In this document: one piece after another, positions 1 to 35,445 of the stretch | How positions within the stretch are numbered: the first letter of the stretch is position 1 | How the letters are laid out: each line of letters begins with the position of its first letter | From: Leptolyngbyaceae cyanobacterium | Lineage (GTDB): Bacteria > Cyanobacteriota > Cyanobacteriia > Cyanobacteriales > Aerosakkonemataceae | DNA length: 35,445 bases | NCBI GenBank assembly: GCA_036703985.1 | Contig: DATNQN010000123.1 | Location: forward strand, 126,816 to 162,260 | Direction: 5' to 3' | Program-made: the position numbers and the translations under genes | Notes under the pieces: generated by a model | Databases searched by the model: none | The model's input: only the letters and a program-made list of their open reading frames with translations | Told to the model about the DNA's origin: nothing

Positions 1-58
1 TAACACTAACGCACCCTACACATAATATTTCTAACTCATTAAATTTATTAAAAAAATC

Positions 59-1654
59 GTGCAACGCCAATCTTATCAACGAATTACTCGCCGCAAATTT
101 ATTTTAAATTCAGCACTCACAAGTGGTGGAATTATTGCCGCTAACTTATTATCAAAAAAGGGATTAGCGCAAGCGCCGGGAATCGTCGTACCGGAAAAGA
201 TGCGACCCCAAACACCATACGGTGTAGCAACTGGCGACATCAACGGTAACAGCGCGGTAATTTGGAGTCGTTGCGATCGCCCTGCCAAAATGATTGTAGA
301 ATATTCCACCAGCGAGAATTTCCGCAACCTACAGCAAGTCGTTGGCGGCGAAGCTTCCCTCAATAGTGACTTTACAGCGCGAACTTATCTTTCCAACTTA
401 CCGCCCAATCAACAAATATTTTATCGGGTAATTTTTCAGGATCTTAGCGATCTAAATATGTACGGTTTTCCGGCAACGGGGACTTTCCGCACTCCACCAG
501 AAAACGATCGCGATATTTTATTTGCTTGGTCGGGTTGCTCGATGGGTCAAGGTTGGGGTATAAATCCAGACCGGGGGGGTCTAACTATATATGAAACGAT
601 GAGAAAGTTAGACCCAGATTTTTTCATTCACTGCGGCGATAACGTTTATGCTGACGATCCGATTTTGCCAGAAATAAAATTAGCAGATGGTAGCATCTGG
701 CGAAATATTACCACTCCCGCCAAGTCAAAAGTTGCGGAAACTTTAGCCGAGTTTCGCGGTAACTACATCTATAACTTATTAGATCGAAATATTCTGAATT
801 TCAACGCACAAGTGCCGTTGTTAGTGCAGTGGGATGACCACGAAACTAAAAATAATTGGTATCCAGGGAAAATTTTAACCGACGACGATCGCTATCAATT
901 AGTGAAAAGTTGCGATACCCTGGCAGCTAGGGCAAAACAGGCATTTTTGGAATATATGCCAATTCGCTTAAACGAAAACGATTCCCAACGAATTTATCGA
1001 TCGTTTAAATATGGCCCTAAATTGGACATTTTCATGCTGGATTTACGCACTTATCGAGGGCCAAACACAGCTAATCGCGATCGCGCAGCTAGTGACAAAA
1101 GCGCGATGATGGGAAGAGAACAACTGCGGTGGTTAAAAACTCAGTTGCTTCTTTCTAAAGCAACTTGGAAAGTGATTTCTAGCGATATGCCAATTGGTAT
1201 TATCGTGCGTGATGGAGAAAAAGCATTTGAAAGCTTCGCCAATGGTGATGGCCCACCTTTAGGAAGAGAATTAGAAATAGCCGATCTGCTGAGTTTTATC
1301 AAGGAAAATAACATTAAAAACGTAGTCTGGCTAACCTCAGATTTGCATTATGCCGTAGCTACTTATTACGACCCAGGAAAAGCCAAGTTTACTGATTTTA
1401 AACCATTTTGGGAGTTTGCGGCTGGCCCGTTGCACGGCGGCGGTTATGGGCCGCAACCGATCGACAACACTTTTGGCCCCGAAGTCAAATATCAAAGCGC
1501 GACTCCCGGTATGAAACAAAACTTACCCCTTACGGAAGGTATGCTGTTTTTCGGCACAGTTAGAATTAACGGCAACACGGAGGTAATGACGGTTTCTCTG
1601 ATTAATATGGAAGGTAGAACTGTTTACGACTTGGAGTTACCTCCAGAACTTTAG
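59..1654 (+). CDS. phoD: PhoD-like alkaline phosphatase/phosphodiesterase with twin-arginine (Tat) signal peptide
   Basis: N-terminus RRKFILNSALTSGGIIAANLL is a Tat-type signal. Metallophosphatase motifs are present (HCGDNVYADD, WDDHE). Length of 531 aa is typical for PhoD. Confidence 0.85.
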   Translation: MQRQSYQRITRRKFILNSALTSGGIIAANLLSKKGLAQAPGIVVPEKMRPQTPYGVATGDINGNSAVIWSRCDRPAKMIVEYSTSENFRNLQQVVGGEASLNSDFTARTYLSNLPPNQQIFYRVIFQDLSDLNMYGFPATGTFRTPPENDRDILFAWSGCSMGQGWGINPDRGGLTIYETMRKLDPDFFIHCGDNVYADDPILPEIKLADGSIWRNITTPAKSKVAETLAEFRGNYIYNLLDRNILNFNAQVPLLVQWDDHETKNNWYPGKILTDDDRYQLVKSCDTLAARAKQAFLEYMPIRLNENDSQRIYRSFKYGPKLDIFMLDLRTYRGPNTANRDRAASDKSAMMGREQLRWLKTQLLLSKATWKVISSDMPIGIIVRDGEKAFESFANGDGPPLGRELEIADLLSFIKENNIKNVVWLTSDLHYAVATYYDPGKAKFTDFKPFWEFAAGPLHGGGYGPQPIDNTFGPEVKYQSATPGMKQNLPLTEGMLFFGTVRINGNTEVMTVSLINMEGRTVYDLELPPEL

Positions 1655-1865
1655 TTATTACTTTTACTCTTTTTTAAGGATTGTTTCATTACATAAAGAG
1701 CAGACGCTTCTACTTTTCTAAAGTTTAAATATCATTTTAACGTTACATTTCATTAGGTTACTTTTTCTATCATTTTTGAGGGTTGATGAGTTAATATATT
1801 CCCAAAGGTAGAACATGGAAGATAGAATCAATAGTTTAGTATGAATAATTAGGCGGTGCAAGATA

Positions 1866-2090
1866 ATGTTTACCTCTACAGTGCGCTATTCCATAGACGT
1901 TATAAAAGATGAAGCTCGCCAACTAGTAGAAAAAGGTCTGGTTAGTCGGCAACAGCCCATTTATATTCTTTGTCAGTACATTCGTCCGGGGGAATGGCAG
2001 TGTGTTGAGTGTGAATTAGAAAGTTGTGGATATTTGCTCAGAGATCGAATTTGCGATTTAGTGCCTTGTGAAATATGGAATGAAGATTAA
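1866..2090 (+). CDS. hypothetical small Cys-rich protein (74 aa, 6 Cys incl. CVEC)
   Basis: ORF only. It lies in an otherwise gene-free AT-rich stretch and I recognise no similarity. A weak purine-rich stretch lies upstream. Confidence 0.25.
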   Translation: MFTSTVRYSIDVIKDEARQLVEKGLVSRQQPIYILCQYIRPGEWQCVECELESCGYLLRDRICDLVPCEIWNED

Positions 2091-2215
2091 AAGTTTTTTT
2101 GGGACTGGGGGAGCATCAAAATATCAAAAAATCATCAACAATCGGCTTTTGGTTGATTAATTTAATTTCTCAAAATCAAGAGGAATTTACTAACCAGTTT
2201 CTCTTGCTCGTGCCT

Positions 2216-2270
2216 ACCTCCTAAATTAGGGTGCGCTCCGATCGGTCATCCTCTAATTTGGGAGGTAATA
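2216..2270. other. 14-bp stem hairpin (ACCTCCTAAATTAG / CTAATTTGGGAGGT) in the long leader upstream of the TpsA-like gene; an SD-like GGGAGG is paired with CCUCC
   Basis: Inverted repeat read directly from the sequence, with one G-U pair. It is followed by two short hairpins at 2300-2350 (GCGGTTGAAACCGC and AGTCCGCCTACGCGGACT). Confidence 0.4.
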
Positions 2271-2380
2271 CCAAATTCGGGTTAGCTACCCCTCTCTATA
2301 CTTGGCGGTTGAAACCGCGACTATACAAACAAAGTCCGCCTACGCGGACTAAAGAATAAAAGGGGTGACTTTCATCTAGA

Positions 2381-2528
2381 TAACGCAAGTTGCTAGTTAC
2401 AAATATTGACCTTTAGATACCCCTTGCATCCCCCTTAATAGGGGGACGCGAGAAGGCAGTCCCCCCCTTATTAAGGTGGGTTAGGGGGGATCTAAAGCGG
2501 CTAAATTCATAACTGGCAACTTGCGTTA
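2381..2528. mobile_element. MITE-like element (~148 bp) with 19-bp TIR TAACGCAAGTTGC(T/C)AGTTA, flanked by TA on both sides, internal GC-rich mini-palindromes (CCCCTTAATAGGGGG)
   Basis: The terminal inverted repeats 2381-2399 and 2510-2528 match 18 of 19 positions. A TA dinucleotide on each side is consistent with TA target duplication. There is no coding capacity. A second, more diverged copy lies at 10931-11068. Confidence 0.6.
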
Positions 2529-2794
2529 GATAGTTAAGCCATATTTTGCGATCGTTTGCCAGATAATTTAAGTTTAGTCACTATCAAATCAGCAAAATAA
2601 AGTATAATTGAAAACCAGAAACGAGTGACTTCTTTCTCATCTTTAACTCAAACACTGTAGAAATGCTTCGATCGAATCTCTCTATGCCAACGGAAAACCG
2701 CAAAATTAAGTTGTAGGAATATTAGCGGTCAAAAAGGCCAAAGTAAAACACCGCTCGATCGAACAACATCAGGGAAAAGGTAGAAGGAAAGCAT

Positions 2795-5700
2795 ATGAAA
2801 CACTGGTGCTACTTCGTCAAGAAAAGGAACGCACTAATCTTTCAGCAGAAATTTAAAAAAAGTGCGATCGCTATTATTCTGGTGGGAAATGGATCGATCG
2901 CAATTCCGAGTCATCCCGCTTTCGCTCAAATCGTCCCCGATACCACTTTAGGTAACGAAAATTCGACAGTTACGCCCATTGATTCCACATTCGATCGCAT
3001 TGACGGCGGCGCAACTAGAGGAATTAACTTATTTCATAGCTTTCAAGAGTTTAACATTGACGAAGGACGAGGAGTTTATTTCACAAATCCCGCAGGCATT
3101 CAAAACATTTTCAGTCGGGTAACGGGAACAAATCTTTCCCAAATTTTAGGAACTCTCGGCGTTACTGGCGGTAATGCCAGCTTATTTTTAATTAACCCAA
3201 ATGGCATCATTTTCGGGCAGAATGCTCGTTTGGATGTGGCAGGTTCATTTGTGGGAACAACCGCTCATGCAGTTCAATTCGGGCAACAAGGTTTTTTTAG
3301 TGCTGCTGCGCCAAACGTTCCGCAAATCCTTACAGTCAATCCTTCTGCTTTTCTATTCAATCAAATTACTGGCCCGATCGTCAATCAATCCACCGCCGAT
3401 GAAACGGGAATGCAAGTTCCGGCGGGTGCAAGTTTAATGCTAGTTGGTGGTGACATCACCTTAGACGGCGGTATCCTCCAAGCACCGGGAGGACGCATAG
3501 AATTAGGCGGTTTAGCAGACAAAGGAAGCATTCAAATTAACTGGGAAGCAAATAATCTCAATTTAACTTTTCCCACCGATGTAAAACGTGCAAATGTCTC
3601 CTTAGAAAATAACGCTCGCGTCGATGTCAGTGCTGACGGTGGTGGAAATATTGCTATTAATGTTGATAATTTGAATGTAACGGGAAAAAGTCAAATCCGG
3701 GCAGGGATAGCATCACAATTAGGTACAGTTGATGCTCAAGCGGGAAATATTGATATTAATGCTACTGGAACGCTTAGTTTAACTGATGCTAGCTTGATTT
3801 CTAATGCCGTGCAATCGGAAGCGATCGGTAAAGGAGGAAACGTTAACATTACCGTAGGAGCGCTTTCTGTTACCGAGCAAGCAGAACTGCAAACTCTCAC
3901 TCAAGGACAGGGAGATGCAGGCAATATTATGATTAAAGCTAACGATAACGTTAACTTTAATCAAAGTTTTGTTTTCAGTGGAATAACCGAAGAAGCTATC
4001 GGTAATGCGGGAAATATTGAGATTGATACTAGTTCCCTTTCTATTAGTAATGGCGCACAACTACAATCCTTAACTAGAGGAGAGGGAAATGCAGGAAATA
4101 TTGCTATTCGAGTAGAAGATGCAGTTACTTTAGATGGAATGGTAGAAGATACTGCTCCCAGCGGAATCACTAGTTTGGTGGAATTGGGAGCATTTGGTAA
4201 AGGCGGTGATATTACTATTCAAGGACGATCGATTTTCGTAACGAATGGCGCTCAATTAGGTACTAGCACTTTCGGACAAGGTGATGCCGGAAAAATCAAC
4301 ATTCAAGCCACAGAAAAAGTAGTATTTGATGGGGGATTAAGTAACACTTTTGCCACTGCTATTTTTAGTAACGTAACAGAGGGAGCAGTTGGTAATGCAG
4401 GGGGTATTAATATCACTGCCGGATCGTTATTTGTTAATAATAGTGCTTTTGTGGATTCTAGCACTTTTGGCGAAGGAAATGGAGGTGATTTATCCATTCA
4501 AACCAATGATGATATATCTGTGGTGGCAGGAAGCATTCAAGCTACAGTAGGAGAGCGTGCGATTGGTAATGCTGGTAATATTAATATTCAGGGCCGATCG
4601 CTTTTTGTCAGTGATGGCGGTTTATTAATCACTCGCACGAATGGAGAAGGAAATGCTGGCAATATAAATGTGAATGTAACCGATATTGCCATTATTACGG
4701 GAGTGCCAAAAAATGAAGATCCTTCGATAATTCAAACATTAGCTAGTGGAATTTATAGCAATACAGAGTTTGGTGCGATCGGTGATGGCGGTAACATTCA
4801 CATCCAAGCTGGAACGCTAAATGTTACCGATGGCGCTCAAATTAATGCCAGTACAATTAGCACTGGCAAAGCAGGAAATATTAATATAGTGGTGGGAAAT
4901 GCCCTAACAATTGCAGGAGAAAATGACTTTCCCAGCCGCAGTCAAATTACCAGTCGAGTCGGTGGATTTAGTTCTAATAATACGGTGCTATTTGCGGAAG
5001 GAGATGGAGGCGATATTACCATCAAAGCGGGATCGTTAGCATTACTTGACGGCGCAACTATAGATACAATTACCTTTGGCTTGGGAGATGCCGGCAATAT
5101 CGCTTTTGATGTACGAGATGACTTTACTTTGGCAGAGAGTGCGATCAATAGCCGTGTAGCATTTGGTGCAGAAGGTAAAGGCGGTAACATCAGCGTGCAA
5201 GCAGAATCGCTTTCCGTGAAGGAAGGAGCGGAGATCACGGGTAGCTCTTTTGGCAACGGAAATGCTGGCAATATAGATATTTCAGTTCGCGATCGCATTT
5301 CTTTAACAGGGGTAGATGATGAGTATGCCAGCCAAATTACTACGGAGGTTGGTGGTGCTAGTACTGGTAAAGCCGGATACATTCAGCTAAAAGCGCGATC
5401 GCTAGAAATTACAGATGGTGCGCTACTATCTTCTCGCACCTTTGCAGAAGGAGATGCTGGCAATATTTCCATTGAAGCAACTGACTCGGTTACTATTTCT
5501 GGAACAGCACAACCAACCTCCCCTGATTCGCTCATCAAAGGCATATCAAGCGGCATATTTACTAGTAGTGAAGGGCCGATTGAATTTAGCGGAATTGGCG
5601 GTGAAATTACCCTCACCACTGGCACTTTGCAAGTAACCAAAGGAGCAGTTTTAAGTGCTACCACATTAAGCGGATCTCCGGGCGGAAATATTGTAGTTAA

Positions 5701-6802
5701 TGCCAATCGTTTAGAATTATCCGATGGAGGACAATTACTCACCACAACTTTTAGCGATGGCAATGCTGGAAATATCACTGTTAAGGCAAATGAAAATATA
5801 ATTATTTCAGGAAGCGATCCTACATTTACCGATCGATTAGCCCAACTACAAAATGTGCAAAATGAAGCCTCATCTGAGGGTTTTGAATCGATCAATTTAA
5901 TCGGTCAAAGTCCCGCCAGTGGATTATTTGCTAATACCGGAAAAGATTCCACAGGTACGGGGGGAAACTTGACAATTTTTGCTAACCAGTTGACTATTGC
6001 AAATGAAGCCGCAGCCGCAGTCACCAGCCAAGGAACCGGAGGTGCAGGTACGTTAAAAATAACCGCTCCTATCTTGCAATTAAGCAATAGTAATTTAACT
6101 GCCGACACTCAAGAAAAAGGGCAAGGAAATATTGAATTAAACGCACAAAATATCCTACTGCGTCGCAACAGTTTAATTAGTACCAACGCAGGAAACACCA
6201 CAGGCGGTAATATTGCGATCGATACGCAATTATTAACCGCCCTAGAAAATAGCGATATTACAGCCAATGCAGTAGCAGGTTTTGGCGGTAGAGTTAACAT
6301 CACCGCCCAAGGGGTTATTGGCAGTCAGTTTCGCGCACAACAAACCCCAAACAGTGACATCACCGCCACATCTGAATTAGGTTCGCAATTTAGCGGCATT
6401 GTAGAAATTAATACCCCCGAAGTTGACCCCAGCGCGGGATTAATAGAATTGCCAGAAAATGTATTGGATATTAACCGATTAGTTGCCCAAAGTTGCCCAG
6501 CCAATCCTAACGAACAAGGTAGCGAATTTTTCATTACCGGACGCGCTGGTTTACCCCCCAATCCCAATGAAGCCCTCAGCGATGAAGCGACTTGGATAGA
6601 TTTAAGACCAACTAATAAAGCTTCAAATAATCAAACTCAAACACCAATAAGCGATCGTCAATTCTCTCCTCATACTACCAAAATAGTCGAAGCTACAGGT
6701 TGGGCGATCGCACCCGATGGTAAGCTAATCTTAATCGCCAATTCACTTAATCCCACACCCCATTCCCCAACATTCACCCCCCCTTCCTGCCAAAACAAGT
6801 AA
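2795..6802 (+). CDS. TpsA-like large exoprotein: N-terminal two-partner-secretion (haemagglutination activity) domain followed by long beta-helical G-x-G-N-A-G-N-I repeat region and a non-repetitive C-terminal ~250 aa
   Basis: The TPS-domain hallmarks include NPNGI (LINPNGIIFG, nt ~3194-3205) and the FSRVTG...LGTLGVTGGNASLFL context. About 25 degenerate repeats of G(E/Q)G(D/N)AGNIxI follow. The extended N-terminal signal region is typical of TpsA proteins. Confidence 0.85.
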   Translation: MKHWCYFVKKRNALIFQQKFKKSAIAIILVGNGSIAIPSHPAFAQIVPDTTLGNENSTVTPIDSTFDRIDGGATRGINLFHSFQEFNIDEGRGVYFTNPAGIQNIFSRVTGTNLSQILGTLGVTGGNASLFLINPNGIIFGQNARLDVAGSFVGTTAHAVQFGQQGFFSAAAPNVPQILTVNPSAFLFNQITGPIVNQSTADETGMQVPAGASLMLVGGDITLDGGILQAPGGRIELGGLADKGSIQINWEANNLNLTFPTDVKRANVSLENNARVDVSADGGGNIAINVDNLNVTGKSQIRAGIASQLGTVDAQAGNIDINATGTLSLTDASLISNAVQSEAIGKGGNVNITVGALSVTEQAELQTLTQGQGDAGNIMIKANDNVNFNQSFVFSGITEEAIGNAGNIEIDTSSLSISNGAQLQSLTRGEGNAGNIAIRVEDAVTLDGMVEDTAPSGITSLVELGAFGKGGDITIQGRSIFVTNGAQLGTSTFGQGDAGKINIQATEKVVFDGGLSNTFATAIFSNVTEGAVGNAGGINITAGSLFVNNSAFVDSSTFGEGNGGDLSIQTNDDISVVAGSIQATVGERAIGNAGNINIQGRSLFVSDGGLLITRTNGEGNAGNINVNVTDIAIITGVPKNEDPSIIQTLASGIYSNTEFGAIGDGGNIHIQAGTLNVTDGAQINASTISTGKAGNINIVVGNALTIAGENDFPSRSQITSRVGGFSSNNTVLFAEGDGGDITIKAGSLALLDGATIDTITFGLGDAGNIAFDVRDDFTLAESAINSRVAFGAEGKGGNISVQAESLSVKEGAEITGSSFGNGNAGNIDISVRDRISLTGVDDEYASQITTEVGGASTGKAGYIQLKARSLEITDGALLSSRTFAEGDAGNISIEATDSVTISGTAQPTSPDSLIKGISSGIFTSSEGPIEFSGIGGEITLTTGTLQVTKGAVLSATTLSGSPGGNIVVNANRLELSDGGQLLTTTFSDGNAGNITVKANENIIISGSDPTFTDRLAQLQNVQNEASSEGFESINLIGQSPASGLFANTGKDSTGTGGNLTIFANQLTIANEAAAAVTSQGTGGAGTLKITAPILQLSNSNLTADTQEKGQGNIELNAQNILLRRNSLISTNAGNTTGGNIAIDTQLLTALENSDITANAVAGFGGRVNITAQGVIGSQFRAQQTPNSDITATSELGSQFSGIVEINTPEVDPSAGLIELPENVLDINRLVAQSCPANPNEQGSEFFITGRAGLPPNPNEALSDEATWIDLRPTNKASNNQTQTPISDRQFSPHTTKIVEATGWAIAPDGKLILIANSLNPTPHSPTFTPPSCQNK

Positions 6803-6818
6803 AAACTTAATTAAGTAG

Positions 6819-6846
6819 GGTGCGTTAGCTTAAGCGTAACGCACCA
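6819..6846. terminator. stem-loop GGTGCGTTA-gcttaagcg-TAACGCACC directly 3' of the TpsA-like gene and of the convergent FGGY kinase gene
   Basis: A 9-bp perfect stem read from the sequence. It lies between convergent genes and has no clear U-tract. The motif TAGGGTGCGTTAG also occurs in reverse complement at window positions 1-23. Confidence 0.4.
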
Positions 6847-6864
6847 TATCCAAACTACCTGTTC

Positions 6865-6890
6865 GTAGTGAGGACTTTAGTCCTCACTAC
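6865..6890. repeat. 26-bp perfect palindromic SDR GTAGTGAGGACTTTAGTCCTCACTAC; contains the stop codon and last codons (..VCSED*) of the FGGY kinase gene
   Basis: Palindrome read directly from the sequence. The same unit recurs at 7714-7767, 16477-16557 and 23341-23366. Confidence 0.85.
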
Positions 6891-8319
6891 AAACTGTGAT
6901 ATCATTCCCAACACCCCTCATCGCCAACAGCGCCGTACCATAAGCAGCAGCAGTATTCACTGGCGGTAAAATAGGTACTTTTAAATAACGAGCGCGAATT
7001 GCCATCCAAGTAGGATTCTTTGCACCACCGCCAGCAGTATAAACGCGAGTTAACGGCGTTGCACCAAATTGTTGCAATAACTGATAACCCCGTGCTTCAA
7101 TCCGAGCAATACTTTCCAACAAACCATGCAAAAATTCCGCTGGATTTTCCGGTCGAGGTGATAACTTTGGCTGCAAATTCGGGTCATTAATAGGAAAGCG
7201 ATCTCCTGGTTTCAACAAAGGATAATAATCAAGCAAAATCTCGTTTTCTCCATCAATTTCTTTACTTAAATTTTCCAATTCACTATCAGTAAAAAACTGC
7301 CGCAACACCGCACCACCAGTATTAGACGCACCTCCAACTAACCATAAATCAGACCTCGCCCCCAACCCCTCTCCTGCAAGGAGAGGGGAGTAATTCTCCC
7401 CCCTTCCCTGGTAGGGAAGGGGGGCTGGGGGGGTTAGGTTTATTGGTAACCTATGACTGTAAATTCCATATTTTGCATCATCTACGCGAGTGCGACTCAA
7501 CAATTTAATCACCAAAGTAGAACCCAAAGATGTACTAGCTTCACCGGGAGAAGTTGCACCGCTAGCAAGAAATGCGGCAATACTATCAGTAGTCCCCGCA
7601 CAAACTACGCAATCTTTTCTTAAACCTAAACTATGAGCAATTTCCAATGTTACTTCACCTATCGGAGTTCCCGGTGCAACAACTTCCGGCAATTGTATCG
7701 ATATATCTTCTAAGTTCGTAGTGAGGACTTCAGTCCTCAAAAAAGGACTAAAGTCCTTACTACAAACTAGCCATTCCGGATAACAGAGATTTTCCACATC
7801 GTAACCGAGTTTCAAAGCATTGTGATAATCACTAATTCCTAATTTTCCATGTAATAAAAAAGCCAACCAATCTGCCTGATGCAAAAAATAAAACCTTCTC
7901 TTATCCCCCCCTTGGTAAGGGGGGTTAGGGGGAATCTTTTCTAACCACCAGAAGAGTTTGGCGAGGGAAGAAGTAGCGCTGATTACGGTATGGTTTGGCG
8001 GTGCAATTTCCCTCACTTTATCCAATACTTCTGCACCCCGCGCATCGTTATACAAAAGCGGTTCATCAATTGGATTACCAGCAGCATCACAAAGTAGCAC
8101 GGTAGAGGAAGTCCCGTTCATACAAATCGCTTTAATTTGCTCCCGTAGTTGTTGAGGAATTTGGTGAATGAGAGAAAACAAAGCTTGCTGCCAAAGGTTT
8201 GCTAAATTTACTGAATTTTCAAATGGATATTGCGTTTCAGTTTCGATAATTCCTGTTTCATTGATTAATATTGCCCGTGCGCCAGATGTACCAAAATCGA
8301 TGCCAAGGTAGAGGTTCAT
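6877..8319 (-). CDS. FGGY-family carbohydrate kinase (xylulokinase/glycerol-kinase-like)
   Basis: N-terminus MNLYLGIDFGTSGARAILI is the FGGY N-terminal ATPase signature. The protein is 480 aa. The frame is intact despite four repeat insertions (see the repeat features). Confidence 0.8.
   Translation of the reverse strand: MNLYLGIDFGTSGARAILINETGIIETETQYPFENSVNLANLWQQALFSLIHQIPQQLREQIKAICMNGTSSTVLLCDAAGNPIDEPLLYNDARGAEVLDKVREIAPPNHTVISATSSLAKLFWWLEKIPPNPPYQGGDKRRFYFLHQADWLAFLLHGKLGISDYHNALKLGYDVENLCYPEWLVCSKDFSPFLRTEVLTTNLEDISIQLPEVVAPGTPIGEVTLEIAHSLGLRKDCVVCAGTTDSIAAFLASGATSPGEASTSLGSTLVIKLLSRTRVDDAKYGIYSHRLPINLTPPAPLPYQGRGENYSPLLAGEGLGARSDLWLVGGASNTGGAVLRQFFTDSELENLSKEIDGENEILLDYYPLLKPGDRFPINDPNLQPKLSPRPENPAEFLHGLLESIARIEARGYQLLQQFGATPLTRVYTAGGGAKNPTWMAIRARYLKVPILPPVNTAAAYGTALLAMRGVGNDITVCSED
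7362..7436. repeat. two GC-rich mini-palindromes (CCCCTCTCCTGCAAGGAGAGGGG at 7366-7388; CCCCCCTTCCCtggtaGGGAAGGGGGG at 7398-7424) inserted in-frame in the FGGY kinase CDS
   Basis: Perfect palindromes read from the sequence. They translate to ..LPYQGRGENYSPLLAGEGLGA.. inside the kinase. The same C-run/TT..AA/G-run architecture is found inside the MITE-like elements. Confidence 0.7.
7714..7767. repeat. compound palindromic SDR (GTAGTGAGGACTTCAGTCCTC-AAAAAA-GGACTAAAGTCCTTACTAC) inserted in-frame in the FGGY kinase CDS
   Basis: Same family as 6865-6890. It translates to ..LVCSKDFSPFLRTEVLTT.. on the minus strand. Confidence 0.8.
7903..7936. repeat. GC-rich mini-palindrome CCCCCCCTTGGTAAGGGGGG + TTAGGGGG inserted in-frame in the FGGY kinase CDS
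   Basis: Palindrome read from the sequence. It translates to ..IPPNPPYQGGDKR.. in the kinase. Confidence 0.7.
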
Positions 8320-8608
8320 AAGGTAATTATATTTAATTTATCTAGGCAAATGTTAGGTTTCGATAGTATAAATTATAGATGACTATTTCATCATAATTAA
8401 ATGCTCCGATCGAGCGATTAAATCAAGAGTTATACTAAATCAGGGTTAAATACCCCCGTTCTAATGAACCGCAGGGGAGCAGAGGCGAGAGAAGAGGAAA
8501 AATATAAAGGGGGTAAATAACCAGGATTTGGTATAAAACCTAAAAAATATAGCCCCACTCAATGAGGCTATATCAACGCTAATTCAAAAAACCACTGAAA
8601 AATTAAAT

Positions 8609-9058
8609 TTAATCTTCCACTATAACTAAATCATCGATAATTTCTTGCGCTATTTCCTCTGGAATAGCCAAAGCTTTTTGAAGCGCAAATAAAAAATTCT
8701 CTGATTCTTCCGATAAACTATCATCTACTAAAACTACTTCAACTGCTGATTCAAAAGCTGTTTCTACCAATTCATCGGAAATTGATGCTACTGCCGTATT
8801 AAACAAAACACCGATACCTTCTTCATCGTAAATAGAAGTAATATCATCTAACACTTCTTGCATTTCTACCGTTGAATAGTTATCGAAAATCTCCAAACTC
8901 GATAGCATATCACTTAAATATTCCAAATCTTCATCATTCACGTCATTATTAGCAAACATTGCTACAAATACTATGGCAACTACTGCTTCTTCCGGGCTAA
9001 GCGTTTGTTCGCTTTGGCCCTCTGCTGAAAACACTTCTTCATACTTACCCTTACCCAT
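8609..9058 (-). CDS. highly acidic 149-aa protein, probable TerB-like (tellurite-resistance TerB family) domain protein
   Basis: Two helical halves carry the A-V-x-x-I-x-x-A-x-x-D-x-x-x-x-x-E-E pattern (AVVAIVFVAMFANNDVNDEDLEYL; AFESAVEVVLVDDSLSEESENFLFAL). This resembles the TerB fold. The family call is from memory and not verified. Confidence 0.5.
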   Translation of the reverse strand: MGKGKYEEVFSAEGQSEQTLSPEEAVVAIVFVAMFANNDVNDEDLEYLSDMLSSLEIFDNYSTVEMQEVLDDITSIYDEEGIGVLFNTAVASISDELVETAFESAVEVVLVDDSLSEESENFLFALQKALAIPEEIAQEIIDDLVIVED

Positions 9059-9326
9059 TCCGCGTCACTCCTTTGGTTATGAACTCGTTATTTATATCAG
9101 CAATTATCAAAGGTTCTGTATGGAAATTAACAATTTTTTATTCTAATTAACAAAAGAAAGTATTTTATTATAATAAATATTAATCGACAAATCCTCGAAA
9201 ATAAATGCAAATCTAAGTTATAGCAGCTTGTCTTAAACAAGTAAAGTGGCGGCAGTCACAACACGGCTACTCTATTTGGTAATATTTCATATCCTGTGGC
9301 AGGAAATAGACATCTTGTTTCCAATA

Positions 9327-9358
9327 ATGAAGAGACGTTCCCTGCAACGTCTCTTCAT
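9327..9358. terminator. 13-bp perfect stem-loop ATGAAGAGACGTT-ccctgc-AACGTCTCTTCAT 3' of the M50 protease gene
   Basis: Perfect inverted repeat read from the sequence. It lies 28 nt downstream of the minus-strand stop at 9386. Confidence 0.55.
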
Positions 9359-9385
9359 GAGTTTTAGGTAACTTATGGATTGTTC

Positions 9386-10852
9386 TTATTCATCAATTAA
9401 CTTCTTAAAAGCTGGATGATTTTTGATTAAATCAAAACTAGTGTCGTTTTTGGCATGATTTTTAAATCTTTCACGATCTATTTTGGCTGCTTGCTGTAAA
9501 GTTTCAATTGCCATTTCTACATTACCTTGTTCTGCATAACAACCACCTTTGTTATACCAGGCCAAAAAGTTTTTAGGATTGATTTTAATCGCTTTTTCAC
9601 AAGATGCTATGGCTTCTTCGTAGCGTTTTAAATAACCTAAAGCCACGCCTCTATCTGTCCAAATAGTTGCATCATAAGCATAAATTTCAATTGCTTTATC
9701 ATAAGCTGCTATCGCTTCTTTATGCAGTTCTAAATGCGCTAGCAATTTCCCTTTTTCATACCACAACACATAAAATTCTGGTTGGAATTCTAATGCTTTA
9801 TTAAATGATTCGATCGCATCTTCATGTCGCTGCAAAGCCTTAAGAGCAAAGGCTCGTTCGTACCAAACTTCCCAAAAGTCCGGTTTAATTTCGACTGCTT
9901 TATCATAAGCGGTTAGCGCTTCCTCATCTTTTTGCAGTTGCAGCAATGCCGATCCTCGCTTATACCAAGCTTGCTCAAAATCAGACTTAAATCGAATAGA
10001 TTGGTCAAAATCAACAATGGCTTCTTCATATTTTCTGGCTTTCAATTTTCCATTACCTTTTTCGTACCAAGCTTCATGGGGTTTTTGGGTTATTTTACGT
10101 ACTACGAAAGCAATAATAATTGCAGCAACCAATAAAAAGGCAGCCCATTTATTAAATAGTTGAGCCCCTAAACTTATCATTAACGATGAAATGCCAAGTA
10201 GATGGGTAATGTAGAACGCACCCCTTGCTAATGCACTACCCAATGGTTCGACAAACCACAGCAAACCAAACAGAAGAATAATTCCGAATTTGGAAAATTT
10301 TCTGGCTTGATTTTGCATTTCTGGAGGTAGCCAAGGTTCGATGATACCAAAACCGTCTAGGGATGGAATTGGCAACAAATTTATTATCACAACAAAAGCT
10401 TCTAAATAAATCAAAAATGCCAAAGCAGGCCAAATCCAGGTATAATCATTTATTGATAACGCTTCTCCATTTCCCCCCAAAGATATGGTATTGATTGCAT
10501 CTAAAGATGATGGAAATCCTAATTTAAAAATGATGGCTAATATTAACATTACTAGAATGCTAAATAATGGGCCGGCAGCGGAAACGGCGCTTTTCCAAAA
10601 TCGATTGCGTAAGCGGTGATGATTGATATATACTGCTGCACCTGGGAGGGGAATTCCCCCAAGTAATAAGAAAATTAATGGTAATACTAGACTTAAATTA
10701 AAATCGGTATATTTAAGCGGATTTAAAGTTAAATAACCTTTCTCTTTTACTGATGTGTCTCCACCCCAATAGGCAACGATTGCATGACCGAATTCGTGGA
10801 GACAAACCGACGCCAACCACCCAACACAAACGAAAATGGCAACTTGCAACAT
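9386..10852 (-). CDS. membrane zinc metalloprotease (M50 / site-2 protease-like, HEFGH motif) fused to C-terminal TPR repeats
   Basis: The motif LHEFGHAIVAYWGG is an HExxH in a first transmembrane helix. Several predicted transmembrane segments follow. The C-terminal ~230 aa contain 5-6 TPR-like 34-mers (WYxxGxxLxxLxxxEEAxxxYDKAxEI). Confidence 0.7.
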   Translation of the reverse strand: MLQVAIFVCVGWLASVCLHEFGHAIVAYWGGDTSVKEKGYLTLNPLKYTDFNLSLVLPLIFLLLGGIPLPGAAVYINHHRLRNRFWKSAVSAAGPLFSILVMLILAIIFKLGFPSSLDAINTISLGGNGEALSINDYTWIWPALAFLIYLEAFVVIINLLPIPSLDGFGIIEPWLPPEMQNQARKFSKFGIILLFGLLWFVEPLGSALARGAFYITHLLGISSLMISLGAQLFNKWAAFLLVAAIIIAFVVRKITQKPHEAWYEKGNGKLKARKYEEAIVDFDQSIRFKSDFEQAWYKRGSALLQLQKDEEALTAYDKAVEIKPDFWEVWYERAFALKALQRHEDAIESFNKALEFQPEFYVLWYEKGKLLAHLELHKEAIAAYDKAIEIYAYDATIWTDRGVALGYLKRYEEAIASCEKAIKINPKNFLAWYNKGGCYAEQGNVEMAIETLQQAAKIDRERFKNHAKNDTSFDLIKNHPAFKKLIDE

Positions 10853-10885
10853 GATTTATCAACCTTTGCGGATTATGGGAGAATT

Positions 10886-10927
10886 CAGAAGTCAGAATTC
10901 AGGAGTCAGGAGTCAGGAGTCAGAATT
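10886..10927. repeat. tandem heptamer array (AGAAGTC AGAATTC AGGAGTC x3 AGAATTT)
   Basis: A 7-bp periodicity over 6 units read from the sequence. It lies immediately upstream (5') of the M50 protease start codon and abuts the MITE-like element. Confidence 0.8.
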
Positions 10928-10930
10928 TAT

Positions 10931-11068
10931 TAACGTAAATTGCTAGTTATAATCGATCCCCCCCTAACCCCCCTTAAAAAGGGGGGAACCGGATCTCTTA
11001 GTCTCCCTTTTAAAAAAAATGCAAGGGGGATCTAAAACGCCTAAACTCATAACTAGCAACTTGGGTTA
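10931..11068. mobile_element. second, diverged copy of the MITE-like element (TIR TAACGTAAATTGCTAGTTA / TAACTAGCAACTTGGGTTA), TA-flanked
   Basis: It shares TIR cores and internal blocks with 2381-2528 (GATCCCCCC, CCCCTTAA..GGGG, GGGGGATCTAAA.CG.CTAAA.TCATAACT). The TIRs carry three mismatches. Confidence 0.55.
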
Positions 11069-11115
11069 GTCGTTAACATAATTCTGACTCGGAATCAAAA
11101 CGGCTACCAGTAAAT

Positions 11116-12051
11116 TTAAATTAAACAACGTTCGATGGTGGCGATTACTGATTGGGAAAGCGCTGTCAAATCGTAACCTCCTTCTAAACCAAACAGAATT
11201 TTTCGAGTCAATTTCAAACAATAATCGGTGAATGACCCGAAATCTTGGGGTAGTAATTCAATACTAGCTAAGGGATCGGCGGCGTTGGCATCGTAACCAG
11301 CACTTACTATTAATAAATCCGGTCGAAAAATCGATAAAAATGGCACGACTTGGGATTCAAATGCCTGTCGGTAATCAGCTACATTGCTACCGGGCATCAT
11401 GGGAATATTCAGCACGTTTTTATATTCTCCCCGTTCGTCTGCATATCCCGTACCTGGATAACAAGGTGATTGGTGCAAAGAACAATATGCAATTTTAGGA
11501 TGAGTTTCAATAATATCTTGAGTGCCGTTGCCGTGATGCACGTCCCAATCTAAGATTGCTATGCGGTTGATGCCCGGTTGTTCCAAAGCGTAATATGCTG
11601 CTGCTGCTGCATTGGAAAATAAGCAAAATCCCATACCCCGATCGCGTTCGGCGTGATGTCCCGGCGGACGCGCTAACACGAAAGCAGGTTCTCCCGTAGT
11701 TAAAACGCGATCGATCCCATCTAACCAAGCACTTACCGCCAACAGCGCAATATCATAACTGTCAGGGGAAACGGGAGTATCGGCATCCAGCCTTCCTCCC
11801 CCATTTTGCGCGATCGCTTTCACTCTCTCAATATGGGTCTGAGAATGCACCTTTTCCAGCAAAGGGATTAATGTTCTTTTTTGTACTGGTGTCGGTTCTT
11901 GCCAATCAAGTTTATCGGCATAATGTACGTTTTTTAAAGCATTCACAATAGCACTTAAGCGTTGAGGACGTTCTGGATGATACGCGCCAGTGTCGTGCAA
12001 CAAAAATCGATCGGAGTAAATTACAGGCAGCATATTGGTTAGCAATTCCAC
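11116..12051 (-). CDS. histone deacetylase-family (arginase/deacetylase fold; AcuC/acetylpolyamine amidohydrolase-like) protein
   Basis: Motifs include RPPGHHA, AILDWDVHHGNGTQ and the GGYD-type C-terminal region. The protein is 311 aa. Confidence 0.85.
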   Translation of the reverse strand: MELLTNMLPVIYSDRFLLHDTGAYHPERPQRLSAIVNALKNVHYADKLDWQEPTPVQKRTLIPLLEKVHSQTHIERVKAIAQNGGGRLDADTPVSPDSYDIALLAVSAWLDGIDRVLTTGEPAFVLARPPGHHAERDRGMGFCLFSNAAAAAYYALEQPGINRIAILDWDVHHGNGTQDIIETHPKIAYCSLHQSPCYPGTGYADERGEYKNVLNIPMMPGSNVADYRQAFESQVVPFLSIFRPDLLIVSAGYDANAADPLASIELLPQDFGSFTDYCLKLTRKILFGLEGGYDLTALSQSVIATIERCLI

Positions 12052-12245
12052 AATAATCTAAGCATCCGGGAATTTTTTTCCCTTCGCAACCGGTGAAATA
12101 ATCTGAAAATTGGCAACTAGAGAACAGAACGCTATTAACATATAAAAAATAAATATTCTGTATTTTTTGTTGCAGTAGCGATGAGTGGCTGTTCGCCGAT
12201 CGCTAGTCTTTCATCACCGATCGCATTTGTAACGAGGAGAAAACC

Positions 12246-13571
12246 GTGCATCCAAACCAGCAAACTACGACCGATAAAAAGCAATTTTGGACATTTTTGC
12301 AGCTTTTTGGCTTAGTGAAACGCCATCCTTTAATGATTTCCCGTTGGGTTTTACGTTGGGCAATTCTCGGTACTGTTTGCGGTTTATTTGCGGCTTTGTA
12401 CTGGAACATTCTAGAAATGATGATTCATGCCCTCAGTAATATTCAAGGGCTGAGTTTACTAATTGTCATGCCTTCTCTTGGATTGTTTGTCGGTTTGGTG
12501 ATTCATTATCTAGGAAATCCCGGTGAAATTGGCGTTATTCTCGATAATATTCATTTGCGAGGCGGACGCTTAAATCCTCGTCAAAATCTGCCCATGATTT
12601 TGGCTTCATTAGCTAGTATATCCGCTGGCGGTAGTGCTGGGCCAGAAGCACCTTTAGTACAAGTAACTGGTTCCTTCGGTACGCGCTTTGCAGATTATTT
12701 GAAACTGCAAGGGGAAGACCTCAGAACGATGAGTTTGGCGGGGATGGCAGCGGGTTTTACTGCTTTGTTCGGTGCGCCCCTTGGCGGTGCGATGTTTGCT
12801 TTAGAAATTCTACATCACCAACATATTATCGAGTACTACGAAGCACTCATGCCAGCGATCGTTTCCAGTTGCGCTGCTTATCTAGTTTTTGCAGCAATCA
12901 CTCGTTTGGGAATCGCACCAACTTGGCATTTTCCTCAAAATGGTTTAGATAATATTGATGATTTTGCCTTAGCGATTTTTTATGGAATAATTGGTGCAGG
13001 GGCAGGATGGGTTTTTATGACGATTTTTCGCGGATGCGATCGCGCTTTTGCCAAACTTCCCGGCCCGATTTATTTTCGCACTACAATTGCTGGGTTAGGA
13101 TTGGCTATTTTAGCAATTTTATTTCCCCTCACTCGTTATTTCGGACATGAAGAATTAGAAATCGTCATCGAGCATAATTCTACTGCCATTTTCTTATTTT
13201 CTTTAGCTTTGGCAAAAATGGCATCGATTAGCGTTACCGTGACGGGCGGATGGCGCGGTGGATTTATCATTCCCCTATTTTTTACTGGGGCTTGTCTTGG
13301 CAAAGCGATCGCCCTTTCCATTCCCGGCTTAAATCCAGCCTTAGCAATGATTTGTACGATGGCTGCCCTCAACTCAGCCGTTACTCGTACCCCAGTTAGT
13401 ACCACTTTATTACTGACAAAATTAACTAATTTCAGTCCGTTAACGCCGATCCTTTTTGCGAGTTTAATCGGATTCTTTCTCGCTCCCAAAGTACCCTTCA
13501 TTCACTCTCAATTGAAAGCCCAGAAATCCACGGGAGGCAACTCATTGCCTCCCAAATTATCACCAAATTAA
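12246..13571 (+). CDS. ClC-family voltage-gated chloride channel / H+-Cl- antiporter homologue (GTG start)
   Basis: ClC selectivity-filter-like motifs are present: GSAGPEAP (GxEGP-like), GAPLGGAMFALE (GxPxGGxxFxxE) and GGFIIP (GxFxP). The protein is polytopic and hydrophobic. An AGGAGA RBS lies 6 nt upstream of the GTG at 12246. Confidence 0.8.
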   Translation: MHPNQQTTTDKKQFWTFLQLFGLVKRHPLMISRWVLRWAILGTVCGLFAALYWNILEMMIHALSNIQGLSLLIVMPSLGLFVGLVIHYLGNPGEIGVILDNIHLRGGRLNPRQNLPMILASLASISAGGSAGPEAPLVQVTGSFGTRFADYLKLQGEDLRTMSLAGMAAGFTALFGAPLGGAMFALEILHHQHIIEYYEALMPAIVSSCAAYLVFAAITRLGIAPTWHFPQNGLDNIDDFALAIFYGIIGAGAGWVFMTIFRGCDRAFAKLPGPIYFRTTIAGLGLAILAILFPLTRYFGHEELEIVIEHNSTAIFLFSLALAKMASISVTVTGGWRGGFIIPLFFTGACLGKAIALSIPGLNPALAMICTMAALNSAVTRTPVSTTLLLTKLTNFSPLTPILFASLIGFFLAPKVPFIHSQLKAQKSTGGNSLPPKLSPN

Positions 13572-13865
13572 AACTTGGCTAACCAATCAGTTTAATACCT
13601 TAAATCTCGGAATTTATCACCCTTTCTACCAATTACCTAAATAACACTTACCCCTCCTTTCACCCCGCCTCTCTTGCTTTCTTACATCCCTACTTGTCGG
13701 CGGGGAAATTTTTCATTTCAAAATGCCTTCTTCCACGCCCTAAAAAAGACAAAATGTGATACAATTTTAATGATATTTGACAATTCTTTAAAGTCAGGGT
13801 CGCAAATTTTTTTCTTATTTACATTTTAGCGGCTCAAATCTCTCATTTTTGGAGTTTTTCACTGT

Positions 13866-16460
13866 ATGACCACTTCCCAGGAGCGGATTATACCGACGGA
13901 TTTAGGGAACGAGATGTCCCGATCGTACCTGGAATACGCCATGAGCGTGATTGTAGGTCGGGCACTCCCAGATGCCAGGGATGGTCTGAAACCCGTCCAC
14001 CGTCGCATTCTCTACGCGATGCACGAGTTAGGACTAATGCCAGACCGACCTTTTCGGAAATGCGCCCGCGTGGTAGGGGAAGTGTTGGGTAAGTATCACC
14101 CCCACGGGGATACGGCAGTATACGACGCCCTGGTGCGGATGGCCCAGGATTTCTCCATGCGATCGCCCTTGATCAACGGACACGGTAACTTCGGTTCCGT
14201 CGATAACGACCCCCCAGCGGCGATGCGTTACACCGAATGTCGCCTGCACGCATTGACGACAGAAGCAATGTTGCGGGATATCGAAGCAGAAACCGTTGAT
14301 TTTGGCGATAACTTTGACGGTTCCCAGCAAGAACCCCTCGTTTTACCCGCGAGAGTTCCCCAGCTATTGCTGAACGGTTCCTCCGGGATCGCCGTGGGAA
14401 TGGCAACCAACATCCCGCCTCACAATTTGGGAGAACTGATTGACGGTTTGGTAGCGCTGATCCAAGACCCGGAAATTACTGATATCCAATTGATCAAATA
14501 TATACCCGGCCCTGACTTCCCCACGGGCGGGCAAATCTTGGGAACCACCAGTATTAAAGAAGCTTACACCACCGGGCGCGGTTCGATTACCATGCGGGGC
14601 GTAGCAAGAATTGAAACCGTCGAACAGCGAGGTCGTCCCGATCGGGAAGCCATTATCGTCACCGAGTTACCATACCAAACCAATAAGGCAGCTTTAATCG
14701 AAAAAATTGCCGAACTAGTTAACGACAAACGGTTAGAAGGAATCGCCGATATTCGGGATGAAAGCGATCGCGATGGAATGCGAATCGTGATCGAACTAAA
14801 ACGCGATGCTTATCCGAGAGTTGTCCTGAATAACCTTTACAAACAAACGCCATTACAAGCAAACTTCGGGGCAAATATGCTAGCCCTGGTGAATGGCGAA
14901 CCGCAACTTTTAACTCTCAAACAATTCCTCAGCGTTTTCCTCGATTTCCGCATTGAATGCGTTACCCGTCGCACTCAATACGAACTAAGAAAAGCCGAAG
15001 AAAGAGACCATTTATTGCAAGGGTTATTGATTGCGCTGGCTAATTTAAGTGCCATCATCGAATTGATCCGCCACGCAGCTGATGCGCCAACTGCCCGTCA
15101 GGAAATGATCGAAAACTACGGGCTTTCCGAAGCACAAGCAGATGCGATCCTGCAAATGCAATTGCGGCGATTAACCGCATTAGAAGCTGAAAAGATCCGC
15201 CAAGAACATGAAGATTTACAAGTACAAATTACCGATCTGCGGGATATTTTAGCGCGGCGAGAGCGCGTTTTGGAAATCATCGAAACCGAAGTCAAGCAGC
15301 TAAAAACTACCTTTGCCACTCCCAGACGCACCACCATCGAACACGCGGAAGGAGAAATCGACGATACCGATTTAATTGCCAATGAAAAAGCGCTGATTCT
15401 GGTAACAGAACAAGGTTACATCAAACGGATGCCAGTGAATGCTTTTGAAGCACAAAGTCGGGGAACTCGCGGCAAAGCAGCTAACCGCATGAAAGAAGAT
15501 GACGGTGTAGAACACTTTTTGACTTGTTGCGATCACGACAGCGTTTTATTATTTAGCGATCGCGGTGTCGTTTATTGTTTGAAAGCTTATCAAATTCCGG
15601 CTTCATCTCGTAACGCCAGAGGCGTTCCCATCGTACAGATGTTGCCGATACCGCGAGAAGAAAAAATCACCTCGATCGTATCAGTAGCAGAATTCACCAG
15701 CGATGAATATCTGATCATGCTAACCGCAGGTGGTTATATTAAAAAAACCGAATTGGCAGCTTTTAGCAATATCCGCGCCAATGGATTAATTGCCATTTCT
15801 TTAGAAGAAGGCGATCAATTGCGGTGGGTACGTCGCGCCCGTGATGAAGATAGTATTATCATCGGGTCTCGTCTGGGCATGGCAATTCATTTTAGGGCCG
15901 ATCGCGAACAATTGCGTCCTTTAGGTCGCGCCACCAGAGGCGTCAGGTCAATGTCCTTGAAAGAAGGCGATAGCCTGATCAGTATGGACGTTCTCCCCGG
16001 ATCGGTGTTAAATACCGCCTTAAGCGCAGCAGCAGAGGAAGAAGAAGAAAGCACTTCTGCCAACATAGAAACTGTCGAAGCAACGGAAGAAGCCCCGATC
16101 GCCGCCCCAGTTGGCCCTTGGGTCTTGGTAATCACCACCGGAGGATACGGCAAACGAGTGCCAGTATCTCAATTCCGCTTGCAAAATCGTGCCGGAATGG
16201 GGATTCTCGCCACCAAATTCCGCAAAACAACCGATCGCCTAGCCGCATTGCACATCGTCAATCACGATGACGAGTTAATGATGGTAACGAGTCGAGGTAT
16301 CATCATCCGCCAAGTAGTCAATGCCATCTCGCCCCAGTCCCGCATGGCAACTGGTGTCCGGGTACAACGCTTGGACGAAGATGATGCTATAGCAGCTGTT
16401 GCATTAGTTCCCCCCACTAGTGAAACTAGTGAAAATGGAGAAGAAGAAGAGACTGAATAA
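13866..16460 (+). CDS. gyrA: DNA gyrase subunit A
   Basis: The N-terminus carries [32 protein letters not shown] with the catalytic Tyr region. Six C-terminal beta-pinwheel repeats follow. A cyanobacterial-type acidic insertion and an acidic C-terminal tail are present. Confidence 0.97.
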
Positions 16461-16476
16461 CTAATAGCAAGGTGGG

Positions 16477-16557
16477 CAAAAGGACTAAAGTCCTTACTAC
16501 AAACCATAAAAATTAAATTGTTAGTTCGTTTGTAGTGAGGACTTCAGTCCTCAAACC
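16477..16557. repeat. compound SDR: two inverted copies of the GTAGTGAGGACT..AGTCCTCACTAC-family unit (16477-16504 and 16528-16557) separated by 23 bp, between gyrA stop and lnt start
   Basis: Read from the sequence. The second unit contains an in-frame ATG (16535) that the ORF track used as the lnt start. Confidence 0.8.
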
Positions 16558-16570
16558 GCAAAAAAGTTAC

Positions 16571-18187
16571 ATGAAAATCAAAATCATATGGCATTTCGCC
16601 ATCTCTTTATTTGGCGGTATTCTAATGGGGTTAACAACTGCCCCAGTAAATGCTTGGCCATTAGCATGGATAGCCCTAATTCCCCTCTGGATTTCAGTAA
16701 TTAAAACTCAAAACAAACCAAAACCATTTCACCCTTCACCCTTCATCCTTCATCCTTTACTTTGGGGTATCGGATATCACGGCATTGCCTTATTTTGGAT
16801 TACCGGAATTCACCCCATGACATGGCTGGGAGTTCCCTGGTGGCCGAGTTTAGCGATCGCAATTTTTTGTTGGACGTTCATCACTCTTTGGGGTGCGGCA
16901 TTAGTTACCGTTTGGGCGATCGCCTCTAAAACCATTTTCAACTTAATTGAAAATCCCAAATCTCCCCTCAAAAATAGCCTTTTTCGCATCTTAATCGGCA
17001 CGACTTTTTGGTGTGCTTTAGAAACCTTTTGGAGTTGGGGCGATTTATGGTGGACATCCCTATCTTACACCCAAAGCCCCCACAATCTCCCAATTTTACA
17101 CCTCGCTCAAATTTCCGGCCCCAACACGATTACAGCCGCTATCGTAGCCGTAAACGCAACAATTGCTGAATTGGTCATCGGTCATTGGTCATTGGTCATT
17201 AATAAAGAAAAACATAAGTTATATCGAAAAATTTTCCCTAAATTACTGGTTATCATTAGTTTCTTAGTAGGATTGCATTTAATAGGATTTTTTCTCTATA
17301 ATCGTCCCCTGATTCAAACACCAGAAACCGCATTAAAAGTAGGAATCATTCAAGGCAATATACCTAATCAAATCAAATTCAATTCAGCCGGATGGTATCG
17401 CGCTATCGAAGGTTATACCACCGGATATCGCGAGTTAGCAGATCGGGGAGTCGATGCAGTTTTAATCCCCGAAACAGCATTACCATTTATCTGGACAGAT
17501 CCGAATCAAGTCCCTCGTTCCTTTTACTCTGCCGTATTAGAAAAAGGCGTAGTTGCTTGGGTAGGAGGTTTTGGACAAGAAGGAAATAATTTTACCAACA
17601 GCTTATTTACAATTAGTGGCAATGGTAACATTTTCAGCCGTTACGACAAAGTAAAATTAGTTCCCTTGGGAGAATATATCCCCTTTGAAGAAATCGTCGG
17701 AAAATTAATCGATCGCCTTTCTCCCCTAGACGCCCATTTAGTGAAAGGAAAACCAACTCAAATATTTGAAACCCCTTTTGGGCGTGCCATAGTCGGTATT
17801 TGCTACGATTCGGCTTTTGCTAAACTCTTTCGCCGTCAAGCTGCGGCGGGCGGGCAATTTATTCTCAGCGCTTCTAATGACGCCCATTATAAAGCATCGA
17901 TGGCTGCCCAACACCATGCCCAAGATGTAATGCGGGCAATTGAGAACGATCGCTGGACTCTCAGAGCCACCAATACAGGTTATTCTGCGATCGTAGACCC
18001 CCACGGCAGAACTCTGTGGATATCGAAAATTAACACTTACGAAATTCATGCGGCAACAATTTATCGGCAACAGAGTCAAACCTTATATGTTCGCTGGGGA
18101 GATTGGTTAACACCCCTTTTGCTAGCAATAGTTACGACCACTAGTGCAGGAGAATATTACTACCAAAGGGTGAAGTCGGAAGTCTAA
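16571..18187 (+). CDS. lnt: apolipoprotein N-acyltransferase
   Basis: An N-terminal polytopic membrane domain is followed by a CN-hydrolase domain (VGICYDSAFAKLFRR..SASNDAHY). The start at 16571 (MKIKIIWH..) is preferred over 16535, which lies inside the SDR. The CDS contains two in-frame heptamer arrays. Confidence 0.85.
   Translation: MKIKIIWHFAISLFGGILMGLTTAPVNAWPLAWIALIPLWISVIKTQNKPKPFHPSPFILHPLLWGIGYHGIALFWITGIHPMTWLGVPWWPSLAIAIFCWTFITLWGAALVTVWAIASKTIFNLIENPKSPLKNSLFRILIGTTFWCALETFWSWGDLWWTSLSYTQSPHNLPILHLAQISGPNTITAAIVAVNATIAELVIGHWSLVINKEKHKLYRKIFPKLLVIISFLVGLHLIGFFLYNRPLIQTPETALKVGIIQGNIPNQIKFNSAGWYRAIEGYTTGYRELADRGVDAVLIPETALPFIWTDPNQVPRSFYSAVLEKGVVAWVGGFGQEGNNFTNSLFTISGNGNIFSRYDKVKLVPLGEYIPFEEIVGKLIDRLSPLDAHLVKGKPTQIFETPFGRAIVGICYDSAFAKLFRRQAAAGGQFILSASNDAHYKASMAAQHHAQDVMRAIENDRWTLRATNTGYSAIVDPHGRTLWISKINTYEIHAATIYRQQSQTLYVRWGDWLTPLLLAIVTTTSAGEYYYQRVKSEV
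16728..16759. repeat. heptamer array (CCCTTCA/TCCTTCA x~4.5) in-frame inside lnt, encoding ..FHPSPFILHPLL..
   Basis: A 7-bp periodicity read from the sequence. It belongs to the same CCTTCAT/ATGAAGG family seen in intergenic arrays at 18188-18245, 21185-21226, 29221-29262 and 34405-34425. Confidence 0.8.
17171..17200. repeat. STRR2-type heptamer array TTGGTCA x4 in-frame inside lnt, encoding ..ELVIGHWSLVIN..
   Basis: Exact TTGGTCA repeats read from the sequence. TTGGTCA is the STRR2 unit described in heterocystous cyanobacteria (recalled from memory). Confidence 0.85.
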
Positions 18188-18282
18188 AGGATGAAGTATT
18201 AAGTCTGAAGGATAAATAATAAAGGATGAAGGATGAAGTAAAAAGAATTTAATTTTGAATTTTGAATTTTGAATTTTGAATT
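18188..18282. repeat. intergenic heptamer arrays (AAGGATG/ATGAAGG-type followed by AATTTTG x5)
   Basis: The sequence reads aattttgaattttgaattttgaattttgaattc at 18250-18282. Spurious ORFs translate this region as HPSSF/ILHPLDF repeats. Confidence 0.8.
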
Positions 18283-18336
18283 CTCCACCATCCCCCCATC
18301 TCCCCATTTTCCCATCCCTCCACCCCGTCTTAACCT

Positions 18337-20121
18337 ATGACACTTCCTATCAACACATTCTTTGACGAAGGTTACTATAGCCTCAACAATCCTGATGTTT
18401 ATGCCGCCATTCTCAAAGGACAAATTAGTAACGGATACCAACATTTCATCAGCGTTGGTGCTAGAGATGGACGCAATCCAAGTGAAGTATTTGACAGCAA
18501 ATATTACTTAGGTTTGTATCCAGATATAGCAGCAGCAGTTGCTAATGGCAGCATTGCTAGTGCTTACGATCATTTCGTGCAATTCGGTGCTAGAGAAGGG
18601 CGCGATCCTTCTCCCTTATTCAGCAGCAGTTACTACCTCAGTCAATATCCAGATGTAGCAGCAGTTGTTAATAGTGGAGGCATTCGTAGCGCTTTCGATC
18701 ATTTTTTAGCATTTGGTGCTAACGAGGGTCGAAATCCCAGTTCATTATTTAATACTAGCGTTTATCTCAGTCAAAATCCAGATGTGGCTACTGCGGCTGC
18801 TACAGGTGTAATTAGTGCTTTTGAACATTATATTCGCTTCGGTAAAAACGAACAAAGACCGGGTGTATTAGCCGATCGATTCGACATTCAATTTGACTAT
18901 CGTTTTGATACCAATCGTTTTTTTGCCGACCCGGTAAGAAGGGGTGTTTTAGAAGCAGCAGCTAATGTCTGGGAATCTTATATCCAAAATGAATTTAAAG
19001 ATGTTCCTGCTGGTACTTCATTTAGATTTCTCAATCCTACATCTGGTTTGATTGAAGAATTAAGTTTAAATTCTGATATTGATGATTTGCTAATTTTGGT
19101 AGGGGCAGGGCCAACACCTTTTGGCGACTTAACCGATGCTTTGGCAGCTTCTGCTACAGAAGGTTACGAAACTACTGGCAGTACCTACTACAACCGATTA
19201 ACTGGCTCTCAATTTCAACCTTTTCTCGGTACGCTTTCGTTTAATTCCACATTAAATTGGTTTTTCGATCCCTCGCTGGATACATCTAATGATATCCCCT
19301 CCGGGGCGCAAGATTTTTACAGTACTGCTTTGCACGAAATCGCACATATTTTGGGATTGGGAGGCGCACCTATTTTCCGACAATTAGGTGAAGGGGCTTT
19401 GTTTAACGGTGTGAATGCCAAAAATGTAAATGGCGGTTCTCCGATTCCTTTAGAAACCGATTTAGGACATATCAAAGATGGTTTTTTAAGTGATGGTCAA
19501 CCAACGTTAATGGACCCCACTTATCCGAATGCTCGAATTATTCCCACGCGGGTAGATTTGGCAATGTTGGCGGATATTGGTTACCGAATTCCCGGTTTTC
19601 AACCGCAAGGTTCTTTATCAACTTTATCAACTCCTAATGATGACACTATTTTTGGTACGGTGCAGAATGATGTCATCAATGGTAATGCTGGTAATGACTA
19701 TCTTTTGGGTGATTTAGGTGCGGATATTCTCAGGGGTGGTGCTGGGGATGATATCGTTTCTGGGGAAGATGATAATGATATCTTATTTGGCGATCGCGGA
19801 AACGATCGAGTATCGGGCGGTTTAGGCGATGATATCATCATTGGTGGCCCTGGCGATGATAACTTGTTTGGCAGCGGTGGGCGAGATACATTTATTTATG
19901 ACGCTGGCAGAGATGCGATCGCGGATTTCCGAGTATCAGAAGACATAGTACAAGTAAGTCGAGCCCTCGGTTTTGCTAATGGTGCTGCTGCTTTCAACGC
20001 GATTACTACCGGGACGAATGACAATGGCGATCGCTATTCCATCTTGACAGTTACTTCCCAAAACATCCTCACCATCTTCCACGATGTGCCGATGACAGCA
20101 GCTAACTTTACAGTTGTCTAG
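18337..20121 (+). CDS. secreted RTX-type (hemolysin-type Ca-binding repeat) protein with four N-terminal ~46-aa tandem repeats and a central metzincin-like domain carrying a degenerate HEIAHILGLGG motif
   Basis: There is no N-terminal signal peptide. Four repeats of ..YYLSQYPDVAAAV..G.I.SAFDHF..FGA.EGR.PS.LF lie at aa ~10-185. HEIAH is at nt 19333-19347, but the third His of HEXXHXXGXXH is replaced by Gly. GGxGxDxUx nonapeptide repeats occupy aa ~450-520, consistent with a T1SS substrate. Confidence 0.75.
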   Translation: MTLPINTFFDEGYYSLNNPDVYAAILKGQISNGYQHFISVGARDGRNPSEVFDSKYYLGLYPDIAAAVANGSIASAYDHFVQFGAREGRDPSPLFSSSYYLSQYPDVAAVVNSGGIRSAFDHFLAFGANEGRNPSSLFNTSVYLSQNPDVATAAATGVISAFEHYIRFGKNEQRPGVLADRFDIQFDYRFDTNRFFADPVRRGVLEAAANVWESYIQNEFKDVPAGTSFRFLNPTSGLIEELSLNSDIDDLLILVGAGPTPFGDLTDALAASATEGYETTGSTYYNRLTGSQFQPFLGTLSFNSTLNWFFDPSLDTSNDIPSGAQDFYSTALHEIAHILGLGGAPIFRQLGEGALFNGVNAKNVNGGSPIPLETDLGHIKDGFLSDGQPTLMDPTYPNARIIPTRVDLAMLADIGYRIPGFQPQGSLSTLSTPNDDTIFGTVQNDVINGNAGNDYLLGDLGADILRGGAGDDIVSGEDDNDILFGDRGNDRVSGGLGDDIIIGGPGDDNLFGSGGRDTFIYDAGRDAIADFRVSEDIVQVSRALGFANGAAAFNAITTGTNDNGDRYSILTVTSQNILTIFHDVPMTAANFTVV

Positions 20122-20130
20122 CGCTGGGCA

Positions 20131-20264
20131 ATGGTCATCAGTCATTTGTCATTAGTTATTAGTTATTAGTTATTAGTTAGTTTGCATTTACCACTAACCA
20201 CTAACTAATTAACAATCACTATTTTCCGATCGCAAATGACCGATGACCAATGACCAATGACCAA
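20131..20264. repeat. long imperfect hairpin built from heptamer arrays (ATGGTCA.., TAGTTAT x4 | ..CTAACCA, GACCAAT x3) between convergent RTX gene and cysH
   Basis: The left half (GGTCAT.., TAGTTAT array) is the reverse complement of the right half (ACTAACC.., ATGACC/GACCAAT array). GACCAAT is the reverse complement of STRR2. The array abuts the cysH TAA stop at 20265-20267. Confidence 0.8.
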
Positions 20265-20999
20265 TTAAAGATGAATCCCGCACTCTGTTTTTCCCATGCC
20301 GCGCCAGCGACCAGCCCGTTCGTGTTCCCCTTCTCTCACTGGCGTGGTCAGGGGTTCGTCGCCGATACTCGTGTAGCCTTGGTCATGTAGAGGATGATAA
20401 ATAACACCGTGTTTTGCGATATAACCCCATGTTTCCTTGCGCGTCCAGGTAGCCAAGGGATTAACTTTCAGCCGCCCGTTTTTATCTAATTCAAATATTT
20501 CCAGTTGGGTGCGAGTGTGGGCTTGATCCCGACGGCGACCGTTGATCCAGGCGATCGTTTTCAGTTCCCCTAGACCCCTTTGTAACGGTTCGACTTTTGT
20601 TAGATAGTGGAATTTTTCAATATCCTTCTGCCATAGATTTTGTCCGTAACGAGTGGCAAAAGCTTCGCGGGAGTTGACTTCCAGCGTTTTGTAAACCCGC
20701 AAATCCAAGTTGTAAACTTCCTTCGCTTTTTCTACAAACTCTAGAGTTTCCCGAAAGTGGTGCAGGGTGTCGAGAAATAGCACCGGGACTTTTGGCTTAA
20801 CTTTCAGAACGCGGTAAAGAACATCGATGATGACCATGCCGGTGACACCAAAAGCTGTTGTTTGTACCAATCCGGTAGGGATATTTTCCGCACACCAAGC
20901 CAGAATCTCTCTAGGATGGGCGGTTTCAAATCTTCGGTTAAGTGCATCTAGGTCAAACGTAGCAACTGGGGTCAAAGACGCGATCGCAGAACTCATCAT
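20265..20999 (-). CDS. cysH: phosphoadenosine phosphosulfate (PAPS/APS) reductase, thioredoxin-dependent
   Basis: The PAPS-reductase fold includes the LFLDTLHHFRET region. The C-terminal ECGIH matches the CysH ECGLH motif. No extra Fe-S Cys cluster is present. The protein is 244 aa. Confidence 0.85.
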   Translation of the reverse strand: MMSSAIASLTPVATFDLDALNRRFETAHPREILAWCAENIPTGLVQTTAFGVTGMVIIDVLYRVLKVKPKVPVLFLDTLHHFRETLEFVEKAKEVYNLDLRVYKTLEVNSREAFATRYGQNLWQKDIEKFHYLTKVEPLQRGLGELKTIAWINGRRRDQAHTRTQLEIFELDKNGRLKVNPLATWTRKETWGYIAKHGVIYHPLHDQGYTSIGDEPLTTPVREGEHERAGRWRGMGKTECGIHL

Positions 21000-21184
21000 T
21001 CTTTACACCTCTGTTAGTTAAGCACAAGTACTTATCTTACATTTCATTAAGCACTTTTAAGTAACTTAAGGAAAAAAGAATCTTTTTTCTCATTTGCGAT
21101 CGAACCTTCACCCCATTGGCCCAGGACTTAGGCTTGTTGACTAAGGAATGAGGGGTGCAGGGGAGAGAGGGAGATAAATATAAT

Positions 21185-21226
21185 TTCATCCTTCATCCTT
21201 CATCCTTCACACTTCATCCTTCACTC
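21185..21226. repeat. heptamer array CATCCTT/CACCTTC x6 overlapping the stop codon of tsaB
   Basis: The sequence reads ttcatccttcatccttcatccttcacacttcatccttcactc. The minus-strand TGA (21221-21223) lies in the last unit. Confidence 0.8.
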
Positions 21227-21883
21227 GATCGGATGCTGACCGTAAAAAGGCAGCGCCTCCGACCAATGGGGACGCAATCCTTTTTGCCAATCCAGATATG
21301 CCAGTTCCAACACGCTAGTCACCGAACCGCCCAAATTCTTCGGTGCTTCGATTAATTCATAGATATCTGGCCAATTTGCCAGGGTTTCTTCCCATTTTTC
21401 CGGCTTCATCACCGCATCTGGTAATAATTCAACTACACCAGCATCATTACCCGCCACCTTATATATAGCCACAAATATTTCACCCCGATGGGCAGGCAAC
21501 TGAACTGCCACCTGTTTAGAAAGACCTCCCTCTTTCTCAAATGACAAATGACTACTGACAAATGACGAGTATGCTGCTAACGAAGACACTGTAAACAATG
21601 GAATATCTAGCTGTTGGGCAATAGTACGCGCAGTAACTACCCCGATTCGAGTACTGGTGAAACTACCCGGGCCGATCGCCACAGCCATAAATGCCAAGTC
21701 TTCCCAAGTTTGAGGGTATATAAATTTACTTAAAATATCGTGTAAATGCGTAGATAATTCTACGCCTAATTCCCATGTTTGAGAGCGACGATCGTTCGTA
21801 AAGTCCCCGATCGCGATCCCTAATTCTCCGCTGGTTGTGTGAAGAGCAAGGCCGTATTTTCTTTTTTCTGGCAAAACCAACAT
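21221..21883 (-). CDS. tsaB: tRNA threonylcarbamoyladenosine biosynthesis protein TsaB (YeaZ-like, Kae1/TsaD paralog)
   Basis: The N-terminus LALHTTSGELGIAIGDF and the GPGSFTSTRIGVVTARTIAQQLDIP motif are typical of YeaZ/TsaB. The protein is ~220 aa. It contains an in-frame AATGACA-type heptamer array at ~21538-21570 encoding SSFVSSHLSF. Confidence 0.7.
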   Translation of the reverse strand: MLVLPEKRKYGLALHTTSGELGIAIGDFTNDRRSQTWELGVELSTHLHDILSKFIYPQTWEDLAFMAVAIGPGSFTSTRIGVVTARTIAQQLDIPLFTVSSLAAYSSFVSSHLSFEKEGGLSKQVAVQLPAHRGEIFVAIYKVAGNDAGVVELLPDAVMKPEKWEETLANWPDIYELIEAPKNLGGSVTSVLELAYLDWQKGLRPHWSEALPFYGQHPIE

Positions 21884-22276
21884 CTATTAATTCCGTAAAC
21901 CACTGATTTATTATCCCCAAAAATACGGACTACTTTTCACCATAAATACTTATTTTAGAGATAGTTACTTATTTCTACTATTTTTAAATATCCGTATTTC
22001 TAGCAAAGTTAAAACTTTTTACGAGAAAATCAACCTAATTTAAAGCTTTAGTTAATTCCCTGTTTTTCCCTTGCGCTTGTTTCAAAATGATGGCTATGAT
22101 GCAATCAAGACAAAAGCAATGACGGCAGTCAAAAAAATAAGTTCCCGGGTTTCAAAAAAAAATTTTCAGGACTTAAAAATTGCCTCTCTGTCATCAAGAA
22201 ACCCTGTCTGATAAAAATTAAATAGATTAGATTAAGTCAAATTTGTTGTGACTAATTACTACTGGAGGAATGAAAG

Positions 22277-23155
22277 ATGAAATTAAATCATACAGTGTCA
22301 TTTTTAGGCTTGGCTTGCGGCACGTTCATCGCTCTTGCTACTTCTGCTCAAGCTGCCAATTTTACAACCAACGTCCAAAAAACTGACGCTAAATCAGATA
22401 TATGGTTGCAATCCGTTACCCAAAACGGTGTCACCATTAACAAATTCAACTTAATTAATGAAGCCAAGGGAAATATCCTGTTTAACGACACCATCAAATT
22501 AAGTGGCAAAGATGGAGAAACAGCCAATCCTAATGCAGGAGGCTACAACAACAATACAGGTGCAGCCAGTACAGATAGAGGAGATAATGCCAGTAAACCC
22601 AATGGTTTAGAGGTGTCTGGTGTTAAAGACCCGACTATGCCTGAAATTGCTACATATCTGGGTAACCAGAACATGAATAATATTATCGACACTGAAGATG
22701 ATGGTGCTTTTGAAATGAACCTTTTCTTCACCTATATGCTTCAACAAGATAACAAAGGTTTAGATAATGTATTCATCTGGGAACGGGGAAAAAATAGCGA
22801 TATAGTCGTACAAGCGATCGATGAAAAAGGCGATATTATCGGCAATTACCTGAAACTAAACCGAGGCGATCAAGCTAGTGCAGGCTATCAAATCGATACC
22901 CTAGAAATTGGCGGTGCCCAAAACGTAGGATCTTGGGGAGTTAGCCTCAGCCAACTAGGAGTTGCTTCTGCCGCAGGTATTCGCATCAAAACAGAAAATG
23001 CGTTTGATGGCCCCGACTTCAAAATCATGGCACGTTTAAATGATAATCCCGTTCTGCGGAAGCAAGCACCAGAGCCAGCAACGATGATTGGATTGGGCGT
23101 TATCGCAAGTTCTTTAGCAGTATCTCGTCGTCGTAAACTCAGCAAAGCTTGCTAA
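22277..23155 (+). CDS. PEP-CTERM sorting-domain protein (exosortase substrate), secreted
   Basis: A Sec signal peptide is present (..ALATSAQA). The C-terminal PEPATMIGLGVIASSLAVSRRRK is a PEP motif plus transmembrane helix plus Arg-rich tail. Confidence 0.75.
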   Translation: MKLNHTVSFLGLACGTFIALATSAQAANFTTNVQKTDAKSDIWLQSVTQNGVTINKFNLINEAKGNILFNDTIKLSGKDGETANPNAGGYNNNTGAASTDRGDNASKPNGLEVSGVKDPTMPEIATYLGNQNMNNIIDTEDDGAFEMNLFFTYMLQQDNKGLDNVFIWERGKNSDIVVQAIDEKGDIIGNYLKLNRGDQASAGYQIDTLEIGGAQNVGSWGVSLSQLGVASAAGIRIKTENAFDGPDFKIMARLNDNPVLRKQAPEPATMIGLGVIASSLAVSRRRKLSKAC

Positions 23156-23264
23156 TTTACAGCGTTAATTTCTGTAGTTGAAGGTAAATGGCAGGGAATA
23201 AAAATACTTGGTAAATAGTGCATCTATCTAGGAATTGACAGTAAAATATTGCGTTCTACAAATG

Positions 23265-23299
23265 TAGGGATATGGTTTGACCATACCCCTATTTTTTTA
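23265..23299 (+). terminator. rho-independent terminator of the PEP-CTERM gene: GGGATATGG-tttga-CCATACCC followed by TATTTTTTTATTT
   Basis: An 8-bp stem (with one bulge) and a T-run read from the sequence, about 110 nt after the stop. Confidence 0.6.
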
Positions 23300-23340
23300 T
23301 TTGTAGCAACCAAAAGCTTTATTTGGTAAATTCCGAGCTT

Positions 23341-23366
23341 GAGGACTTTAATCCTTACTACAAACC
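23341..23366. repeat. single unit of the GAGGACTTTA(A/G)TCCTTACTACAAAC SDR family immediately 3' of ycf34
   Basis: It matches the units at 16477-16504 and 7741-7767. It ends 4 nt from the ycf34 stop. Confidence 0.75.
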
Positions 23367-23370
23367 TCAA

Positions 23371-23619
23371 TCAAGTAGGGACTAATTCACCAGGGCGCAA
23401 TCTAGCCCACTTGCCTTTTTCTAGCTTAAAGCTTTGACAACCTACGACATCCCATTCCATTTCAATGTAGTCCTCGCGAGGACGAATGTTAACATTAATG
23501 CTGGGTTCTACAGGCTCGAAGTTTGGGTCTTCGTTCAGGTGGGGTACCTGATGCTGAGTTTCTACTGCGTGATACGTGATGCAGCGGTCTACATATTCAC
23601 AATTAATGCAAATACACAT
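23371..23619 (-). CDS. ycf34: Ycf34-like small Cys-rich protein (cyanobacterial/plastid conserved)
   Basis: The N-terminus MCICINCEYVDRCITYHAVETQHQVPHL matches the remembered Ycf34 signature MCICxNC..V..C..Y..vE.qH. The protein is 82 aa. Confidence 0.65.
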   Translation of the reverse strand: MCICINCEYVDRCITYHAVETQHQVPHLNEDPNFEPVEPSINVNIRPREDYIEMEWDVVGCQSFKLEKGKWARLRPGELVPT

Positions 23620-23821
23620 AGTACAAGCTCCAGGCGCTTTTCTGTTAATCTAGCTTAAACAAGTGGCTAATTTGTTAGTCGATTGGTTGATTTTTGTTAC
23701 GCCCTGTGTTTGGAGAGATAGGATTTTATTTAAATGCCGTGACATTTTCTATTCTGGTAGGGGGCAGGAGGCAGGGTACGGGAAAAAGATTTATGACTTT
23801 GTTAAAAGAATTAGTAAGATA

Positions 23822-25201
23822 ATGAATCGCAAAGAGACGAAGGACTCGAATGCAGAAGTAAATTTGGCAGATTCGGTGTTGTGTCCGGAAAGTTGGCCGT
23901 TTAGTTTAGAATGGTTGCCCGTACCTGCTTTTATGGTAGGTGGTGCGGTGCGGGATGCGCTGTTGGGAAGACGGCGGGAGTATTTGGATTTGGATTTCGT
24001 GCTACCAACTGGTGCGGTAGAAACGGCTTCGACGATCGCACGACATTATCAAGCGGGATTCGTGCTTCTGGATGCACAACGACAAATTGCCAGAGTGGTA
24101 TTTAAAAATGCTACGGCTGATTTCGCTCAGCAAGAGGGGGAAAGTTTAGAAACGGATTTGCATCGTCGCGATTTTACGATCAACGCGATCGCCTACAATC
24201 CACATACGGAAGAAATCATCGATCCCCTTCAAGGATATGCCGATTTGCAACAAGGGATGATTCGCATGGTGTCCCCGGCTAATTTGGCAGACGATCCGTT
24301 AAGGTTATTACGAGGTTATCGTCAAGCTGCTCAACTTGGATTTGCGATCGCACCAGAAACTCGATCTGCGATCGGTGAATTAGCACCCAAACTTTCTCAA
24401 ATTGCCGCCGAACGAGTGCGAGTAGAATTAAGCTACCTCCTGGGTAGTCCCCAAGGTACTCCCTGGCTATCTGCTGCTTGGGAAGATGGTATCCTGCGAT
24501 GGATTCTGCACGATAATATCACGGCTCGAAATTTGGCCATCTTAGCCGAAATCGATCGCGCTACTGCCAATTTCAGTCAAGTTTGGCCCACTTTGTCAGC
24601 GGCATTATATTCTACTATTCCCGGTTTAGCGGCAGATGCCAAGCGAACTTGGATCGCGATCGCCAAATATGCTAGTCTGCTAATTCCCGAAAATTGGCTT
24701 TTCCAACTTCATACTTTACCAGTCACTCTCAACTACACTCGTTCTGAGATCGCGATCGCGAATTCCTCAATTGAGGATTTTATGAAGCGGATGACTTACA
24801 GCGTCCCAGAAATTCGCGCTGTAAATATTATCCTCAAATTTTTACCCCAATTGCGATCGCCTAACTTGTCTTTGCGAGAACAGTATTTTTTCTTTCAAGA
24901 AGTGGGTGCGGTTTTCCCAGCCTTAACAGTCGTAGCTGTCGCCACCGGTACTCAAATCGAATCTTTAGCATCTTTAATCGATCGCTACCTCGATCCTAAT
25001 GACCAAGTAGCCCATCCCACTCAATTAATTAATGGCAAAGACTTAATGCAAGCGCTCAATCTGCCACCTAGCCCTCAAATCGGTCAACTTTTAACAGAAA
25101 TTCAATTAGCGCGAATCGAGGGAAAAATTTCAACTTCAGCAGATGCTTTAAAATTGGCTAACCAAATTATTAAAACCGACATTCATTTTCACCAAGGATG
25201 A
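23822..25201 (+). CDS. tRNA nucleotidyltransferase / poly(A) polymerase family (CCA-adding enzyme)
   Basis: The head-domain GGAVRDALLGRRREYLDLDFVL and RRDFTINAIAY motifs are present. The start at 23822 (MNRKETKD..) is preferred over the ORF-track 23663. The longer form would begin only 44 nt from the divergent ycf34 start and has no recognisable N-terminus. Confidence 0.8.
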   Translation: MNRKETKDSNAEVNLADSVLCPESWPFSLEWLPVPAFMVGGAVRDALLGRRREYLDLDFVLPTGAVETASTIARHYQAGFVLLDAQRQIARVVFKNATADFAQQEGESLETDLHRRDFTINAIAYNPHTEEIIDPLQGYADLQQGMIRMVSPANLADDPLRLLRGYRQAAQLGFAIAPETRSAIGELAPKLSQIAAERVRVELSYLLGSPQGTPWLSAAWEDGILRWILHDNITARNLAILAEIDRATANFSQVWPTLSAALYSTIPGLAADAKRTWIAIAKYASLLIPENWLFQLHTLPVTLNYTRSEIAIANSSIEDFMKRMTYSVPEIRAVNIILKFLPQLRSPNLSLREQYFFFQEVGAVFPALTVVAVATGTQIESLASLIDRYLDPNDQVAHPTQLINGKDLMQALNLPPSPQIGQLLTEIQLARIEGKISTSADALKLANQIIKTDIHFHQG

Positions 25202-25433
25202 TATTCGATGGTTAATGTTTATAGAACTTATGCCATTAATCCAAAAAGCCAACACACCAAAAGTTTTATTTGAATTAACTTTGATATTTTTACCCACTTT
25301 CCCCCTTACCCTCTCTTTCCTTCCTCAAAATATGTAAGTCTAAATCATCATTTATTTTGTTTATAGCAACCGTCAAGGCGGTTAAGGCATTATTAGTTGC
25401 ACCAAACTCTTACTCCTAGCCCCTAGTCCCTAG

Positions 25434-27080
25434 CTATATTTGGTAAATGGGAAGTTTAATCACAAACTCGGTTCCTTCTCCAGCAATCGAATTAATTTCA
25501 ATTTCTCCGCTATGTTGCTCTATAATAATTTTACGAGAAATTTGTAATCCCAAACCAGTACCTTTTCCGACGGGTTTAGTAGTAAATATATGTTCAAATA
25601 TTCGTTGTTTTAATTCCTGAGACATTCCTACCCCATTATCTTTAACCCGAATCAAAATAAATTTTTCTTTCTCGGGTTGGGTAATCTGAACCCAGATTGT
25701 AGGACTCAGAGTATGCTGATGATTAATTTTGCCAAATTTCTCGTCAATCGCATCAATCGAATTAGCTAATAAATTAATTAAAACTTGATTTAGCTGTCCG
25801 GGAAAGCATTCGATTGGCGGGATATTTTCGTACTCTTTCACTACTTTAATTTCTCGACGAAATTCGTTAGCTTTCAGACGGTATTTAAGAATGAGGATAG
25901 CACTGTCAATTCCCCGATCGATGTTAAATGGAATAGCCCGCTCGCTGTCTACTCTAGAAAAAATTCGTAGACTTGAACTAATATTACGAATGCGCTCTAT
26001 TCCATCTTCCATTGAATCAATTATTTTAGGCAAATCTTCCCGCAAATATGTCAATTCAATTGACTCAATTTCTCTCTTAATTTCAGGTACTGGTTTAGGA
26101 TAATATTTTTGGTATAGTTCAATTAAATGGAGCAAATTATGAATGTATTCATGAGTATGAACCAAATTACCATGAATAAAGTTAACTGGATTATTAACTT
26201 CATGAGCAACGCCAGCCACCATTTCACCTAAAGTAGCCATCTTAGCATTTTGAACTACTTGGAAGGTTTGTTGCTGAATTAGATGTAAAGCTTGTTCTAG
26301 CTGATTTGTTTTGGCTTTTAATTCACACTCTGTTAGCTGTAAATCCCCAATCAATTTCTCTTTTAATTGGGAGTTTAACGCGATATTTCGCGCTAATTTA
26401 TGTCCGTAAAATATGAAAATAAAAATCATATTTAATATTAAAATTGCCACTACATATTCATAAAATCCTAGTATTTTTGTAAAATTTTTTTGCTGGTTTA
26501 AAATTTGTTGTTGAATTTCTGTTACATCTTGCCTTAATTTATCTAATGCCATATTAACTTGGCTGTACTTGCGATCCATTGTTGCCATACGTTTACCAGC
26601 CATTTCAGGCTGGCTCTGATTAAAATAATCAAAAATTAAGTTAGCTTCCCGGATCATCTTATCCATTGCTGTTTCTAATGAATCCAAATCATTTAAAATA
26701 ATCTTTGAGTGTTCTGGATTTACATTGTCTTTTAAGTCTTGTTTGAGCAATGTTATTTGTTTTTGAAATTTTTGAAAAGCTGCTTGTAATCTTTTTGATT
26801 CTAATGGTACATTCTGCGAATCAAAAATATCGTTACCTGGAGCATTTACTTTTGCAGCTAGTTGACTTAACTTAGAGTAATGACCCAAGCGAGTAGCCCA
26901 TTCTTGGTTGACTTGTATAGATTGAATATAACTATTTTTAATCTGGTGATTGACAAACAAGCTTACTAACACAGTACATATATCGAAAGCTGCCAAAAAA
27001 TAGTAAATATATAACCATTTTGGTTGAAAAAAAGATGGCTTCAAATTTTGTTTTTCATTTAACTTTCTTTTTAGTTGCAT
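25434..27080 (-). CDS. sensor histidine kinase (membrane-anchored, coiled-coil sensor region, HisKA + HATPase_c)
   Basis: The H-box is LGEMVAGVAHEVNNPVNFIHGNL. The N, G1 and G2 boxes are near the C-terminus (VKDNGVGMS, GTGLGL). There is an N-terminal transmembrane helix. No response regulator gene is adjacent. Confidence 0.85.
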   Translation of the reverse strand: MQLKRKLNEKQNLKPSFFQPKWLYIYYFLAAFDICTVLVSLFVNHQIKNSYIQSIQVNQEWATRLGHYSKLSQLAAKVNAPGNDIFDSQNVPLESKRLQAAFQKFQKQITLLKQDLKDNVNPEHSKIILNDLDSLETAMDKMIREANLIFDYFNQSQPEMAGKRMATMDRKYSQVNMALDKLRQDVTEIQQQILNQQKNFTKILGFYEYVVAILILNMIFIFIFYGHKLARNIALNSQLKEKLIGDLQLTECELKAKTNQLEQALHLIQQQTFQVVQNAKMATLGEMVAGVAHEVNNPVNFIHGNLVHTHEYIHNLLHLIELYQKYYPKPVPEIKREIESIELTYLREDLPKIIDSMEDGIERIRNISSSLRIFSRVDSERAIPFNIDRGIDSAILILKYRLKANEFRREIKVVKEYENIPPIECFPGQLNQVLINLLANSIDAIDEKFGKINHQHTLSPTIWVQITQPEKEKFILIRVKDNGVGMSQELKQRIFEHIFTTKPVGKGTGLGLQISRKIIIEQHSGEIEINSIAGEGTEFVIKLPIYQI

Positions 27081-27670
27081 AATAAAGTATTAAAATTGCA
27101 AGTTAGGTGAATTTGATATACACTCCCTATTAAAAGTTTGTCACCCCGAACATTTGTCTGCTTATATTAGGTTATTTTGCGACAAAATACACCATTATTT
27201 TTGTTAATTTTTATATTTAATTAGATAATTTATTAATTCAATAAACGAATGTATTTTGATGTTGGATAATAAATTTGAATATTTTTAATCATCTAAATAA
27301 AGCCAGAGTTTCTACGAAAAAACTAAACGGTAACTTTAAAATTTACGCCGATTGACAATGCGCTGTAAGGAGCGCACTTATTCAACAAACAACTTAACGG
27401 TAATTAATGACGATTCGCAACGGCCATTTGGCCGAAATTCCTACCGCACTTTACTCATAATGAATATTTACTACTCGATCGAGCAATTATCAAAAGGAGA
27501 AGTATTTTGTTTATTTATTACTTAATTTGCACTCAAATCCTTTCTTAAGATAAGCAGAGATTGGTTGGATAAGACCGCAATCGTTGCTGTTTGCTGTTTG
27601 TATAGATAATAAAATTTTGGCACGATGTTAAACTGCGACACCCAACCGATAAACTAAAGTAAGCAACCAC

Positions 27671-28282
27671 TTGTATGCGATGGCTTCTCAACTCTGGCCT
27701 TACATTACTCCCGGCATTCCTGACGAACTGTTCGATCGCTTACCCGGTATTCCCCTCAGTAAGCGCGAAGTCCGATTGCTCATCATGTCTCACCTCAGAC
27801 TGAAGCCAGATTCAGTGTTGTGGGATATTGGTGCGGGGACTGGTACGATCCCAGTAGAAGCGGGGTTGCTTTGTCCCAAAGGCAAGATCGTCGCCATAGA
27901 ACGAGATGAAGAAGTAGCCAGTTTGATCCGACGTAACTGCGATCGCTTTGAAGTAGCAAACGTAGAAGTCATTGAAGGTAGCGCCCCAGAATGCCTCAAA
28001 GATATCTCGTTGCCACCCCATCGCGTCTGCATTGAAGGAGGACGCCCGATCAAAGAAATTTTGCAACAAGTTTGGCACTATTTGCAACCCGAAGGAAGAA
28101 TAGTCGCCACTGCCAGTAATTTAGAAAGTCTTTACGCCATCTCGGAAAGTTTCTCTCATTTACAAGTTCGCAATATAGAAGTAGTACAATCTGCCGTCAA
28201 TCGTTTGGAAACGCGGGGTACTCATCAAACGCTGGCATCCGTCAATCCAGTTTTTATCCTGAGTGGCGAAAAGCTAGACTGA
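27671..28282 (+). CDS. cbiT: cobalt-precorrin-6B C15-methyltransferase (decarboxylating) CbiT-like SAM methyltransferase
   Basis: The SAM-binding motif is VLWDIGAGTGTIPVEAG. Overall collinearity with remembered archaeal CbiT is good (..EVR.LIM..L.P....DIG.GTG....E.A..V.AIER..E....N..R.......IEG.APE.L). The protein is 203 aa. Confidence 0.75.
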   Translation: MYAMASQLWPYITPGIPDELFDRLPGIPLSKREVRLLIMSHLRLKPDSVLWDIGAGTGTIPVEAGLLCPKGKIVAIERDEEVASLIRRNCDRFEVANVEVIEGSAPECLKDISLPPHRVCIEGGRPIKEILQQVWHYLQPEGRIVATASNLESLYAISESFSHLQVRNIEVVQSAVNRLETRGTHQTLASVNPVFILSGEKLD

Positions 28283-28310
28283 AACAAAGAAATTTTAGAT
28301 TTTCGATTCC

Positions 28311-28349
28311 ATCTAAAATCTAAAATCTAAAATCTAAAATCTAAAATCG
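28311..28349. repeat. heptamer array AAAATCT x5 between cbiT and cdsA
   Basis: The sequence reads atctaaaatctaaaatctaaaatctaaaatctaaaatcg, directly upstream of the cdsA start. Confidence 0.85.
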
Positions 28350-28353
28350 TCTC

Positions 28354-29220
28354 ATGCCTTGGACTCGTATACTTAGCGGAATTATCGCGATCGTCCTTGC
28401 TTTAGGAATGACCCTGTTAGGAGGGTGGTATTTCACCCTATGCTTTGGCATTATCGTCTATTTAGGCCAGTTAGAATATTTTCAGCTAGCGCGAGCTAAG
28501 GGAATAGCGCCCGCTGGCAAAACTACATTGGTCGTCAGCCAGGTTTTGCTGATCGTTTCTACCATATCTCATGACTTAGCAGACGCCATATTTCCAGTCG
28601 CCGGCACGTTAATCTGTTTCTATTTGCTATTTCAGCCAAAATTTGCCACCATCGCCGATATTTCCGCCTCCGTATTAGGATTATTTTACGGCGGTTATTT
28701 GCCCAGCTATTGGGTCAGATTGCGATCGCTTGGTAGCGAAGTCAGCAACCTACCTCTAGGCGGATATTGGCCCCAAACCTGGACAAATATTAAAATCCTG
28801 CCCCAAGGTTTGACCATCACTTTACTTTCATTTGGCTGTATCTGGGCAGCCGATATCGGAGCTTACACGATTGGAAGATTATTCGGTAAAACCCGCCTTT
28901 CGGACATCAGCCCCAAAAAGACCGTCGAAGGAGCCGTTTTTGGCGTCAGCGCCAGCGTAGCCGTAGCCGTCGCGGGCGCTTGGTATCTGGATTGGTCGGG
29001 TTGGCCCTTAACTGGCGTTGCCTTAGGGTTGCTAATCGGCATTGCCAGTCTTTTGGGAGACCTCACCGAGTCAATGATGAAGCGGGATGCAGGGGTTAAA
29101 GACTCCGGACAACTCATCCCAGGTCACGGCGGCATCCTAGACCGTGCCGACAGCTACGTTTTCACCGCTCCCCTGGTTTACTATTTCGTTACTTTGCTTT
29201 TACCCCTCTTGCCCAAGTGA
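28354..29220 (+). CDS. cdsA: phosphatidate cytidylyltransferase (CDP-diglyceride synthase)
   Basis: The C-terminal signature is SPKKTVEGAVFGV...LLGDLTESMMKRDAGVKDSGQLIPGHGGILDRADS. It is a polytopic membrane protein. Confidence 0.9.
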   Translation: MPWTRILSGIIAIVLALGMTLLGGWYFTLCFGIIVYLGQLEYFQLARAKGIAPAGKTTLVVSQVLLIVSTISHDLADAIFPVAGTLICFYLLFQPKFATIADISASVLGLFYGGYLPSYWVRLRSLGSEVSNLPLGGYWPQTWTNIKILPQGLTITLLSFGCIWAADIGAYTIGRLFGKTRLSDISPKKTVEGAVFGVSASVAVAVAGAWYLDWSGWPLTGVALGLLIGIASLLGDLTESMMKRDAGVKDSGQLIPGHGGILDRADSYVFTAPLVYYFVTLLLPLLPK

Positions 29221-29262
29221 AGGCAAGGGGAAAGGATGAAGTATGAAGGATAAAGGATGAAG
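29221..29262. repeat. AAGGATG/ATGAAGG-type heptamer array directly 3' of cdsA
   Basis: The sequence reads aaggcaaggggaaaggatgaagtatgaaggataaaggatgaag. Confidence 0.7.
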
Positions 29263-29345
29263 TTGAATACAAAGCAACTATTCCTCCCCTGTATACTCTT
29301 TCCCTTTCCCCCTGCCCCGGAGACCCTTTCCTCTTCCCCTTTCCC

Positions 29346-30119
29346 TCAATCCGTTCTCACCAACAGACGACCGCGACAAATTAACCGACCCGGAGTTAAG
29401 GTTAGTTCCTCAATTTCCACATCCGAACCCAAATTAATTTCTACAGGTTTGGCAAAAGTAACATTCGAGCCAAACGGCCCTTTAATTTGAGGCTCCGTCA
29501 GTAGTAAATAGTTACCATTTGCTATTTCTATACCAGTGCAAATCAGTATAGGAAAAGAGTCATCTGATTTATTATCATCAGTGACAGTACCTTTAAGTTG
29601 AATTTTTCCATAGTCGATGGTAATTTCCTGCCAAATAACTTGTCGGTTTTTCAGAACATCATTTGAGTTTGGCAATCCACCCGCTTTGAGCAGGGTTACG
29701 AGAAACTCATTTAAAGCCCCAGGTAGCAAATTACTTGCTAAAGACGCTTGCAAATCTGTTTCTTCCAAGACTAATTCACCATTGACAGGTACTGGGGCTA
29801 ACAGACGTAGAGGCTTGCCTTTTAATATTTGGCCCAAGTTAATCCGGATTGCTTGTGCCGCGATCTGAATTTGTCGGAGATGCAACCCTTGATAGACGGC
29901 GCGGCGAGCCGATAGGGATACGTTGGGAACATGACCGGAAAGGATAAGGCGGTCTCCCCCCTGAATCTTTACCTGGAGGTCTTCTACCTGTTCTACCTGC
30001 GATCGCAGCCACATTCGTACAGATGGGGAAAGCACGGAGCTAATAATACGACTTTGTTTCAGTGGTATGGTTTCCGGACTTTCCGAGTACGAGTAATCAT
30101 TCAAGGGGGCATGAGACAT
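29346..30119 (-). CDS. conserved hypothetical protein, possibly DUF2993 (LmeA-like lipid-binding) family
   Basis: The 257-aa protein has a beta-rich predicted N-terminal region with alternating hydrophobic patterns (LQVKIQGGDRLILSGHVPNVSL..AVYQGLHLRQIQIAAQAIRINLGQILKGKPLRLLAPVPVNG). The family assignment is from memory and tentative. Confidence 0.4.
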   Translation of the reverse strand: MSHAPLNDYSYSESPETIPLKQSRIISSVLSPSVRMWLRSQVEQVEDLQVKIQGGDRLILSGHVPNVSLSARRAVYQGLHLRQIQIAAQAIRINLGQILKGKPLRLLAPVPVNGELVLEETDLQASLASNLLPGALNEFLVTLLKAGGLPNSNDVLKNRQVIWQEITIDYGKIQLKGTVTDDNKSDDSFPILICTGIEIANGNYLLLTEPQIKGPFGSNVTFAKPVEINLGSDVEIEELTLTPGRLICRGRLLVRTD

Positions 30120-30238
30120 AAATATAAGTTAAGAGTTTTCCTCGATTCGGGTAATATTTGTACATAGTTTACCTATATCCTTAACGAAATTAGGTTAACA
30201 CCTGAAAAACTAAGAACAAAAATTTTAGCAGTCCCACC

Positions 30239-31012
30239 ATGCAAGAAAGGCTGCAAAAAATACTCTCTCAATGGGGTATAGCCTCCCGTCGTCAAGCCGA
30301 ACAAATGATTCTCACTGGGCGCGTAAGTGTCAATGGCACGCCAGTCCAGTTGGGACAAAAAGCCGATCCGGAATGCGATCGCATAGAAGTCGATGGCAAA
30401 CTCATCAAAGTTGCCAATCGTCCTCAGCACGTTTACCTACTACTCCACAAACCCCGTGGAGTAGTTTCTACGTGCAGCGATCCCCAAGGACGCGATACAG
30501 TTCTAGACCTACTTTCAAAAGAACTGCGACGAGAATCGGGAATTCATCCGGTGGGACGCTTAGACGCCGATTCTACAGGGGCATTACTATTGACGAACGA
30601 TGGCAACTTAACTTTTCGCCTGCTTCATCCGAAGCATAAAGTTGCTAAAACATATGAAGTCTGGGTGCACGGTCAACCTCCCGAAAGCGTCCTCCAAACT
30701 TGGCGTCAGGGAGTCGTTTTAGATGGTCAAAAAACTTTACCCGCACGAGTCAAAATCCTCAAAACAAGGCCAACAGGCGATCGAACTCTTCTAGAAATAG
30801 TTCTCAAAGAAGGGAGAAATCGGCAAATTCGGCGGGTAGGCGAATTGCTGGGATATCCAGTGATTCACATCCATCGGGTCGCGATCGGCCCAATTCAACT
30901 ACAAACCGGAAAGGAGCTTTTATTGCCTGGAAAATACCGTCATCTCACCGAAGATGAAATCGATTTTTTACAAAAGGCGAACCCCAACTTAACCGATCGC
31001 TCTATCCAATAA
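30239..31012 (+). CDS. rRNA pseudouridine synthase, RsuA/RluB family (S4 domain + PseudoU_synth_2)
   Basis: The N-terminal S4 domain reads RLQKILSQWGIASRRQAEQMILTGRVSVNG. The catalytic motif is HPVGRLDADSTGALLLTNDG. The protein is 257 aa. Confidence 0.85.
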   Translation: MQERLQKILSQWGIASRRQAEQMILTGRVSVNGTPVQLGQKADPECDRIEVDGKLIKVANRPQHVYLLLHKPRGVVSTCSDPQGRDTVLDLLSKELRRESGIHPVGRLDADSTGALLLTNDGNLTFRLLHPKHKVAKTYEVWVHGQPPESVLQTWRQGVVLDGQKTLPARVKILKTRPTGDRTLLEIVLKEGRNRQIRRVGELLGYPVIHIHRVAIGPIQLQTGKELLLPGKYRHLTEDEIDFLQKANPNLTDRSIQ

Positions 31013-31201
31013 CAGATAATTTGCCTAAAATCCTCTAAATTGCAACTGTGGCAAATTAGCCTGTCGATCGATAGATCATCTGGTAAAACCTCACTATCAA
31101 GGAGCAATGCTAAAAACCAGTCACGCTTACAAACTCTGTTAACTGCCTACCAAACCAGCTTGTACCATAGATTAGCCAGCGGATGTCAAGGAACGCAACG
31201 T

Positions 31202-32035
31202 ATGAAGAGGAATAAAAACAAGAATAAAAAGGAGAACTTACTTCCTTATCTTGAAAAACAAAGAGCCGAGAAACTAACAGAGATGGGAGGTTACCTGCGC
31301 TATCTGCGCCAGGAACAATCCTTATCTCTAGACGAAGTAGCAGCTAAAACAAAAGTACAAGCGCGTCTACTCAACGCCATTGAAGAAGCTAACCTCGAAC
31401 AATTGCCAGAACCCATTTATATTAAGGGTTTTATTAAAAAATATGCAGATGTACTAGGCTTGAACGGCGCGGAGTTTGCCAGCAGTTTCCCTACCGGACA
31501 GAGTTTTCAGCTACTCAGACCTACCTGGTATACTTTCCGCGCCCCTCAGCTGAGACCGATACACCTCTACTTTGTTTACGTATTATTGATTATCTTCGCC
31601 GTGAGCGGGCTGTCTCACATGGTGAACAGTTCCGGTATTCAGATGGGTACTGCGAATAACGCCCCAAAACCAACTACCACACCAGAACCATCTAAAGTAG
31701 CTAAAACTAACCCTCCCCCTAACTCTAACTCCAATAGCTTGGCTCTGGTCACTTCAGCCGTAGCCACTAATATGCCTTCAACAAACCAACCCGTCCGAGT
31801 AGGGGTTACCTTAAAAGCCGAATCTTGGATTCGCGTGATGGTAGATGGCAAAAAAGAATTTGAAGGGGTTTTGCCTGAAGGTACCCAGCGTACTTGGATA
31901 GCCCAGCAAGAACTAGTAGTGAAAGCTGGTAATGCCGGTGGAGTAGTAGTCGCTGTCAATGAAGGCGAAGCCAAGCAATTGGGAGCTCCAGGTCAGGTGG
32001 AAGAAGTCACCTTTAAAGTTAATCCGAAGTCCTAA
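31202..32035 (+). CDS. RodZ-like cytoskeleton protein (HTH_XRE N-terminus, TM helix, Pro/Thr-rich linker, DUF4115-type C-terminal domain)
   Basis: The HTH region is LRYLRQEQSLSLDEVAAKTKVQARLLNAIEEANLEQLPEPIYIKGFIKKYADVLGL. A transmembrane helix reads IHLYFVYVLLIIFAVSGL. The C-terminus is GVTLKAESWIRVMVDGKKEFEGVL...VVKAGNAGGVVVAVNEGE. The start is ambiguous: 31040 per the ORF track or 31202 (MKRNKNK..). Confidence 0.6.
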   Translation: MKRNKNKNKKENLLPYLEKQRAEKLTEMGGYLRYLRQEQSLSLDEVAAKTKVQARLLNAIEEANLEQLPEPIYIKGFIKKYADVLGLNGAEFASSFPTGQSFQLLRPTWYTFRAPQLRPIHLYFVYVLLIIFAVSGLSHMVNSSGIQMGTANNAPKPTTTPEPSKVAKTNPPPNSNSNSLALVTSAVATNMPSTNQPVRVGVTLKAESWIRVMVDGKKEFEGVLPEGTQRTWIAQQELVVKAGNAGGVVVAVNEGEAKQLGAPGQVEEVTFKVNPKS

Positions 32036-32103
32036 GGCAAATTTCAGATTTTTGATGCAAAAATTCGCTCTCAAATCTGAAATTTGTGCTTAGCAATTCT
32101 TTT

Positions 32104-33657
32104 TTAGGAAGTAACAGGGGCACGGCCATAGATTTCGGTTAAAATCCTCAGGCATTCCCGAAAACTTTGCCAAATAGGTTCTTGAGACCCGGAAAAGATA
32201 GCCCCTTTAACTTGGCCATCCAATGCTTCCCATCGATAGCGCCACTCCCAGTTACCCTCTCCCACACCCGGTTTGTTCATCCGCGCTTCGCTACCTAAAC
32301 CGAAAACATCTTGGAGAGGAATAATTGCTTGGTTGGCTACAGAACCATAAACTACTCGAATTAAATCCCAATGGATTTCTCCGCTAGTACAACCCAAATA
32401 GTTAAGGATGTGATTCTTTTCATCATCTGATAACTTATCGAACCATCCCACGGTCGTATCGTTGTCATGGGTACCCGTGTAAGCTACGCAGTTGCGGGGA
32501 TAATTAAAAGGTAAATAGGGATTGCCCGGGTCAGAACCATAGGCAAACTGCAAAATCTTCATACCGGGAAATTCAAATCGATCGCGCAGTTCCTCTACCT
32601 CTGGGGTAATTAAGCCTAAATCTTCGGCAATAATCGGCAATTTACCTAATTTCTCTTTCACGACTTCAAACAACGCCGCCCCAGGTGCTTCTACCCACTC
32701 ACCATTAATAGCGGTTTCTTCTCCTTCTGGCACTGCCCAGTAAGACTCGAATCCTCGGAAGTGGTCGATGCGAATGATATCTACATAATCCAGCATCGAC
32801 TGGAAGCGCAGCACCCACCAGCTAAAGTTATCTTTCTGTAATTGTTCCCAGTTATAAACCGGATTGCCCCACAATTGCCCGGTTTCGCTGAAGTAATCCG
32901 GTGGTACCCCTGCCATGAGTGCTGGTTCTCCGGTTTCTTCATCCAGACAAAATATTTGGGGATTGGCCCAAACATCGGCGCTGTTGTGGGCTACGTAAAT
33001 GGGAATATCGCCAATAATTTGGATGCCCCGCATATTAGCGTAGGTTTTTAGTTCCGACCACTGGCGGAAAAACTCATATTGAACGAATTTATGAAAAATA
33101 ATCTCTGCATTGAGTCGCCGCCCCAACTGATCGATAGTGGCTGGGTCGCGTTTGGCAAGTTCCGGTTCCCAAGTATGCCAGCTTGCACCTTCATGGGTAT
33201 CCAGGAAAGTCATAAATAAAGCATAGTCATCCAACCAATAAGCCTTGCTACTGCAAAATCCGGCAAACTGCTGTTGTTGGGATGGGGAGGCTTTGATTTT
33301 AAAATTCTCGCAGGCTTTTTGAAGCAGGGGCATTTTTATTTTGATTACTAATTCGTAATCTACCCGATCGGCGGGAAATTCCGGCAAATCTGCCAAATCT
33401 CCATCACTTAGAAATCCCTCGTCTCGCAGCTTTTCCGGGCTGATCAGCAGGGGATTGCCCGCCATTGCCGAAAAACACATATAAGGAGAATTACCATAGC
33501 CTGTCGGCCCTAAAGGTAAGACCTGCCAAAATTGTTGCTTGCCTTCTGCCAAAAAATCTACAAAGCGATACGCTTCAAAACCCAAGTCTCCTATGCCAAA
33601 ACGACTGGGAAAGGAAGTGGGGTGCAGCAAAATGCCACTCGATCTGGGAAACGGCAT
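32104..33657 (-). CDS. malQ: 4-alpha-glucanotransferase (amylomaltase, GH77)
   Basis: The N-terminus MPFPRSSGILLHPTSFPSRFGIGDLG is the canonical MalQ start. The GH77 motifs continue throughout. The ORF-track start at 33765 adds a 36-aa N-terminal extension not typical of MalQ, so 33657 is preferred. Confidence 0.88.
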   Translation of the reverse strand: MPFPRSSGILLHPTSFPSRFGIGDLGFEAYRFVDFLAEGKQQFWQVLPLGPTGYGNSPYMCFSAMAGNPLLISPEKLRDEGFLSDGDLADLPEFPADRVDYELVIKIKMPLLQKACENFKIKASPSQQQQFAGFCSSKAYWLDDYALFMTFLDTHEGASWHTWEPELAKRDPATIDQLGRRLNAEIIFHKFVQYEFFRQWSELKTYANMRGIQIIGDIPIYVAHNSADVWANPQIFCLDEETGEPALMAGVPPDYFSETGQLWGNPVYNWEQLQKDNFSWWVLRFQSMLDYVDIIRIDHFRGFESYWAVPEGEETAINGEWVEAPGAALFEVVKEKLGKLPIIAEDLGLITPEVEELRDRFEFPGMKILQFAYGSDPGNPYLPFNYPRNCVAYTGTHDNDTTVGWFDKLSDDEKNHILNYLGCTSGEIHWDLIRVVYGSVANQAIIPLQDVFGLGSEARMNKPGVGEGNWEWRYRWEALDGQVKGAIFSGSQEPIWQSFRECLRILTEIYGRAPVTS

Positions 33658-33837
33658 AATTAATTCAAAAAATAAGCTATAAGAAGCAGACGATACGACA
33701 TTATCACGTAGAAGCAGCTTTCCAATGTGCCGAAGTCTAAGTTGTTTTTTAAGCACTTTAGGCAAGTAACTGGATTTACGACTGACCGAGCGCTATGCTG
33801 AGAGCGTGTAAATCGCTTTTTTCAGATTTTTTGCCTC

Positions 33838-34266
33838 GTGACTTACCGAAATCCTACTCCTACAGTCGATATCATCATTGAATTAATCGATCGTCCGCAT
33901 CGACCGATAGTTTTAATTGAACGTCAGAATACACCCCTCGGTTGGGCTATTCCTGGCGGTTTCGTGGATTATGGAGAATCCGTGGAAACGGCAGCACGAC
34001 GGGAAGCCCTGGAGGAAATTAGCTTAGAAGTAGATTTAATCGAACAGTTTCACGTTTATTCAGACCCGAATCGCGACCCCCGCCAGCATACGATGAGCGT
34101 GGTGTTTATCGCTACAGCTACCGGGGAACCGAACGCGGGGGATGATGCCAAGGGAATCGGCGTGTTTGAATCTTGGCGAGTTCCCCCCAATCTTTGTTTC
34201 GATCACGACAGGATTTTGCAAGATTATTGGCGTTATCGTCATTATGGGATACGCCCTGGTTTGTGA
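33838..34266 (+). CDS. NUDIX hydrolase
   Basis: The Nudix box is [24 protein letters not shown] (GX5EX7REUXEEXGU). The protein is 142 aa. Confidence 0.8.
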
Positions 34267-34417
34267 GGGGCTAGGGGCTAGGGGCTAGGGGAAGAGGGGA
34301 AAGGGAGAAAAGGGGAAAGAGAAAATTTTGTGGCTCTTGAATTCTGACTCCTGACTCCTTTCCTTACTCCTGAATTCTGAGTTCTGAATTCTGAATTCTG
34401 AATTCAGCCTTCATCCT
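34262..34417. repeat. composite heptamer arrays (GGGGCTA x3, purine-rich GGGGAAAGGGAGAAAAGGGGAAAGAG, then pyrimidine-rich CTGACTCCTGACTCC.., TGAATTC x4, CCTTCAT x2) forming an imperfect long hairpin between convergent NUDIX and rlmN genes
   Basis: Read from the sequence. The purine-rich left arm partly complements the pyrimidine-rich right arm. The rlmN TGA stop (34418-34420) lies inside the terminal CCTTCATCC unit. Confidence 0.75.
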
Positions 34418-35445
34418 TCATCCTTTAGTTGCTCTTAATTGTCCGCAAGCGGCATCTGCTTCTAATCCTCGCGAATAGCGGACGCTAACTGCAATATGTC
34501 GCTTTTCTAAAGCTGATACGAAAGCTTGAATGCGTTTAGCATTGGGTCTTTGATAATCAGCTTCGTGAATGGGATTGTAAGGAATCAAATTAACGTGACT
34601 TTGGAAACCTTTTATATATTCAGCTAATTCTTGGGCGTGTTCTGGTAAATCATTTAATCCGGCCAAGAGAATATATTCAAAAGTTACTCTTCTGCCAGTT
34701 ATTTTTACATATTCCCGACATTCGGATAGCAAAGTTTCGATCGGATAATGTTTGGCACTGGGAATTAGTTTTTCTCGTAAAGTTTGATTGGATGCGTGCA
34801 GACTAACTGCTAAAGTAACTTGCAATTGATATTCTGCTAAACTGCGAATTTTACCAGGAATGCCAACCGTAGAAATAGTGATTCCTCGTTGTCCAATACC
34901 GACATCTTGATTGAGGGATTTGACGGCTCCAACTACATGATCTACATTCAATAATGGTTCGCCCATACCCATAAAGACAATGTGGCTGACGCGACGTTGA
35001 AAATCTTCTTGAACGGTGAGAACTTGATCGATTATTTCGTGGCGGGCTAGGTTGCGAATGAAACCGCCTTTGCCGGTGGCGCAGAAGTCGCACGCCATTG
35101 GACAACCAACTTGGGAAGAAACGCAAACAGTTAAGCGTTTTTCGGAGGGAATACCGACAGTTTCAATGATGTTTCCATCGTCAAGTTTGAGTAAATATTT
35201 GACGGTTTCATCGCTGGCAACTGAGCGATAATGAATAGTTGCTCGACCAATGTTTATGTCTGCTAAATCTTCTCGCCATTGTTTGGGAAAAACTGTAATT
35301 TCGGCAAGATTACGGATTCCTTTTTCATAAATCCATTGATGTAATTGACGACCTCGATATGCTGGTTGTCCTTGTTGTTTTACCCAATCGGTTAATTCTG
35401 TTAAATTTGCACCGAGTAGGGGTGGGGAGATGGGGGGATGGGGGG
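34418..35445 (-). CDS. rlmN: 23S rRNA (adenine2503-C2)-methyltransferase / tRNA m2A37 methyltransferase RlmN, radical SAM; 5' end runs off the window
   Basis: The radical-SAM CxxxCxxC motif reads ..[16 protein letters not shown]. Manual translation upstream of the ORF-track M (35098) stays open to the window edge and gives the RlmN N-terminal domain (..[50 protein letters not shown]..). The C-terminal Cys reads ..ADAACGQL. Confidence 0.9.

Follow-up and report, generated by a model that had tools for sequence, protein, structure and literature searches.

The following described systems come closest to the protein analysed here. CdrA of Pseudomonas aeruginosa, partnered by CdrB, is a type Vb adhesin whose C-terminus bears a cysteine hook and that is released by LapG, a periplasmic protease. 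HMW1/HMW1B and HxuA/HxuB of Haemophilus influenzae use a C-terminal disulfide loop as an anchor in or under the TpsB transporter's pore (PMC5422565). FhaB/FHA of Bordetella pertussis joins a signal peptide, a TPS domain and a beta-helical shaft to a C-terminal portion retained in the periplasm. In cyanobacteria, a multi-copy 'filamentous hemagglutinin family' has been recorded, with 23 copies in Waterburya agarophytonicola and relatives in Beggiatoa, and roles in adhesion or filament formation were suggested; these reports go no further than annotation (PMC8580901, PMC1951784).

We analysed a tpsA-like gene within a 35,445-nucleotide stretch of a Leptolyngbyaceae genome, referred to here as the window (Table 1). 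The protein, annotated as 'filamentous hemagglutinin N-terminal domain-containing protein', belongs by sequence to the same family as the cyanobacterial filamentous hemagglutinins. Our data indicate an ordinary gene, a solo copy from a very large cyanobacterial family, itself uncharacterised, whose members are secreted beta-helical fibre proteins. Its C-terminus is probably not a toxin but an anchoring tail with two cysteines.

Table 1. Features of the tpsA-like locus (window coordinates)
Feature	Position	Strand	Evidence or remarks
Conserved hairpin, arms TACCTCCTAAATTAG / CTAATTTGGGAGGTA	2215..2267	+	23-nt loop; 125 nt 3' of DUF4327 stop codon
Block of two small GC hairpins (2305-2318, 2333-2350)	2271..2366	+	Insertion relative to ortholog L082; 70% gapped; fold
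MITE with TAGATA duplication on either side	2377..2532	.	Element 2383-2526, 144 bp; -80.7 kcal/mol, z -9.6
TATAAT, candidate -10 element, in block GCAAAATAAAGTATAAT	2603..2608	+	Conserved in all three orthologs (alignment); putative
tpsA-like gene	2795..6802	+	ORF call; 1335 aa; exact match to NCBI HEY9853238.1 (Leptolyngbyaceae MAG)
Sec signal peptide, aa 1-44	2795..2926	+	Read from sequence; predicted cleavage between AFA and QIVPD
TPS secretion domain, aa 44-287	2924..3655	+	PF05860, E 7.6e-59; TIGR01901; NLFHSF and INPNGIIF motifs
Beta-helical repeat shaft, aa 288-1212	3656..6430	+	Motif count, AF2, nucleotide identity, dN/dS
C-terminal tail, aa 1213-1335	6431..6799	+	Pro/Asn/Thr-rich, mostly disordered; conservation, Cys statistics, AF2, TpsB fusions
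REP-like hairpin repeat GTTCGTAGTGAGGACTTTAGTCCTCACTACAAAC	6861..6894	.	Between convergent tpsA and FGGY genes; repeat families D6, D8

Passenger architecture and genomic setting

Judged by its TPS domain, the gene product is a type Vb (two-partner secretion) passenger. The signal peptide, whose junction (..A-x-A followed by Q(I/S)..PD.TLG) is common to homologs, is followed by the TPS domain with its NPNG motif (INPNGIIF, aa 132-140), and the nearest solved chain to this domain is the TPS domain of HxuA (4i84, E 2.2e-7). The shaft contains 21 GxxGNIxI-type motifs at intervals of 28-74 aa, for the most part 28-45 aa, and there is no cysteine between aa 6 and aa 1233. The domain matches and repeat motifs support the sequence-only reading of a TpsA-like exoprotein with an N-terminal TPS domain and a repeat shaft. 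That reading also held that the last 250 aa or so lose the repeats, which is correct for aa ~1213-1335, a non-repetitive region poorly ordered in AlphaFold models, and incorrect for aa 1080 to ~1212, which AF2 models as a confident beta-helix (pLDDT ~90).

With dN/dS against two orthologs at 0.06-0.38 in every segment, the gene is intact, and purifying selection acts along its whole length. The shaft is the most divergent, mosaic portion between orthologs, with 77-86% nucleotide identity to the syntenic ortholog L002 compared to approximately 95% at either end, and the ortholog P0003 is shorter by 129 aa. Within the protein, constraint is strongest in the final coils, aa 1080-1212 (SDITANA...SDITATS), where dN/dS is 0.06-0.10. 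Conserved ends that flank a variable, repeat-number-polymorphic stalk have also been reported for CdrA (bioRxiv 10.64898/2026.07.13.738186), likewise a TPS-type passenger in which stalk repeat number varies while the C-terminal anchor is well conserved (PMC5422565; bioRxiv 10.64898/2026.07.13.738186).

The gene was correctly placed between phoD upstream and an FGGY kinase gene downstream; we found in addition a small DUF4327 gene upstream and that the FGGY kinase gene is convergent with the tpsA-like gene. Further window copies of the REP-like repeat between these two genes lie at 7714-7767, 16478-16555 and 23339-23365. The gene had also been called an orphan. At the locus this holds, as no ShlB/POTRA protein is encoded by the scanned window ORFs of at least 100 aa, which are housekeeping genes or an RTX protein, and TpsB is absent as well from the 6.4 kb upstream of the gene in L002. 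It does not hold as a peculiarity, however, since TpsB is found nearby at just 8 of the 35 family loci with good coverage, and not at the other 27. Unlinked TpsB is the norm for this family, which comprises 7,616 homologs at E<=1e-10, the named ones nearly all cyanobacterial, and in whose loci tandem TpsA paralogs are common. Genes for exported TPR-CHAT, CHAT-CHASE2 and DUF928 proteins adjoin about half of the family loci; the window copy has none of these neighbours.

Mobile repeats and a conserved hairpin upstream

The spacer upstream of the gene (2091-2794) is mostly a landing site for small mobile repeats that inserted recently. The element proposed to be MITE-like has every defining feature of a MITE, including 19-nt terminal inverted repeats (2381-2399 and 2510-2528), the TAGATA duplication, a second window copy (10931-11068) and, in L002, an unoccupied site where TAGATA stands once; it is likewise missing from a third orthologous locus, L082. 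The two further short hairpins that had been noticed also fold as described. Neither the MITE nor the block of small hairpins occurs in orthologs, so neither is a conserved regulator. A CRISPR-DR28 match at 2328-2351 (28.7 bits against an Rfam gathering score of 35, single copy) was judged to be due to chance.

The CCUCC/GGGAGG hairpin, also called from the sequence, is real: it folds and is kept in three orthologous loci. Its 15-nt arms (2215-2229 and 2253-2267; dG -26.7 kcal/mol, z -4.3) occur once in the window and are identical in L002, while the version in L082 has one U.G to C-G change, one wobble and one mismatch (-32.8 kcal/mol, z -6.3). It is the only candidate conserved element of the spacer. 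We considered whether all 704 nt of the spacer might form a transcribed, structured 5' leader, or encode a small RNA, with post-transcriptional control of tpsA exerted through this hairpin; we find this doubtful. In its favour, folding is much more stable than for shuffled versions of the spacer (z -6.8) and the U.G to C-G change preserves pairing. The MITE and the block of two small hairpins, however, account for most of that energy, and both are lacking in the orthologs. Furthermore, the spacer is 97-99% identical to that of L002, which does not exceed the identity of the phoD and DUF4327 genes next to it; in the comparison with L082, identity is 80-83% for the hairpin region and 62-80% for neighbouring spacer segments; no Rfam family matched the spacer at its gathering score; and no start codon follows GGGAGG. 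The conserved TATAAT lies 340 nt 3' of the hairpin. Although a consensus promoter scan did not call this TATAAT, owing to its weak -35, its conservation suggests a promoter approximately 190 nt upstream of the ATG and a 5'UTR of only that length.

The two-cysteine tail

Both cysteines that had been noticed near the C-terminus are present, and C1234 (nt 6494-6496) and C1332 (nt 6788-6790) are the sole cysteines of the mature protein. The tail carries G-L-x-E-L-P and, between its cysteines, TGRAGLP (nt 6536-6556) and a beta-hairpin, IVEATGW..GKLILIA (nt 6683-6739). Among homologs C1234 is conserved in 99% and C1332 in 91%. The tail is C-terminal in 255 of 256 family members; exactly two cysteines occur within the last 140 aa in 251 of these 255, and 236 have no other cysteine after the signal peptide. 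The median spacing of the two cysteines is 98 aa, with the last one a median of 3 aa from the C-terminus. Two conserved near-C-terminal cysteines in an otherwise cysteine-free passenger are the arrangement expected of a cysteine hook. A profile built on the final 256 aa (last coils of the beta-helix and tail) matched 9,487 cluster representatives at E<=1e-30, and among the best 150 of these 9,487 almost all matches were C-terminal. Tail-bearing proteins that lack a TPS domain were N-truncated fragments only.

The tail matched nothing in Pfam or the PDB and no known fold; a profile of the C-terminal module retrieved no PDB chain at E<=1. Homology of the tail to the anchors of CdrA, HMW1 or HxuA was not detectable either, HxuA being matched by the TPS domain alone, and the likeness to these anchors lies in function and logic. 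The region belongs to no well-known FHA pretoxin or repeat family, as no curated family exists for it, yet it is a hallmark of the family and not unique to this protein. In AlphaFold models the tail is disordered apart from one hairpin and is of low confidence both alone and fused to TpsB; in the fused model the hairpin alone rises to pLDDT ~77, which a different alignment may explain. We found five ORFs that are natural TpsA-TpsB fusions (P0120, P0261, P0264, P0265 and L055 9890-14710). In these, shaft and tail are followed by a Pro-rich linker and then by POTRA domains and a ShlB barrel, and the tail end is thereby placed next to periplasmic POTRA domains, which indirectly supports a disulfide-bonded C-terminus retained in the periplasm or pore.

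An effector or toxin domain and an anchoring module had both been offered for this region, and the evidence favours the anchoring module. We lean, with slightly better than an even chance of being right, toward a retained surface fibre that is tethered to TpsB by a cysteine hook. The protein would be exported via the Sec system and its TPS domain would engage a TpsB transporter encoded elsewhere in the genome. The cysteine-free shaft would then thread outward and fold on the cell surface into what is presumably an adhesin or matrix fibre, while the last ~120 residues would stay behind, where the two conserved cysteines may form a periplasmic disulfide loop. Because such a loop could not pass the pore, the fibre would remain tethered to TpsB by a cysteine hook like that of CdrA, HMW1 and HxuA.

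It is unlikely, in our estimate, that the protein is instead a released exoprotein in which the last coils and tail act as a folding cap or autochaperone, with a disulfide formed outside that stabilises the fibre end and no tethering. The strong constraint on aa 1080-1212 agrees with this, as do a conserved hairpin (IVEAxGW..G.v.L) that could cap the helix and Foldseek matches to generic beta-helices only. Capping, however, leaves unexplained a disordered, Pro-rich segment of ~120 aa closed by a cysteine at the extreme C-terminus, the strict absence of cysteines from the rest of a protein of 1,000-2,000 aa, and the fusions of the tail to periplasmic POTRA domains. A polymorphic or CDI-type toxin, with a variable C-terminal effector delivered to neighbouring cells, has as its one argument the general precedent of frequent toxin domains at non-repetitive C-termini of TpsA proteins (PMC5422565, PMC3482391) and is effectively refuted, given that the C-terminus is conserved over thousands of proteins and not polymorphic, has no predicted globular fold and no VENN, pretoxin (DUF637) or toxin Pfam match (nothing beyond TPS), that the next gene is the convergent FGGY kinase and not an immunity gene, and that the list of T5SS polymorphic-toxin lineages in PMC3482391 omits Cyanobacteria.

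Comparison with described anchors and a possible release system

The proposed hook resembles CdrA in that two C-terminal cysteines would lock the protein in TpsB. Unlike CdrA, the tail has no sequence similarity to the CdrA anchor and no TAAG LapG site, carrying instead the motif TGRGGLP (TGRAGLP in the window protein); the associated protease family is CHAT and not BTLCP; and no gene for TpsB or a protease lies near the window copy. Compared to HMW1 and HxuA, the shafts and functions are unrelated and TpsB is encoded at an unlinked site, not in a shared operon as in Haemophilus. The Pro-rich cysteine loop of ~98 residues is far longer than the short HMW1 loop, which would speak against a hook, and the cysteines could just as well pair once exported and stabilise a cap outside the cell. 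FhaB shares the overall plan, including the proposed periplasmic retention, but its degraded prodomain is ~1,200 aa compared to a tail of ~120 aa, and the window protein has no similarity to it and no FHA-type Pfam repeats.

Family relatives adjoin genes for an exported TPR-CHAT protein with a cysteine-protease fold and a membrane sensor-like CHAT-CHASE2 protein, an arrangement reminiscent of LapG/LapD. We hypothesized that an undescribed cyanobacterial system for surface fibres may use the two-cysteine tail with TGRGGLP as its handle for retention and release, although we consider this rather improbable as a whole. The disulfide loop would tether the fibre in TpsB, the exported TPR-CHAT (caspase-fold) protease would shed the fibre by cutting the periplasmic tail, perhaps following the conserved Arg, and the CHAT-CHASE2 membrane protein and DUF928 would exert control; the window gene would be a solo substrate served in trans. 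If true, this system would parallel LapG/LapD-CdrA in function while consisting of unrelated parts. The literature searched contained no experiments on any member of the family and no description of the tail, its cysteine pair or the CHAT/CHASE2/DUF928 neighbourhood.

The locus itself is of very little import, being one more copy of a multi-copy family already recognised by annotation pipelines. At the level of the family, our analysis delimits an uncurated C-terminal module of ~120 aa, with two cysteines and the motifs TGRGGLP and EAQGW, that marks thousands of cyanobacterial TpsA proteins, along with natural TpsA-TpsB fusions and a recurrent neighbourhood of CHAT-CHASE2, DUF928, TpsA, TpsB and TPR-CHAT. 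Together, the module, the fusions and the neighbourhood provide a testable hypothesis for how surface fibres may be attached and shed in filamentous cyanobacteria.

Passenger protein and its evolution

The ORF at 2795-6802 (forward strand) encodes a 1335-aa protein identical to NCBI HEY9853238.1 (Leptolyngbyaceae MAG). The gene is real and intact, and within the very large TpsA family of cyanobacteria it is an ordinary member. The window itself is cyanobacterial and contains 27 HIP1 sites (GCGATCGC) against 0.5 expected. The sequence-only reading had described a TpsA-like exoprotein with a TPS domain and a repeat shaft, and our data confirm this: the sole Pfam domain is TPS (PF05860, aa 44-287, E 7.6e-59), TIGR01901 was matched in NCBIfam, and 21 GxxGNIxI-type motifs run along the shaft at a spacing of 28-74 aa, mostly 28-45. 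The protein begins with what looks like a Sec signal peptide, which ends in AFA before QIVPD, a junction common to homologs; among solved chains, the HxuA TPS domain (4i84, E 2.2e-7) is the nearest.

We compared the gene with its orthologs at two recovered loci, L002 and L082. Nucleotide identity to L002 is approximately 95% in both the TPS domain and the C-terminal 256 aa, and 77-86% in the shaft; dN/dS ranges from 0.06 to 0.38 across all segments, with its minimum in the last coils. The gene is mosaic, since shaft residues 291-700 are nearer to L082 than to L002 while the TPS domain is nearer to L002. Conserved ends with a variable stalk have been reported for CdrA, and the window protein has the same pattern. 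The ortholog P0003 is 129 aa shorter. Upstream, phoD is intact in the window (59-1654, 531 aa), is called as two ORFs in L002 (3844-5450; PhoD_N of 196 aa and PhoD of 329 aa), and is missing in L082, where the position has just a 51-aa ORF (6629-6784). Since L082 has no phoD at the equivalent position, the phoD-tpsA adjacency is not conserved.

Upstream spacer and repeats of the window

The spacer upstream of tpsA (2091-2794) had been suggested to be a structured, repeat-invaded leader with a regulatory role; two of the three elements of this hypothesis now have less in their favour. The spacer folds with a z of -6.8 versus shuffled sequence, and this surplus comes mostly from two insertions, the MITE and the two-small-hairpin block. 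The MITE-like insertion was borne out by its terminal inverted repeats, its duplication and an empty site in L002; it is also absent in L082. Relative to L002, the spacer is 97-99% identical, which equals the adjoining phoD (97.7%) and DUF4327 (99.6%) and therefore indicates no special constraint. The part around the MITE insertion site is an indel hotspot; adjoining this site, L002 (6163-6204, against window position 2367) has 32 extra nt (ATTTAAGTGGGATTTGGTATAATATCGGATCT) that contain an extended -10-like TGGTATAAT.

The CCUCC/GGGAGG hairpin shows one pairing-preserving change among the three loci and folds well in the window and in L082. The hairpin region is 80-83% identical to L082 versus 62-80% for neighbouring spacer segments, an excess of conservation that is suggestive but not compelling. 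Scanning metagenomes with the hairpin pattern ACCTCCNAAATTAGGGTG returned 120 matches, of which nearly all belong to a single repeat family with no relation to it (GGGAACACCTCCAAAATTAGGGTGGAATAGGGG...), and the full hairpin was in none of them. This abundant repeat (...GGGAACACCTCCAAAATTAGGGTGGAATAGGGGTGGGGTCA...; L083-L202, on contigs Ga0056123/131/132 and Ga0209681/788) is present in more than 100 copies in a few metagenomes and matches the hairpin pattern by chance. A block (GCAAAATAAAGTATAAT) containing a TATAAT is conserved in all three loci; as a candidate -10 box, it would leave a 5'UTR of approximately 190 nt and place the hairpin and repeats upstream of the transcript. A sigma-70 consensus scan called nothing in the window spacer, this TATAAT included, and nothing on the tpsA strand of the L082 spacer. 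Within the spacer, no Rfam family scored above threshold and no notable small ORFs were listed.

The second MITE copy lies between the genes for the M50/TPR protease and the deacetylase; its terminal inverted repeats match those of the first with 1-2 mismatches, and its core has diverged. REP-like double-hairpin repeats (GTTCGTAGTGAGGACTTCAGTCCTCAAAAAAGGACTAAAGTCCTTACTACAAAC) are found between genes in the window, a further copy is present in L002 (3470-3525), and one copy lies in frame inside the FGGY ORF (6877-8319, minus strand), where it encodes ..LVCSKDFSPFLRTEVLTTNL... Short tandem heptamer-type repeats (AAAGGATGAAGT / CCTTCATCCTTCA), which resemble cyanobacterial STRR elements, occur at several gene boundaries. 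The window probably encodes a second secreted protein at 18337-20121, which has 594 aa and RTX calcium-binding repeats (PF00353); no genes for type I secretion were noted next to it.

Spacer features and repeats of the window
Feature	Position	Remarks
CCUCC/GGGAGG hairpin	2215-2267	single-copy in window; kept in all three loci
Two-small-hairpin block	2271-2366	missing in L082
MITE	2383-2526	TAGATA duplication; 19-nt terminal inverted repeats; fold -80.7 kcal/mol
Second MITE copy	10931-11068	
TATAAT, candidate -10 box	2603-2608	
REP-like repeat, within FGGY ORF	7714-7767	
REP-like repeats, intergenic	6861-6894, 16478-16555, 23339-23365	
Heptamer-type repeats	16726-16757, 18165-18253, 21183-21228, 29231-29263, 34394-34425	

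Transporter linkage and family neighbourhood

That the locus has no TpsB, as first proposed from the window, was upheld. All scanned window ORFs of at least 100 aa are housekeeping or the RTX protein, with products including phoD, FGGY kinase, M50/TPR protease, deacetylase, ClC channel, gyrA, Lnt, CCA-adding enzyme, histidine kinase, MalQ and others; none of these ORFs is a TpsB, CHAT, CHASE2 or DUF928 gene. The order in L002 is a 336-aa gene, UvrD, the split phoD, DUF4327, tpsA (87% aa identity) and FGGY, and in L082 it is EAL, histidine kinase, UvrD, the 51-aa ORF, DUF4327 and tpsA (83% aa identity). These gene orders indicate that no TpsB lies just beyond the window on its upstream side. 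The top matches to a cyanobacterial TpsB query were Nostocales-type only, none assignable to the source MAG. DUF4327 was rejected as a family-wide partner; it adjoins tpsA in the three orthologous loci only.

We questioned how the gene compares with 79 genome loci carrying TPS-domain relatives, recruited by TPS-domain alignment. The C-terminal module is present at nearly all of them, and paralogs often occur in tandem. Neighbour families, clustered and then checked against Pfam, were TPR+CHAT (40 loci), CHAT+CHASE2 (30), DUF928 (23) and TpsB (14-15). Where at least 4 kb was available on both sides (35 loci), TpsB was found in 8, TPR-CHAT in 20 and none of the four families in 8. A TpsA without a linked TpsB is not unusual in this family, and the window gene is one of a 'solo' minority. 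The usual cluster order is [response regulator], CHAT-CHASE2, DUF928, TpsA with the two-Cys tail, TpsB and TPR-CHAT (for instance L016, L043, L051 and L072), with recurrence in 40 of the 79 loci (L003-L081). A signal-peptide-like N-terminus is present in 26/29 TPR-CHAT and 19/23 DUF928 proteins. No description of the CHAT/CHASE2/DUF928 cluster was found in the literature searched, where DUF928 led to one unrelated paper; cyanobacterial FHA-family genes have received annotation-level mentions only (PMC8580901, PMC1951784).

The two-cysteine tail and its likely role

The last ~250 aa had been thought to lose the repeats. This holds for aa ~1213-1335, where the AlphaFold model (32-sequence alignment) shows coil of low confidence and a single small hairpin in the IVEATGWAIAPDGKLILIA segment, but not for aa 1080-~1212, modelled as a confident beta-helix (pLDDT ~90). 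HMM and fold searches with the C-terminal module matched no known FHA-type pretoxin or repeat family: there was no Pfam match, nothing significant in a PDB sequence search with the module profile, and no significant Foldseek match to the model. The 256-aa module is nonetheless widespread: among the 120 best homologs, 119 contain it, and in 99 its end lies within 25 residues of the C-terminus. A tail-only query of a word-indexed protein database returned 4 short fragments and missed the query itself; an exhaustive profile search with the module was used instead and gave 16,467 cluster representatives at E<=1e-3 (9,487 at E<=1e-30), with the match C-terminal in nearly all of the 150 best.

A tail-only HMM found the tail in 255 of 256 proteins. 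Exactly two Cys lie within the last 140 aa in 251 of these 255, and 236 have no further Cys after the signal peptide. The median spacing of the two Cys is 98 aa (range 70-127), and the median distance from the last Cys to the C-terminal end is 3 residues. Where a protein has the tail but no TPS domain, it is a fragment truncated at the N-terminus. Four short stand-alone ORFs (P0257-P0260, 129-220 aa) comprise the tail alone and may represent either orphan tail cassettes or fragments of genes; one of the four, carried by a contig of 5.7 Mb, bears the annotation 'large exoprotein'. Of the 256 proteins, 132 have an exact TGRGGLP motif; in the window protein it reads TGRAGLP. A link between R/K in this motif and CHAT adjacency (odds ratio 5.1, Fisher p 0.048, uncorrected for relatedness) was set aside because the statistic is too weak.

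For the C-terminus, an effector or toxin domain or an anchoring module had been considered. Since the tail is conserved, disordered and Cys-bracketed on an otherwise Cys-free passenger, we rejected the effector or toxin reading. We favour a C-terminal anchor, by analogy with the TPS literature and from natural fusions to TpsB. The two-Cys tail can be likened to the C-terminal disulfide loop of HMW1 and HxuA, which is held in the TpsB pore (PMC5422565). Similarly, CdrA is anchored in CdrB by a 'cysteine hook', and its periplasmic tail is cut by the periplasmic protease LapG (PMC5422565; PMC4694147; bioRxiv 10.64898/2026.07.13.738186).

Beyond the last tail Cys, five fusion ORFs (P0120, P0261, P0264, P0265 and L055 9890-14710) read on through a linker rich in Pro to POTRA_2 and a ShlB barrel, and they contain no second signal peptide. 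These ORFs thus join a TPS/beta-helix passenger and two-Cys tail to a complete TpsB, a type Vd-like layout with a Vb passenger; their motif lacks Arg (KGSGGLP in four, TGLGGLP in L055). POTRA domains are periplasmic, and because the tail is fused directly to them its end would lie at the periplasmic face of TpsB. This placement, read from the fusion sequences, agrees with what the retention model predicts. In an AlphaFold model of one natural tail-TpsB fusion the tail had a pLDDT of 30-40, with the hairpin alone reaching ~77, and no contacts were readable. Our most interesting findings are properties of the family rather than specific to this locus: the tail module, the fusions of TpsA to TpsB, and the neighbourhood of CHAT, CHASE2 and DUF928 genes.

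Follow-up and report, generated by a model that had tools for sequence, protein, structure and literature searches.

Genomic context and architecture of the two elements

We analysed a window of 35,445 nucleotides from a Leptolyngbyaceae cyanobacterium (assembly GCA_036703985.1, contig DATNQN010000123.1, positions 126,816 to 162,260). The genes relevant here are a PhoD phosphatase gene (59-1654), the gene of a TPS-domain exoprotein (TpsA; 2795-6802) and, all on the minus strand, an FGGY kinase gene (6877-8319), an M50 protease gene with TPR repeats (9386-10852) and an HDAC-like gene (11116-12051). Two short, gene-free elements are found among them. Copy 1 lies in the ~700-bp spacer that follows a DUF4327 gene and is separated from the downstream TpsA ATG by 269 bp. 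Copy 2 precedes the M50 ATG by 79 bp and is 48 bp past the HDAC-like stop codon. This context, obtained by ORF and Pfam analysis, agrees with a preliminary description of the locus, which had placed copy 1 in the ~700-bp leader of the TpsA gene and copy 2 in the 5' region of the M50 gene. Scans of the whole window with Rfam covariance models, at gathering score, and for tRNAs returned zero matches.

Both elements are delimited by inverted copies of the same 19-nt sequence, TAACGCAAGTTGCTAGTTA. At 0-2 mismatches, this pattern has four matches in the window, compared with 0.03 in shuffled sequences, and these form two inverted pairs: 2381-2399 (plus strand) with 2510-2528 (minus strand), and 10931-10949 (plus strand) with 11050-11068 (minus strand). 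There are no further matches and hence exactly two copies in the window, namely those which had been proposed at 2381-2528 and 10931-11068 on the basis of their 19-bp inverted ends. As written, each copy has TA at its start and at its end; the element proper starts with AC, finishes with GT and has inverted repeats of 17-19 nt (AC[G/C/T][C/T]AAGTTGCTAGTTA). In copy 1, it spans 144 bp (2383-2526), from the left terminal repeat ACGCAAGTTGCTAGTTA (2383-2399, plus strand), which opens with AC and also bounds IS982 elements, to the right terminal repeat (2510-2526, minus strand), which reads TAACTGGCAACTTGCGT on the plus strand. In copy 2, it spans 134 bp from 10933 to 11066, and the pattern is matched with two mismatches at one end (TAACGTAAATTGCTAGTTA; 10931-10949, plus strand) and with one at the other (TAACCCAAGTTGCTAGTTA; 11050-11068, minus strand).

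Towards the interior, the copies share a 45-nt subterminal block of 89% identity (GGGGGATCTAAA.CG.CTAAA.TCATAACT.GCAACTTG.GTTAG), which substantiates the common internal blocks described previously, and several inverted interior matches. Overall, they are only ~75-80% alike, so that neither is a recent source of the other. Together with its flanks, copy 1 is predicted to fold into one long hairpin, with -44.6 kcal/mol (z = -10.0) as DNA and -81.7 kcal/mol (z = -9.4) as RNA, while the predicted fold of copy 2 is weaker (z = -4.2). As non-coding elements of 144 bp and 134 bp with matching ends, both conform to their initial characterization as non-autonomous, MITE-like and bounded by terminal inverted repeats.

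Transposases found between the same ends

The degenerate pattern TAACSYAARTTGCYAGTTA was searched against contigs, with one genome per species, and yielded at least 120 loci, none of them from the window's own genome. Among the matches listed, about three quarters are cyanobacterial, with representatives in Microseira, Floridaenema, Nostoc, Anabaena, Calothrix, Chamaesiphon, Microcystis, Argonema and Microcoleus; the remainder comes mainly from Poribacteria, Bacteroidota, Pyrinomonadaceae and one Verrucomicrobiales MAG. In these loci and the window, 63 inverted pairs of ends delimit elements, some 50 of which measure 110-480 bp and ten 927-1093 bp. Each of the ten long elements contains a single ORF of about 290-305 aa with a match to Pfam DDE_Tnp_1. 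Two of these ORFs score 186 and 161 bits against the IS982 equivalog NF033520 of NCBIfam (cut-off 130), and the other eight have a tblastn match to one IS982 ORF from this set (locus L022). Likewise, tblastn places an IS982 transposase ORF next to the terminal repeat in 13 fetched loci among the matches listed, and an element of 1061 bp on plasmid pNPUN02 of Nostoc punctiforme PCC 73102 has the same ends, a TAATA duplication and a gene annotated by PGAP as 'IS982 family transposase'. The sequence common to these insertion sequences and the MITEs is confined to the first ~19-21 nt.

An IS630 transposase gene was not found between these ends in any of the full-length elements among the listed loci or in the pNPUN02 element. 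Since the ORFs between these ends are IS982 and none is IS630, the partner family is IS982 and not, as had been supposed from the terminal TA, IS630/Tc1-mariner. A matching transposase had been expected in the IS630 family; all transposase ORFs recovered with these ends are IS982 or DDE_Tnp_1. The companion claim, that the window lacks a transposase and that the autonomous partner resides elsewhere, is consistent with our searches: tblastn with two IS982 transposases gave nothing below E = 1 in the window and no IS982 transposase in 21 kb of a close relative, and none of the seven window ORFs scanned against Pfam is a transposase.

In viral contigs, the terminal-repeat pattern had 15 single matches, which is about the level of chance; the plasmids of PCC 7120 and ATCC 29413 contain zero copies of the element; and blastn of the whole copies against plasmids matched the interior G/C units and left the ends unmatched. 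A metagenome scan for a subfamily-specific 26-nt block returned nothing, and a literature text search for the terminal-repeat sequence returned unrelated primers only.

Target-site duplication

In 43 of the 63 elements from the listed loci and the window, the flanks have the form TA-X-[TAAC...GTTA]-X-TA; here X stands for 0-3 directly repeated nucleotides, usually 1 or 2. When left and right flanks were paired at random, 6.4 elements on average, and never more than 14, had this form. The resulting duplications comprise 4-7 bp, mostly 5-6, and are alike in MITEs and full-length insertion sequences. Because the copies of a single genome differ in X, X lies outside the element. In the simplest reading, AC and GT are the two ends of the element, and insertion duplicates a target of 5-7 bp, TA-N(1-3)-TA. 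A nested insertion in Microseira (locus L076) illustrates this: one MITE has inserted into the terminal repeat of another copy, at its TAGTTA, and TAGTTA flanks it on both sides.

Copy 1 is flanked by the hexamer TAGATA on its left (2377-2382) and, as a direct repeat, on its right (2527-2532). At copy 2, the flanks read TA-A-CGAC-TA, with an extra CGAC, on one side and TA-A-TA on the other; the duplication is not intact, and the flank beside the 11050-11068 end, GTCGTTAA, contains no intact duplicate of the opposite one. The TA at the start and end of each copy had been interpreted as the whole target site. The TA bounds themselves are real, and each copy looks bounded by TA because an entire TA-N(1-3)-TA site was duplicated; the duplication of TA alone does not stand, given the direct repeats beyond the TA in 43 of 63 elements and the empty site of copy 1 (below). 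Elements of the IS982 family have AC ends and generate direct repeats of 3-9 bp according to ISfinder, a description with which the AC ends and the TA-N(1-3)-TA duplication seem to agree.

Empty sites and age of the copies

A contig of the NCBI MAG GCA_964546365.1 (hereafter L140), reached through a homologue of the HDAC-like protein, is fully syntenic with the window and 91-98% identical over 20 kb. At the site of copy 1, the window sequence is CATC TAGATA [144 bp] TAGATA GTTAAGCC, and its counterpart in L140, given for the opposite strand, is GGCTTAAC-TATCTA-GATGAAAGTCA. The hexamer thus occurs only once in L140 and the element is absent; accordingly, the duplicated site is the 6-bp TAGATA and not TA alone. 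As these boundaries of gain or loss are exactly the IS982 ends plus the duplication, the MITE of copy 1 has moved as a whole unit. Copy 1 apparently represents a recent insertion in the lineage of the window, with no counterpart in this close relative, although the empty site in L140 may instead reflect a precise loss through the 6-bp repeats. A metagenome scan for the predicted empty site of copy 1 returned nothing.

Copy 2 is present and nearly identical in L140. Logan contigs of an L140-like organism stop within this copy, as repeats tend to cause. Exact-protein look-ups had no match for the HDAC-like and FGGY ORFs as delimited here, and for the M50 protein they gave just three short Logan contigs, all of which end in the heptamer repeats short of the MITE. 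The spacer between the HDAC-like and M50 genes lacks copy 2 in three more distant relatives (L143, L145 and L146, among them Argonema galeatum and Planktothrix sp. FACHB-1355); in one of these, L143, the empty site ATGTTAAATTCT is 2-3 nt off the predicted TAATA site. Its presence in L140 and absence from these three relatives mark copy 2 as an older, derived insertion, and its diverged ends, one disrupted flank and one decayed interior unit likewise indicate the greater age. Argonema galeatum and Planktothrix sp. FACHB-1355 retain the HDAC-M50 gene pair and lack the TpsA region, so they polarise copy 2 only and provide no outgroup for copy 1.

L140 retains the orthologous TpsA gene without copy 1. 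Given this, and given the M50 orthologues without copy 2 in the three more distant relatives, the elements are dispensable insertions. Promoter and terminator scans found neither a sigma-70-like promoter consensus nor an intrinsic-terminator consensus inside copy 1 or copy 2. Their predicted hairpins could nonetheless affect transcripts that cross them.

Interior G/C units

The interiors of both copies contain a G/C-rich unit of ~32 nt, which takes the form C6-TTnnnAA-G6-TTA-G6-ATC or its complement, GAT-C6-TAA-C6-TTnnnAA-G6. Its C-run/TT..AA/G-run pattern has five matches in the window, compared with 0.05 expected, and occurs in both copies as well as at 7905-7924 in the FGGY ORF. In copy 1, the C-rich unit 1 (GATA-CCCC-TTGCAT-CCCCC-TTAATA-GGGGG; 2416-2445, minus strand) pairs with unit 2 (T-C7-TTATTAA-GGTGGG-TTA-G6-ATC; 2460-2492, plus strand; repeat pairs D16 and I13) in the predicted hairpin. 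Copy 2 has one unit in C-rich form (GATC-C6-TAA-C6-TTAAAAA-G6; 10955-10986, minus strand) and a second, decayed unit (TCTCCC-TTTT-A8-TGCAA-GGGGG-ATC; 11003-11032, plus strand), which is an inverted match to unit 1 of copy 1 (inverted pair I12). The interior of the MITE is not derived from a transposase, and its two inverted G/C units account for the predicted long-hairpin fold.

The FGGY ORF harbors such units in two places, both in frame and both without IS982 terminal repeats. A solo unit (TC7-TTGGTAA-G6-TTA-G5-AATCT; 7904-7937, plus strand; D16) amounts to an insertion of ~7 residues relative to solved homologues and is 88% identical to unit 2 of copy 1, and an inverted pair of units (7351-7446) forms a 32-codon insert relative to solved homologues, with the architecture of the MITE interior. 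Pattern matches and identity thus bear out the earlier observation that the copies and the FGGY gene share one kind of mini-palindrome. Since the IS982 terminal repeats are absent, the solo FGGY unit does not belong to a MITE, and it is best regarded as a relative of the MITE interior.

The distribution of the unit extends well beyond this subfamily. In plasmids, blastn matches to it were obtained in Nostoc, Kovacikia, Gloeothece, Geminocystis, Calothrix, Pseudanabaena, Oscillatoria and Synechocystis; a plasmid of Nostoc sp. C052 has the same unit pair within a MITE of unrelated ends, GAAGATGTTTGAAAAGT; and a Floridaenema locus (L030) has the unit in tandem arrays. It is nearly always followed by GATC. 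Conversely, most elements with IS982 ends among the matches listed have other interiors without the unit, such as inverted heptamer arrays, e.g. (GCTAATG)n...(CAATTAG)n, or unrelated sequence. Moreover, one codon position of the FGGY gene is occupied by the G/C unit in the window and by a GTAG-tagged palindrome in L143. The units had been thought to be fragments or cargo of this element family. This idea is partly correct: the subfamily does carry them, but they are also found in a MITE with unrelated ends, solo in ORFs and in tandem arrays, and are absent from most elements with the same ends. The G/C unit is thus an independent small repeat of cyanobacterial genomes.

By sequence, a three-stem triplex pattern, C6-7/TT-nnn-AA/G6/TTA/G5-6 or its complement, is found at 2460-2492, 7904-7937 and 10955-10986. 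Holder et al. (2015; PMC4666352) described the class II layout of a purine-motif intrastrand triplex for TMECO of E. coli as C-stem, loop, G-stem, 3-nt loop (TTA, type A) and G-stem, and, for Microcystis, Anabaena and Nostoc, reported G/C-rich triplex motifs in the hundreds. Such a motif is defined by three consecutive stems (Y-R-R or Y-Y-R) of at least 6 nt with short loops between them. The unit C6-TTnnnAA-G6-TTA-G6 has this class II layout; counting TT and AA as part of the loop rather than the stem makes its first loop 7 nt long, which is one above the 6-nt limit of their search (PMC4666352). It differs from TMECO (PMC4666352) in that the stems of the latter are 9 nt long (CCCTCNCCC) and those of the unit are homopolymeric runs of C or G of 5-7 nt, almost always followed by GATC. 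Likewise, the resemblance to the cyanobacterial motifs of that study (PMC4666352) is one of layout, and they may not be the same sequence.

Origin of the elements

We consider it highly probable (about 0.87) that both copies are non-autonomous IS982-family MITEs, inserted at a duplicated TA-N(1-3)-TA site, that copy 1 is recent and copy 2 older, and that their interior consists of G/C units. Most likely, the ends would be recognised by a DDE transposase of the IS982 family whose gene lies at another place in the genome and which would move the MITE in trans. Insertion takes place at A+T-rich TA-N(1-3)-TA and duplicates the whole 5-7 bp site.

The reading suggested initially, in which a MITE of the IS630/Tc1-mariner type is moved by an IS630-family transposase, inserts at TA and duplicates TA only, draws on the TA at both ends of each copy as written and on the frequency of IS630 in cyanobacteria, with nine IS630 types in Microcystis, for example. 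It leaves the other observations unexplained: the full-length elements with the same ends that we found all encode IS982 and none IS630, 43 of 63 elements have direct repeats outside the TA, and the empty site of copy 1 reveals a 6-bp duplication. Furthermore, a 2-bp duplication would require copy-specific bases at one end of the element, and bases that vary in this way cannot be transposon ends. On the strength of the IS982 ORFs between the ends, the repeats beyond the TA and the 6-bp duplication, we rejected this candidate, whose probability we regard as close to nil. Alternatively, the elements might be conserved cis-regulatory or RNA elements, i.e. attenuators, terminators or sRNA genes, which are kept for a function upstream of TpsA and M50. 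Their very stable predicted hairpins, their position in 5' intergenic regions and the effects that, according to reviews, MITEs of other bacteria have on neighbouring mRNAs would be compatible with such a role. We nevertheless think it very improbable: the window has no Rfam match at threshold, both copies are devoid of sigma-70 and intrinsic-terminator consensus, the TpsA orthologue of L140 lacks copy 1 in its upstream region and the M50 orthologues of three relatives lack copy 2 in theirs, and interiors that vary freely between conserved ends are the mark of transposase-driven selection, not of a host function.

A further possibility, on which we remain doubtful, concerns the interior rather than the ends: the mobile or selected unit may be the triplex-type G/C module, for which the IS982 ends would be one scaffold among several, and the window copies would be composites, in which small repeats, spreading by a mechanism of their own, have invaded an older and simpler IS982 MITE. 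Several of the observations above point in this direction, namely the same module pair in the Nostoc sp. C052 plasmid MITE with its unrelated ends, the solo and paired in-frame modules of the FGGY ORF, which have no terminal repeats, the tandem arrays in Floridaenema, the heptamer arrays or unrelated sequence held by other elements with the same ends, and the different small palindrome that a relative has at one codon position of the FGGY gene. A parallel would be the small dispersed repeats that, in Nostocaceae, have reportedly been observed within minitransposons and heptamer arrays. Yet this scenario is compatible with the IS982 explanation instead of being an alternative to it. Copy 1 moved whole, we found no filled/empty pair for a lone module, and its mechanism is not known. 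Speculatively, and with rather little confidence, the G/C unit, in most cases present as an inverted pair, may even be an independent, tiny mobile cassette that passes between unrelated MITE scaffolds, intergenic DNA and, in frame, ORFs, where it would occupy exchangeable slots. If so, the interiors of cyanobacterial MITEs would be put together, in a way yet to be described, from a common pool of micro-elements.

Relation to known elements

IS982-derived MITEs have a precedent in MITECca01, which derives from ISCca4 of Cardinium (PMC9769881). As with MITECca01, the window copies are short non-coding elements with IS982 terminal inverted repeats, and as in the IS982 family in general, the partner element measures ~0.93-1.09 kb and has a single ORF for a DDE transposase of about 280-300 aa. 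The AC ends and the short, variable target duplication also correspond to the family as it is described in ISfinder. By contrast, the host here is a filamentous cyanobacterium, the target is a clear TA-N(1-3)-TA, and only the ~19-21 nt ends are shared with the insertion sequence, the interior being composed of host-typical small repeats and not of the remnant of an internal deletion. With MITEs of the IS630/Tc1-mariner type, the copies have the junction TA, the size and the hairpin shape in common, but differ from them in the transposase, which is IS982, and in the duplication of 5-7 bp instead of 2 bp.

MITEs are abundant in cyanobacteria, and one of them, Nezha (Zhou, Tran & Xu 2008), has 130-170 bp, a stable hairpin, A+T-rich targets and a proposed partner, ISNpu3, in Nostoc punctiforme. 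The window copies resemble it in their cyanobacterial host, similar size, stable hairpin, A+T-rich targets and filled and empty sites between relatives. In addition, ISNpu3 comes from the species in which we found an IS982 element with exactly the ends of the window copies, and the published direct repeat of Nezha, CATTATCTAC, contains TA-TC-TA, although it comprises 10 bp as opposed to the 5-7 bp seen here. Judging from its description, Nezha may belong to the same family as the window copies.

For the interior units, a further parallel lies in the small dispersed repeats of Nostocaceae. These are said to be ~21-34 nt long, to have hairpin potential and to reside in minitransposons, heptamer arrays and other repeats. 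The window units resemble this reported description in being very small, hairpin-capable repeats inside minitransposons. According to a later paper, such repeats were reported in Nostocaceae only, unlike the unit of the window, which also occurs in Oscillatoriales, Microcystis and others.

Significance

The window copies themselves are an ordinary, apparently recently mobile cyanobacterial MITE of modest significance. They show that a TA at the junctions is insufficient for an assignment to IS630, as it constitutes here the edge of an IS982-type TA-N(1-3)-TA duplication. Combined with the conserved 19-nt end, this target rule provides a simple handle for the annotation of a MITE superfamily in many cyanobacterial genera; among the matches listed, IS982 elements with the same ends are also present in Bacteroidota, Acidobacteriota, Poribacteria and Verrucomicrobiota. 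Furthermore, the filled and empty sites upstream of a two-partner-secretion exoprotein gene constitute a natural test of effects on expression.

More unusual as a lead are the shared G/C module and the apparently exchangeable sites of small repeats. The presence of a triplex-type module in unrelated MITE scaffolds and, in frame, in an enzyme gene connects the literature on MITEs with that on intrastrand triplexes, and it suggests a way to ask how very small repeats spread.

Small repeats inside and around the FGGY kinase gene

Relative to its solved homologues 5HTR and 5HTN, the FGGY kinase ORF (window 6877-8319, minus strand) carries three repeat-derived in-frame insertions: a G/C unit, the approximately 32-nt repeat also found in the MITE interiors (7904-7937; ~7 residues), a doublet of GTAG-tagged palindromes (7714-7767; ~17 residues) and a pair of G/C units (7351-7446; 32 residues). 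All three are also present in the syntenic relative L140 (GCA_964546365.1). The codon position after WWLE is occupied by the single G/C unit in the window and in L140, and by a GTAG-tagged palindrome (8310-8340), at which the contig stops, in the more distant relative L143. Because two different repeats are thus found at the same codon position, the comparison suggests that different small repeats share, or exchange at, one insertion site in this gene.

The GTAG-tagged palindromes (GTAGTGAGGACTTCAGTCCTCA) constitute a second small-repeat family in the window and frequently form inverted doublets. Besides the doublet in the kinase ORF, they are found at 6861-6894 and 23339-23365, and as a further doublet at 16478-16555. 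They look like REP/REPIN elements, a type linked to RAYT transposases. The doublet at 16478-16555 is part of a 110-bp segment (16460-16569), in place of which L140 (compared at 5037-5402) has ~590 bp with a 23S_rRNA_IVP/bAvd-like gene. L140 also has an additional 32-bp segment (19506-19537), located 11 bp from the empty site of MITE copy 1.

Other repeats in the window

Tandem heptamer repeats (AGGAGTC/AGAATTC, AAGGATG, CATTGGT and similar) are present in many intergenic regions of the window, with arrays at 16728-16761, 17169-17200, 18166-18245, 20125-20256, 21178-21225, 29225-29262 and 34361-34429, and the arrays match each other in both orientations. Another array lies beside MITE copy 2 (10880-10927); it differs by one unit in copy number between the window and L140, and Logan contigs break within it. 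At the coding level, the TpsA ORF contains many diverged copies of a GNAGNI-type repeat (3635-5796), which is typical for filamentous-haemagglutinin-like exoproteins.

G/C units and IS982 ends in other genomes

On the Nostoc sp. C052 plasmid pC052_A (L019, 1460-1625), a MITE flanked by genes for an RND adaptor and an ABC permease holds the same pair of G/C units that the window copies carry, but its terminal repeats (GAGGATGTTTGAAAAGT / ACTTTTCAAACATCTTC) are unlike the ends of those copies. In Floridaenema fluviatile (L030, 7803-7959), at least three G/C units are arranged in tandem with a period of ~36 nt (GATCCCCCCCAACCCCCCTTATTAAGGGGGGCTTTT), and this array adjoins an IS982-type terminal repeat.

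Among the matches listed, IS982 elements and MITE-sized derivatives are also found in Pyrinomonadaceae, Poribacteria, Bacteroidota and a Verrucomicrobiales MAG (loci L024, L031, L042, L044, L058, L091, L097 and L117). They share the 19-nt end sequence in essentially unchanged form, and their flanks follow the TA-X-TA pattern too. Given these shared ends and flanks, both the 19-nt end sequence of the IS982 elements and their TA-X-TA target rule are conserved across phyla.

Follow-up and report, generated by a model that had tools for sequence, protein, structure and literature searches.

Results

The locus and its features

The window, that is the whole stretch of 35,445 nucleotides analysed here, contains a gene for an FGGY carbohydrate kinase with several small palindromic repeats lodged in its coding sequence, as well as related repeats outside the gene. 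The features are as follows.

6877..8319, minus strand: FGGY carbohydrate kinase CDS, ribulokinase-like SePSK/AtXK-1 subfamily, 480 aa, intact ORF
7891..7944, minus strand: insert A, aa 126-143, loop LEKIPPNPPYQGGDKRRF, net +24 nt according to codon alignments
7714..7767, minus strand: insert B, aa 185-202, peptide VCSKDFSPFLRTEVLTT(N), net +51 nt
7351..7446, minus strand: insert C, aa 292-323, 32 codons in place of one Gly codon, net +93 nt
6861..6894, no strand assigned: 34-nt palindrome GTTTGTAGTGAGGACTAAAGTCCTCACTACGAAC (gene strand) with one G:T position, encoding VCSED
2381..2529, no strand assigned: MITE-like element 1, TAACGCAAGTTGCTAGTTA terminal inverted repeats, poly-C/poly-G mini-hairpin interior
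10931..11069, no strand assigned: MITE-like element 2, same family as element 1, interior CCCCCCCTAACCCCCCTTAAAAAGGGGGG
16481..16551, no strand assigned: third locus of the GTAG palindrome family, intergenic (gyrA-like/lnt-like), two half-units around a 23-nt spacer

As originally predicted, the 480-aa frame runs without interruption. Its product passes the Pfam gathering scores of both FGGY_N (59 bits, threshold 28.8) and FGGY_C (48.4 bits, threshold 27), and scores far under the cut-offs of both NCBIfam equivalogs, xylulokinase and ribulokinase. The closest solved relatives by sequence are AtXK-1 and SePSK (phmmer; PDB 5HTR, E 1e-127; 5HTN, E 2e-113). The AlphaFold2 model (pLDDT 83.8, pTM 0.86) predicts a two-domain alpha/beta/alpha/beta/alpha fold, nearest to these same two proteins, and Foldseek comparison of the model with 5HTR and 5HV7 gave E-values of 1e-51 to 1e-53 and target-normalised TM scores of 0.83-0.84.

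SePSK phosphorylates D-ribulose, and its residues D8, T11 and D221 are essential (PMC4880283). Using the catalytic and ATP-pocket roles assigned in that study, we found the counterparts D8, T11 and D245 of the window kinase to be invariant or nearly so among 120 orthologues (window protein included), and the same holds for the ATP-site residues G430, G432, N435 and W438. The window kinase would presumably have retained enzyme activity. It shares the fold of SePSK (Synpcc7942) and Arabidopsis XK-1 with 46-47% identity (PMC4880283; 5HTN, 5HV7, 5HTR), but the solved proteins lack all three internal inserts and the tail. Orthologues are usually 416-430 aa long, compared with 480 aa here, and the extra length is due to the 56-aa net gain of inserts A, B and C together with a slightly longer C-terminal tail. 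A metagenome scan for orthologue DNA returned five distant loci only, 57-63% identical, with genes of normal length.

Anatomy of the internal inserts

Codon alignments with the orthologues show that insert A substitutes for an ancestral 10-aa loop; its core is a poly-C/poly-G hairpin module of 28 nt (7905-7932). Insert B is a long-hairpin variant of a GTAG...CTAC palindrome, with outer arms GTTTGTAGT and ACTACGAAC. Insert C contains two GC mini-hairpins (7398-7424 and 7366-7388) and lies in a beta-turn joining two strands. The original prediction had recognised these hairpins, which are real, but had delimited the insert at 7362-7436, which is too narrow, the full insert spanning 7351-7446. 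The net lengths of the three inserts are each a multiple of three and all are stop-free, A and B in the gene's own frame only. The peptides LVCSKDFSPFLRTEVLTT and PLLAGEGLGA and the tail ..VCSED, quoted in the original prediction, are all present in the translation, in which the peptides EWLVCSK, HRLPINLTPPAPLPYQGR and the C-terminal GNDITVCSED span the junctions. No target-site duplications were seen at the internal inserts. An intein, an intron or a ribosomal bypass was considered and excluded, the segments being far too small and stop-free in frame.

Insert B (-38.7 kcal/mol, z = -8.7) and insert C (-59.4 kcal/mol, z = -4.4) fold into very stable structures, and the insert A hairpin alone folds no better than shuffled sequence (z = -0.8). 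At the protein level, the sole low-confidence stretches of the AlphaFold2 model (residues 131-140, 187-204, 300-322 and 473-480) correspond exactly to the three inserts and the C-terminal segment; mean pLDDT is 54 for residues 131-140 and falls below 50 for 187-204 and 300-322. In the model, all four segments are placed between predicted secondary-structure elements, in agreement with the loop position proposed for them earlier, and the predicted structure suggests that the inserted loops would be exposed at the surface.

The 3' palindrome and the stop codon

A perfect palindrome of 26 bp had been noticed at the 3' end of the gene (6865-6890). It consists of 12-nt arms and a 2-nt centre, and its flanks extend the arms to 16 nt with one G:T, so that the complete unit measures 34 nt (6861-6894). 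It supplies the stop codon, as had been proposed, since the TAA at 6877-6879 sits in its loop. Without the 34 nt, the frame as read off the sequence would continue to ..DITR and end with TAG. The fold of the palindrome reaches -25 kcal/mol (z = -7.7). Its role as a canonical terminator was rejected: there is no T-run behind it and the terminator scan was silent.

A dispersed GTAG...CTAC palindrome family

The GTAGTGAGGACT core is matched 6 times in the window, compared with 0.07 expected, and the family occupies three loci within these 35 kb. Beyond the window we counted at least 120 perfect copies of the palindrome in Nostocales and Oscillatoriales, with the consensus GTTYGTAGTRAGGACTNNAGTCCTYACTACRAAC; among the matches listed they span dozens of genera of filamentous cyanobacteria, and 112 of the 120 perfect copies do not fall in an ORF of at least 150 aa. 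Three perfect copies elsewhere among these 120 listed matches appear intragenic. Two of the three lie upstream of the Pfam domain, probably in 5' leaders, and the third in an ORF without domain, so the 120 listed matches include no verified independent intragenic copy.

Double-foot REPs are tagged by 5' GT[AG]G at the hairpin foot and its complement C[TC]AC on the 3' side (PMC6006769), and the palindrome 6865-6890 carries this tag (GTAGTGAGGACT..AGTCCTCACTAC). REP stems are fully paired over 7-20 nt, with a loop of 2-5 nt and a stem GC content of at least 50%; RNAfold gives the 3' palindrome 15 pairs and a 4-nt loop, within these limits, and the GC content of the 12-nt arm is borderline at 50%. 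According to the cross-genome counts, the palindrome is also multi-copy, dispersed and mainly extragenic, as expected of REPs. By these class features the GTAGTGAGGACT element, called 'SDR' in the original prediction, looks like a "double-foot" GTAG...CTAC REP.

The GTAG superfamily or double-foot REPs, associated with RAYT/TnpA_REP subclass 2.4 (PMC3733652, PMC6006769), have as here a palindrome of 26-34 nt with GTAG/CTAC ends and a 2-nt loop. They too exist in many copies in cyanobacteria, nearly all intergenic and often near ORF 3' ends, with rare in-frame intragenic copies of about 20 aa that are often dimers or long forms. Intragenic REPs are described as often dimeric and coding for 20-30 aa, roughly 10% of them being at ORF ends (PMC3733652), and in-frame copies of cyanobacterial double-foot REPs of RAYT subclass 2.4 are found inside tnpAREP genes (PMC6006769). 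This likeness is one of described features, and not of sequence matched to GTAG-12, -15 or -16. Unlike GTAG REPs, the window palindrome has four extra paired bases (GTTY/RAAC) around the GTAG tag. Nor was a RAYT gene found beside any examined copy: the window ORFs scanned include no transposase or RAYT, and no ORF with the HUH...Y..NP motif was found by a crude regular expression in 910 kb covering 120 repeat-bearing loci. In Rfam, no family reached the gathering score across the window, and over the hairpins only chance sub-threshold miRNA-like matches appeared. A text search of the literature collection used gave no match to the GTAGTGAGGACT string.

GC mini-hairpin modules and MITE-like elements

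The original prediction connected the GC mini-palindromes of the gene to the interior of MITE-like elements, and this connection holds at the nucleotide level. The 28-nt core of insert A matches positions 10960-10987 and 2461-2488, inside the two intergenic elements, with 3 mismatches each. The right-hand module of insert C has a copy in an unrelated locus (L098:3702-3738, 34 of 37 positions), and no second copy of its left-hand module was found in roughly 1 Mb examined.

The two intergenic elements (2381-2529 and 10931-11069) have terminal inverted repeats, a length within 100-300 bp, no ORF and more than one copy, which are the usual marks of MITEs. With TIRs of about 19 nt, a length of about 140-150 bp and a non-coding interior, they are similar to bacterial MITEs such as cyanobacterial Nezha and those of Anabaena and Microcystis (PMC3184786), the comparison being one of structure and not with a named MITE family. 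The TIR motif AAGTTGCTAGTTA is absent at the borders of inserts A and C; it was found only in the two intergenic elements, in addition to a weak match at 27093. Inserts A and C thus differ from bacterial MITEs: they match interior hairpin modules only and lack terminal inverted repeats, and therefore do not count as MITE insertions themselves. In Anabaena, fusions of MITEs with ORFs have been described (PMC3184786).

Distribution of the segments among orthologues

The segments are repeat-derived, as had been suspected, with nucleotide-level copies existing elsewhere, and the locus qualifies as a repeat hotspot: GC-rich perfect hairpins number 11 in the window compared with 2.3 in shuffles. With 4% of the window's length, the kinase gene holds four of these 11 (binomial P = 7e-4, post hoc).

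The same residues in repeat-poor relatives would have marked the segments as ancestral, but Nostocales, most other orthologues, SePSK and AtXK-1 do not have them. The expectation of lineage-specific indels was borne out only in part. Of the nine genes aligned first, only those of the window, L002 and L004 contain insert B, which 3 of 120 proteins have. The insert A module, however, recurs at this one position in at least 24 of 120 orthologues, taking the place of the ancestral loop. L001 and L003 have insert C too, L002 has it in part, and many orthologues have insert A. The same sites are moreover re-used. Among the 120 orthologues, 30 hold an insert at site C, the kinds varying widely, and 24-37 hold one at site A, which is about 20-30% for the two sites. 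In L002, site A holds a GTAG half-unit where others have the GC module. Site occupancy implies a minimum of 12-14 changes on the neighbour-joining tree.

Intragenic recombination accounts for this patchy spread better than four private insertions do. The nearest neighbour of the kinase gene changes along its length, and max-chi-square permutation tests (0/300, 0/300 and 1/300) confirm that the gene is a recombination mosaic.

Selection and third-position conservation

Against eight orthologues dN/dS is 0.11-0.15, a sign of purifying selection, with no rate acceleration on the window lineage. Inserts B and C are common to species at dS of about 0.7-1.0, and a relative that is 94% identical (P0121) has kept all four segments with the frame open. 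As the inserts are shared across species and P0121 contains all four segments, the gene would be functional and tolerant of them, not a fresh pseudogene; from its sequence, the kinase gene looks functional despite the inserts.

The inserts themselves display an unusual type of conservation. Third-position identity amounts to 0.82 for insert A, 0.94 for C and 0.78 for B, compared with about 0.62 for the host gene (0.60-0.65 outside the inserts, 0.48-0.80 in their flanks), and the 11 windows that rank highest for third-position identity within the gene all overlap insert A. Amino-acid identity inside the inserts is under the gene average, and their conservation is independent of codon position. 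Such high third-position identity is not expected of a purely passive, old and neutral loop. In view of this, and of the repeated hits by unrelated elements on the same two loops across cyanobacteria, the inserts might not be passive. Intragenic copies could keep exchanging sequence with the dispersed family, whether by gene conversion or by recurrent RAYT-mediated replacement, or they could be selected as DNA or RNA hairpins; we consider this rather improbable. If the inserts did stay in exchange or under selection, the kinase gene would be a natural reporter of repeat turnover.

Discussion

Origin of the repeat segments

We favour, with a probability of roughly 80%, a working ribulokinase-like FGGY kinase whose coding sequence has taken up two unrelated kinds of small palindromic repeats. 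The GTAG...CTAC double-foot REP-type palindrome would have given rise to insert B and to the gene's 3' end, and the poly-C/poly-G mini-hairpin module, present also in the interiors of the local MITE-like elements, would be the source of inserts A and C. The repeats presumably insert roughly anywhere in the genome, in the case of the GTAG element perhaps by the action of a RAYT-type transposase, and selection would purge the insertions that shift the frame, add a stop or strike the folded core. Survivors would then be stop-free segments with lengths in multiples of three, located in a few permissive and probably exposed loops; a further copy, at the very 3' end, would alter just the final residues and the stop codon. 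After fixation, these segments would be translated as disordered loops and inherited, and homologous recombination may move them among related filamentous cyanobacteria, which could produce the patchy pattern of the orthologues.

The original prediction also considered a 'recent pseudogene-in-waiting', that is, a gene having recently lost its function and received four fresh neutral insertions, its frame not yet broken. Four repeat segments in 1.4 kb are an unusual load, and perfect GTAG copies are otherwise nearly never intragenic, none being verified among the 120 matches listed. However, this explanation is very improbable given the low dN/dS on an unaccelerated lineage, the presence of inserts in orthologues of other species at dS 0.7-1.0 and the open frame of P0121 with its four segments; the catalytic and ATP-site residues are also intact, and the internal inserts are stop-free multiples of three. 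A proposal of similarly small probability is that the segments arose in place as lineage-specific Pro/Gly-rich loops of low complexity and are repeat-like by composition alone. Insert A, widespread in one clade and substituting for a loop of similar position, is consistent with it, as is the left-hand module of insert C, which occurs just once in roughly 1 Mb of examined sequence. Yet conservation that is independent of codon position is the pattern of a DNA element, not of a selected peptide, and insert B, like the 3' unit, unmistakably reproduces a 34-nt palindrome present in dozens of genera. The core of insert A agrees in 25 of 28 positions with each of the MITE-like interiors, and the right-hand module of insert C agrees in 34 of 37 with the unrelated locus.

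That the segments are kept for a function of their own is unlikely, and slightly more so than the general possibility of non-passive inserts raised above, but clearly less so than the two preceding explanations. They could act in cis as mRNA or DNA hairpins (in stability, pausing, or as a target for recombination or a transposase) or, as loops, give the protein a new property. The elevated third-position identity combined with low amino-acid identity, the clustering of the 11 top windows on insert A and the high stability of the B, C and 3'-unit hairpins all point in this direction. Tolerance nevertheless fits better, as the elements at the same sites differ and are unrelated between lineages, and most orthologues have none. 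In addition, the insert A hairpin is no more stable than shuffled sequence, carriers show stem-breaking substitutions and no Rfam family is matched; recent recombinational spread, gene conversion with dispersed copies or re-insertion would also give excess conservation. Least probable of all is an assembly artefact. The exact protein does originate from a metagenome-assembled genome, in which repeats could be mis-joined into a gene, but inserts are found at the same codons in independent assemblies (the GenBank genome of Argonema antarcticum, that is L003, several unrelated metagenomes and P0121), and the reading frame is continuous.

Known parallels

The small dispersed repeats SDR1-8 of Nostocaceae are said to be hairpin-forming units of 21-27 nt, reportedly found nested in MITEs and also within protein-coding genes with the frame kept; their mobility was, by the same account, deduced from presence and absence among orthologues. 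The window repeats resemble them as very small hairpin repeats of filamentous cyanobacteria, a likeness by description and not by sequence. SDRs have been reported in Nostocaceae only (PMC5861425), whereas the window palindrome is also present in Microcoleus, Tychonema, Hormoscilla and a Leptolyngbyaceae MAG. The GTAG/CTAC palindrome family now extends beyond Nostocaceae.

Rickettsia palindromic elements (RPEs) are another parallel. In the passages of PMC3733652 and PMC3184786 that cite Ogata et al. 2000, they are presented as in-frame palindromic repeats of genes that are likely functional, several being possible in one gene. RPEs are mostly longer than the window inserts, sequence and host are unrelated and the mechanism of mobilisation is probably unrelated too, so that the analogy is one of outcome, not homology. 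In-frame repeat insertion is thus already documented by RPEs, intragenic REPs and cyanobacterial SDRs, and the kinase gene is a clear but ordinary example of it, revealing no new kind of element and no new mechanism.

The kinase is, for all that, a compact and well-controlled natural example of foreign loop load: its three loops add 56 internal residues, and its C-terminus is rewritten. Comparison material is available in the insert-free solved relatives and in dozens of orthologues whose sites are empty, filled or differently filled. A query of 64 aa made of the joined insert peptides gave one weak match to proteins. For annotators, such segments should be treated as real coding sequence and not as errors.

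An intact FGGY kinase gene with four repeat-derived segments

The open reading frame at 6877-8319 (-) encodes 480 aa without interruption, and the protein is matched by both Pfam FGGY_N and FGGY_C. An identical protein is recorded for a Leptolyngbyaceae metagenome-assembled genome. Orthologues are mostly 416-430 aa long. When the gene was aligned with its eight closest orthologues (loci L001-L008), at both protein and codon level, the extra length fell into three internal segments, inserts A, B and C, whose net lengths are each divisible by three. For inserts A and B, the gene's own frame is the only stop-free one. Thus the FGGY frame is indeed intact despite repeat insertions, as the original prediction proposed, and its proposal that a palindrome at the 3' end provides the stop codon also holds.

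Repeat features of the kinase gene and of the window
7891-7944 (-), insert A, residues 126-143; hairpin core 7905-7932; replaces a 10-aa loop, net +24 nt
7714-7767 (-), insert B, residues 185-202; net +51 nt
7351-7446 (-), insert C, residues 292-323; replaces one Gly, net +93 nt
6861-6894, 3' palindrome of 34 nt containing the 26-bp perfect palindrome 6865-6890; its loop holds the TAA stop, 6877-6879
2381-2529 and 10931-11069, MITE-like elements with common terminal inverted repeats TAACG(C/T)AA(G/A)TTGCTAGTTA and subterminal motif GGGGGATCTAAA
16481-16551, third locus of the GTAG palindrome, between gyrA-like and lnt-like genes

Without the 34 nt of the 3' palindrome, the frame would read ..DITR followed by TAG, so this element, placed in the last codons, would alter the extreme C-terminus alone. 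The GTAGTGAGGACT core occurs 6 times in the window for 0.07 expected, and GC-rich perfect hairpins 11 times versus 2.3 in shuffles; four of these 11 lie within the kinase gene, which represents 4% of the window (P = 7e-4, post hoc). This repeat pattern in the gene is not due to chance.

Of the solved structures, Arabidopsis XK-1 and Synechococcus SePSK come closest, and the AlphaFold2 model of the window protein (pLDDT 83.8, pTM 0.86) superposes on them with target-normalised TM of 0.83-0.84. SePSK phosphorylates D-ribulose and requires D8, T11 and D221 (PMC4880283); the counterparts D8, T11 and D245 are kept in the window protein, together with ATP-pocket residues. Low confidence in the model is limited to residues 131-140, 187-204, 300-322 and 473-480, which are the four repeat-derived segments, each predicted to sit between secondary-structure elements. 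Comparison of the window gene with the eight orthologues gave dN/dS of 0.11-0.15 and no acceleration in the window lineage.

The inserts are also shared: B with L002 and L004, C with L001 and L003 (L002 has a single module), and A with many orthologues. All four segments are present in P0121, an orthologue of 487 aa from another genome, 94% identical, whose frame continues through the 3' palindrome (..VCSEDFSPQIEG). Taken together, the fold, conserved residues, position of the low-confidence segments, low dN/dS, shared inserts and P0121 rule out, as far as sequence allows, the recent pseudogene that had been envisaged as an alternative. Since P0121 reads through the palindrome, the stop in the loop is specific to the window genome. 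This read-through is consistent with a TT instead of AA loop; if so, the loop-encoded stop would have arisen very recently in the window genome.

Probable permissive loops and recombination

Among the 120 orthologues, site C is filled in 30 and site A in 24-37, and an extra N-terminal site after window aa 37, empty in the window gene, has additional residues in 25, in agreement with the proposal that this locus is a hotspot. Just 3 have site B filled. The minimum number of changes on a neighbour-joining tree is 12 for site C, 14 for site A, 10 for the N-terminal site and 2 for site B. Site C inserts are mostly PPLxKGG-type translations of GC hairpins, with some tandem expansions up to 85 aa. 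Orthologues with expanded repeat peptides at this site include P0027 (up to 85 aa, QETHLPPLGKAG five times), P0111 (ANKFSLPSQGI repeats, 53 aa) and P0038.

At the N-terminal site, L001 and L006 carry a poly-C/poly-G segment (..CCCCCCCCTGTTGACGGGGGGG.., translated SFPPPVDGGVGGG) and L007 a different one of 14 codons; P0008 and P0010 are further orthologues to be cited for this site. At site A, L002 (1443-2837) has a GTAG half-unit, GTTCGTAGTGAGGACTTTAGTCC (translated FVVRTLV), where others have the GC module; two unrelated kinds of repeat therefore use this loop. Such sharing points to permissive loops rather than to a DNA target.

Inserts A, B and C pairwise fail the four-gamete test, and when the window is compared with L001-L008 the closest relative changes from one stretch of the gene to the next. 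L003 shares 96% identity with L001 over codons 1-30. With L005 or L006 it shares 97-99% close to the 3' end and 99% in parts of the 3' half, but around site A its identity to both is just 67%. Permutation tests by max-chi-square gave 0/300, 0/300 and 1/300. The kinase gene is visibly a mosaic produced by recombination among related filamentous cyanobacteria, and such exchange between related lineages thus accounts for much of the insert patchiness.

Third codon positions were compared for the window inserts, L001-L008 and the further loci L134-L136. Identity among carriers at these positions is 0.82 for insert A, 0.94 for C and 0.78 for B, against 0.48-0.80 in the flanks and 0.60-0.65 in the rest of the gene; amino-acid identity of the inserts is below the gene average. 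This is the mark of a DNA element, not of a selected peptide. The excess suggests one of three explanations: the inserts are younger, having spread by recombination or been inserted anew; dispersed copies have acted on them by gene conversion; or selection acts on the hairpin.

Origin of the repeat modules

Inserts A and C are made of poly-C/poly-G mini-hairpins. The 28-nt core of insert A has two matches in the window, at 10960-10987 and at 2461-2488, each differing at three positions, and both fall within MITE-like elements of ~140-150 bp sharing ~19-nt terminal inverted repeats, which confirms the suspected tie between GC mini-palindromes and MITE-like interiors. As the MITE terminal repeats were not found at the inserts, these represent interior modules and not MITE insertions. 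The right-hand module of insert C has a copy in the unrelated locus L098 (34/37 positions). No match to a named family was found for the two MITE-like elements.

The consensus of the element that underlies insert B and the kinase 3' end is GTTYGTAGTRAGGACTNNAGTCCTYACTACRAAC. Its fully paired hairpin, with GTAG at the 5' and CTAC at the 3' end, fits the published definition of double-foot REPs, which are linked to RAYT subclass 2.4, abundant in cyanobacteria, and known in frame within tnpAREP genes (PMC6006769). Insert B folds into a single long hairpin (-38.7 kcal/mol, z = -8.7) and behaves as a long or dimer-derived version of the GTAG unit. Scanning one genome per species gave at least 120 perfect copies, carriers including Anabaena, Nostoc, Fischerella, Microcoleus, Tychonema, Hormoscilla and a Leptolyngbyaceae MAG; among the matches listed, 112 of 120 copies are outside any ORF of at least 150 aa. 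Three seemingly internal copies were unconvincing: in two cases the copy lies 5' of the Pfam domain, and the remaining ORF has no domain. No RAYT gene was found among the window ORFs or by a crude motif search in 910 kb of repeat-bearing loci, so that the mobilising enzyme of this palindrome is a presumed one.

The locus at 16481-16551 is inside-out: right half-unit, AT-rich 23-nt spacer, left half-unit. In several Nostocales genomes (L014, L022, L035, L058, L087, L089, L093, L095), the 34-nt palindrome is central in a longer inverted repeat, TGGCATATTATTTTAAGTT ... AACTTAAAATAATATGCCA, and is thus nested within a larger palindromic element.

Cyanobacterial SDRs were reportedly described by Elhai in 2008 as in-frame palindromic repeat insertions; the window palindrome is likened to them by description, not by SDR1-8 sequence. 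In-frame palindromic repeats are already known from GTAG and CGTC REPs and RAYT genes. Cyanobacterial GTAG REPs and intragenic REPs coding for 20-30 aa have been described, ~10% of intragenic copies being located at ORF ends (PMC3733652); Rickettsia RPEs are also inserted in frame (as cited in PMC3733652, PMC3184786), and other repeat-ORF fusions have been reviewed (PMC3184786). The locus shows no new mechanism. It is a rich and clean example, combining two repeat classes, four segments, a hairpin-loop stop codon and good structural references.

Neighbouring features

The kinase gene converges with 2795-6802 (+), whose product of 1335 aa has a TPS (two-partner secretion) domain at its N-terminus and long repeats rich in Gly, Asn and Ala. 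Downstream of the kinase, synteny is not shared with the orthologous loci, which have DUF4327 or a UvrD-type helicase in this place. The 74-nt convergent spacer contains a separate 27-nt near-palindrome at 6819-6845 (GGTGCGTTACGCTTAAGCTAACGCACC on the gene strand), which may be a shared terminator hairpin; no T-run follows it. Short tandem arrays of ~7-nt units (e.g. GAGTCAG, AGTTATT, AATCTAA, GAATTCT) at 10880-10925, 20125-20256, 28292-28347 and 34370-34420 all seem intergenic and look like the STRR heptamer repeats known from filamentous cyanobacteria.

Follow-up and report, generated by a model that had tools for sequence, protein, structure and literature searches.

The window analysed here, a stretch of 35,445 nucleotides from a Leptolyngbyaceae cyanobacterium (contig DATNQN010000123.1), carries on its plus strand an lnt gene (16571-18187) whose deduced product of 538 residues starts at a conserved ATG. 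Comparison of this product with the equivalog model TIGR00546 gave 278 bits (cutoff 132.9), and two domains were recognised, PF20154 (LNT_N) at residues 16-196 and PF00795 (CN-hydrolase, nitrilase-like) at residues 257-498. The Glu-Lys-Cys catalytic triad was located at E301, K360 and C411, numbered from the ATG; it is invariant in 41 aligned orthologues and aligns with the identical residues of Pseudomonas aeruginosa Lnt (PET, K-LVP-GEY and ICY). An AF2 model of moderate confidence (mean pLDDT 64.8) was compared with the PDB, and its best 24 matches were all Lnt structures with a TM score of about 0.5. The Lnt of one strain (P0001, genome L001, hereafter the 96% strain) is 96% identical, has the same 538 residues and begins with the same methionine. 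Judged by its sequence, the gene is an otherwise canonical lnt with a predicted role in the N-acylation of diacylated lipoproteins, in agreement with the first-pass annotation. Essentiality of Lnt, which that annotation took for granted, is established in E. coli only.

Analysis of the lnt nucleotide sequence revealed two in-frame arrays of tandem heptamers on the plus strand. Array 1 consists of the units CACCCTT CACCCTT CATCCTT CATCCTT at 16730-16757 and encodes residues 53-64, FHPSPFILHPLL; array 2 consists of TTGGTCA TCGGTCA TTGGTCA TTGGTCA at 17171-17200 (the four units end at 17198) and encodes residues 200-211, ELVIGHWSLVIN. Tandem Repeats Finder (TRF) called both with period 7, the first at 16728-16757 (4.3 copies, 95% matches) and the second at 17170-17200 (4.4 copies, 91% matches). 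A CCCTTCA-type array at 16728-16759, both translations and the position of both arrays in frame within the membrane domain had been reported in the first-pass annotation and are borne out; its description of array 2 as four copies of TTGGTCA holds for the array itself and for three of its units, the remaining one being the variant TCGGTCA. When the codons of the lnt CDS were shuffled, none of 2000 shuffles contained a period-7 array scoring 46 or more, the observed scores being 46 and 55. A third, decayed array of AATCCCA type was identified at 16950-16977 on the plus strand, in the H4-H5 cytoplasmic loop (ENPKSPLKN); TRF made no call there in the window, and the orthologous site carries AATCCCA in 4.4 copies in genome L002 and AATCCAA in 4.4 copies in L005.

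Lnt has eight transmembrane helices and cytoplasmic termini, the H5-H6 linker and the catalytic domain (H7 to H8) being periplasmic (PMC5500888). Transfer of this topology from E. coli Lnt, together with the AF2 helices at residues 56-78, 185-204, 206-210 and 214-244, places both arrays at the predicted cytoplasmic ends of membrane helices, a matter that the first-pass annotation had left to an alignment: array 1 would cover the last part of the H2-H3 cytoplasmic loop together with the start of H3, and array 2 the cytoplasmic end of H6.

The heptamers in lnt belong to unit families that recur in the window on both strands. Overlapping arrays of the AAGGATG family, assigned by TRF and unit family, extend over 18165-18245 on the plus strand and cover the last lnt codons and the TAA stop (TRF rows 18165-18213, 18173-18216, 18187-18238 and 18187-18245); their unit, read on the other strand, is that of array 1. 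This family, which includes the CATCCTT of array 1, is found at 18187-18238, 21185-21223, 29232-29262 and 34403-34425, and the AATGACC family comprises array 2 and a further array at 20235-20265. Three of the 18 period-7 arrays in the window lie fully inside ORFs. In the orientation read on the coding strand the lnt units are free of stops (LVIGHWS, HPSSFIL), while their reverse complements contain TGA. A tsaB-like gene in the window also carries an in-frame array, CAAATGA in four copies, at which it exceeds its orthologue by 7 aa.

Short tandemly repeated repetitive (STRR) heptanucleotide arrays were reportedly described in filamentous cyanobacteria by Mazel et al. in 1990 and are classically regarded as intergenic. 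The unit TTGGTCA of array 2 is one that we take to be identical with the Calothrix STRR2 unit. The lnt arrays share with STRRs the few tandem head-to-tail 7-nt units, the families scattered on both strands and the filamentous cyanobacterial host; they differ from them in location, being translated within a conserved enzyme gene instead of lying between genes, and in their restriction to three-unit steps. Assemblies are prone to errors in short tandem repeats, and an artefact of assembly or sequencing in such low-complexity DNA was considered as an explanation. Independent assemblies from NCBI, JGI, ENA and Logan, however, agree in the arrays, their phase and their copy number, with the frame intact throughout, and because of this agreement an artefact is rejected as having next to no chance of being correct.

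Alignment of orthologues indicated that array 2 is present in four copies in seven genomes (the window, L001, L002, L087, L088, L089 and L090) spanning 72-96% protein identity, and that its units are interrupted and imperfect. L005 (Aerosakkonema) has just one copy there (GAATTGGTCATTGACAAA) and 21 nt fewer, and at the same position P0005, P0008 and P0009 each lack 7 aa; in P0009 (Argonema) the deletion was seen in the protein only, and P0008 (L091) has a further deletion of 5 aa downstream, giving 12 aa in total over the H6-H7 linker. By these sequence comparisons array 2 is a clean indel of 7 aa (21 nt, three units) relative to array-less orthologues, so that the earlier reading of a 7-aa insert is right for this array. 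The same reading does not extend to array 1. A clean 21-nt arithmetic was sought there among the orthologues and was absent: the length difference from array-less orthologues is 5 or 7 aa, and since some are shorter by 5 aa and not 7, other indels must be involved; moreover, the last unit overlaps the semi-conserved PLL that opens helix H3, and array 1 is thus not purely an insert. Rather than on conserved Lnt residues, both arrays lie opposite gaps in the alignment with P. aeruginosa Lnt and in linkers of hypervariable length in alignments of 26-41 cyanobacterial orthologues, as the insert interpretation supposes.

A 7-nt unit repeated within an ORF formally allows a frameshift switch, its length not being a multiple of three, and we considered whether the tracts might be prone to slippage and turn lnt on and off by phase variation. 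Such variation is caused by simple-sequence repeats in the contingency loci of pathogens adapted to a host, and the lnt arrays resemble these loci in having a repeat tract of this kind inside an ORF. They differ in the imperfection of their units, in a gene that is always intact and in a copy number without frame-shifting polymorphism between related genomes. The window and the 96% strain have four and four copies of the two arrays, one substitution in each array and the same gene length of 1617 nt; the contraction or expansion between strains envisaged in the first-pass annotation was not seen, relatives differing only by an in-frame loss of 21 nt. The lnt ORF is intact in 76 of the 76 cyanobacterial genes examined. 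Given the constancy of the copy number, phase variation is rejected as very improbable.

A neighbour-joining (NJ) tree grouped ten taxa in a clade with 188 of 200 bootstrap replicates, the array-bearing P0006 being basal, and placed P0008 as sister to P0004 and P0007 (191 of 200). A clade of the array-less taxa was recovered in 0 of 200 replicates. Support for P0009 with P0002 was only 129 of 200 and P0005 had no resolved position, and the number of losses of array 2 is therefore given as at least two and not as an exact figure. The four copies in seven genomes, the single copy in Aerosakkonema and the scatter of array-less taxa in the tree together point to an array ancestral to the ten-taxon clade, which would have been lost at least twice by in-frame deletions of three units.

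To place these arrays in a wider context, TRF was applied to a sample of 76 non-redundant cyanobacterial lnt genes, where period 7 accounted for 64 of 144 rows. The 38 period-7 arrays, whose counts are not phylogenetically independent, occur in 27 of the 76 genes: 33 are in the three cytoplasmic loops, four at the N-terminus and one in the C-terminal tail, and in this sample none of the 38 was found at residues 236-505 or in the periplasmic catalytic domain. The H6-H7 loop alone harbors 15 heptamer unit families, with up to 18 copies. In other lineages the same array sites encode entirely different peptides, such as EGRRKKE, FFLLPSS and NSQFPIP.

These data bear on the possibility that the periodicity arises from selection acting on the peptide, for instance on a hydrophobic extension of H3 and H6, and does not reflect the dynamics of repeat DNA. 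The encoded peptides are indeed hydrophobic and are modelled as helical continuations of H3 and H6, and array 2 has long been retained in most of its clade. The repeat, however, is one of nucleotides, with a period of 7 and not of 3 or 21, and its units are of the same families as those of intergenic arrays on either strand; the diversity of peptides at the same sites and the clean deletion of the insert in three lineages argue in the same direction. We regard selection on the peptide as an improbable origin of the periodicity.

The spacer between gyrA and lnt contains an inverted doublet of a dispersed repeat. Its 5' arm, a minus-strand unit at 16481-16504, matches the unit with 3 mismatches, while its 3' arm, the plus-strand unit GTTTGTAGTGAGGACTTCAGTCCTC at 16528-16552, is an exact match; the arms 16481-16504 and 16528-16551 (24 nt) are 92% complementary and fold into a hairpin of -39.3 kcal/mol (z = -7.8). 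The repeat GTAGTGAGGACTTCAGTCCTC has six matches in the window at 3 or fewer mismatches, with none expected. The consensus of the 26-nt unit, GGTTyGTAGTGAGGACTTCAGTCCTC, is based on 149 copies at 80 metagenome loci, and its core positions are 93-100% conserved; an exact 21-mer of the repeat occurs in more than 120 metagenome stretches, and the repeat was also found in Coleofasciculus loci. Small dispersed repeats (SDRs) are said to have been described by Elhai et al. in 2008. The element upstream of lnt is short and highly conserved and has many dispersed copies, as SDRs have, and it resembles REPINs (Bertels & Rainey 2011; PMC3116915), in repeat structure, with a 7-bp hairpin in a unit of about 26 nt and with inverted doublets, common at other loci, that fold into a long hairpin. 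Upstream of lnt the two units stand in minus/plus order, a rare arrangement seen in 2 of about 55 pairs. A scan of 16300-18400 against Rfam found no known RNA family, the sub-threshold matches on the hairpin being to eukaryotic miRNA precursors (best 31.7 bits against a gathering threshold of 90). No promoter-like site was found in 16300-16700, and the only terminator-like matches in that region lie inside the CDS (16588-16602). The hairpin lacks a U-tract on the plus strand and for this reason is not called a terminator.

The 3' arm holds a GTG (16535-16537, plus strand) that is the earliest start codon in the stop-to-stop ORF and is most likely unused. In the first-pass annotation the codon at 16535 was given as ATG; it is GTG, and the first ATG is at 16571. 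The extension of 12 aa that was described from it, MRTSVLKPQKSY, is real and overlaps the dispersed repeat, and no stop interrupts the frame between the GTG and the ATG. It is conceivable that this GTG is the true start and that the repeat was recruited as an N-terminal extension, the more so as an FGGY kinase gene of the window carries this repeat in its reading frame, which implies that translation of the repeat is tolerated. The 12 residues are nevertheless missing from the 96% strain and from all other orthologues, the codon is paired within the hairpin stem, and the N-terminus counted from the ATG is about as long as that of P. aeruginosa Lnt. The gyrA-lnt spacer of the 96% strain lacks the repeat and is unrelated to that of the window over its entire length (590 nt, with an extra gene), which leaves no clean empty site for comparison. 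The GTG has no counterpart there; homology begins at the ATG, and a TGA lies 8 codons upstream of the ATG of that strain with no ATG, GTG or TTG in between. The methionine encoded at 16571 also occurs in P0001, P0003 and P0008; in P0002 it lies within the protein. The absence of the repeat from the 96% strain and the onset of homology at 16571 make this ATG the most likely start of translation, and use of the GTG appears distinctly unlikely. The warning that start prediction is easily fooled at this locus was justified, the upstream start being by all appearances an artefact of the dispersed repeat.

Taken as a whole, the data make it probable that lnt was colonised by the ordinary STRR-type heptamers of the genome, which would be old, fixed and slowly decaying passengers and not switches, and that the doublet in the spacer supplies a false GTG. 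In frame, three units (21 nt) encode one period of 7 aa because a 7-nt unit runs through all three phases. Inside a gene, only unit orientations free of stops in all three phases can be accommodated and only net changes of three units keep the frame. Arrays would survive, presumably as neutral sequence, only at positions where additional residues are tolerated by the protein. In Lnt these would be the cytoplasmic termini and the three loops on the cytoplasmic side, all of them remote from the active site in the periplasm. Array 2 would then have been removed at least twice by single in-frame slippage deletions of three units. The inverted doublet of the 26-nt repeat provides an in-frame GTG by chance, and since no stop intervenes, ORF finders would over-extend lnt by 12 codons.

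Slippage would account for the loss and resizing of arrays but not for the origin of a first in-frame array from a single copy. A more speculative extension, which we hold to be rather unlikely, is that the arrays are a lineage-wide, recurrent source of variation in loop length and sequence in cyanobacterial membrane proteins with a quantum of 21 nt (7 aa). In Lnt, at least 15 unit families would have entered the H6-H7 loop independently in different lineages, and this could mean that seeding is targeted or templated, for example by copying from other arrays, instead of being slippage filtered by selection alone.

In heterocystous cyanobacteria, the gene for RNase P RNA is said to contain an STRR (Vioque 1997). 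Like the lnt arrays this STRR is tolerated at a structurally permissive site of a functional conserved gene; unlike them it lies in an RNA gene, with neither a reading-frame constraint nor a multiple-of-three rule. The conclusion drawn earlier from the arrays inside the lnt CDS, that heptamers also occur outside intergenic DNA, is correct and already in the literature: intragenic GGGGAYT heptamers were described in Anabaena PCC 7120 (Rehm et al. 2015; PMC4692102), and TAACTGA repeats are read as LSVISYQ in ORFs (MacGregor 2015; PMC4679880). Those repeats and the lnt arrays are alike in their position within ORFs, their peptides of 7-aa period, the exclusive use of stop-free orientations and the preference for the protein periphery. 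The two earlier studies are genome-wide censuses in which hypothetical proteins predominate, whereas lnt codes for a well-defined membrane enzyme of known structure, so that arrays can be mapped to specific cytoplasmic loops and gains and losses traced in orthologues.

The lnt arrays are an instance of a known phenomenon, in-frame heptamer arrays in cyanobacteria being already documented, and represent no new system or mechanism. They illustrate two traps in the annotation of repeat-rich cyanobacterial genomes: dispersed hairpin repeats can supply an in-frame GTG and over-extend genes, and peptides derived from repeats can inflate apparent protein divergence. They also provide a worked example of how repeats whose unit is not a multiple of three may persist in a conserved enzyme gene, through stop-free orientation, three-unit steps and location in cytoplasmic loops off the active site. 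If seeding were templated, the arrays would be a natural map of insertion-tolerant sites and a pointer to a hitherto unknown mechanism by which repeats spread within genes. Lnt is a family of antibiotic targets whose structures have been solved, and the 38 cytoplasmic arrays, none of them in the catalytic domain, constitute a natural tolerance map for it.

The window region between gyrA (13866-16460, + strand), the upstream neighbour, and an RTX-type gene (18337-20121, +), the downstream neighbour, contained a single long ORF (16535-18187, +) that is predicted to encode the apolipoprotein N-acyltransferase Lnt. Its product scored 278 bits against the NCBIfam equivalog TIGR00546 (cutoff 132.9), carried the Pfam domains LNT_N and CN_hydrolase, and harbored the catalytic residues E301, K360 and C411 (numbered from the ATG), which were invariant in 41 orthologues and aligned with identical residues of Pseudomonas aeruginosa Lnt. 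The best 24 PDB matches of the AlphaFold model (mean pLDDT 64.8) were all Lnt structures. The nearest relatives were Oscillatoriales-type filamentous cyanobacteria, headed by one uncultured genome (96% identity, locus L001) and followed at 72-77% by metagenomic proteins, Aerosakkonema funiforme and Argonema antarcticum.

TRF identified two period-7 arrays on the + strand within lnt, array 1 at 16728-16757 (4.3 copies) and array 2 at 17170-17200 (4.4 copies). Direct reading gave the units CACCCTT, CACCCTT, CATCCTT and CATCCTT for array 1 (16730-16757), translated as FHPSPFILHPLL (Lnt residues 53-64), and TTGGTCA, TCGGTCA, TTGGTCA and TTGGTCA for array 2 (17171-17198), translated as ELVIGHWSLVIN (residues 200-211), while none of 2000 codon shuffles of lnt yielded a period-7 array of similar score. 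These results confirm the two in-frame heptamer arrays reported in the first-pass annotation and support its interpretation, with three corrections. Array 2, described there as four copies of TTGGTCA, does hold four units at that position but the second is the variant TCGGTCA; the upstream start codon at 16535, given as ATG, reads GTG; and essentiality of lnt is documented, in the sources retrieved, for E. coli, the literature search on cyanobacterial lnt having yielded expression data only.

The array 2 unit belongs to a rotation/strand family also seen in the intergenic array at 20235-20265, and CATCCTT of array 1 to the AAGGATG family, which is represented by four further window arrays, one of them directly past the lnt stop. 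Both units are stop-free in all three phases on the coding strand and their reverse complements contain TGA, therefore only the present orientation is possible within the gene. A third array within lnt, AATCCCA-type (~16950-16977), has decayed in the window but is intact (x4.4) at the equivalent site of locus L002 and of the Aerosakkonema locus L005. The last lnt codons and the TAA stop sit within a composite AAGGATG-family array (18165-18316 region), with a perfect AATTTTG x4.6 array and then a C-rich 8-mer array 3' of it; relatives differ in the Lnt C-terminal tail past YYxQR.

E. coli Lnt crosses the membrane with eight helices (H1-H8), both termini lying in the cytoplasm, and its conserved H5-H6 linker and H7-H8 catalytic domain are periplasmic (PMC5500888), which means that the H2-H3, H4-H5 and H6-H7 connections face the cytoplasm. 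The modelled helices at residues 56-78, 185-204 plus 206-210, and 214-244 correspond to H3, H6 with its extension, and H7, respectively. Array 1 would thus close the H2-H3 loop and make up the opening turns of H3, and array 2 is placed by the model at the cytoplasmic end of H6. The decayed AATCCCA-type array lies in the H4-H5 loop.

Alignment to P. aeruginosa Lnt placed both arrays opposite gaps, and among cyanobacterial orthologues both corresponded to linkers of hypervariable length rather than to conserved residues, except that the last unit of array 1 overlaps the semi-conserved PLL opening helix H3. At the DNA level, seven genomes had four copies of array 2, namely those of the window, L001, L002, L087, L088, L089 and L090, with lineage-specific substitutions such as TTAGTCA, TCGATCA and GTAGTCA. 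At the same site Aerosakkonema L005 reads GAA TTGGTCA TTGACAAA, which is exactly one copy and 21 nt (7 aa) less; the Argonema protein P0009 is 7 aa shorter, and protein P0008 lacks 7 aa at array 2 and another 5 aa downstream, 12 aa in total over the H6-H7 linker. The proposal that the heptamers were fixed as 7-aa inserts holds for array 2. Array 1 is common to the window, L001, L002, L088 and L089 in variously decayed form, and its arithmetic is not clean, orthologues without it being 5 aa shorter.

The neighbour-joining lnt tree (478 well-aligned columns, 200 bootstraps) grouped ten close relatives in one clade (188/200), in which P0006, carrying array 2, was basal and the array-less P0008 joined the array-bearing P0004 and P0007 (191/200); a clade of array-less taxa was recovered in 0/200. 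The economical reading would be that array 2 is ancestral to the clade and was lost at least two times by single three-unit deletions that preserve the frame. Phase variation of lnt through array copy number is an unlikely explanation, since copy number is equal in the window and the 96%-identical strain, the two genes (both 1617 nt, 96.2% nucleotide identity) differing by one substitution per array, a four-copy array 2 is shared by seven genomes, and all ORFs examined were intact.

Heptamer arrays in lnt are not peculiar to the window genome. Among 80 stop-to-stop lnt ORFs, one genome per species, period 7 was by far the commonest (64 of 144 TRF rows, against 13 for period 14 and 5 for period 21), which is the opposite of usual coding DNA. 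After removal of duplicates, period-7 arrays of 2.9 copies or more lay within the protein-coding part of 27 of 76 genes, 38 arrays in total. Twenty-two were located in the H6-H7 loop, representing 15 different unit families, six in the H2-H3 loop, five in the H4-H5 loop, four at the N-terminus or H1 and one in the C-terminal tail, and none in periplasmic loops, helix cores or residues 236-505, the catalytic domain that makes up half of the protein; the absence from this domain has P ~3e-12 under a uniform model, a significance overstated because related genomes are non-independent. An origin of the periodicity in selection on the encoded peptide is improbable, as the repeat exists at the nucleotide level, its units are common to intergenic arrays, and unrelated peptides occupy the same Lnt sites in other lineages.

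Further repeats were observed in individual lnt genes. Oscillatoriales cyanobacterium USR001 (L026, ~2150-2270) carries GAAGGAA x18 in the H6-H7 loop, encoding ~43 aa of EGRRKKE-like sequence, and TTCTTCC x6, the opposite-strand form of that family, in the H2-H3 loop, translated as SSFFLLP; the Okeania gene (L051) has a 10-copy array. In P0098 (Microcoleus vaginatus HSN003; alignment columns ~170-200) about three copies of a tandem peptide, ~ISGTGILPGISQK, occupy the cytoplasmic H4-H5 loop, which implies an underlying DNA repeat that is longer than a heptamer.

In the window, where ORF coverage is ~83%, 18 period-7 arrays were found: nine intergenic, six abutting or overlapping ORF ends, several of which touch stop codons, and three fully intra-ORF. 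A tsaB-like gene (PF00814; 21221-21883, -) harbors an in-frame CAAATGA x4.1 array (21538-21566; SSFVSSHLSF), and the orthologue in locus L003 has, net, 7 aa fewer at that position, a three-unit difference as for lnt array 2.

The GTG at 16535, with which the lnt ORF can first start, sits within the repeat unit GTTTGTAGTGAGGACTTCAGTCCTC (16528-16552), which forms a doublet with an inverted copy at 16481-16504. The predicted RNA fold of the doublet is a long hairpin (-39.3 kcal/mol, z = -7.8; 0/200 shuffles equally stable) in which the GTG is base-paired. Comparison with L001 revealed that similarity breaks off precisely at the stop codon of gyrA and at the ATG of lnt: the window spacer (16461-16570, 110 nt) contains the hairpin doublet, whereas that of L001 (2411-3000, 590 nt) is entirely different and carries a 121-aa PF05635 gene (23S rRNA intervening-sequence protein/four-helix bundle) flanked by AATTCAG/GAGTCAG heptamer arrays. 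Upstream of the lnt ATG of L001 a TGA stands eight codons away and the codons between include no ATG, GTG or TTG, and the Met at 16571 is the annotated start in P0001, P0003 and P0008 and internal in P0002. Judged from these sequences, ATG 16571 is therefore probably the conserved lnt start and the 12-codon upstream extension appears to be an accident of the dispersed repeat, in agreement with the warning that start prediction is misled here.

A 21-mer of this repeat had six window matches at up to 3 mismatches (0 expected), and the exact 21-mer occurred in more than 120 metagenome stretches at least, and the repeat also in Coleofasciculus loci. The consensus from 149 copies, GGTTyGTAGTGAGGACTTCAGTCCTC (~26 nt), comprises a short tail and a 7-bp stem closed by a loop of 2 nt. 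An Rfam scan of 16300-18400 gave no known RNA family for the repeat. Inverted doublets were common among metagenome loci L092-L171, mostly in +/- order and 29-36 nt apart, whereas the -/+ order of the doublet that precedes lnt is rare, and only 4 of 128 copies lay within long stop-free frames. These features match those of a small dispersed repeat or REP-like element, and the doublets are REPIN-like (PMC3116915). Locus L166 carries four direct copies at 34-nt spacing. In an FGGY-type sugar kinase gene (6877-8319, -; especially 7718-7763, ~7351-7446 and 6865-6890) an inverted doublet of the repeat is read in frame as VCSKDFSPFLRTEVLTT; both this stretch and another of 32 aa, PINLTPPAPLPYQGRGENYSPLLAGEGLGARS, fall opposite gaps in the alignment to the solved homologue 5HTR, and a third copy of the repeat contains the stop codon of the gene.

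The best explanation of the lnt arrays is a passive origin, in which replication slippage would create and resize them, and fixation within genes would be limited to stop-free orientations, three-unit steps and sites harmless to extra residues; slippage leaves unaccounted for the rise from one to four copies without frameshifted intermediates. In many bacteria, cyanobacteria among them, no long simple repeats are more abundant than heptanucleotides (Mrazek 2007, summarised in PMC4679880). About one third of the GGGGAYT repeats of Anabaena PCC 7120 are likewise intragenic (PMC4692102), and TAACTGA repeats are likewise translated within ORFs, as LSVISYQ, at the protein periphery (PMC4679880). 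The general conclusion of the first-pass annotation, that heptamers are not confined to intergenic DNA, is borne out by the two lnt arrays and was already known from these reports. What is added here is a well-resolved intragenic case in a structurally characterised enzyme, the footprints of three-unit indels, and the independent filling of the same cytoplasmic Lnt loops by different heptamers in many lineages.
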